40,911 bases of DNA from an uncultured archaeon (GTDB lineage Archaea; Altiarchaeota; Altiarchaeia; JAFGQM01). The translations under genes and the position numbers were made by a program. A model generated the notes under the pieces. The model was not told the DNA's origin. It worked only from the letters and a program-made list of their open reading frames with translations, and searched no databases. Numbering within the stretch: the first letter of the stretch is position 1; the number at the start of each line of letters is the position of its first letter. The stretch covers positions 1-40,911 of the forward strand of contig CAZUDQ010000012.1 of the NCBI GenBank assembly GCA_964619365.1. The letters run 5' to 3'. Shown one piece after another: positions 1 to 40,911 of this stretch.

Positions 1-3000
1 CAAGCCAGTAGACATTATTAAGGCTTGTGAAGTTGTCATCGCCTGCGATTCCTCCACCATTTATTGTGTAATAGACAGGCGCTGCTGCAAAGGAGTCAAT
101 AACGGTTGCATCATCTGAGTAACCAATGAGACCTCCGACATTCTCAGTACCTGCGACTTCGCCTGAAGCATAAGAATCTGTTACTGTAGCACGATAAGCA
201 TAAGCAAGAAGTCCTGCTGCCATACGTTCTCCTGCAACGTTTCCGTCAAAGTATGAGTCATAGACTCTTGCCGACTGACCGTTTCCAACAAGACCTCCAG
301 TCTCATATATGCTTGAGACATTGCCACGTGCATAGGACTCATGAATTCTTGAATATGTTGCATGACCAAATAGCCCTCCAGCATAATATACCCCTTTAAC
401 ATTTCCAACTGAACTGCAGTTTGTTACTTGAGCATTGTGGTATACTCCTGCCAGACCTCCTGTGTAGTGGTTTCTTCCAGTTACGTTTCCTACAAAATTA
501 CAGCGAGTCATAGAACCGCCTGAGGAATGTCCAACAATGCTTCCGACATAATGGCTTGTTGAGTCCATTACCCCACTCGTATTAATGTCGGTAAATGTAG
601 CATAATCTGCGCGCGTAGCAAGGGCGCCAGCCATATAAGCTCCCTTGATATCAAAGTCTGTGATACTTAGATTCTTAAAGCTCTCAGTGACGCGTCCAAA
701 TAGGCCTCCTTTATAACTTCTGCGGTCGTTTATTGCTAGATTTGATATTGTATGGCCCGCTCCATCAAGGTTGCCAAAGAAGAGGTACTCGGGCGCCTGC
801 CAGGTAACTCCAGTCATGTCAATATCACTTGTTATCTCATAATTGCAAACTAGGCAAGAGTCAGCCGCGGCCAAGTCGTCCGCATCAGTTAAGAGACATG
901 GGTCATTAAGTGTCCCATCCCCACTCATCCCATTGGGGCAAGTCATCGCTGAGGGCTCAACAAATGACGGGCAGGATTCGTCTGTCCCATAAAGTGTCTG
1001 GTATCCTGTAGTGTTGCAGGCATCACTCCACGGCGGGAAGCTCCACTCTGAGATTGGAGTATTGTTTATGTTAAAGAAGTATGATTCATCAGTTATTGCT
1101 GTGCATCCAGTGTTAGTTGACTGCGTGCAGAAGTTTGCGCGGTCTGTGCTCCTATTTAGCCAGTAAGCATTTGTGAGGTAGTTTAGGTCATTTGTTCCAA
1201 ACATAGCCCCACCGCTTGTCGCGTAGTTAAGCGTTCCGGCTGAATAGACGTTTTGGACCTGCGCGCGGTAGCCGCGTCCGTAGATTCCGCCGACTTGGTG
1301 ACCTCCGTTTACATTGACTAAGGAATATGAGTCTTTTATGTGCGCATAGTATCCATATCCCCCAATACCTCCAACAGCAAGGCCTCCTGTTATGTTTCCT
1401 GTCGCATAGCAGTTCTCAAAGCTTGTTGTGTGCGGGTATCCAATAAGACCTCCAATATATCCTACACCCCTTATGTTTGCGTCTGCATAGGAATTTTTGA
1501 TTGTGCTTCTGACCGAGTGCCCGACAAGTCCCCCACGATAATATTCGCCGTCAACCATATCAGTTGTGGCATGTGAGTCTGTGATACTTGAGTAGTAAAG
1601 GATTCCGACAAGCCCTCCCTGATGCGAGCTTCCTGCAGTTTGGGTGATATCTGCACTACAGTTTGACATCTCTACATTTCTTTGAGCGCGCCCTAGGATT
1701 CCCCCACATTGGTAACCATGCAGGCTTCCTGTAACATTTATGTTTGAGATTATTGAGTCTTCAGCCCAGCCTGCCAAAGTACCAACATAAGTTCCACCGC
1801 GGATGTATACATCTTCGAAATTTATGTCTGAAGCGTTTCCTAGGAGTATTCCGATAAGTCCACGGTAATAAGAGCTTGAGGGTACGTGGAAATTGCTTAT
1901 CGTGTGGTTATTTCCAAAGAAGCTTCCTAAGAGAAGCGTTGTGGGTGTTCTTGCAACACTTTGCATGTCAAGGTCTGTTGTTAACTCATAAGCGCATATT
2001 GGACACTCATCCATTGAGTCAATGTCTGAGCGATTTGTTATCTCGCAGGGATCGTCGTTTGTTCCGTTACCACTCATTCCGTTCGGGCAGGCAAGGAGCA
2101 TGGGTGAGAAACTGGGACAATTACTTGTTCCTGAGATGTCCTGCCAGGCAAGGCTTTGGAAACCGACTCCGTCGCAGTAGTCGTCCCATGGTGGGAAGTC
2201 CCATGTGGATATTGGGGAGTTATCAACCTCATAGAAGTATTCTAAAGTCGTTTCTCCGCTGCAATTGTAATTGCTGTGCGGGGCGCAGTTTATTGCGCGT
2301 CCGTCAGTCCTATTATACCAGTAAGAGTTTGTGATGTTAGCGTTGCCCCCACCAAGGATTCCTGCACCAGAGCTTGTAAAGAATACAAAGGCTGCTGAGT
2401 ATGCGTTTGTAATCGTCCCGCTCGCATTTCCTGCAATTCCTCCAATCGCGCTTGCCCCAAGAACATTTGCTGCCGAGTAAACGTTTGTTAAGTGGGAATT
2501 CTCGGCGTATCCAACAATTCCGCCAAGTGTGTTTGCACCAAGGACGTTTCCTAGGGCATAAGAATCTTCAATTGTTGTTCCTTGTGCCTCACCAACCATT
2601 CCGCCAACATTTATTCCTCCCGAAACGTTTGCGCTTGAAATACACTCTGTTATTGTGACACCGCTCGCGTTTCCAATAAGGCCGCCCGTACCATCAACCC
2701 CAGTTACTGCGGCACGCGACTCGCACTCTTCAATTGTTGTTCCAATAGCAATACCTATTAGGCCGCCTGTGTCAGGGCCTCCTGAAACAAGCTCGCTTTG
2801 TGAGTAACATGAACTTACACTACCTCCTTGTAGATATCCTGCAAGGCCGCCGATAACCCCGTTCCCACTCATGCGTCCTAGGGTGTTGCAGTCTTCAATT
2901 TTTGCATCAACTGCATAGGACACTATCCCTCCAGAGTATGAATGAACATGGATTCCCGATATTTCTGTCTGTGTTGTCGTGCTCGAGTTGACATCAGTTA

Positions 3001-6000
3001 TATTTGCACGATCTCCTATTGCAAAGATACCTCCCGCATAATAGGAAGCCGATACTGATGCACTTGAACTTGAGTGTGTGATTTCTGAGTCAGAACCATC
3101 TCCAGCTACCCCTCCCGCGTTGTTTGTTGCTGTTACTATTCCTGAAGTTACTATATATGAGAGGCTTGATCTGCCAGCCTGTCCTGCGAGAAGACCGATA
3201 TTTCCGGCGCCAGTCATGTTGGCATCTATTGTGATATACAAGAGGCTTGCACCGTATGCGTTTCCGACTAAGGCTCCGACATAATTAGCGCCTGTGACTT
3301 CTGCATCCTCTATTGTCAGGTTTGTGATATTTCCTGAGCCATTATGCGAGTAAAGGTTTCCGAAAAGTCCCTGATTGTCTTCTTCACGGTCTATTGTCAG
3401 GTCACTTAATGTGTGTCCTTGTCCGTCAAAGGTTCCTGTGAACGGATTGTCGTTAGTCTCGTCGTAACATGAACCTGTGCAGTTTCCAATCGGTGTCCAG
3501 TTGCTTTCTCCTGAAAGGTCAAGTGAGGCGTTAAGCTCGTAGTCGCAGTAGAGGCACTCTCTTGCTGAAGAAAGGTCAGCGACTGTGTTAATTATACACG
3601 GGTCGCTTGCGGTTCCAAGACCATCCATGTCATTTGGACACTGACTTAATATAGTTATTGTCCTTGACTCGGTTGACTGACAGATATCTTGGTCGCATGC
3701 AGTTGCGTTATATATGTAAGCCCCTGGCATTAGACCATAGCTTGTGTTTCCAGTCTGATTGACATAAAGGCTCCAGTTACTTGCATTTGTTTTAGCAAGA
3801 TTTGAGTTATACGTTAGCAGAATCTCATCGGCTGATAAAGTTCTATTATAAATTCTGTATTCATCAATTGAACCGGAAAACGCATAGTTATCACTTAATG
3901 CAGAGCCTCCGATTCCAAATCTATCATTGGTGCCCGTACCAAAACCCGCATAAGCTGGAGTATCTGTATAATTCAATACTCCGTCAAGATAATATCTGAT
4001 ACTTGTCCCGTCAGTTGTAACCGCGATATAGTACCAATTATCAAGAGTAACCAGTCCAGCAGGCGTATTACTGATTGTATTCCAGCTAGAAGAAGACGCA
4101 CTTGTGTCAAAAATTAATGCGCCATCACTGTTTACTGCAAAGAACCATCCCCAATCATCATTAAAACCAACAGCTACACAATTTGTAATGCCGTTATGGC
4201 TATTACAATTTGTCCCGCCAAATGCATTTAGATTTACCCATGCTGAAACTGAACCATGCAAAAATCCGCCAAATGGGCTGGGGTCTATGTCTATTCTATC
4301 ATTAACTCCATCAAAACTATAAGCCCCGCCATACTTCCCACTGGAATTCCATATTGGACAATTTACACATGTGCCGTTATTTTCATATATCGAAGTATCG
4401 TTCATGCGAGTGTAATTGTCAAAGTTATACATCAACAAAAGCGATGCGTTATAGATTTCATGCTCAGTTCCATTCCAGTTATATGTAAGATTACTTAGGA
4501 GCTCTGATTCCACACTTACATTAACTGTAAATGAGGTGTTAGTGGTATTCGTATCGTTGTTGGGTGTGGGGAGAGTAAAGTTTATTTGAAAAGGTGGAAG
4601 ACCCTCGGACGCTTCGTAAGTCGTAAAGCCGATTACATTAAACCTGAACGTTCCCGTAGAGTTATTATAACTTAAGGCATTGCACATAGGAGACTCACAC
4701 ACTACAAAAGTTCCGTTATCATTGATGTCCTTCTGTATTACGGGAGTATAATTGAATGTTAAATTCCTTAAGGTTATATTTGAAGATTCGTTTAATCCCG
4801 GCAAATCTATTGAATCGACAAATGTGTGGTTAAGGGTGATATTTGTGTTAAGACTTAAGTCTGCGATATTATATAATGTTTCCAGCCATGCAATCGTTCC
4901 GAATTCCTGCTCGATAGTAACGCGGGTGTTGTTGTAATTTAGGTTCGAATCGGTAAAGGTGTTATTGATTATGACTAGAGTATTTCCAGTTCCTTTTAAT
5001 GTTGCCTCAATGCCGGCGTTAGTCCAAGTGAAATTGGATAAGTATGCTGTGTCGCTTACCAGGATGTTTAGTGGGTTGACTGCTCCGAGTATGTTGTCTG
5101 CGTTTCTTATCGTCAGGTTTGAGAAGTTCCATTCACTTGGATTATCTGTGTTAAAGAAGCTTGTATTCACACTTTCGTTTGCAATCCCGGTTGTTCCCTG
5201 GAACCTGAATCCTCCGTAAATCTCTGCTGAGTTTTTGCTCTCGTCGACAAAGATGAGGGTTCCTGTCTTTGGCTCGGTATTGCCATCACTGTTACCGGCA
5301 TTGGCTCCCGAATTCTGCGGGCTTGTAAATGTGCTCGCGTTATAATAAACTGCGATTCTTCCGCCTCCGCCTCCTCCGCTGCCTGAGACTCCGTTTCCAC
5401 CGTTTGCAAATAAGCTGCCGCTTCCCTGGGCCGTATCTGTTATGGCATATATACTTCCACCAGAACCTGCGCCACCCCCCTGAGTACCACTGCCTCCATT
5501 TGCACCATTTACTCTGATTATGCCATCTAGTGTAAATACATCCTCTATATTAAGAGTTATAACTCCACCTCCAGCACCTCCAGCACCAACCCAGGTTGCT
5601 CCGCCCCCACCACTTCCCATCATTATCGGTGCGAGGGATGAACTATAAACTGTGCCACCATAACCCCCAGAGCCTCCTTTGCCCCCAACGCCTCCATGGC
5701 CTCCACCACCACCTGCAAGACTTGATCCAGATCCCGTACCACCTCCCGGACCATAACCATTAACCCGCTCGGGGCCGCCTGGATAACCTTTTCCGTCTGC
5801 TGATAAAATCGACTCATTATTGACAAATAGGTTTAGAGCGCTTATGTTTGAATTACCATAAATGTTCGAGTTATTTAGAGTAAGTTCATTATCCAGCTTA
5901 ATTCTAATGGAGTTTACCACCCCATCACTGGCGCTTAGATTAGAATAGTTGAAAGTCAGAGAATCAACACCTGTCAAATCCATCGCTCCAGCACTTATTG

Positions 6001-9000
6001 ATGAATAGTTTAGAGACAATTGCGGTGTCATTATGCTAAAATTGACTTCAGAATTGGACCAATATGAGGAAGAAATGTTAAGTGTGCCACTTACTGAGAG
6101 GTTTAGCGGATCGACTACCCCCCAGACATTGTCGGCATTTATGACCGAGAGATTTGAGAAGTTCCAGTCACTTGGATTATCCGTGTTAAAGAATGTAGTA
6201 TTGACACTTTCGTTGGCAATCCCTGTTGTTCCCTGGAACCTGAATCCGCCGTAAATCTCTGCTGAGTTTTTAGTCTGGTCTACAAATATTAGGGTTCCTG
6301 ATTTACCATCCTCATCGCCCGAGCCGCCTTCCACTCTTGAATTCTGCGGGCTTGTAAATGAGCTTGTGTTATAGTAGATAGCTATTCTTCCACCCGCTCC
6401 GCCGCCAGCACCTGAAACGGCGTATCCGCCATTTGCAATGAAAGTTCCAGTTCCTTGAATCGTGTCTGTCACGACATAGATACTGCCACCAGATCCTCCT
6501 CCGCCATAGTATACTCCGCCCCCTCCGACTTCTCCATTTGCACTGATTATGCCATTTACTGTGAGTGTGCTAGCAATATTAAGGGATATGGCACCCCCAC
6601 CATCACCTCCAGGACCTGACCACTGACCTCCACCTCCGCCGCTCCCAATCTGTGTTGGTGCAAGTGATGAACCATAGACAATTCCTCCTGAGGTCCCCCG
6701 ACTATTTGCACCACCCTGTCCTCCGTGGCCAGCTCCACGACCAGCGTAAGAACCACCACCTCCAGCTCCAGGGCCAGATCCTGAGGTAGCAAGAGGACCT
6801 CCGGCATAGCCTTTATTATCTGCAGATATAATGGAGTCTGAATCAAGAAGCAAAGTGGGGGCGGTTATGTTAGCATTTCCATAGATGCTAGAATTATCTA
6901 GAATAACTGAAGTTCCAGATTGAATCAAAAGAGTGTTCTCTGTAGTGTTTGTAGAGGTCAAGCTTGAATCTTGTAAGGTCATAGTGTCCACATTAAAAGC
7001 GACCATGAGATTTGACCAATCTGAATTGCTTAATTCAAGCTCTCCAATCACTGAGAGATTTAGGGGATCGACTACCCCCCAGACATTGTCGGCATTTATG
7101 ACCGAGAGGTTTGAGAAGTTCCAGTCACTTGGATTATCCGTGTTAAAGAATGTAGTATTGACACTTTCGTTGGCAATCCCTGTTGTTCCCTGGAACCTGA
7201 ATCCGCCGTAAATCTGAGCGGAATTCTTAGTCTGGTCTACAAAGATGAGTGTCCCTGATTTTGCATTGGAACCACCGCCCTCACTGTTTCCTCCGATTAC
7301 TCTTGAATTCTGCGGACTTGCAAACGTGCTTGTATTATAATAAATTGCAATCCTCCCGCCCGCACCACCTCCGCTTCCTACAACGCCATTCCCTCCATTG
7401 GCAAAGAAGCTTCCGCTTCCCTGGAGTGCGTTTGTTATAACATAGATTCCTCCGCCAGAACCGGCTCCACCACCCATCGTCCCACTACCACCGTTTGCCC
7501 CGTTTGCCCTAACTATGCCATCCAGTGTAAAAATATCTGTTATATTAAGCGTTATGGCTCCGCCTCCCGCACCTCCGGCTCCAACCCAAGTAGCTCCGCC
7601 GCCGCCGCTTCCAGGAATTGTCGGTGCGAGTGATGAACCGTAAATAGGACCTCCTCCCGCACTCCCCCTGTAGTTTATTCCCCCTGCACCACCATAACTT
7701 GCTCCGCCTCCAGAATAAGAGCCGCCCGTGCCCCCACCTGGACCATATCCAGTAACTCTCTCGGGACCTCCAATATAGCCTTTACTATCTGCTGAAATGC
7801 TTGCCCCTACATCTATATTCAGGCTGTTTGCAGTCAAGGCAATCGAATTATTCCCGGCGCCGACCGAATCAAAAGTCAAAACGGCATTATTAGTTATTGT
7901 GACAACATCACAGGTTTGATTTTGCGTCCATGTGGTATCTGTCGTTATTGTTATGTTTCCACCAGTCTCAAGACAGTTTGGGTACGGTATGTACTCTATT
8001 GTAACGTTCCAGTGTTCTGTTTCGTTGTTTATGCTTGGGTCACTTGTTAGGTTTGCAAAGGCATAGAATTCATAGGTCGAAGCGTCTTCTCCTGTGGCAT
8101 TCACACTCCAGGTTACGTTTTGACACTCACTCTCATTTAATGATATGTTTTGTGGGTTTAAGTCTGTTGTGTAAAATGGCGTGCCTGAACCATGTGGTAC
8201 AAGACCACCCTTATCTATAACTGGAGGAGTTAATCCCTGGAGTGTCGGATATCCAGTACCATTATTTGAAATGTCCCATACATTTGTGAAGTCCCAGGAA
8301 TTTTCAGGAGGATTTGAATAATCGAAAAAATAGGACTCGTCACTTACCTTTGTACACCCCGAATCCCCGTCATGATAACAATTAGAAGCATCATCGCCTG
8401 GATGGTCCAACCAATAAGAATTCGTAATTAGAGCTCCATACCCCCTCATATAAGCTATAAGACCTCCAACATAACCACTCCCGTGTACAGCTCCTGTACT
8501 ATAAGAATTTAAAGATTTACAAGCATAACAATAACCAACAAGACCACCGGTTTGATTAGAACCCCCAGTAACATCGCCTGTGGCATACGAATCTGAAATA
8601 GTACCATAAGCACTTCCAGCAAAACCGCCGGTATACAAACCACCTATAACATCACCTGTGGCATAACTATCATAGGCTGAGGAAGAAGAAAGACTTCCAG
8701 TAAGCCCGCCAGTATAATCCGTGCCTGTAACATCACCTGTAGCATATGTCTTATTAATTATTGTGTTATAAGCCCAACCAACAAGACCTCCAGTATCCGA
8801 ACTGCCTGTAACATCTGCTAATGAAGAACAATTAAAAATCCTAGAATATGAACTAAAACCGATAAACCCGGCAGTTCTAATACCGCCTGTAACTGTCCCA
8901 GAGAACACATTTGAATTATTGACTCTTGAACCATAATAGATTGTTCCAGCAAGACCGCCAGTATAATCCCCGCCTGTAACGTTAACAGAACTAAGACTTA

Positions 9001-11605
9001 AATCGTAGACATACCCTTTCTTTCCACCACCGGAGTTAGAATAACCAACAACACCAAAAAGACCTACATAACTCTCAGTTGAACGATTGATATAAAGATT
9101 ACTAATGACATGGTTATTTCCATAAAAATAACCAATAAACGAAGTAGTAGAGGACGAATAAGAACTTCCTATTGGGTCCCAACCAGAACCAGTTGTGTAA
9201 CTTGGGTCGCAAAGCGAGAAATCAATATCATTCTGAAGAGAATAATTCCAATCAAGATGTGTTCTTATGTTGTTTAGGTCATCACAAGAGCAGATTGGGT
9301 GCGGGCTTACTCCATCGTCCCAGCAGTCTGAAGGCGCCGGGTCTAAAGAAGCTGTTATATTGCCACACTCACCTGCGAGACAGCAGACTTCTGTTGTCAC
9401 ATCAAAGAACTCGTTTTGGGTCGCGTTAAGATTGCCCGTGGGTGTTACTAAAGATATACTCACACTCGGATTTGAGGGGCTTGGCGGGCTTAATCCTTGT
9501 AATGTTGGATAATCAGTACCATTGTTTGAATCATTCCATACGTTTGTAAAGTCCCAGGATGACAAAGGGGCATTTACTGTATAATAAAAGTATTCAGCAG
9601 TACTTGATCCGCTCCCATTTATAACAGTTCCAGTACGGGTAGAAGTATTCAAATTCTCACTTGTATTGTAATAATATAGTCCTATTAAATTATCTTGTCG
9701 ATTTACATAATCAACAACAGGAGCATGATAAATATTTGGTGATGATGTATTGGAAACAGTAAATACATTTTTGACTGCCCATCCACCAAAACCATAATCA
9801 GTTCCACCAGTAATACCACCGACATGTTGTCCAGCACCAATAATACTAAAGTTACCAACTGAATATGCATTTGTAATACGACTGTATTGTTCATGACCAA
9901 CAATACCACCACAATAAGAACCTCCACCAGTAACATTACCAACAAAATAAACATCCCACATGCTAGAAGAATCAGTCAAATATCCAACCAATCCACCATT
10001 ATATGATCCATAACCATAGATATTAGAATTACCCGCATAAGTTCGATTAATATTGTCACCCTTACAATGACCAATCAAAATACCATTATAACCAGAACCA
10101 CGGATAAACGCGTTTTCAAAACCTAAATCATAAACATTAAATCCATTATTTGTTACACCAAATAACCCGTTATAATCTCCGTCATGATCATCAATTGTCA
10201 AATCATAAATTGTTTTTCCATTACCATCAAGCTGTCCCGTAAAATAATGACTAGTATCATAACCAACTGGGGCAAATCCATCCCCACCATTCCATCGAAC
10301 AGTATCTGAACAATTAATATCATCCATCAAAACATAATAAGCAGTTAGGTTATTTCTCATTGCTTGTAATTCTGTGCAATTATGAATCTGATAAGGTGAA
10401 GCAGAGGTTCCACTTCCAGACAATACTGGGTCGGTAAAAGTTGAAGCGCCATTAAGTCTCAATGTTGGATAAGTATCAGCATGTTCTTCCCAAATATAAT
10501 CTCTATCGAAACCTAATAGCGCACTATTATTCATATTATAAAAAGCACTAATATTATCATAACCTTCTTGACTTATAACAGTACCAGCACGAGTAGAAGT
10601 ATTTGCGTTTTCACTTGTATTATAATAATAAAGTCTAACTAAATTATCCTGTCGATTTACATAATCAACAACAGGAGCATGATAAATATTTGGTGATGAT
10701 GTATTGGAAACAGTAAATACATTTTTGACTGCCCATCCACCAAAACCATAATCAGTTCCACCAGTAATACCACCGACATGTTGTCCAGCACCAATAATAC
10801 TAAAGTTACCAACTGAATATGCATTTGTAATACGACTGTATTGTTCATGACCAACAATACCACCACAATAAGAACCTCCACCAGTAACATTACCAACAAA
10901 ATAAACATCCCACATGCTAGAAGAATCAGTCAAATATCCAACCAATCCACCATTGCTTTCACCAGCCCCAGTAACTACGCTGTTATTAGCATAAGTTCGA
11001 TTAATATTATCCCCATCAACTTGCCCAGCTAAAACACCATTAAAACTAAGACCATTAACAAATGCATTTTCAAATCCTAAATCATAAGCTTCAAATCCAT
11101 TGGTAGTATATCCAAATAATCCATTGTAACTAGTTGAAGGTCTATTAATATACAAATTACTAACAACATAACCCTGGCCGTCAAAGCTTCCTGTAAAAGT
11201 CCCTATGGGTAACCAGCCTTCACCTGTCGTGTAACTCGCGTCGCAAAGCGAGAAGTCTATGTCGTTTTGGAGTTCATAATCCCAGGAAAGTTGGGTTCGC
11301 GTTAAATTTAAGTCATCACATGAGCAGATTGGATGTGGGCTTGTTCCTGCGTCCCAGCAGTCTGTTGTTGAGTTGCCCATCAAACCTGAAACTGGTTCTG
11401 TTTCGTTACCAGTGTCGTTTCCGGTTTCGTTTGATTCTGGAGGCGTCACAAAATATTCGTAGATGTCCCCCTCACCTATTGCAAGACCCTGAGGTGATTG
11501 TGGTGATTTAAAGCTTTCTTCAGATGGACTTAAAATGCTAAAAGATAGGGCAAAAGCCGTAATGAGTATTGCTATGCTTAACACTATTGCGACTTTGAGA
11601 GCCAT
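1..11605 (-). CDS. Giant secreted/surface protein (>3,868 aa, 3' end beyond window): GLUG-motif domains, Gly-rich repeats, LamG domain, Ig-like linkers
   Basis: Hand translation from ATG at 11605 gives MALKVAIVLSIAILITAFALSFSIL (signal/TM). The frame at the left edge (...DDNFTSLNNVYWL) is the same frame. The track lists no large minus ORF here, consistent with no in-frame stop. GLUG-type domain starts occur at ~11360, ~10420, ~9330, ~3640, ~2095 and ~945, each with a G-T-x-x-D/S-P (or similar) start, an FTGxFDG-like motif and repeated GGLVG/GGIVG motifs. LamG-like segment ~3820-4440 (SGKYGGAYSFDGVND...SVSAWVN...FSGSIDEYRIYNRTLSADEI). Many N-x-S/T sequons. Confidence 0.9.
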   Translation of the reverse strand, partial: MALKVAIVLSIAILITAFALSFSILSPSEESFKSPQSPQGLAIGEGDIYEYFVTPPESNETGNDTGNETEPVSGLMGNSTTDCWDAGTSPHPICSCDDLNLTRTQLSWDYELQNDIDFSLCDASYTTGEGWLPIGTFTGSFDGQGYVVSNLYINRPSTSYNGLFGYTTNGFEAYDLGFENAFVNGLSFNGVLAGQVDGDNINRTYANNSVVTGAGESNGGLVGYLTDSSSMWDVYFVGNVTGGGSYCGGIVGHEQYSRITNAYSVGNFSIIGAGQHVGGITGGTDYGFGGWAVKNVFTVSNTSSPNIYHAPVVDYVNRQDNLVRLYYYNTSENANTSTRAGTVISQEGYDNISAFYNMNNSALLGFDRDYIWEEHADTYPTLRLNGASTFTDPVLSGSGTSASPYQIHNCTELQAMRNNLTAYYVLMDDINCSDTVRWNGGDGFAPVGYDTSHYFTGQLDGNGKTIYDLTIDDHDGDYNGLFGVTNNGFNVYDLGFENAFIRGSGYNGILIGHCKGDNINRTYAGNSNIYGYGSYNGGLVGYLTDSSSMWDVYFVGNVTGGGSYCGGIVGHEQYSRITNAYSVGNFSIIGAGQHVGGITGGTDYGFGGWAVKNVFTVSNTSSPNIYHAPVVDYVNRQDNLIGLYYYNTSENLNTSTRTGTVINGSGSSTAEYFYYTVNAPLSSWDFTNVWNDSNNGTDYPTLQGLSPPSPSNPSVSISLVTPTGNLNATQNEFFDVTTEVCCLAGECGNITASLDPAPSDCWDDGVSPHPICSCDDLNNIRTHLDWNYSLQNDIDFSLCDPSYTTGSGWDPIGSSYSSSTTSFIGYFYGNNHVISNLYINRSTESYVGLFGVVGYSNSGGGKKGYVYDLSLSSVNVTGGDYTGGLAGTIYYGSRVNNSNVFSGTVTGGIRTAGFIGFSSYSRIFNCSSLADVTGSSDTGGLVGWAYNTIINKTYATGDVTGTDYTGGLTGSLSSSSAYDSYATGDVIGGLYTGGFAGSAYGTISDSYATGDVTGGSNQTGGLVGYCYACKSLNSYSTGAVHGSGYVGGLIAYMRGYGALITNSYWLDHPGDDASNCYHDGDSGCTKVSDESYFFDYSNPPENSWDFTNVWDISNNGTGYPTLQGLTPPVIDKGGLVPHGSGTPFYTTDLNPQNISLNESECQNVTWSVNATGEDASTYEFYAFANLTSDPSINNETEHWNVTIEYIPYPNCLETGGNITITTDTTWTQNQTCDVVTITNNAVLTFDSVGAGNNSIALTANSLNIDVGASISADSKGYIGGPERVTGYGPGGGTGGSYSGGGASYGGAGGINYRGSAGGGPIYGSSLAPTIPGSGGGGATWVGAGGAGGGAITLNITDIFTLDGIVRANGANGGSGTMGGGAGSGGGIYVITNALQGSGSFFANGGNGVVGSGGGAGGRIAIYYNTSTFASPQNSRVIGGNSEGGGSNAKSGTLIFVDQTKNSAQIYGGFRFQGTTGIANESVNTTFFNTDNPSDWNFSNLSVINADNVWGVVDPLNLSVIGELELSNSDWSNLMVAFNVDTMTLQDSSLTSTNTTENTLLIQSGTSVILDNSSIYGNANITAPTLLLDSDSIISADNKGYAGGPLATSGSGPGAGGGGSYAGRGAGHGGQGGANSRGTSGGIVYGSSLAPTQIGSGGGGGQWSGPGGDGGGAISLNIASTLTVNGIISANGEVGGGGVYYGGGGSGGSIYVVTDTIQGTGTFIANGGYAVSGAGGGAGGRIAIYYNTSSFTSPQNSRVEGGSGDEDGKSGTLIFVDQTKNSAEIYGGFRFQGTTGIANESVNTTFFNTDNPSDWNFSNLSVINADNVWGVVDPLNLSVSGTLNISSSYWSNSEVNFSIMTPQLSLNYSSISAGAMDLTGVDSLTFNYSNLSASDGVVNSIRIKLDNELTLNNSNIYGNSNISALNLFVNNESILSADGKGYPGGPERVNGYGPGGGTGSGSSLAGGGGGHGGVGGKGGSGGYGGTVYSSSLAPIMMGSGGGGATWVGAGGAGGGVITLNIEDVFTLDGIIRVNGANGGSGTQGGGAGSGGSIYAITDTAQGSGSLFANGGNGVSGSGGGGGGRIAVYYNASTFTSPQNSGANAGNSDGNTEPKTGTLIFVDESKNSAEIYGGFRFQGTTGIANESVNTSFFNTDNPSEWNFSNLTIRNADNILGAVNPLNILVSDTAYLSNFTWTNAGIEATLKGTGNTLVIINNTFTDSNLNYNNTRVTIEQEFGTIAWLETLYNIADLSLNTNITLNHTFVDSIDLPGLNESSNITLRNLTFNYTPVIQKDINDNGTFVVCESPMCNALSYNNSTGTFRFNVIGFTTYEASEGLPPFQINFTLPTPNNDTNTTNTSFTVNVSVESELLSNLTYNWNGTEHEIYNASLLLMYNFDNYTRMNDTSIYENNGTCVNCPIWNSSGKYGGAYSFDGVNDRIDIDPSPFGGFLHGSVSAWVNLNAFGGTNCNSHNGITNCVAVGFNDDWGWFFAVNSDGALIFDTSASSSSWNTISNTPAGLVTLDNWYYIAVTTDGTSIRYYLDGVLNYTDTPAYAGFGTGTNDRFGIGGSALSDNYAFSGSIDEYRIYNRTLSADEILLTYNSNLAKTNASNWSLYVNQTGNTSYGLMPGAYIYNATACDQDICQSTESRTITILSQCPNDMDGLGTASDPCIINTVADLSSARECLYCDYELNASLDLSGESNWTPIGNCTGSCYDETNDNPFTGTFDGQGHTLSDLTIDREEDNQGLFGNLYSHNGSGNITNLTIEDAEVTGANYVGALVGNAYGASLLYITIDANMTGAGNIGLLAGQAGRSSLSYIVTSGIVTATNNAGGVAGDGSDSEITHSSSSASVSASYYAGGIFAIGDRANITDVNSSTTTQTEISGIHVHSYSGGIVSYAVDAKIEDCNTLGRMSGNGVIGGLAGYLQGGSVSSCYSQSELVSGGPDTGGLIGIAIGTTIEECESRAAVTGVDGTGGLIGNASGVTITECISSANVSGGINVGGMVGEAQGTTIEDSYALGNVLGANTLGGIVGYAENSHLTNVYSAANVLGASAIGGIAGNASGTITNAYSAAFVFFTSSGAGILGGGNANITNSYWYNRTDGRAINCAPHSNYNCSGETTLEYFYEVDNSPISTWDFPPWDDYCDGVGFQSLAWQDISGTSNCPSFSPMLLACPNGMSGNGTNDDPCEITNRSDIDSMDECPICAYELTTDLDMQSVARTPTTLLLGSFFGNNHTISNFHVPSSSYYRGLIGILLGNASDINFEDVYIRGGTYVGTLAGWAEDSIISNINVTGSLHGYQCGGILGRAQRNVEMSNCSADITQTAGSSHQGGLVGILYYSSITDSHATTDMVDGEYYRGGLVGHSVRSTIKNSYADANIRGVGYIGGLIGYPHTTSFENCYATGNITGGLAVGGIGGYGYYAHIKDSYSLVNVNGGHQVGGIYGRGYRAQVQNVYSAGTLNYATSGGAMFGTNDLNYLTNAYWLNRSTDRANFCTQSTNTGCTAITDESYFFNINNTPISEWSFPPWSDACNTTGYQTLYGTDESCPSFVEPSAMTCPNGMSGDGTLNDPCLLTDADDLAAADSCLVCNYEITSDIDMTGVTWQAPEYLFFGNLDGAGHTISNLAINDRRSYKGGLFGRVTESFKNLSITDFDIKGAYMAGALATRADYATFTDINTSGVMDSTSHYVGSIVGHSSGGSMTRCNFVGNVTGRNHYTGGLAGVYHNAQVTNCSSVGNVKGVYYAGGLFGHATYSRIHESYARGNVSSIYETGGLVGNGQSARVYDSYFDGNVAGERMAAGLLAYAYRATVTDSYASGEVAGTENVGGLIGYSDDATVIDSFAAAPVYYTINGGGIAGDDNFTSLNNVYWL
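5073..7215 (-). repeat. Three tandem ~1 kb Gly-rich repeat units inside the giant ORF; 151-bp near-identical tract 6108-6258 / 7065-7215, more diverged third copy ~5073-5223
   Basis: Direct comparison shows 6108-6258 and 7065-7215 (offset 957) differ at one base. Antisense ORFs ending 5219, 6254 and 7211 all end AIPVVPWNLNPP. Confidence 0.9.
9696..10954 (-). repeat. 305-bp perfect direct repeat (9696-10000 and 10650-10954, offset 954) in two adjacent GLUG domains
   Basis: Base-by-base comparison is identical. The track lists an identical 83-aa off-frame ORF at 9703..9954 and 10657..10908. Flanks are homologous but diverged. Confidence 0.95.
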
Positions 11606-11944
11606 TTGCTTTTGAGTATGGTATTAGTTATACTTAGTATATCTAGGTTATTTCTACTGAGAAAGACTTAAAAAAGATTGGTTTATTGCCATGCATACCA
11701 AAGAGAACTTAACTTGTTTATATCTTTGTGATTATCTCTCTTTTTGAGTTCCTGGTGGTTATCAATAATGCCGATAAGAGGCCTTCAAAATAATTATGGG
11801 TCTTGGGTTTTATCTAGTCCCCAAACCAGCAATACTCGGACACCCGAGTCTTGTGCCGTTTAAGCTTATTTAGGGTCAAAAAAGTTTATTTTAGAAAACC
11901 GGAACTGGGGGGTGTCAAAGACGAGTTATACTACTATTGTATAG

Positions 11945-12661
11945 TTAGTATCTTATTCCAAACTTCTTGACTTTCTTTGAGCAATATGGTTCTAGTTCAT
12001 CAAGCGCCTCTTTTGGAATAGTGTCCATAACAGAAAACTCTGTGTCCATAGCATTTTCAGGTATGTACTTCTGGATGAAATACGCATCAGCGCCCTCTAT
12101 GCTATCACATATTGCCCTTAAGTCTTCTAAGGAATGCATGCCTGAAATAACTGTTGTCCTGAATTCATGCGGAATCCCAGACTCCTTTATGATATCTATT
12201 GACTCATACATATCTGAAAGAATCTTGTCGTTTATTACTTTGCCAGTTATTTTATTATACGCAGATGCATCACTGAGGTCTGCCTTGATATCCATTGCAA
12301 CATAATCCAATAACTTTTGCTTAAAGAGTTCGCGCAGCATAGCTGGATTTGTGCCATTTGTATCCAGTTTAACTAAAAACCCTTCTTTTTTTACCTTTGC
12401 TATAAACTCTGGAAGGTCACTATGGACAGTCGGCTCACCCCCTGTTATTGAAAGAGCCTGTATCTTTTTATTATTATCAAAAAGATATTTTAAGATATAT
12501 TCTTCCGAAAAGAGTTTTAGTTTTGATATCTTTTCAGGCAATACAAGATCCGAGTTATGGCAAAAGGGGCAACGGAAGTTACAGCCTGGAGTAAAGACAA
12601 GTGCAGAGAGCTTTCCCGGATAATCAATCAAGGAAAGCTTCTGGAAGCCTCCAAATTCCAT
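11945..12661 (-). CDS. nrdG: Anaerobic ribonucleotide reductase activating protein (radical SAM)
   Basis: N-terminal SLIDYPGK, CNFRCPFC radical-SAM motif, ITGGEPT and KLDTNG motifs; immediately downstream of nrdD. Confidence 0.95.
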   Translation of the reverse strand: MEFGGFQKLSLIDYPGKLSALVFTPGCNFRCPFCHNSDLVLPEKISKLKLFSEEYILKYLFDNNKKIQALSITGGEPTVHSDLPEFIAKVKKEGFLVKLDTNGTNPAMLRELFKQKLLDYVAMDIKADLSDASAYNKITGKVINDKILSDMYESIDIIKESGIPHEFRTTVISGMHSLEDLRAICDSIEGADAYFIQKYIPENAMDTEFSVMDTIPKEALDELEPYCSKKVKKFGIRY

Positions 12662-14824
12662 TTATTCGACTCGTTTTACACTGCACCCACAGGAAGATGG
12701 CTCCCTGCCGATTGCAGAATCAAATATCTTTCTTTCGTTAAACTCCTGGCGTTTTCCGTCGTTCCACTGATCAACTGGTCGCAAGTACCCAACAACCCGC
12801 GAATATATCTCACAGTTTGTAATCTTGCCATCAACTTTGCACTCCGGACACTCATAATGTTCTCCAAAGATATAACCATGCGAGGGACATATGCTAAAGG
12901 TCGGAGTTATTGTAAAATATGGCAAAGAATAGTTTGAGCATATTGTCTTTACGAGCTGTTTTACTGACTCAACGGGTGGCTTTGCTTCACCAAGGTATAC
13001 GTGGAATACAGTTCCTCCAGTGTACTTTGCCTGAAGTCCATCCTGAAGACTCAATGCCTCAAACAAATCGTCTGTAAATGAGACTGGAAGGAGAGACGAA
13101 TTCGTGTAATATGGCGGGATGCCCTTCTTGACGGCATCACCATTTGCAAACTTCATATCGGGAAAGCGCTCGGCATCCTTTCTTGCAAGACTGTGGCTTG
13201 TACCTTCGGCTGGTGTTGCTTCAAGGTTAAAGAGTTCGCTTGAATTCTCTTGGTAATAGCTCAGGCGGTCGCGGATATGCTCCAACACTTTTTCAGAGAA
13301 TGCAAGACCTTCGGGGTCGCCTATCGTTTTACCCATAAAGTTGACAACAGCCTCATTCATACCGACAACACCTATTGTTGAGAAGTGGTTATTCCAGTAA
13401 GTACCATGCCCTTCTTTTGTATGGCGCAAATAGAACTTTGAGTAAGGATAAAGCCCCATTTCAGTAAATGCTTCGATTGTTTTTCTCTTGATTTCAAGGC
13501 TCTCTTTTGCAAGATCCATTAGAGCGTCAAGTCGTGTTATGAAGTCTTCTTCGTTTTCGGAGAGATATCCAAGGCGCGCCATATTGATGGTAACAACACC
13601 TATCGATCCTGTGAGTGGGTTCGCACCAAACAGGCCTCCACCTCTTCTTTGGAGCTCGCGCTTGTCAAGCCTGAGGTGACAACACATAGAACGTACGTCT
13701 TCAGGATCAAGATCTGAATTTATGAAATTTGAGAAATATGGTATTCCGTATTTTGCAGTCATCTCCCAAATCTTATCATATGCAGGATTGTCCCAATCAA
13801 AGTCTGAAGTTATGCTGTATGTGGGTATCGGGAATGTAAATACACGACCATCGGCATCGCCTTCAGTTAAGACCTCAGCAAACACTTCATTAAAGAGAAT
13901 TACTTCGTCCTGGAAGTCTTTGTAGGTATCCTCACGAATCTCTCCACCGTGGATTACAGGTTCATTCTCCATGAACTTTGGAACTTTTAGGTCTAAGGAA
14001 ACATTGGTAAAAGGTGTCTGAAAACCTACTCTTGTTGGAACGTTTATGTTAAATATAAATTCCTGTAAGGCTTGCTTTACCTGCTTGCGTGACAAGTCAT
14101 CATATTTGATAAATGGTGCAAGGAGCGTATCAAAGTTTGAGAATGCCTGCGCGCCTGCTGCCTCCCCTTGAAGAGTATAAAAGAAATTAACAATCTGTCC
14201 AAGAGCTGTTCTAAAGTGTTTTGCCGGCTTTGAGTCGACTTTTCCGCGAACGCCCCTGAATCCTGTGAGAAGGAGGTCTTTTAAGTCCCAGCCCACACAA
14301 TATGCTCCAAGGATTCCAAGGTCGTGGATATGGAAATCCCCCCCAAGGTGCGCCTCCTGAATCTCTTTTGGATAAATCTTATTGAGCCAATATTGTGAGG
14401 TTATAATTGAGGAGATGTGGAAATTGAGGCCTTGGAGGGAAAATGTCATATTCGCGTTTTCCTTAACGCGCCAGTCCGCCTCATTGACATAATCCTCGAC
14501 AATACTAAGGTTTGAAAAAAGGCCTTTTAGTTCACGCAATTCATCGTGTTGCCTTCTATATAATATATATGCTTTTGCAGTCAGGTAGTGCTTGCCTTCG
14601 ACAAGAACTTTTTCGACTGAGTCCTGTACCTGTTCAACAGTTGGTACTTCGCCGGGAGATAATTTTGCCGCAAGGAGATTGATTGCCGTTGCGGCAAGTT
14701 TGTTTGAAAGCTCGGGGTCTTTACCCCCCACGGCCTGTGCTGCTTTCCAAATGGCTTTGGCAATTTTTTCTTCATCGAAGTCGACTATCCTTCCGTCCCT
14801 CTTCCTGATTTGTTTTATTGCCAT
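12662..14824 (-). CDS. nrdD: Class III anaerobic ribonucleoside-triphosphate reductase with N-terminal ATP cone
   Basis: ATP cone (IRKRDGRIVDFDEEKI...VEQVQDSVE), RSMCC active-site region, EATPAEG, CPSHG...CPEC metal site, YSRVVGYLRPV glycyl-radical motif. Start re-placed at MAIKQ (ATG 14824) because the track's GTG start at 14866 lies inside an operator box. Confidence 0.95.
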   Translation of the reverse strand: MAIKQIRKRDGRIVDFDEEKIAKAIWKAAQAVGGKDPELSNKLAATAINLLAAKLSPGEVPTVEQVQDSVEKVLVEGKHYLTAKAYILYRRQHDELRELKGLFSNLSIVEDYVNEADWRVKENANMTFSLQGLNFHISSIITSQYWLNKIYPKEIQEAHLGGDFHIHDLGILGAYCVGWDLKDLLLTGFRGVRGKVDSKPAKHFRTALGQIVNFFYTLQGEAAGAQAFSNFDTLLAPFIKYDDLSRKQVKQALQEFIFNINVPTRVGFQTPFTNVSLDLKVPKFMENEPVIHGGEIREDTYKDFQDEVILFNEVFAEVLTEGDADGRVFTFPIPTYSITSDFDWDNPAYDKIWEMTAKYGIPYFSNFINSDLDPEDVRSMCCHLRLDKRELQRRGGGLFGANPLTGSIGVVTINMARLGYLSENEEDFITRLDALMDLAKESLEIKRKTIEAFTEMGLYPYSKFYLRHTKEGHGTYWNNHFSTIGVVGMNEAVVNFMGKTIGDPEGLAFSEKVLEHIRDRLSYYQENSSELFNLEATPAEGTSHSLARKDAERFPDMKFANGDAVKKGIPPYYTNSSLLPVSFTDDLFEALSLQDGLQAKYTGGTVFHVYLGEAKPPVESVKQLVKTICSNYSLPYFTITPTFSICPSHGYIFGEHYECPECKVDGKITNCEIYSRVVGYLRPVDQWNDGKRQEFNERKIFDSAIGREPSSCGCSVKRVE

Positions 14825-14862
14825 TTTTGTCACTATCTTGTTGTAACCGTTTTCTTTGAAAA

Positions 14863-14910
14863 CCACAACATCTTGTGGTGTTCACTTCATTCAGGCACAA
14901 CATATTGTTG
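14863..14910. promoter_or_regulatory. Tandem NrdR-box-like operators: CCACAACATCTTGTGG (14863-14878) and GCACAACATATTGTTG (14895-14910)
   Basis: Both 16-mers match the NrdR-box consensus acaCwAtATaTwGtg. Starts are 32 bp apart (three helical turns, the usual tandem spacing) and lie directly upstream of a ribonucleotide reductase operon. Confidence 0.8.
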
Positions 14911-14932
14911 TGAGTAAGATTACATCTTGGCC

Positions 14933-14940
14933 TATAAAAA
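14933..14940 (-). promoter_or_regulatory. Putative TATA box (TTTTTATA) of nrdD-nrdG
   Basis: Archaeal TATA-like octamer; a start ~25 nt downstream would fall on the distal NrdR-like box. The same octamer precedes rpoH. Confidence 0.55.
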
Positions 14941-15105
14941 GGCAATCAGTTTTTAGGAAAAACCTACTTTTTTGTTGTCCTCAAACACAAGCTTCCAATT
15001 GTATTTTTCCGTCTGTTTGTGTATTACTAAAGGTAATATTCTACAATCTCGCCTTTTATTTGAAACGTGGCAAAAAGCCGCAGAAAGATTTGTCTAAATA
15101 CTAAA

Positions 15106-16305
15106 ATGGCACGAAATATTACCGTCAGCGATTATGCTGGCAAGTATGTTGAGGACCTGGATGTTGAGATCGTAGAGCGCAAAGGAATCGGTCACCCCGA
15201 CTCGATAAGCGATGGTGTGGCTGACGCCGTTTCTGTGGCGCTTTGTAAGGAATACCTAAAACGCTTTGATACAGTATTCCACCACAATACTGATGAGACT
15301 CAAATTGTCGCAGGGCAAGCCCGCTCAAAGTTCGGGGGAGGTGCAGTCCTTGAACCTATATACATGCTACTTGTAGGGCGAGCAACAAATCAAGTAGGTG
15401 GTGAAAGCATTGCAGTTCCTGAAATAGCTCTTGATGCGGCAAAGACTTACATTCGTGAGAATATTGCAAACTTAAACCCTGATGACCAGATGACAATTGA
15501 GGCAAAGTATGGCGCAGGTTCAGCCGACCTCCAGTCAGTCTTCTCAGACAAGACACATATCCCTGGCGCAAACGACACATCTTTTGGAATCGGTTTTGCG
15601 CCATTCTCCGAAGTCGAACAATTAACACTACTAACTGAAGAACTCCTTAACTCAAAAGAGACAAAAAAGAGCCTGCCTGCAATTGGTGAGGACATAAAAG
15701 TCATGGGGCTTCGTGAGGGCGAAAAGATAACACTCACACTTTGTATTGCAGAGGTTGATAAATATGTTTCTTGTGTGGGCGACTACATGGAAACTATTGA
15801 TAAGTCTAAGGAACTCATCAAGAATCTTGCAAAGGGCATAACAAACCGCAAGGTCGATGTCCTTATCAACACAGGCGATATCCCCAGCAAAGGCGAATCA
15901 GGACTTTTCCTTACAGTTACAGGAACAAGTGCAGAAAACGGTGATGACGGCTCTGTTGGAAGAGGCAACCGTGTTTCAGGGTTGATTACCCCAGGACGGC
16001 CAATGTCCATGGAGGCTGCGTCCGGAAAGAACCCAATAAACCACGTCGGAAAGATTTATAACATCCTTTCGTTCAGGATAGCTGACAGGATTGTAAAGGA
16101 AGTTCCGGGCGTGAGTCAGGCTGAAGTCCAGCTTTTAAGCCAGATTGGAAGCCCGATTGACGAACCGAAGATGTGTTACCTTAACCTGCTTGCCGATGAC
16201 TTGTCATCAGCAACGCGCGACGCACACGGTATTGCTGACGAGATGCTTGCAGATATCAAGCGCGTCACAAACGATGTAATCCACGGCAAAGTAAGGACCT
16301 TCTAG
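15106..16305 (+). CDS. mat: Archaeal-type S-adenosylmethionine synthetase
   Basis: [67 protein letters not shown] motifs. Start placed at ATG 15106 (MARNI). Confidence 0.95.
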
Positions 16306-16328
16306 GGTCCTTTTTTGTTTTTCTTTTT
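16293..16328 (+). terminator. Hairpin plus T-tract overlapping the SAM synthetase stop codon
   Basis: AAGGACCT-TCTA-GGGTCCTT stem-loop followed by TTTTGTTTTTCTTTTT. Confidence 0.55.
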
Positions 16329-16346
16329 ATTTTCTTATTTTTACAC

Positions 16347-17006
16347 ATGAATAAAATCGAGATTCTTGGTATCGCGCTTCTTGTAGTTCTTTTTGGAATA
16401 GCAATCTATTATTATCCTTTAGTCCCGGCAGAAGTTCCCGCGCACTGGAACGCTGAAGGGGAAATCGACGGGTACATGAGTGCATTCTGGGGGATTTTCC
16501 TTGCGCCACTTATAGGAGCCTTTTGTCTTGTGCTGATGTATGTAATTCCGAGGGCTTACCCGCTCAAGAGCAATATGAAGCTATTTTGGGGCTGGTATGT
16601 CGGTTTTATTGCCGTGATGATGATATTTTTCATAGCACTTGAAATCTTTATAATATTTAGCGCAATCGGCGAGGAAGAACTTCAGATATTTTATCTCATG
16701 TGTCCCCTGTTCTGTATGGTATTTGTCTATGCGGGACTTATGATGCGCGCATCAAAAAGGAACTGGGCGGCCGGGATTAAAAACCCCTGGACACTTGCAA
16801 GCGACGAAGTCTGGGAAAAAGTTAATAAACATGTGGGCAAGTTATTTATTGTCTCTGGATTCATCTGCCTTTTAGGTCTTGTCTTTACAAGCCTTGCCAT
16901 CTGGTTTGTAATCGCACCGATTATTGCGGTTGCCGTATACTCGTTTTATTACTCCTGGAAAGTCGGGAATAAAGTCGTCCTTGCCCAGGAAAAAAATAAA
17001 AAATAA
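16347..17006 (+). CDS. SdpI-family / DUF1648 membrane protein
   Basis: VPAHWNAEGEIDGY (DUF1648-type) and NWAAGIKNPWTLASDEVWEKVNK (SdpI-type) motifs; about six hydrophobic segments. Confidence 0.9.
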   Translation: MNKIEILGIALLVVLFGIAIYYYPLVPAEVPAHWNAEGEIDGYMSAFWGIFLAPLIGAFCLVLMYVIPRAYPLKSNMKLFWGWYVGFIAVMMIFFIALEIFIIFSAIGEEELQIFYLMCPLFCMVFVYAGLMMRASKRNWAAGIKNPWTLASDEVWEKVNKHVGKLFIVSGFICLLGLVFTSLAIWFVIAPIIAVAVYSFYYSWKVGNKVVLAQEKNKK

Positions 17007-17010
17007 ACTA

Positions 17011-17390
17011 GCGCCCATCGCTCAGTTAGCTGGGTCAGCCCTTTTTATAGTGCCATGCAATACTCCAGTATGGACACTGTAATGAGATGCACAGTAACAT
17101 TCTCATCAAAGCACCAATCCGAAAATGTGGTTTTAGCGATGGAGGAGATTTCTTGGGCAAAGACGCCAGGCCTTAACTTGTCTCCTCCAATCACTCTCTT
17201 GTCTGCATAGGTGAAACCTTTTATGCAACTCTAGTTGGGAAAAATCTAGGTCGGCGGGGTCGTGGGGATCCCGTCGTCATTATCAAGCCCTGAACTTTTG
17301 GGCAAAATTCAAAAATAAACAGGAGGACAAAACAAAAGAACTTTGTGACGCGGCGACAACCGGGTCCTTTGTTAATAAAGGACCCTATTA
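17011..17390 (+). ncRNA. Candidate structured non-coding RNA (family not recognised)
   Basis: No ORF of 60 aa or more in a 510-bp gap. Stems: 17015-22/17135-42, 17047-58/17068-80, 17082-89/17098-106, 17140-48/17181-89, 17204-09/17222-27, 17252-61/17267-76, 17362-71/17376-85. Non-Watson-Crick positions read as G-U on the + strand. Confidence 0.5.
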
Positions 17391-17516
17391 ACGCCCAAAT
17401 AATAAACCCATAAAATGAAACTACTAAGAGGACCTATGTTTGCAAAGATGATTGCTGACTTGGGCAAAGAAAAAAAAGACATATAGATTTAAGCACAAAA
17501 CTTCAAATTCCTTGTA

Positions 17517-19121
17517 ATGATTTGCTTGGGGATTGAAGGGACTGCACATACTGTAGGAGTAGGTATTGTCGACTCAGATGGCAATGTCCTTTCTGATATA
17601 AAAAAAATCTATGTTCCAGATGAGGGTGGAATACACCCTAGAGAATCTTCGCGCTATATGGCAAACCATTTTGAGGAGGCTCTCTTTGATGCCCTAGAGA
17701 AAGCTGAGATTACTAAGGAAGACGTAGACCTTATCGCATTCTCAAAAGGCCCCGGTCTTGGTCCGTGTTTAGGCAATGCTGCCGTCGGTGCGCGAGCCCT
17801 TTCACTTTCCTTAGACAAACCCCTTGTGGGTGTAAACCACTGCGTCGCCCATATTGAAGTTGGAAACATGGTCGCAAGACAAGAGTTTCCAGATTGGGCG
17901 CAACCCTTAACTCTTTATGTGTCGGGTGCCAACACCCAGATAATAATGTTTCGCGGCGGGCGCTACCGCGTATTCGGCGAGACTCTTGATATCGGGACAG
18001 GAAACATGCTTGATAAATTCGGGCGCGCTGTTGGTCTTGGACACCCGGCTGGTCCAAAGATAGAAACACTTGGAAAGGGGGGAAAGAATTTAATCGATCT
18101 CCCTTATGTCATAAAAGGCAATGACCTCTCTTTCTCTGGACTTCTCACAGAATCAATAAAGAAGGCAAATTCAGGTGAACACACGCTTGAAGATGTTTGT
18201 TATTCCCTGCAGGAAACCTCATTTTCTATGCTGACTGAGGCTACAGAGCGCGCGCTTTGCCACTTAAGAAGCGACTCCTTGCTTCTAACGGGAGGGGTTG
18301 CAAACAACAAGCGCTTGGTTGAGATGGTACGCAACATGGCAGAAGACAATGGAGCACGCTTCTCCGTACCAAAAGGGCTTTGTGGAGACAATGGCGCGAT
18401 GATTGCCTGGTGTGGTATTGTCATGCACGAAGCTGGAGTCAAACACTCGCTTAAAGATAGTATAATTGACCCGCTTTTTAGAACAGATGATGTGGACATC
18501 TCCTGGGCAAGAAAAGGAAATAGCCTTCCTGCGCTTCCTGACGGAACCTGGAAAGGTGCAGAAGCAAGCCTTAGAAAAGAAGGAAATATTATAGTAAAGG
18601 AACGCTTGGTAAAAAAGTACCGCCTTGCCGAGATAGATTCAAAAATCCGGAAGCAAAGGACTGCGCGCGAACCTAAGATGATGCAACGCGCAAAAGCTGC
18701 GGGGCTTCTTGTACCTGATGTATATGAAGTTGATAAAGAAAATTACCTTTTTAAAATGAGTTTTATTGAAGGGTGCGCACTTGATGAGATAATTGATGAA
18801 AAAAGCGAGCTTGCAATTGATGTCGGAAAAGTCGTAAGAAAACTCCATGATGCAGATATTATGCATGGCGACCTTACAACATCAAATATGATACTTAACA
18901 ATCTTGGCGAGATTGTGGTAATTGACTTTGGACTGTCCCATGTCACAAAACGTGATGAGGATTTCGCAACAGACTTATTGCTCCTAAAAAAGGCTCTTGG
19001 TGCAAACCATTCTAAGAATTTTTCAAAACTCTGGGAGGGGGTTCTTTCTGGGTACGGGGATTCTAGTGTTCTCTTGCGCCTTAGCATTGCTGAAAAACGG
19101 GGACGGTACCTGGGACATTAG
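17517..19121 (+). CDS. kae1: Bifunctional Kae1 (t6A synthase)-Bud32 kinase fusion (KEOPS)
   Basis: LGIEGTAHT, GPGLGPCL, VNHCVAHIE, GETLDIG, GDNGAMIA (Kae1); GAEA, HGDLTTSN, IDFGL and C-terminal KRGRY (Bud32). Confidence 0.95.
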   Translation: MICLGIEGTAHTVGVGIVDSDGNVLSDIKKIYVPDEGGIHPRESSRYMANHFEEALFDALEKAEITKEDVDLIAFSKGPGLGPCLGNAAVGARALSLSLDKPLVGVNHCVAHIEVGNMVARQEFPDWAQPLTLYVSGANTQIIMFRGGRYRVFGETLDIGTGNMLDKFGRAVGLGHPAGPKIETLGKGGKNLIDLPYVIKGNDLSFSGLLTESIKKANSGEHTLEDVCYSLQETSFSMLTEATERALCHLRSDSLLLTGGVANNKRLVEMVRNMAEDNGARFSVPKGLCGDNGAMIAWCGIVMHEAGVKHSLKDSIIDPLFRTDDVDISWARKGNSLPALPDGTWKGAEASLRKEGNIIVKERLVKKYRLAEIDSKIRKQRTAREPKMMQRAKAAGLLVPDVYEVDKENYLFKMSFIEGCALDEIIDEKSELAIDVGKVVRKLHDADIMHGDLTTSNMILNNLGEIVVIDFGLSHVTKRDEDFATDLLLLKKALGANHSKNFSKLWEGVLSGYGDSSVLLRLSIAEKRGRYLGH

Positions 19122-19124
19122 AAT

Positions 19125-20210
19125 TTACTCGTCATAATCTATTGGCCTTGAGTCGCGTCGTTTCTTTGCCGCTATTGCGCAGTACTCTTTGCCCCAGTTG
19201 CGAAATATCTGTTTTTGCAAAAGAAGGGCGGTTTTCTCCATTAGTTTTTGAGGAAGCTCCGCATCAGAATGCGCCATGTAAAGGGGTATGGGGTACCCGT
19301 ATCGCTTGGGGACTCTTGAAAGATAGCTTAGAAGGGACGATATCTCTTCTGCCTTGGCAACTATACCCTTTTCGCCCCAGCTAGGGAAATCGACTCTCAT
19401 TGCGCGCCCCATCTCTGTTGCCTGAAGGTAGAATGTTGGAAACGCACAATCAATTCCCGTTTTGTCCTTCACCCATTTTCGCCCCTTGCTTGAAACAGGA
19501 ATAAATGGTTTTGTTGCAATTGCCTGAAAGGAGTCCATTCGCTGGGAATAAAGCTGGATTAATGAGGCGTCAGTCAATTGAGAAAGAGCTGATGCCGCTT
19601 CATTGGAGAGCCCCTTATCTGAAAGATAACTTATAAGTCCCCGCGAAGTCGAATCTTCAGAAACCCCAACGACTCGCACACCCGATTCTTGAGCTTTTCT
19701 GAGCATCCCGCCCAGTGCCCTGATATGTGCGTGGTATTCGTCTGTTGATATGGGGTCAACCTCGGTTCCCACAAGAAGCGAACCGTCAATCAGGAGATAG
19801 TCTGGAGCCATTTCATCGATAATCCTTGAGCCCATCTCGTATTCCATTGCCGAGCGCAGGAGCTGGACTCTTGCTTTTGTCTGGCGATTTATGGGAATTG
19901 CACCCAAATCCAGATTTCTTAGGAAGTGCCCTGGGTCTTTTCCACCGTCGCCCTTGCAAAACCCGCTTGCGCGGACAAGATATGCTGCGACTCCCGCAAG
20001 TTCGTAAATCCCTTCGCCCCCATCAACAGCGCCAATCCTTGTTTTAGGATATTTTTCCCCCTTTGGATTGTACATCATAGGGTCAAGGCAGGCATCCCTT
20101 AAAAGGAGCTCCATCCCACGGCTGACCTGAGCAAGCATAGAGTCTATTTCAACTTGCTTTTCACGCACACGACTTGACCAAAGCTCATAGTAATTAGGTT
20201 CTTGGGACAT
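19125..20210 (-). CDS. nurA: NurA-family nuclease
   Basis: GAVDGG, LRSAMEY, LIDGSL, VVGVSEDS and GYPIPLYMAH motifs typical of NurA domains. Confidence 0.85.
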   Translation of the reverse strand: MSQEPNYYELWSSRVREKQVEIDSMLAQVSRGMELLLRDACLDPMMYNPKGEKYPKTRIGAVDGGEGIYELAGVAAYLVRASGFCKGDGGKDPGHFLRNLDLGAIPINRQTKARVQLLRSAMEYEMGSRIIDEMAPDYLLIDGSLLVGTEVDPISTDEYHAHIRALGGMLRKAQESGVRVVGVSEDSTSRGLISYLSDKGLSNEAASALSQLTDASLIQLYSQRMDSFQAIATKPFIPVSSKGRKWVKDKTGIDCAFPTFYLQATEMGRAMRVDFPSWGEKGIVAKAEEISSLLSYLSRVPKRYGYPIPLYMAHSDAELPQKLMEKTALLLQKQIFRNWGKEYCAIAAKKRRDSRPIDYDE

Positions 20211-20244
20211 TGTTTAGTTTGTTTATAGGCGGATAATAACGCAT

Positions 20245-20856
20245 TTAGGATTTTCTTGCAATTATTACAAAAAGTTCTTTTTTGTTTGCGTCTTTTCGTT
20301 TGGCAGTCTCGCTTCGGGATATCTCATTTTTGCAGGCTGGACGGACTGCTGTGATAAAACCTTCCTGTTTTAACGCATTTAGGATGTCGACGCATGGGAT
20401 TGGTTTTGAGAGTGATAATAGTTTCTCGCGCTCAGAATCACAAAGCTCGCCTGGGTCACGTCCGGAAAGAATAGAATATATCTCCTTAGGTTCGGCGGGC
20501 ACTTTAGCTTCTTTTGAAATGATATCAGTCATTATCTCGATTTTTCCTTCGGGCTTAAGTGCATTTGACATCTTCTTTAAAAGACCTGGAAAATCGGAGT
20601 TCTTAGCTATGAGCCCCCCTGCAGGGCAGTCTATCCGAATCTCATCTAAGCTATGCCTTTTGGCTAAAACAAAATCTAAAAATTCGTGAGCAGTTAACGG
20701 CGAAAACTGTATTTCTGGAAAACGCACGTCCAGAGTACCAAACTGAGTTGAATCGAGAGTAGAAAAAAATGGGTCAACCAGGGTCCATCCTTTTAGTTTT
20801 TCTATATCCAATGGAATTCGCGACCCCAAATTTGCTTTCACATATAAAGGTTTCAT
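20245..20856 (-). CDS. Hypothetical protein, divergent class I methyltransferase (TrmB-like) fold
   Basis: SLDEIRIDCP and LKKMSNALKPEGKIEIMTD resemble the TrmB LDxIxIxFP and LKPGGxIxIxTD segments; no PDPW and no clear GxGxG. Confidence 0.5.
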   Translation of the reverse strand: MKPLYVKANLGSRIPLDIEKLKGWTLVDPFFSTLDSTQFGTLDVRFPEIQFSPLTAHEFLDFVLAKRHSLDEIRIDCPAGGLIAKNSDFPGLLKKMSNALKPEGKIEIMTDIISKEAKVPAEPKEIYSILSGRDPGELCDSEREKLLSLSKPIPCVDILNALKQEGFITAVRPACKNEISRSETAKRKDANKKELFVIIARKS

Positions 20857-20907
20857 TTTTTAGCTTTTAGACTTATTTTTAAGCGCACAAAAGTAAAGTT
20901 ACTAAAA

Positions 20908-21273
20908 ATGAGCCTGTTTGAAGATATTCATCTCTTGATTTGTATTGTAGCTCTCATCTATCTCTTTGGTAGAATCAAACAGGCGACCCAGTCAAGAGTT
21001 CTTGGAATCTGTGTTGCAGCATTCATCGTATTTTTCATATTCTTCCAGCACGTATGGATAGCTTTCATCTTCTTTTTCGTGATGTTTGGTTACATGTTTA
21101 TAGGTGGTCTTACAAGCGGTATAATGGAAGGGACCATGTCAAGAGCCTACATGGGATATCTTGGAAGCTGGGGTAAAGGCAACAACAGCAATGTCATAAC
21201 GACAATGCCCTCGCCTCAGTTTGGTGCTGGAACTAGCAGCTGGTTTAAAGACGGAAAAGGGTTACAAGGGTAA
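20908..21273 (+). CDS. Small membrane protein (121 aa, about 3 TM, Gly/Met-rich tail)
   Basis: Phe/Ile-rich hydrophobic segments with HVWIAF; ATG follows AAAA as in several other genes here. Confidence 0.8.
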   Translation: MSLFEDIHLLICIVALIYLFGRIKQATQSRVLGICVAAFIVFFIFFQHVWIAFIFFFVMFGYMFIGGLTSGIMEGTMSRAYMGYLGSWGKGNNSNVITTMPSPQFGAGTSSWFKDGKGLQG

Positions 21274-21283
21274 CTAGATTATT

Positions 21284-21628
21284 ATGGACTCATCTGCCTT
21301 CTTGTTCTTTCTTATAATAATAGCCCTTTGTCTTATGTCAGGCAATCAAACACTTATGTATGTTGGTGTGGGTATTGGTGCCATGTTCTTGATACTCATG
21401 GGTGGCGCTCACCATATAATAGTCGCCGTTCTCGCCTTGGGTGCAGTATATGGAGGTTATGTCCTTAGTGAAGGAGGTAAGGGTGATACTACTTTTCTTT
21501 TAGGTGGCCTTCTTGTAGCAGCTGGGCTCTTTATAGCATTCGTCCTTAAAGGGCACGACGAAGGTGAGGGTGAAGGTGGAATGGATGCATACGGTATGGG
21601 TGGTCTTGGGCTCCCCATGGGTTACTGA
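21284..21628 (+). CDS. Small membrane protein (114 aa, about 4 TM, Gly/Met tail)
   Basis: Gly-rich hydrophobic segments; tail GEGEGGMDAYGMGGLGLPMGY; 10-bp gap from the previous gene. Confidence 0.8.
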   Translation: MDSSAFLFFLIIIALCLMSGNQTLMYVGVGIGAMFLILMGGAHHIIVAVLALGAVYGGYVLSEGGKGDTTFLLGGLLVAAGLFIAFVLKGHDEGEGEGGMDAYGMGGLGLPMGY

Positions 21629-21666
21629 ACTTTTATAATCCCCGCCGTTAAGCTTTCGGTTTAGAA

Positions 21667-22908
21667 ATGTCAGGGAAATATTTTTCAGGAAAGCTTAAAC
21701 TGGGGAAAGTTTATGTCCCTTGGATAAGTAGTTTTCCTAAAGGCGCTACATATGCCTGCAATAGATGTGGTGCATGTTGCATGTATCGTGTTGATCTCTC
21801 GCCAAAAGACCTTATGTCCCTTAAGTCAAAGGGGTATTATGACGCAATAGAATACGACACAGAAAAATCAGGCAGCCCTAGTCCTTCAATAAAAAGACTT
21901 GATGATGGACGATGTTTTTGCTTAGGGCCTAAAACCAACTGTGAGATATATGGAAATCGGCCGCATGTTTGCCGTCAATTCCCTTTTCAGATTAGTACGG
22001 GTTTTGAAGGTGAGCTTGTCATTGATTTATCATATTCCTGCCCCACCGTAAATGAAAAAAACGCGGCTAAAGTAAGTTCAAGCCAGATTCGTGAGGCATT
22101 GAGCCTTTTTTTAGAGCACCGTGGGGAATTCGTTCCTGCTTCATTGGAATATGGGGAAGGAATGTCAAATGCGCTCAATTCGGCGTTTAGCCCTGCCTAT
22201 GTACCAAAGAGTGTAAAGTATGAATTTTATGATAAAGCAGCACAATTATTGCTTAATGCAGAAGGCACAACAGATTTGCTTGAACTTATGCGCAATTGGG
22301 AAGATGTTGTAAGCGACGGCTGTGCAAAAACCCCTGTGCGGGAAATAGCAAAAAACGCAGGTACCGTGCTATCCAATCTAACCGAGCTGGTAATACCTGA
22401 TACTTACCACTTATCAAAAAATAGGTATGTGAAGTTGTTTTCCGATCTTGAAAACAGGCTGCTTGTATGGGACGAGTCAAAACTTTATGTCTATACTGCG
22501 CGAATAGGACCATTTTGGGCTAAATTCGGCGACCGGAGACTTTCTTGGAGTAAAATAAAGAAAATACAGTACACAAGAGAGGCACTCTTTGATATGGCAA
22601 ATTATATTTCAACTATAATCAGACGCCCGATATTCGAAGACGCGGTAGTAAATGTCGTTAGCTATAAAATAAACTATCTGAGAGAGCCTGTGCGTGAATA
22701 CGAAGTAGGAGCAACACTAATTGCAAATGCGCTTTCAAACTATCTTGATTGCGTGTGCAAGATATCTGCTGCATTAAGGGGAAGTGATGTTGTTGATTCA
22801 GTTGACTTCCGCTGTGCACAGATGAATGTGGACCAATATTTTATGGGGGCTTTAAATTCAGGCACAATAAGTAGAGCCTTGATTGATGCTATTAAAAAGA
22901 ATTCTTAA
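21667..22908 (+). CDS. YkgJ-family (CxxCxxCC) cysteine-cluster protein with long C-terminal extension
   Basis: CNRCGACC, GRCFCL, CEIYGNRPHVCRQFPF, YSCP. Confidence 0.85.
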   Translation: MSGKYFSGKLKLGKVYVPWISSFPKGATYACNRCGACCMYRVDLSPKDLMSLKSKGYYDAIEYDTEKSGSPSPSIKRLDDGRCFCLGPKTNCEIYGNRPHVCRQFPFQISTGFEGELVIDLSYSCPTVNEKNAAKVSSSQIREALSLFLEHRGEFVPASLEYGEGMSNALNSAFSPAYVPKSVKYEFYDKAAQLLLNAEGTTDLLELMRNWEDVVSDGCAKTPVREIAKNAGTVLSNLTELVIPDTYHLSKNRYVKLFSDLENRLLVWDESKLYVYTARIGPFWAKFGDRRLSWSKIKKIQYTREALFDMANYISTIIRRPIFEDAVVNVVSYKINYLREPVREYEVGATLIANALSNYLDCVCKISAALRGSDVVDSVDFRCAQMNVDQYFMGALNSGTISRALIDAIKKNS

Positions 22909-23207
22909 CGTAAAAGACCTATGGCGCGGCCCATTGAGGTTCCCCAATGTTCACCGACTTCTTCCCACCAGTTGTTTCCGTCCCATCCTGGCTGATATTT
23001 CACGCGAAGCATCTGCTCTTTCATAGCTTCTGAGACTGGACCTTGGTCGGGCGCCTGATTGAACATTTGTGGTTTTGTGGTTTTCTGGTCATTACTAAGG
23101 GTTAAAATCACCATAAGAACACCAACCCCTAGTGCAATCCACACCTGTCCCTGAGCTAGAGCGAATATCACAAGTAGCAGTAGCACCAATACAAGAACAG
23201 TGTTCAT
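22905..23207 (-). CDS. Small membrane protein (100 aa, N-terminal TM hairpin)
   Basis: Two hydrophobic stretches around QGQVWIALG; Trp/Gly-rich C-terminus. Confidence 0.8.
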   Translation of the reverse strand: MNTVLVLVLLLLVIFALAQGQVWIALGVGVLMVILTLSNDQKTTKPQMFNQAPDQGPVSEAMKEQMLRVKYQPGWDGNNWWEEVGEHWGTSMGRAIGLLR

Positions 23208-23239
23208 CTTCGTTAAATTAACTGGGAAATCTATATAAA

Positions 23240-23692
23240 TCAGTCCATTTGGGGTAAGAACGGATTTCTTTTATCCCGCTCAAGTGAAACACCATTCGCT
23301 TTTGTCGGCATGGAATAGGTAGTGTCTAAGAACCTATTGACTTCTCCTGCGATAGGAACAGGAAGATTAAAATTGCCATTTTCAACAAAAGGCGTTTTGG
23401 GTGCTTCCCCAAAGGGGTCTTGTGCTCTTGACACTGGGTCACGCCCGTCATCTGCCATTAAGTTTTTGACATTTGCACTCACACCGTTTCTGGCTCTTGC
23501 CTGAGGCATGAACTCTTGTTGTATTCCTGTCGCACTACCAAATCGTGAGGGGTAGGCGAGCCTTGTTGAGTTCTTTTCACCCATTGAGACAAGAATCGCG
23601 CCGATGGCAACCATGGCGGCACCAATCCACAACATCTGTGGAACGAATAAAAGCACGCCACCCAATACCACCACGTATATCGCTAGATTCAT
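23240..23692 (-). CDS. Membrane protein (about 150 aa, N-terminal TM hairpin, Pro/Gly-rich tail)
   Basis: PQMLWIGAA between two hydrophobic stretches. Start placed at MNLAI (23692), just after the upstream stop; the track start at 23710 is also possible. Confidence 0.8.
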   Translation of the reverse strand: MNLAIYVVVLGGVLLFVPQMLWIGAAMVAIGAILVSMGEKNSTRLAYPSRFGSATGIQQEFMPQARARNGVSANVKNLMADDGRDPVSRAQDPFGEAPKTPFVENGNFNLPVPIAGEVNRFLDTTYSMPTKANGVSLERDKRNPFLPQMD

Positions 23693-23694
23693 CG

Positions 23695-24285
23695 TTATTC
23701 TTGTGCCCATTCATCAAAGCCTGTCTTGATAGTATCAAAGGTCGAGTCTAGGCATTTTGTCTTTAGAATGGGCTTTCCTGTCCTGAAGTGGGCTGTTAAA
23801 AGATTTGTCATCACTTTGGTTCCATCCCCAGCTTTATCGCTCATAAACGGCATATTAAGTCGTATGTCATCTTTTATTCTAATACGACCGATATTGGTAT
23901 CCGTTCCTGTAGCATAAAAACTGGCAGTACCTGTACGGCCACCCACAGTTAAAGGGGATCCTGTGGGACCATATGCTTTGATTCCTGCAACACCGTCAGG
24001 AGGTATCGATGGCCTAAACTGTAATGGATCTTGAACACTACCAAACTCTTCTTTCTTTTTTGGAGGGGCGTTTCTTACTGTATTATTCGCGGCATCCATC
24101 ATGGCGTTTGTGTAAATTGTCTCCTGTCTTGCAGATTTAATTGCTTTTGCCGAATCATTATCATTTGCAACAACGGCCATAGTAAGGACTATTATACTAA
24201 TTCCAATCCACCAAGGTAGTCCTATTATTATGAGCAAGAATCCTGCGCCTATTAAGGCCAAAAGCGAGCTTGTGCCAATAGCCAT
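23695..24285 (-). CDS. Membrane protein (196 aa, N-terminal TM hairpin, soluble tail)
   Basis: GLPWWIGISII between two hydrophobic stretches; tightly packed with its neighbours. Confidence 0.8.
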   Translation of the reverse strand: MAIGTSSLLALIGAGFLLIIIGLPWWIGISIIVLTMAVVANDNDSAKAIKSARQETIYTNAMMDAANNTVRNAPPKKKEEFGSVQDPLQFRPSIPPDGVAGIKAYGPTGSPLTVGGRTGTASFYATGTDTNIGRIRIKDDIRLNMPFMSDKAGDGTKVMTNLLTAHFRTGKPILKTKCLDSTFDTIKTGFDEWAQE

Positions 24286-24307
24286 TGTATTTGCCCTTGT
24301 GGGCTAC

Positions 24308-25441
24308 CTATTTCTTCTCAAGGATCTCGATAAGCTTTATGTTAAGGTCGCGAAGCGTGTCAAGAAGCTGTTTGACATCAGCCATCTGCGATTCCATCTT
24401 ATCCATCCCCTCAGTCAGCCTGTCTGCTGTTTCCTTATCCAATTTTTCCTCCTCTTCAGGTGAAAGTTCTCCTGTTGTTGAGCGTGATATGGGTTCTTCT
24501 TTTGTTTCCTCTTTGGAATCCTCCTTTTCCACACCAAGGTCAGATTCGGGTTGTGAAGATATCTGCTGTTTTATTAATGCAAGGCGCTTTTTTACTGATT
24601 CATCTACTGCGCCATCTTTTTTCTTTTTCTCTTTTGCTTTTTTGTCTTTTGGCTCGTCTTTTTCTGGTTTTTCCTTGGACTTATTCTCTTTATGTAAGAA
24701 ACCAAAATGCCCTTCTTTTTTCTTTTTTTGCTCTTTTTTGATATTTTCTTCTTTCTTTTTGTCAATATCAGGGACTTCACCTTTTTCCTCGGGAATACTT
24801 TTTTCCGGCTCCGTATCCTTTTTGTCTTTTGGCTCGTCTTTTGGCTCGCTTAGTAAAGGCGGCATCTCAGCTTCGCCCTTGTCTGTATCGGACTCGACGG
24901 TTTCATCCGCTTTTACCTCAGAAAACGGGTCTGAAAGATTGTCTAATGAAAAATCAAAATCATCATTTTCTGAAAGCTCGTCAGACGAAGTTTTTTCATC
25001 TGGTTTTTTAAGGAGAATGTCTTCTGGGGCTTTTGGCCGCTCAGTTGCAACAGGCTCTTCAATAAGTTTGCCGTGAAAGTGGTGGGGTTTTGGTTTTTCT
25101 TCCCCCTCTTTTTTTTCCTTGTGTAAAAAGGAGAGAAATCCACCTTTTTTCTTTTCTTCTTTTGAAGTTTGTTCTGTCACTTTTTCTTCTTTTGCCGCTC
25201 CAGGAGACGCATCCTTTGTAACTGGCAAGGGAGTCTTTGGAAGAACTTCCTCCAATTCTTTTTGTTCTGTTGTAGACTGACTCGTGCTCGGTTCGCCACT
25301 TAGTTTCTTGGCTTTTTTGACAAGATGATGAATTTCCCGCCCAGATAATCCAAAATCAGCCAGCTGGAACTTAACTTCGTCATCACTCATTCCTTCTTCA
25401 TAAAGCTTTGCTACAAGTTCCTCGGGTGTGGAGTCAGCCAT
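24308..25441 (-). CDS. Lys/Glu-rich low-complexity protein with small N-terminal helical domain and C-terminal coiled coil (about 377 aa)
   Basis: Start re-placed at MADSTPEELV (25441) to avoid overlap with the divergent gene at 25506. Long K/E/D/P-rich linker and a heptad-like C-terminus (MDKMESQMADVKQLLDTLRDLNIKLIEILEKK). Confidence 0.8.
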   Translation of the reverse strand: MADSTPEELVAKLYEEGMSDDEVKFQLADFGLSGREIHHLVKKAKKLSGEPSTSQSTTEQKELEEVLPKTPLPVTKDASPGAAKEEKVTEQTSKEEKKKGGFLSFLHKEKKEGEEKPKPHHFHGKLIEEPVATERPKAPEDILLKKPDEKTSSDELSENDDFDFSLDNLSDPFSEVKADETVESDTDKGEAEMPPLLSEPKDEPKDKKDTEPEKSIPEEKGEVPDIDKKKEENIKKEQKKKKEGHFGFLHKENKSKEKPEKDEPKDKKAKEKKKKDGAVDESVKKRLALIKQQISSQPESDLGVEKEDSKEETKEEPISRSTTGELSPEEEEKLDKETADRLTEGMDKMESQMADVKQLLDTLRDLNIKLIEILEKK

Positions 25442-25505
25442 CTTTAATAGCGCATTCATATAATTATGCATTAACTTATTAAAATCAGCCGAGTGATAAA
25501 AAAGA

Positions 25506-27005
25506 ATGGCCCAGCGAAGCGTTTGGAATCTGCCTGGAGGTCCATGGGATCGCCTTTTTGCAGGCATCTGGAATGGATATAACGTCGCAGTTTACGAAAA
25601 CCCGAATAAAACCCTGTTAACCACCATATTCCCAAAAGTAGGAAGCGTTAACTGGATAATGATTAGGGTTGACCATATACTACTTGTACCTAAGGACTTT
25701 GAAAAAATAGAGTCGAAGCTTGCAGAAAGGAAAATGAATGTCCTTAAGCAAAGGGTTGCTGGTAAAGGGATGACTTATCTCATGCTGCTTTCAGATCCTG
25801 AAACTGTTGATTTTGGAAGCAAGGAGATAGGTGAAATCGTCTTTAACAAAGATATCGAATTAGAAAGGGAAGTTGACGAAATAAAGGCTATTGGAAGAAA
25901 GGCAAAAGTCGAAATATTAGAGCTTAAAGATGCATCCTACAAAGAAAGCGCCGGTATCCTTGGGAATCCAACGATGCTTCTTGGAATGCTCAGTGTCGCC
26001 CCGGGCGGTGACGCCCCAAAAAAGGAGATGCTTGGTGAGATTTCCCTAGGGAAAACTGATGACGGGATATTTTCTGTTTCCCCACAAATATTCTCTCAAT
26101 TCTGTGGGATAAAAGGCGGCAAGCGAGAAGAGCAGGCCGCAATGATGCAGCTTATCGCTGAAGAAGCAATTATTGATGCACCCCCAATCCCAATAATCTT
26201 TGATTTTGGGGACGTACCATTAAAACTTGACGTTGCAAATCCTTACCCATATGACTATTCCGAGTATGGACTTTCGAATCATCCGGGCAAATTCAAGATT
26301 AATCATTACGAGTTAACAGAGGACGCGTGTCCACTAAAAATAAACTTAAATACTGCCAGGCCAGAGCTTCTTGTGCGTATCTTTGGTCTTGGGAAAGACA
26401 ATTCCTCATTGCTTATATTAGAGTCAATAATGTCCCTTAAAAAAACAAAGCGGGAGATAAGTTTTGACTCAATTAAAACAGAGGCTGGCGAGCTTGCAAA
26501 AAGCATAGGCAAAGAAAACGCATTGCCTCGCGCCTGCGACCTGTTAAGGGCTCTTTCAATAAGTTATGATAAAATAATCTCGAACTCATCTGACGCAAAA
26601 TCCGAGATTGTTTCGTGGATTCATGATAATAAGACTGTGTATCTGGCAGCAAATACTCTTAATAATCAGGAAAGATTTGCTCTTTCATTATACCTTTTTG
26701 ATATAATAGAGTCTGAAAAGGGTGGGGGAAATCTTGATGAAATTGACATAAAACGAGCAGAAAATATATATCCACTCATACTTAACCTCTCCTGGATGGG
26801 CGATTGCGAGTTTGCAAACGAACTTATAAAATCAATAGTGCAGATGGGTAGGGGCGTCTTTGCAGATGTCAATAAAATCCCGATAAAATTAGAGAGCGTT
26901 GCACTTTCACGAATACAGGTTCTTGGACTAAAGAAGGCAAAGTATTTTGATTGTGGACGAGGGACTGAATTTGAGCCTAGACCATTACTCTCATGTCCGC
27001 CTTAA
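25506..27005 (+). CDS. Hypothetical protein, degenerate HerA/FtsK/VirB4-like P-loop fold
   Basis: The order ISLGK...CGIKGGKREEQ...LIAEEA...PIIFDFG matches the HerA/DUF87 layout, but GKS/T and the downstream DEAH are missing. ORF is secure; family call is by eye. Confidence 0.6.
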   Translation: MAQRSVWNLPGGPWDRLFAGIWNGYNVAVYENPNKTLLTTIFPKVGSVNWIMIRVDHILLVPKDFEKIESKLAERKMNVLKQRVAGKGMTYLMLLSDPETVDFGSKEIGEIVFNKDIELEREVDEIKAIGRKAKVEILELKDASYKESAGILGNPTMLLGMLSVAPGGDAPKKEMLGEISLGKTDDGIFSVSPQIFSQFCGIKGGKREEQAAMMQLIAEEAIIDAPPIPIIFDFGDVPLKLDVANPYPYDYSEYGLSNHPGKFKINHYELTEDACPLKINLNTARPELLVRIFGLGKDNSSLLILESIMSLKKTKREISFDSIKTEAGELAKSIGKENALPRACDLLRALSISYDKIISNSSDAKSEIVSWIHDNKTVYLAANTLNNQERFALSLYLFDIIESEKGGGNLDEIDIKRAENIYPLILNLSWMGDCEFANELIKSIVQMGRGVFADVNKIPIKLESVALSRIQVLGLKKAKYFDCGRGTEFEPRPLLSCPP

Positions 27006-27508
27006 ATCAAACAAATCTTTTCTTTAAATCCGTTTTTTTCTATGGCACCATAATCATGGCCTGATGCGGAATCATATATCGCAAGAAATTTCAGAGGCGT
27101 ATTTCCCGTGTTTACACTTCTGTGCGCCATTCCTTTTGGAACATACGTGAATTCTCCGGGGATAATATTGATTTTTTTGCATATTCCGTCGTGGGACTGT
27201 AGAACTATTGAGCCATTGCCTTCAAGACCCAAGTAGACTTCACCTACATCTGCCGTGTGGAAATGGCCTTTTGTCATAAAGAATTCTCCCCCAACAGAGC
27301 CGGAGTTTATTATCGTAACTGCATAAGACAAATCGCCTTTGCCAGAACCCTCTTTGGCAAATACCTCGTATACTACCGGGTTTTCATTTTCCGCAAGAAC
27401 CTTTGCGGCATCTTTGTCCATAAAAAAATTTAACATATCGGACACACGCCTTACTTGTTTAACATTCTCATCAAATGAAAGTTTAAGGCCTTTTATTTCG
27501 AGCTCCAT
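27002..27508 (-). CDS. pgiA: Cupin-type archaeal glucose-6-phosphate isomerase
   Basis: NPVVYEV, GEFFMTKGHFH, EVYLGLEG, AHRSVNTG, GHDYGAI. Confidence 0.92.
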   Translation of the reverse strand: MELEIKGLKLSFDENVKQVRRVSDMLNFFMDKDAAKVLAENENPVVYEVFAKEGSGKGDLSYAVTIINSGSVGGEFFMTKGHFHTADVGEVYLGLEGNGSIVLQSHDGICKKINIIPGEFTYVPKGMAHRSVNTGNTPLKFLAIYDSASGHDYGAIEKNGFKEKICLI

Positions 27509-27565
27509 TACTTTTATTTAGCTGACACTACATATAAAGGTATAAAATAAGGGAAAATTAGGGAG

Positions 27566-31384
<3,819 letters not shown>

Positions 31385-31388
<4 letters not shown>

Positions 31389-34300
31389 TTTTTCTTTTGA
31401 TCTTCGGTCAGTATCGCTGTCGAGACGCCTAGTGACTTTATCTCGTCTAAGAGGAGCTTAAAGGCGTGTGGTATTTCTGCAAGGACTGGGTTTATCTCGC
31501 CGCAGACAGGGCACTTGAATTTGCCTGTTGCACCGTCACGTAAGGCTTCTTCACCACAATCCGGGCAAAGGAGTATTTCGGATTTGTCCGATTCCTCAAC
31601 AAGTCTTTCACGTAATAGTAGCGAGGCTCCGTGACCAATAAGACAATCTCTTTCCATCTCACCAAAACGGAGACCGCCCTCGTTTGCGCGACCTTCTGTT
31701 GGCTGATGTGTAAGGAGAGTTACCGGACCCCTTGACCTTGCGTGCATCTTACTTGCCACCATGTGGTGGAGTTTCTGATAATAAATCGGAGTTATGTAGA
31801 TTTCGCAGTCAAGCTTTTTGCCTGTCTTTCCATCGTACATTACTTCTTTTCCACTTGAATCAAAGCCTGCCGCTTCAAGCGCTTGTCTTAATGGCAGTTC
31901 TTTTTCTCCTTTAAAGGGAGTTCCATCAATGCGCCTTCCTTCCATGGCACCGACTTTACCTCCTATCATCTCAAGAAGGTGACCTACTGTCATTCTGGAC
32001 GGGATTGCGTGAGGATTTAGGATAAGATCGGGAGCCACACCGTTTGCAGTAAATGGCATGTCTTCCTGACGAACTAGTAATCCAATAACTCCTTTCTGTC
32101 CGTGTCTTGAAGCGAATTTATCTCCAATTTCTGGATATCGTGGTTTCCTGACACGAATCTTGACAAGACGGTTGCCGTTATCAAGAACTGTCATTATAAC
32201 CTGATCTACGATTCCGGACTCTCTGGGGCGCACGCAAGTCGATGACTCACGACGCTTATCACCCATAAGGCCAAACTCGCCCATGTCCTCAAGGAAACGT
32301 GGGGGCGCAGTCTTTCCAACGAGTACGTCAGAAGGTCCAACAAAGGTCCCGGGGTCGATTGAACCAGTATCATCAAGGAGGCGATATGCATCAGGTCCTC
32401 TGTATCCTTCAGTTTCTTCTCCAGGAAGCTCAAAACGGTCTTTCTGACCACCGGGATATCTTTTCTCTTCAATCTCATAGGTTCTAAGGAATGTAGTTAC
32501 ACCAAGACCACGATCGATTGAGGAACGGTTAAAGATAACAGAGTCTTCCAAGTTGTAACCTTCATAGCTCATAACTGCGACAATGAAGTTCTGCCCGGAT
32601 GGGAGAGATTCATAGTCGGATATTCTGAAACCGTCTGTTGTCACCATGGGCTTTTGTGCATAGTACATGAGGTTTGCACGCGTATCATTTCTGCGCATGA
32701 AGTTTGTCACATAATATCCAAGCGACTGCTTGCTCATGGCAGCTCCCATTGTAATCCTCGGTGATGAATTGTACTCCGAGTATGGGATGATTGCCGCACC
32801 TATTCCAACAATTAAAGATGGATCAAGCTCGAGGTGAGTGTGCTCGTTTGTTATGTCCTCATAATTCATTGCAGTATATGCATTTTCTTCTTCAAGGGAA
32901 TCTACATATTCGACTTTACCGTCTTCAACGAGTTTTTTGATACCCAATTCGCCTTTTTTTATCTTATCAAGTTCTGCCTTTGAAAGAAGCGGCTTTCCTC
33001 CGACAAGTATTGCAAGTGGACGCTGAACGCGACCCTTGTCAGTAAATATCTGGATTTCCTTATTATCGTCAAATACTCCAATGTTGATATCTGTTGGAAT
33101 CTTGCCTTCGCGACGCATCTTTCTTATCTTGTTTGCGACCTTTTCAGGCTTGTCAACCATTCCAAGGACTTTTCCATTGGACTCGATTGCGTACTCTCCG
33201 TTTTCAGAGTCAAATTCAGTTAGAGCTTCTTCAACAACCTTCGCATCGCGCTCACGTGTAATCTTTGCTGAAAGTGCAAGGTTCTTTACTAAACCACAGT
33301 TCTGTCCTTCTGGAGTCTCACAAGGGCAGAAACGACCCCAATGCGTTCCGTGCAAGTCACGGGCTTCAAAGTGTGGGTGCGTCCTTGAAAGAGTCGATGT
33401 GACACGCCTAAGGTGTGCAAGGACTGAGATATAGTTTGTCCTGTCAAGAATCTGTGAGATACCGGTTCTTCCCCCTGGCCAGTTACCTGTCGCAAGAGAA
33501 TACATGACTCTCTTTGTGAATACCTCTGGACGAACTGCACGCCTAAGGTCGATTTTCTTCCTTCGTGCGTAGTTCTTCTCGGTCTGATATTTTATATCTT
33601 TACTGAGTGCTGAAAAAGCAGTCCTGAAAAGCTCTTCCATCATATCTCCAGCTATTTTCAGACGCTTGTTTGCATAGTGATCTTTGTCGTCAACATCACG
33701 TGTGCCGATATCGACTTCAATTGCACGCTTTGCCATTCTTGCAAGGAAGATTCCCTTCTTCCTCCTGTACTTTGCCTCATTTCCAACGTGGGGAAGGAGG
33801 AAAAGATCAAGAACCTGCTGAGCTCGTGCTACCTGAATCTCCTTTCTCTGTCCAATTGCAACACGTACACCAATAAACTTCAAAGCCTCTTCCTGGTCAG
33901 GAACTTTACAAAGCTCCATATTGACCTTCATCTCAGGCTTCTCATCATCTTCGAAAAGCCCCATGATATCCTCGTCAGTAAGTCCCAATGCACGAAGAAC
34001 AACAGAAAGTGAAAGCGTTCGTGGGAGCCCTGGGAATGAAACGTAAAGTGTCTCACCGGTTCTCATCTCCTTTCGTGTGACGGCAATCCTGCTTCTAAAG
34101 CCCTGTCTTGTTGAGAAAACTTTTACTGTGATGTTGTCTTTTCCTGCGACTTCGTCAAGAGAGGTTATAATCGTATTTGGCGCAAGGTCTTCAAGGATGA
34201 TAACGACACGCTCACGTCCGTTTATGATAAAGTATCCTCCAAAGTCCTTTGGGTCCTCTCCAATCTCGGCAAGCTCCTTGTCCTCCAGGCCTGAAAGCCA

Positions 34301-34639
34301 GCAGTAGTCGCTTTTTACCATGATTGGGAATTCTCCAATTACAGCATTTATCGGGGGTTTTTCTACGCCGTCTCTAACCTCGATTATCTCGAGAACAAGC
34401 TTACCTGCATAAGTCATGTTCCTTAGGCGGGCGTCTGATGGCGTTATCCTGTGTACTGTGGAGTCAATCTCTTTTGCGTCTGGGCGCTTTAGGGAGATTT
34501 TTCCGAACTTGATCTCAAGACCGGGGATTCTTGTCTCTATAATCCCCGTCTCGTCAACAATCTTTTGCATAACATTGTTCACAAAATCGTTGTATGAATT
34601 AAGCTGGTGCTTAATGAGGTCTTCTTTTTGTATCTGCAT
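31385..34639 (-). CDS. rpoB: DNA-directed RNA polymerase subunit B (unsplit Rpo2)
   Basis: GGYFIINGRER, ETPEGQNCGLVKN, GDKFASRHGQKG, YYQKLHHMV, GGLRFGEMERD, C-terminal CxxC..CxxC. Confidence 0.98.
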
Positions 34640-34656
34640 TTTAAGGATGGGAAAAT

Positions 34657-34887
34657 TTATTCGACAACAGCCCTGTAATACAAGGAATCGCCTGCCGTCT
34701 GGGACTTGCGCATTATCTTTACTACGTCTCCGACCTTTGCTCCTTCAGGGAGTGCCGGGTCGTCTTTTCTTATCTTTGGGAGCTTTGAGCGGTCTACGCC
34801 ATATTGCATAAGAACTTTTGTCGCCTCGCCCTCGTCAAGAATTTCATGTTTGGGTACCAAAAAATGGGATTGTATGTCTGACGTCAA
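34657..34887 (-). CDS. rpoH: DNA-directed RNA polymerase subunit H (Rpo5)
   Basis: HFLVPKHEIL, LPKIRKDDPA, GDVVKIMRKS.TAG..YYR; TTG start preceded by GAGGT. Confidence 0.97.
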   Translation of the reverse strand: MTSDIQSHFLVPKHEILDEGEATKVLMQYGVDRSKLPKIRKDDPALPEGAKVGDVVKIMRKSQTAGDSLYYRAVVE

Positions 34888-34987
34888 TTTAAACCTCGTT
34901 TCTCACGTATGGCTCACGTTACAAGTCAAACTGTGACATGATACATGGTGCCAAATAGGTGAAAACGCGCTAAATTAGAAGAATGCA

Positions 34988-34995
34988 TATAAAAA
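34988..34995 (-). promoter_or_regulatory. Putative TATA box (TTTTTATA) of the rpoH-B-A1-A2 operon
   Basis: TATA-like octamer about 100 bp upstream of rpoH, identical to the one upstream of nrdD. Confidence 0.5.
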
Positions 34996-35056
34996 GCTTT
35001 TGCCTTTTTTGGGCCAAAAATGCCGGTTTTATGCTTTATTTTGATATATATCGTTG

Positions 35057-35887
35057 ATGGTTCGTCCAAAAAAACCTAAGGTCGCAGTGGTTTTCCTTGC
35101 GAAAAATGAAAAACGCCATATAGGTAAAGCCATGGGGATAGTCTCAAGGTTTAAGGAGAGGGGAAAACTCCATCATATAATAGTAGTTGATGATGCCAGC
35201 CACGACGGGACTGGAAAGATTGCTAAGAGCCTAGGAGCTCATGTAGTCAGGCATGACCTTAACTATGGCCGGCGCGTGGGTTTTTTCAATGGAGTAAAAA
35301 AAGCGCACGAACTTGGAGCCGATGTAGTAGTGAAACTTGACGCTGACATACACGAATTTCCGGAAAGCACATATGATGCCATGGTAAAACACGTTTCTTC
35401 AGGAAAGTATAACATGGCAATACCTTCAACATTTGAAGGTAAAAATCCATTAGAGAACTCACAACATCAGGGACAATACGCAAAAATTGACGAACAGGAC
35501 TATATGGGACTCCGCGCTTTGCGTATGAAGACCTTAAACCCACTTATAACAGGCAACAAGAAGTGGAGGGCCATGTTTAGTTCAAAAGAGGGCTCTATCG
35601 CAGGGGGCATTGACGCCTCAACCGTGATAAGGGAAGAAGCTGCCAAATGGGGGCTTGACCCGGCACTTAACGAATTGATTCCAAAAGAAAAGACTATACT
35701 CCTACCTAATTGCATATTTGCTGATGAAGCCCTTAGAGAAAAGGACGGATATCCTGCGCCAGTAAAAAACGAGATTCAGGTGTATGGTGCATCGATACCA
35801 AAGGAGGTTAGTCGCAAAAGAAGTGAACGCGCGATGATGCTTCGTCCCGAACTGGTTAAGGCATTAAGGAAAAGACACAAAAAATAA
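35057..35887 (+). CDS. Glycosyltransferase family 2-like protein
   Basis: AKNE, IIVVDDASHDGT, NYGR and LDAD (DxD) GT-A motifs; C-terminal half not recognised. Confidence 0.85.
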   Translation: MVRPKKPKVAVVFLAKNEKRHIGKAMGIVSRFKERGKLHHIIVVDDASHDGTGKIAKSLGAHVVRHDLNYGRRVGFFNGVKKAHELGADVVVKLDADIHEFPESTYDAMVKHVSSGKYNMAIPSTFEGKNPLENSQHQGQYAKIDEQDYMGLRALRMKTLNPLITGNKKWRAMFSSKEGSIAGGIDASTVIREEAAKWGLDPALNELIPKEKTILLPNCIFADEALREKDGYPAPVKNEIQVYGASIPKEVSRKRSERAMMLRPELVKALRKRHKK

Positions 35888-35906
35888 ATTAAATGGCTGA
35901 AAGGGT

Positions 35907-36410
35907 TTATTCCTTCCACCCAGAGATTGTAGTCTCCTTTGTGACTTTTGTTGTCGGGTAGAGACGTTCTACAAGCTCGTCAGGCGTAAACCAAAGCTTT
36001 ATCTCACGCTCGGCGTCTGTTGCATCAGCACTTGCGTGAACAACGTTCTCAAAGACGCCTGAGGTCGTTATCCTGCCATATTTACCGCGGATTGAGATAG
36101 GGTCTGCAATCTCAGGGTTTGTCGCCCCTGCAAGGCGCCTGATTTTCTCAATAGCGTTATCTCCCTGATAAACAAGAGCCATAACACGGCGCGTGTGATA
36201 ATGACCGAGTATGTATTTCATAAGATCCTCAAAGAACTTTTCGTCCTTTAGATGACGATAATGACACTCGGCAAGCTCACGCTTGACTGAAACCATCTTC
36301 GCACCAACTATCTTAAGCTCAGTTTCTGAGAGCTTTGATATAATATTTCCTGTTAACGACTTCACAAGCCCGTCGGGCTTAATAAGTACTAGTGTCTGTT
36401 CTTCTACCAT
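35907..36410 (-). CDS. ndk: Nucleoside diphosphate kinase
   Basis: EQTLVLIKPDG, GATNP, SIRG, ENVVHAS (catalytic His), EIKLWF. Confidence 0.96.
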   Translation of the reverse strand: MVEEQTLVLIKPDGLVKSLTGNIISKLSETELKIVGAKMVSVKRELAECHYRHLKDEKFFEDLMKYILGHYHTRRVMALVYQGDNAIEKIRRLAGATNPEIADPISIRGKYGRITTSGVFENVVHASADATDAEREIKLWFTPDELVERLYPTTKVTKETTISGWKE

Positions 36411-36451
36411 TTTAGTTCAAGTGAATTTTTACGAAAAGATAATAAAAGGCT

Positions 36452-37270
36452 TTAGTAATCGTCCCCCCAATAGTCCTCCGAATAATCCTCCCAATGATCT
36501 TTCAACGCAGTTTTTAGAAACTCGATTTCTTCGGCGCTAAGGTAAGGTTCAAGTATGCTAAGGTCTTCATAATCCTCCTTCATTTCGAATTCAAATCCGA
36601 TTTCGTCAGGTAATGACTCAAGTTTCTCGACAATTGCCTCAAGTTCGTCTAATTCGGACATGTCTGGCCCCTCACTTGTCACAAGATTTGCTCCTGCCGG
36701 AAGAACGAATGCCTCATTTTTTATTTCTGAAACGTATTTACACGCTATATCTATTCCACCATAATCTACAAGCTCAACGTAACCTTCATAAAATCTGACC
36801 GGGTCAAGAAGTCCCAGATACGCAGTATCTTCTGTAAAATCCCCCCAAGTTCCTTCAAACGCGTCGTATGCATATTCATGAGTGCCATTAAAAATCACTA
36901 TTGCATTTTCTGTGTCCCTGTTATACGAAGCATATTTGCCGTCATCAAAAAAGACGTCAAAATTCCTGGGCATGCCGTCGACAATTCCGTTTAACTGGCA
37001 GACGACAGGATACCCTTGGGCTATAGCGTCTTTAACAGACATATCTGCAGGCGCTTTTCGGGAGCCACCTGAGAGCAATACTGCTGTGATTACGATTATA
37101 ATTATTGCGATTACTGCTATAATCAAAAATAACATGTTTTTAGGTATGCCCTGACTCTTTGTTTTGTGAGTCGTTACCTTTGTTACTGTAGCTATTGTCG
37201 TGTTGGTACCGCAATTCGGACAGAATTTTGTCCCTTCTGGAACACTAGTTCCGCATTTTGTACAATTCAT
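36452..37270 (-). CDS. Zinc-ribbon single-pass membrane protein
   Basis: CTKCG...FCPNCG, one TM (LFLIIAVIAIIIIVITAVLL), acidic C-terminal domain; start overlaps the upstream stop. Confidence 0.85.
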   Translation of the reverse strand: MNCTKCGTSVPEGTKFCPNCGTNTTIATVTKVTTHKTKSQGIPKNMLFLIIAVIAIIIIVITAVLLSGGSRKAPADMSVKDAIAQGYPVVCQLNGIVDGMPRNFDVFFDDGKYASYNRDTENAIVIFNGTHEYAYDAFEGTWGDFTEDTAYLGLLDPVRFYEGYVELVDYGGIDIACKYVSEIKNEAFVLPAGANLVTSEGPDMSELDELEAIVEKLESLPDEIGFEFEMKEDYEDLSILEPYLSAEEIEFLKTALKDHWEDYSEDYWGDDY

Positions 37271-37653
37271 TTTATTATCTTTACAATGTCGCCGTCTATC
37301 TCGACAATGTCGCCTGTCTTTATTTGCGAGATGTCTATGGCATTTACCATCGGGACTTCAGAGATTATGGCGCCGACTGCAACTATTGCCTCGCAGTCCT
37401 CATTTATCATCCCCGCCGGGGCAACCCCACCCATCTTGGCGCGATAAATCCCGTATGAGCCTACAGTGGAGCCCTTGCCGCTTGGGAAAACAAGAATCTT
37501 TCCTGCAAAAGACTGACCGTCTAAATCATGACCCTTCTCAGAAATAGTACCTGCCTCGGGGTCAATACCACCGTAAAAGGCTATTTGGTCGCCAGTTACA
37601 AGCGCCTCCCCGCGCACCTTTCCTGAATAAACTACCTTTCCTTTTAGTTCCAT
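37267..37653 (-). CDS. Aconitase X swivel subunit (DUF126; phosphomevalonate dehydratase small subunit type)
   Basis: GEALVT, FYGGIDP..G, GKILVFPSGKGSTVGSY, IVAVGAII. Start at MELKG (37653). Confidence 0.92.
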   Translation of the reverse strand: MELKGKVVYSGKVRGEALVTGDQIAFYGGIDPEAGTISEKGHDLDGQSFAGKILVFPSGKGSTVGSYGIYRAKMGGVAPAGMINEDCEAIVAVGAIISEVPMVNAIDISQIKTGDIVEIDGDIVKIIK

Positions 37654-38843
37654 TTTCCAGTAAGTGCAGCATTGACACATTCTTCAAGCGAACCAATATG
37701 TGTTTTCATATTGTTATGCCCGCTTGTGTAAAAACATCCTTTGGCTGATGTCGTTGCAATAGACTTAAAACGTCCTTTTAGTGGGGCGACTGCCATGCAC
37801 GTGTCAGCACATACCATCGCGCCTGAGGCCTCGATAATGTCAACAAGACCTTCTTCTTTTGCTTTATTGAGTATGGGTCTGGCACACGACACCCACATAG
37901 TAACTCCAGTATCAATCTTTTTGCCGTCAAGAAGTGATGCCACGTTTCTTAATTCGTCCATTGATGCGTGCGGACATCCAAGTGAGACAAAATCTATTGT
38001 CTTCTCTTTATCATTTAAGTGTGAAAACGCCTCATTTAGTTCTTCCTTACCTATAACCAGGGTCTCCTTAGGCGGGAGGTACTCCTTTGCTTCGGGAGTC
38101 AGGCCTTCCAGGTGATACATTGGTTTTGAGCCAAATGTAACAATAGATGCACCAAAGCTCTTTAGGCAATCTAATGAACCTTCTTTAGGTCCAATAATGT
38201 ATGGAATCTGGTTTTTAGCGCGCTTTCCTATCGCAAAGCCAAGAGCCCCCCAGTCTGCAATTGATTTAATCTCAGGTTCAACTTTGACAAGAACATCTGG
38301 CGCGCGGTTCTCAGTAAGATGAAGTCCATAATTAGGCGTCTTGCCAGTTAAGGCTGAGGCGATTGCTGAGGGTCCTCCTTCCCTATTTGTGCGAGCGCCA
38401 AGAATACTATTTGCATAGGTCACAGCAGAAGACTCTGCCCACGCGATGTGCTCGCCAAGTTTTGGGACAATCCCGATAAGATACGGTGTGCAGGTGCAGG
38501 TTGTTGTAACCTCCATTTTAGCAAATGCATCAATAACAAGAGTCTGTTTCTCTGCAAATTCTTTTGATATGCCAAGACGCTCCCAATTGAGAAGATCCAT
38601 TCCTGCAGGGTTAAGGAATGTCGGGACGCATACCTTTCCGTCTTTAGCTAAGTTTGAAAGATACTTTAGCCCTGCATCACCAAGATTGTGGTATGAAACG
38701 CCAGCTATCTGGACTGAACTCACAGGAATGAGTTTGTCTGCTCCAAAAATGTCTCCAAGGGCTAATAAGATTTGCATGGACTTTTGTGCCGCATGACCGT
38801 TTTCCCCATCAAGAATCCGCTCTTCGTCCTTAGTCAGAAACAT
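37644..38843 (-). CDS. Aconitase X catalytic subunit (DUF521; phosphomevalonate dehydratase large subunit type)
   Basis: GVSY, LNPAGMD, TCTCTPY, AWAESSAVTYANSILGARTNREGGPS, LGCPHAS, DTCMAVAP, TTSAKG. Confidence 0.93.
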   Translation of the reverse strand: MFLTKDEERILDGENGHAAQKSMQILLALGDIFGADKLIPVSSVQIAGVSYHNLGDAGLKYLSNLAKDGKVCVPTFLNPAGMDLLNWERLGISKEFAEKQTLVIDAFAKMEVTTTCTCTPYLIGIVPKLGEHIAWAESSAVTYANSILGARTNREGGPSAIASALTGKTPNYGLHLTENRAPDVLVKVEPEIKSIADWGALGFAIGKRAKNQIPYIIGPKEGSLDCLKSFGASIVTFGSKPMYHLEGLTPEAKEYLPPKETLVIGKEELNEAFSHLNDKEKTIDFVSLGCPHASMDELRNVASLLDGKKIDTGVTMWVSCARPILNKAKEEGLVDIIEASGAMVCADTCMAVAPLKGRFKSIATTSAKGCFYTSGHNNMKTHIGSLEECVNAALTGKWN

Positions 38844-38890
38844 CGTGCTATCTTATGGGAGCAGAAAATAAAAAGAGATTAAATCTAGGA

Positions 38891-40911
38891 TTATTGTTTT
38901 TCTGAATCCTCTTGTCCTGAACGCTTGCGCAACACTATAACTGCAAGGATTCCAATAATCACAATTACTGCAATTATCAGAGCTATGCTCTCTGTTGACT
39001 TAAGTAGTTCTCCAATGAAATTCTCAGTTTTCTTTGAAGACTCAATAACCTCTAGTTTTCCATCTGATTTACTCTCTATGTCTAAGGTTTCATAATTGCT
39101 GGCATATCCTTCCTTAGATACCATAATCGTCCACTTACCTTTTTCAAACAAATGGAAGCCGTCGTTATAAGATACAATTTTACCATCTGGGGTTACAAGA
39201 CGGATAAGAGCGTCATTTATGATGTTGCCGTCTTTATCAGTCACCACGACATCAAGAACGCCGCCCAATCTGCTGTCATTGTTGATTATTACAATGAGTT
39301 CACCTTCTGAATCATTAAGTACGTCACATGTGTCTACCATTTGTCCATTACCGAGGCAATTACCGTCTGCACACGAACACTCGCACATGCGAGTCTTGAA
39401 GCCTGCGTCGCATTCTGACCACGGACCACATTCCCAGGAAGCATCACAGGATTCATTGATGCACTCATCGGATAACACACCTGGGAGACATATACCATCT
39501 TCGCAATAGTCACCAGTTGTACAGATATCGCCGTCATCACAGGAGTTCCCGCTAAGAAGCTCTATTACACATATCCCATCGATGCACGAAACGTCTGTAC
39601 ATGGATTATTGTCATCCTCGCAGGTGACATCACCACAAAGATTACATGACCTTGTTGTTTCGTGGTCGCCGCGGCAGTCATCGTCATCTGGACAACCACA
39701 ATGGCAGTCTCGCGTCTGGATGCCGTTTGCGCACGCACTCCAGTCTCCACAGTACCAATCCCTGCGACACGAGCCTGGCGGTGTCGGGTTCACGCATGAT
39801 ATTCTTGCTGTGGCAGAATCTGAATCTGAGGCGTTGCCGTAATCATTTGATATGCTTGCTGTGACTGTCCTTGTCACATTTGTTGTCGGGCAGGAGACGC
39901 TCTGTGAGTAGCGCGTCACGTTTGACTCGTTTATTCCAAGCTCCACTGTGAAATTAGCTGTCCATGAAGGGGCTATTGTGACGTTTGCCCCGTATTCTCC
40001 TGTGTTTGTCACATTTATAGTCCAGGTTAGCGTGCCACGTAGTGAGAGTGAACTGGGAGATACTCTGATGACTGCTGAGACATTCTGGTCTGCTTCAAGC
40101 ACGACAAATACTTCCTCATCACTTGACGCACTGTAGTTCTCGTTTCCGGCAGTAGAGCAGTTTATGTCGTGGTCACTGGGCAGGAGTGTATATGCGCCCT
40201 GCCCCCTTGGTGTGCCATCTATCCTTAGGACCGGGGTTAATCCGCTTGGAGTGACATTACAGGTGAAATTGACTGAGGTGTTAAATTCTACGGGGGATGA
40301 TTCGTTAGTCTCAACTGATATTGTTGAGGCGGCCTTATTTATTGTGTAGCTTGTGGAGTTTGCCGCGCTTGTGTAGTTCTCTGACTCACTTAGCGTGCAG
40401 TTTATGTCGTGGTCATCTGCGGCTAAGGTTACCAGAGTCCCACTTACTGCCGGACTTCCGTCAATTGTGAGACTTGGTGTGCCAATCCCTGTGTCAATAG
40501 TACACGTCGGTGTTATTGCCGTGCCATAAGTCTGTGGTGAGGCTGGAACGACTGTTAGGTCTAGTTTTCCAACGGCTTTTGTTATTGTTATATTGGTTGA
40601 ATTTGTCGCAGCCGAGTGAGTCGCTGAGGCCGCAGCATCGCATCTTATGAGGTGCTCGGTAGCTGAGATGTCTTGGGCGCCCTCTGTGACTATTTCGCCG
40701 TCGATTTTAAGGGTTGTGACTAAGTCTCCTGGATCAGGCGTGCAAGTGATTGAGAGGCTTTCTCCGTAGACTGTGGAACCTACGATGTTTATTGCAACAC
40801 TTGAATTGGCAAGGCCAACGCTGTAGCTCATTGAGTCGTTTGCCGCGTTGTAATTGCTTGATTCTGCTAGCGAGCAATTGAATTCATGAGTATCAACACT
40901 AAGAGTCGATC
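38891..40911 (-). CDS. C-terminal part of a large membrane-anchored surface protein (Ig-like repeats, Cys-rich repeats, C-terminal TM); 5' end beyond window
   Basis: Frame stays open upstream of the track's Met 40831 to the window edge (STLSVDTHEFNCSLAESSNYNAANDSM). About 80-aa two-Cys repeats, WxCGxWSxC and CDDGDICT motifs, TM IALIIAVIVIIGILAVIVL followed by RKRS. Confidence 0.9.
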   Translation of the reverse strand, partial: STLSVDTHEFNCSLAESSNYNAANDSMSYSVGLANSSVAINIVGSTVYGESLSITCTPDPGDLVTTLKIDGEIVTEGAQDISATEHLIRCDAAASATHSAATNSTNITITKAVGKLDLTVVPASPQTYGTAITPTCTIDTGIGTPSLTIDGSPAVSGTLVTLAADDHDINCTLSESENYTSAANSTSYTINKAASTISVETNESSPVEFNTSVNFTCNVTPSGLTPVLRIDGTPRGQGAYTLLPSDHDINCSTAGNENYSASSDEEVFVVLEADQNVSAVIRVSPSSLSLRGTLTWTINVTNTGEYGANVTIAPSWTANFTVELGINESNVTRYSQSVSCPTTNVTRTVTASISNDYGNASDSDSATARISCVNPTPPGSCRRDWYCGDWSACANGIQTRDCHCGCPDDDDCRGDHETTRSCNLCGDVTCEDDNNPCTDVSCIDGICVIELLSGNSCDDGDICTTGDYCEDGICLPGVLSDECINESCDASWECGPWSECDAGFKTRMCECSCADGNCLGNGQMVDTCDVLNDSEGELIVIINNDSRLGGVLDVVVTDKDGNIINDALIRLVTPDGKIVSYNDGFHLFEKGKWTIMVSKEGYASNYETLDIESKSDGKLEVIESSKKTENFIGELLKSTESIALIIAVIVIIGILAVIVLRKRSGQEDSEKQ

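Follow-up and report, generated by a model that had tools for sequence, protein, structure and literature searches.

A conserved DPANN gene block around a catalytically degenerate HerA/VirB4-like protein, a candidate cell-contact apparatus

RESULTS

A seven-gene core among passenger genes

The window analysed here is a stretch of 40,911 nucleotides (contig CAZUDQ010000012.1) from an uncultured altiarchaeal genome that is 85% complete. Ten ORFs lie between positions 19125 and 27005, all on the strands and at the positions given in the initial annotation:

19125..20210, minus strand: nurA, passenger; NurA by Pfam
20245..20856, minus strand: 203-aa gene, passenger; no family match
20908..21273, plus strand: tm1, 121-aa small hairpin membrane protein; core
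21284..21628, plus strand: tm2, 114-aa polytopic membrane protein with a Gly-rich tail; core
21667..22908, plus strand: CxxCxxCC (YkgJ-type) protein, 413 aa; family-restricted insert, not core
22905..23207, minus strand: tm3, 100 aa, N-terminal membrane hairpin plus tail; core
23240..23710, minus strand: tm4, 156 aa, hairpin-plus-tail; positional member of the tm3 series
23695..24285, minus strand: tm5, 196 aa, hairpin-plus-tail; positional member of the tm3 series
24308..25441, minus strand: K/E-rich protein, 377 aa; core, head-to-head with the pseudo-ATPase gene
25442..25505, no strand: 64-bp AT-rich spacer, presumed divergent promoter judging by its sequence
25506..27005, plus strand: 499-aa pseudo-ATPase, HerA/VirB4 (FtsK-HerA) family; core

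The 64-bp gap holds with an ATG start at 25441 for the K/E-rich gene, a start that agrees with those of relatives in the alignment. Pfam confirmed the NurA (E 9.5e-23) and YkgJ-type (E 1.7e-12) labels; the TrmB-like label proposed for the 203-aa gene found no support in Pfam or NCBIfam. As first noted, mre11 and rad50 are absent from the window, and both were found on contig C6.

The conserved unit comprises seven of the ten genes. They encode the five small membrane proteins, the coiled-coil protein rich in K and E, and the divergent protein of 499 aa. These core genes keep a near-fixed order in relatives; nurA and the 203-aa gene are not conserved beside them and were rejected as core parts, being adjacent to the block in two of five family genomes with flank data. 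NurA, initially counted as a component of the machine, did not adjoin the block at any of 47 loci beyond the family when the present nurA was the query. It also lies near the block in G002 (58% identity) and not in G001, G003 or G004. No other NurA was found in this genome. The protein is a second NurA paralog with apparently intact acidic motifs; a separate canonical nurA-herA-mre11-rad50 locus was found in relatives G001, G002 and G004. A homolog of the 203-aa protein was found in one of five family genomes (G002, adjoining tm1). The YkgJ-type gene is kept in three family loci (L021, L022 and L024), and is missing between tm2 and tm3 in G002 and from all 28 loci outside the family.

The 499-aa protein has a HerA/VirB4 fold without catalytic motifs

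The 499-aa protein gave no significant match in Pfam or NCBIfam. Its HerA-like nature was supported by a profile match to HerA 4d2i (E 1.7e-7) and by its AF2 model (pLDDT 92.9), which Foldseek matched to the same structure at E 4.4e-12. Structural alignment of the model recovered the RecA-like fold against HerA 4d2i (VIA Z 23.1, rmsd 3.0, 281 aligned) and against VirB4 4ag5 (VIA Z 20.1, rmsd 3.4, 285 aligned). The protein divides into an alpha/beta front domain (about residues 1-165) and the RecA-like domain (about 175-499). Among 130 family members, intact Walker A and intact Walker B motifs were each found in none; the motif [ST]Q[RN]P was likewise found in 0/130, and E[GA]RK, anywhere in the sequence, in 4/130. 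On these sequences, the catalytic motifs are lost throughout the pseudo-ATPase family. Two active HerA genes lie elsewhere in this genome.

The N-terminal HAS barrel of HerA binds NurA. In the model, residues 1-164 form a sheet with long helices, so that the predicted alpha/beta front domain stands where HerA has its NurA-binding barrel. The model shows no evident HAS barrel, which speaks against NurA as a component; such a barrel is not among the structural matches listed for the front domain either, though that listing is no formal disproof. The matches are led by folds of the type III secretion chaperone/YbjN kind (Z 7.6, rmsd 3.2, 110 aligned), ahead of the N-terminal part of VirB4 (7o42; Z 6.0, rmsd 3.4, 122 aligned); all front-domain matches have Z < 8, a level that the comparison tool calls unremarkable, and are suggestive only. 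Comparison by hhalign with two 277-aa Micrarchaeota proteins and one CedB N-terminus showed no likeness.

Small membrane proteins and coiled-coil proteins recur around the pseudo-ATPase

Three of the small membrane proteins, tm1, tmA and tmB, are paralogs (hhalign 91-98%); in this genome contig C5 carries the genes for tmA and tmB (63350-64026). At least one member of this family is present in 27 of 28 loci outside the family of this genome, and tmB is retained, at a place away from the block, in all five family genomes. No significant match was found for tm1, tmA or tmB among PDB sequences, Pfam or NCBIfam. Matches of the tmA profile in two Micrarchaeota proved to be membrane segments of Lon protease and were discarded as spurious; this profile is uninformative on absence from Micrarchaeota because it also missed true homologs there.

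The second membrane protein, tm2 (about 100 aa), is present in 24 of the 28 outside loci and is related to tm3 (hhalign 96%, with a tm3 alignment that included a few tm2 rows). The tail of tm3 ends in an amphipathic-looking helix, and relatives carry one to four tm3 paralogs. Both tm4 (loci L021, L022, L024 and L165) and tm5 are kept in family loci. Their homology is weak, with E 0.04 for the tm3 profile on tm4 and E 0.019 for the tm5 profile on tm3, and by position they would be members of the tm3 series.

Lysine and glutamate make up 36% of the 377-aa form of the K/E-rich protein, in which a small N-terminal helical domain is followed by a low-complexity linker and a C-terminal coiled coil. 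Its gene lies divergent from and upstream of the pseudo-ATPase gene at 28/28 loci outside the family and at 11/19 Micrarchaeota loci. A second coiled-coil protein, cc2, is encoded on contig C3 of this genome, head-to-head with polB.

The block is widespread in DPANN archaea and stays linked by content after splitting

In two DPANN phyla the pseudo-ATPase gene is single-copy and near-universal, with orthologs found in 130 of 132 genomes of one and 19 of 20 of the other; further orthologs were found in 25/201 Micrarchaeota and in the family of this genome. The range spans four DPANN groups, and "lineage-specific", as the block was first called, is too narrow. Most of the 28 loci from the two phyla, and 11 of 19 Micrarchaeota loci, show the order tmA-tmB-tm1-tm2-tm3(n), K/E-rich gene, pseudo-ATPase, cc2, polB. 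In two Micrarchaeota loci, NlpC/P60 and SLT genes lie between the pseudo-ATPase gene and cc2. All module parts are retained in this genome, spread over three loci. A link between autotrophy and loss of the module in Altiarchaeota was considered and dropped, CdhC being found in none of five genomes, two of them without the module.

The tight linkage of cc2 to polB (26/28 loci outside the family), head-to-head even at split loci, could point to a cell-division or chromosome-anchoring scaffold in which an FtsK/HerA-derived ring is tethered by small membrane proteins and coiled coils and co-regulated with DNA polymerase B. The FtsK-HerA fold and the near-universal single copy in two phyla agree with such a role. 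We nevertheless consider it quite improbable: the pseudo-ATPase was not found in 176/201 Micrarchaeota, nor a full-length one in 53 other genomes of this class, and a scaffold leaves both the tagged giants and the secretion-type exclusion described below unexplained.

Tagged giant surface proteins co-occur with the pseudo-ATPase

In many loci a giant exported protein is encoded directly upstream of the membrane protein genes, and the two full-length giants that were scanned carry CarboxypepD_reg/Big_1 domains. An N-terminal tag (profile A12) was found in all 38 genomes with the pseudo-ATPase (1-10 copies) versus 2 of 42 without it, and tm2 in 36/38 versus 0/42; these counts are not independent, because kin share genes, and may reflect only two or three independent losses. 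In G665, G667 and G716 the pseudo-ATPase gene has been relocated, and a distance of about 10 kb still separates tm2 from a tagged giant. This genome encodes eight tagged proteins of 549-2206 aa.

We regard it as improbable that two or three unrelated modules (giants with membrane proteins; K/E-rich protein with dead HerA; cc2 with polB) were simply inherited together, as neighbours on a conserved part of the chromosome in one archaeal clade. The seams between such modules do match the splits into three loci here, a pseudo-ATPase gene without any other module gene within the fetched stretch occurs at 7/19 Micrarchaeota loci, and polB and map, both housekeeping genes, ride along. Against this, the parts are kept or missing jointly after the splits, as the tm2 and tag counts show, including at the boundaries in Altiarchaeia and Micrarchaeota.

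Near-exclusion between the module and a CedA/VirB4/pilin system in Micrarchaeota

Among the 201 Micrarchaeota genomes, 2 carry both the module and the CedA-like family, 23 the module only, 175 the CedA-like family only and 1 neither; kin among these genomes are not independent. None of 42 genomes from the two module-bearing phyla, and none of 7 from this family, yielded a CedA-like gene; in this genome, at 85% completeness, neither CedA (NF041796, E<=1) nor the CedA-like profile gave a match. With the ATPase motifs lost family-wide and small proteins that show no detectable likeness to CedA1 or TrbC-type pilins, the module is not a Ced system.

A related possibility is a degenerate type IV secretion or Ced-like conduit for DNA or solutes, in which tm1, tmA and tmB would be pilins or channel subunits that have diverged strongly, the ring without activity would be left over from VirB4, and an active HerA encoded elsewhere would be the motor. 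The near-perfect exclusion and the failure to find CedA-like genes in the module-bearing groups would fit such a conduit. The 499-aa model matches VirB4 over both of its domains and in the same order, this genome has its two active HerA genes, and the Micrarchaeota CedA-like locus encodes, after the active ATPase, a small helical domain like the K/E-rich N-terminus (E 5e-6 to 8e-3; hhalign only 18%). The NlpC/P60 and SLT genes would also suit a conduit. We nonetheless think it unlikely: no CedA or CedA-like gene was found here, tm1, tmA and tmB resemble neither one CedA1 sequence nor the Micrarchaeota pilins, none of 34 loci had a HerA with Walker A flagged next to the module, and most other Altiarchaeia have neither system.

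DISCUSSION

The initial view of a degenerate HerA/VirB4-like protein at the centre of a conserved membrane machine is supported by these results, and its suggestion of a cell-contact apparatus is plausible. Since the module occurs with tagged giants and almost never with a secretion-type DNA-transfer system, its probable role is to build or anchor a cell-contact apparatus. Our best explanation, tentatively held at a little under even confidence, is that the seven core genes with tmA, tmB and cc2 specify a single membrane complex whose task is to assemble, export or anchor the tagged giants. Its observed parts are the fold, the motif loss, the gene order, co-retention after the split, the co-distribution of the giants and the near-exclusion of the CedA/VirB4/pilin system.

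In such a complex, the dead ATPase would keep its ring form under the membrane as a scaffold, and its front domain may bind either the tag or the small membrane proteins by their tails. These small proteins would make a membrane ring, braced by the coiled-coil proteins. Giants with Ig repeats and a shared cytoplasmic N-terminal tag would be the cargo, and contact would mean attachment to host or prey. Energy, if required, could come from outside, through Sec translocation, an ion gradient or an active HerA in trans.

Several observations count against the contact-apparatus reading. It leaves the cc2-polB linkage unaccounted for, and the lone pseudo-ATPase genes of Micrarchaeota argue against a single complex. 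Of the two tag-positive genomes in which the pseudo-ATPase was not found, G549 has one weak match; G656 encodes seven tagged proteins, and tm2 was not found there either. Many giants are untagged, as only 6 of the 33 ORFs above 1000 aa in this genome carry the tag.

A bolder proposal, which we find rather doubtful, is that much of DPANN has inherited from its ancestors an envelope machine not described so far. Its dead HerA/VirB4 ring would recognise the tag through a chaperone-like front domain, and giants would be built, via a ring of tiny membrane proteins, into a host-contact organelle; in most Micrarchaeota a CedA/VirB4/pilin system would have replaced this machine and taken over its job.

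Little is settled about how DPANN archaea attach to other cells and feed on them, and few of the parts have names. For two phyla the module offers a defined candidate complex that is single-copy and near-universal. The N-terminal tag is a candidate substrate signal, and the mutually exclusive Ced/T4SS-like system of most Micrarchaeota provides a natural contrast. The pseudo-ATPases are, in addition, an entire family of FtsK-HerA ring proteins that are dead and have been retained over deep time. The co-distribution of tagged giants with the dead ATPase and the near-exclusion in Micrarchaeota are newly observed here. Among the papers listed by literature searches, no title or abstract opening describes this block, and arCOG-type supplementary tables may list its families; the term "HerA" was not found in PMC11329633 or PMC6393860.

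Comparison with known systems

The HerA-NurA end-resection complex (4d2i, 9x1l) shares the RecA-like HerA fold with residues 175-499, and a nurA gene lies nearby in this genome. The module differs in its family-wide loss of Walker A/B, its alpha/beta front domain and its membrane-protein neighbours, and in relatives the canonical operon is a separate locus.

The Ced/Ted systems (CedA, CedA1, CedA2, CedB), as described in PMC9905601, likewise combine a chromosomal HerA/VirB4-family protein with small membrane-hairpin proteins. They have a 6-7 TM CedA/VirB6 channel, of which none was found in the module, and an active ATPase, CedB, whereas the module has the same fold with its catalytic motifs lost. 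The module also lacks detectable CedA1 likeness and adds coiled-coil proteins and tagged giants; according to the same text, CedA1 and TedC lack mutual sequence likeness too.

The Micrarchaeota CedA-like/VirB4/pilin loci (L134-L138 and L141) share a phylum with the module in a complementary distribution, and have a similar small helical domain beside the ATPase. Their ATPase is active, with Walker A/B, whereas that of the module is dead; they also contain six CedA-like channel genes together with genes for pilin-like proteins, none of which is homologous to tm1-tm5 by hhalign.

In the type IV secretion systems of Patescibacteria, as presented in PMC12102498, VirB4, VirB3/PrgI, VirB6 and VirB2-like pilins are recognisable by profiles, and the three kinds of membrane part were not recognised in the module. 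These systems resemble it in their chromosomal VirB4-family protein, their small host-dependent cells and their arrays of small paralogous membrane proteins, and they have been co-opted beyond conjugation.

Fold and range of the 499-aa protein

All ten ORFs of the block were found as the initial annotation gave them, among them:

19125-20210 (-), nurA
24308-25441 (-), K/E-rich coiled-coil protein (K/E gene)
25506-27005 (+), 499-aa protein

The source genome (1.21 Mb, 85% complete; the window is its contig C12) is taken to belong to a small family of Altiarchaeota, since the 499-aa protein has a homolog of 43% identity that bears the label Ca. Altiarchaeota.

The 499-aa protein had no significant match in Pfam or NCBIfam. 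Searches with its profile yielded 173 representatives at 50% identity. A second profile, built from 130 sequences (the majority of the full-length matches, with close relatives added), matched HerA (E 1.7e-7) and YjgR (E 1.4e-6) of known structure. In the AlphaFold model (pLDDT 92.9), residues 176-499 superimposed on HerA 4d2i (Foldseek E 4.4e-12; VIA Z 23.1, rmsd 3.0, 281 aligned) and on VirB4 4ag5 (VIA Z 20.1, rmsd 3.4, 285 aligned). The degenerate HerA/VirB4-like protein initially proposed is borne out: in none of the 130 members is the Walker A site GxxxxGK[ST] or a Walker B hhDEA/hhEEA preserved, and judged by these sequences the family is therefore a pseudo-ATPase. Residues 1-164, modelled alone (pLDDT 91.6), form a sheet with long helices whose top structural matches were type III secretion chaperone/YbjN folds (Z 7.6), the VirB4 N-terminal part ranking lower (Z 6.0) and none reaching Z 8; in this model, either likeness is a hint rather than an assignment. 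We consider it possible but unlikely that the block is a T4SS-like conduit that has degenerated and is powered in trans.

Full-length orthologs occur in 41 of 401 archaeal genomes (the source genome, six others of its family and 34 distant ones), and a seventh family genome carries a fragment. The 53 other genomes of the class gave no full-length ortholog, only weak, partial, ordinary-HerA-level matches or nothing. The gene, nearly always single-copy, is present in 130/132 genomes of one phylum (probably Iainarchaeota, from record labels), 19/20 of a smaller phylum and 25/201 of a phylum with a record titled Micrarchaeia (Micrarchaeota).

Gene order and split loci

The neighbourhood was mostly conserved outside the family, as the initial annotation's single apparatus would have it. 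In 28 loci from the 132- and 20-genome phyla, where some misses are contig ends, the K/E gene lay head-to-head with the pseudo-ATPase throughout; at least one gene of the small membrane family tm1 was present in 27, tm2 in 24, and the coiled-coil gene cc2 and polB in 26 each. Among 19 Micrarchaeota loci, 11 had K/E and TM genes, seven the pseudo-ATPase alone, and one, on a short contig, the pseudo-ATPase with cc2 and polB. The membrane proteins tmA, tmB and tm1 are paralogs, and tm2 is related to tm3.

In the source genome the block is split, with these parts away from the window:

C5:63350-64026, tmA and tmB
C3:49770-50066, cc2, still head-to-head with polB

Likewise, tmB is on a separate contig in 5/5 family genomes. 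That these are separate modules, merely co-inherited, seems improbable to us.

A short tandem repeat containing a stretch of Ns (C5:62636-63074) follows tmA-tmB and two small coiled-coil/membrane genes immediately downstream. One genome, G256, has the block twice with identical scores (C1 and C8), probably an assembly duplication. The K/E profile also matches C10:48390-49364, C3:80137-80790 and C2:68339-68776 of the source genome (E 4.5e-6 to 0.011); the last is near an active herA, so the protein's small helical domain is probably promiscuous. Hydrolase-type genes (NlpC/P60, SLT, M23) stand at two module loci (L093:2497-4908 and 30-512; L106:11006-15860). The NlpC/P60 and SLT proteins are membrane-anchored and encoded in the interval that separates the pseudo-ATPase from cc2; the M23 peptidase gene adjoins the K/E gene. 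Such peptidoglycan-hydrolase-type domains in archaea hint at bacterial targets.

NurA and its possible partners

The initial annotation had counted NurA as part of the machine, a claim that did not survive comparison. The window's nurA, the sole one found in the source genome, recurs with its 203-aa neighbour near tm1 in the family genome G002 but not near the block in G001, G003 or G004. Searching the 28 + 19 loci outside the family with a profile made from one nurA sequence gave no match. A separate canonical nurA-herA-mre11 run exists in G001, G002 and G004 (rad50 seen in G001 and G004). Its equivalent in the source genome (C6:26332-32885) retains mre11 and rad50 and lacks nurA-herA, apparently by deletion. 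We infer that the likelier partners of the window's NurA are two Walker-intact HerA proteins encoded on C2 and C5. A division or DNA-anchoring scaffold is the least likely of the readings of the module considered here.

Giant tagged surface proteins

In many distant loci, giant exported proteins are encoded upstream of the TM genes. Two full-length giants scanned contain Ig-like repeats, and the giants' common feature is an N-terminal segment of ~60 residues with a membrane anchor at its end (the tag); the source genome encodes eight tagged proteins. In 80 hand-chosen genomes (all 25 positive and 29/176 negative Micrarchaeota, eight of the two phyla, five of the family and 13 other Altiarchaeia), the tag profile matched 38/38 genomes with the pseudo-ATPase versus 2/42 without it, and tm2 36/38 versus 0/42; both profiles were built from positive genomes, and absences in negatives may partly reflect sequence distance. 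Positive Micrarchaeota were detected by both profiles though none had contributed to either. We tentatively favour, at somewhat under even chances, a membrane scaffold whose proteins, as predicted from the genes, would hold or assemble the tagged giants at the membrane, serving cell contact.

The window itself has a giant ORF (2-11605, -), cut by the contig end and at least 3868 aa long, without the tag, whose signal-like start resembles those of several other giants. It also has a 5'-open exported-looking protein (38891-40909, -) in which a carboxypeptidase-regulatory-like domain was matched weakly (E 0.012).

A CedA-like system in Micrarchaeota

The CedA model NF041796 had no match in the source genome, and the module's small proteins matched neither Micrarchaeota pilins nor one CedA1 sequence, which speaks against the Ced kinship initially considered. 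In four small genomes NF041796 weakly matched membrane genes arranged in tandem, and a profile of these (CedA-like) matched 177 of the same 201 Micrarchaeota. Both systems occur in two genomes (G665 and G667, one CedA-like copy each), the module only in 23, CedA-like genes only in 175 and neither in one, four negatives being inferred from absence in the positive list. The profile matched 0/42 genomes of the two module-bearing phyla, 0/7 of the source family and 2/31 other Altiarchaeia. Since kin are not independent, a single replacement in Micrarchaeota together with a single loss in Altiarchaeia may account for the pattern. The Altiarchaeia genome G030 has three CedA-like genes (C146, C155), through transfer or bin contamination.

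Six CedA-like genes accompany a Walker A-bearing ATPase gene in 5/8 stretches (frameshift-split in one), and four stretches have pilin-like genes.

L134-L138, L141: chromosomal Ced/T4SS-like locus, Micrarchaeota G528, G619, G627, G535, G713, G553

This locus comprises six CedA-like genes in tandem, a pair of paralogous membrane proteins of 277 aa, pilin-like genes and an ATPase of VirB4/HerA-like type that has both Walker A and Walker B. A literature search on Micrarchaeota with VirB4 and VirB6 found no paper.

Comparison with known systems

The module would not work in the way HerA-NurA does. Nor, by the tests applied, would it work as Ced, as that system is defined in PMC9905601. No published description of the block appeared in the portion of the literature covered by our search. 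New here are its occurrence in an Altiarchaeota family, the co-retention of its parts across split loci, the co-distribution of the tag with the pseudo-ATPase, and the near-exclusion between module and CedA-like system. The Patescibacteria T4SS, as described in the available part of PMC12102498, offers an analogy to the module.
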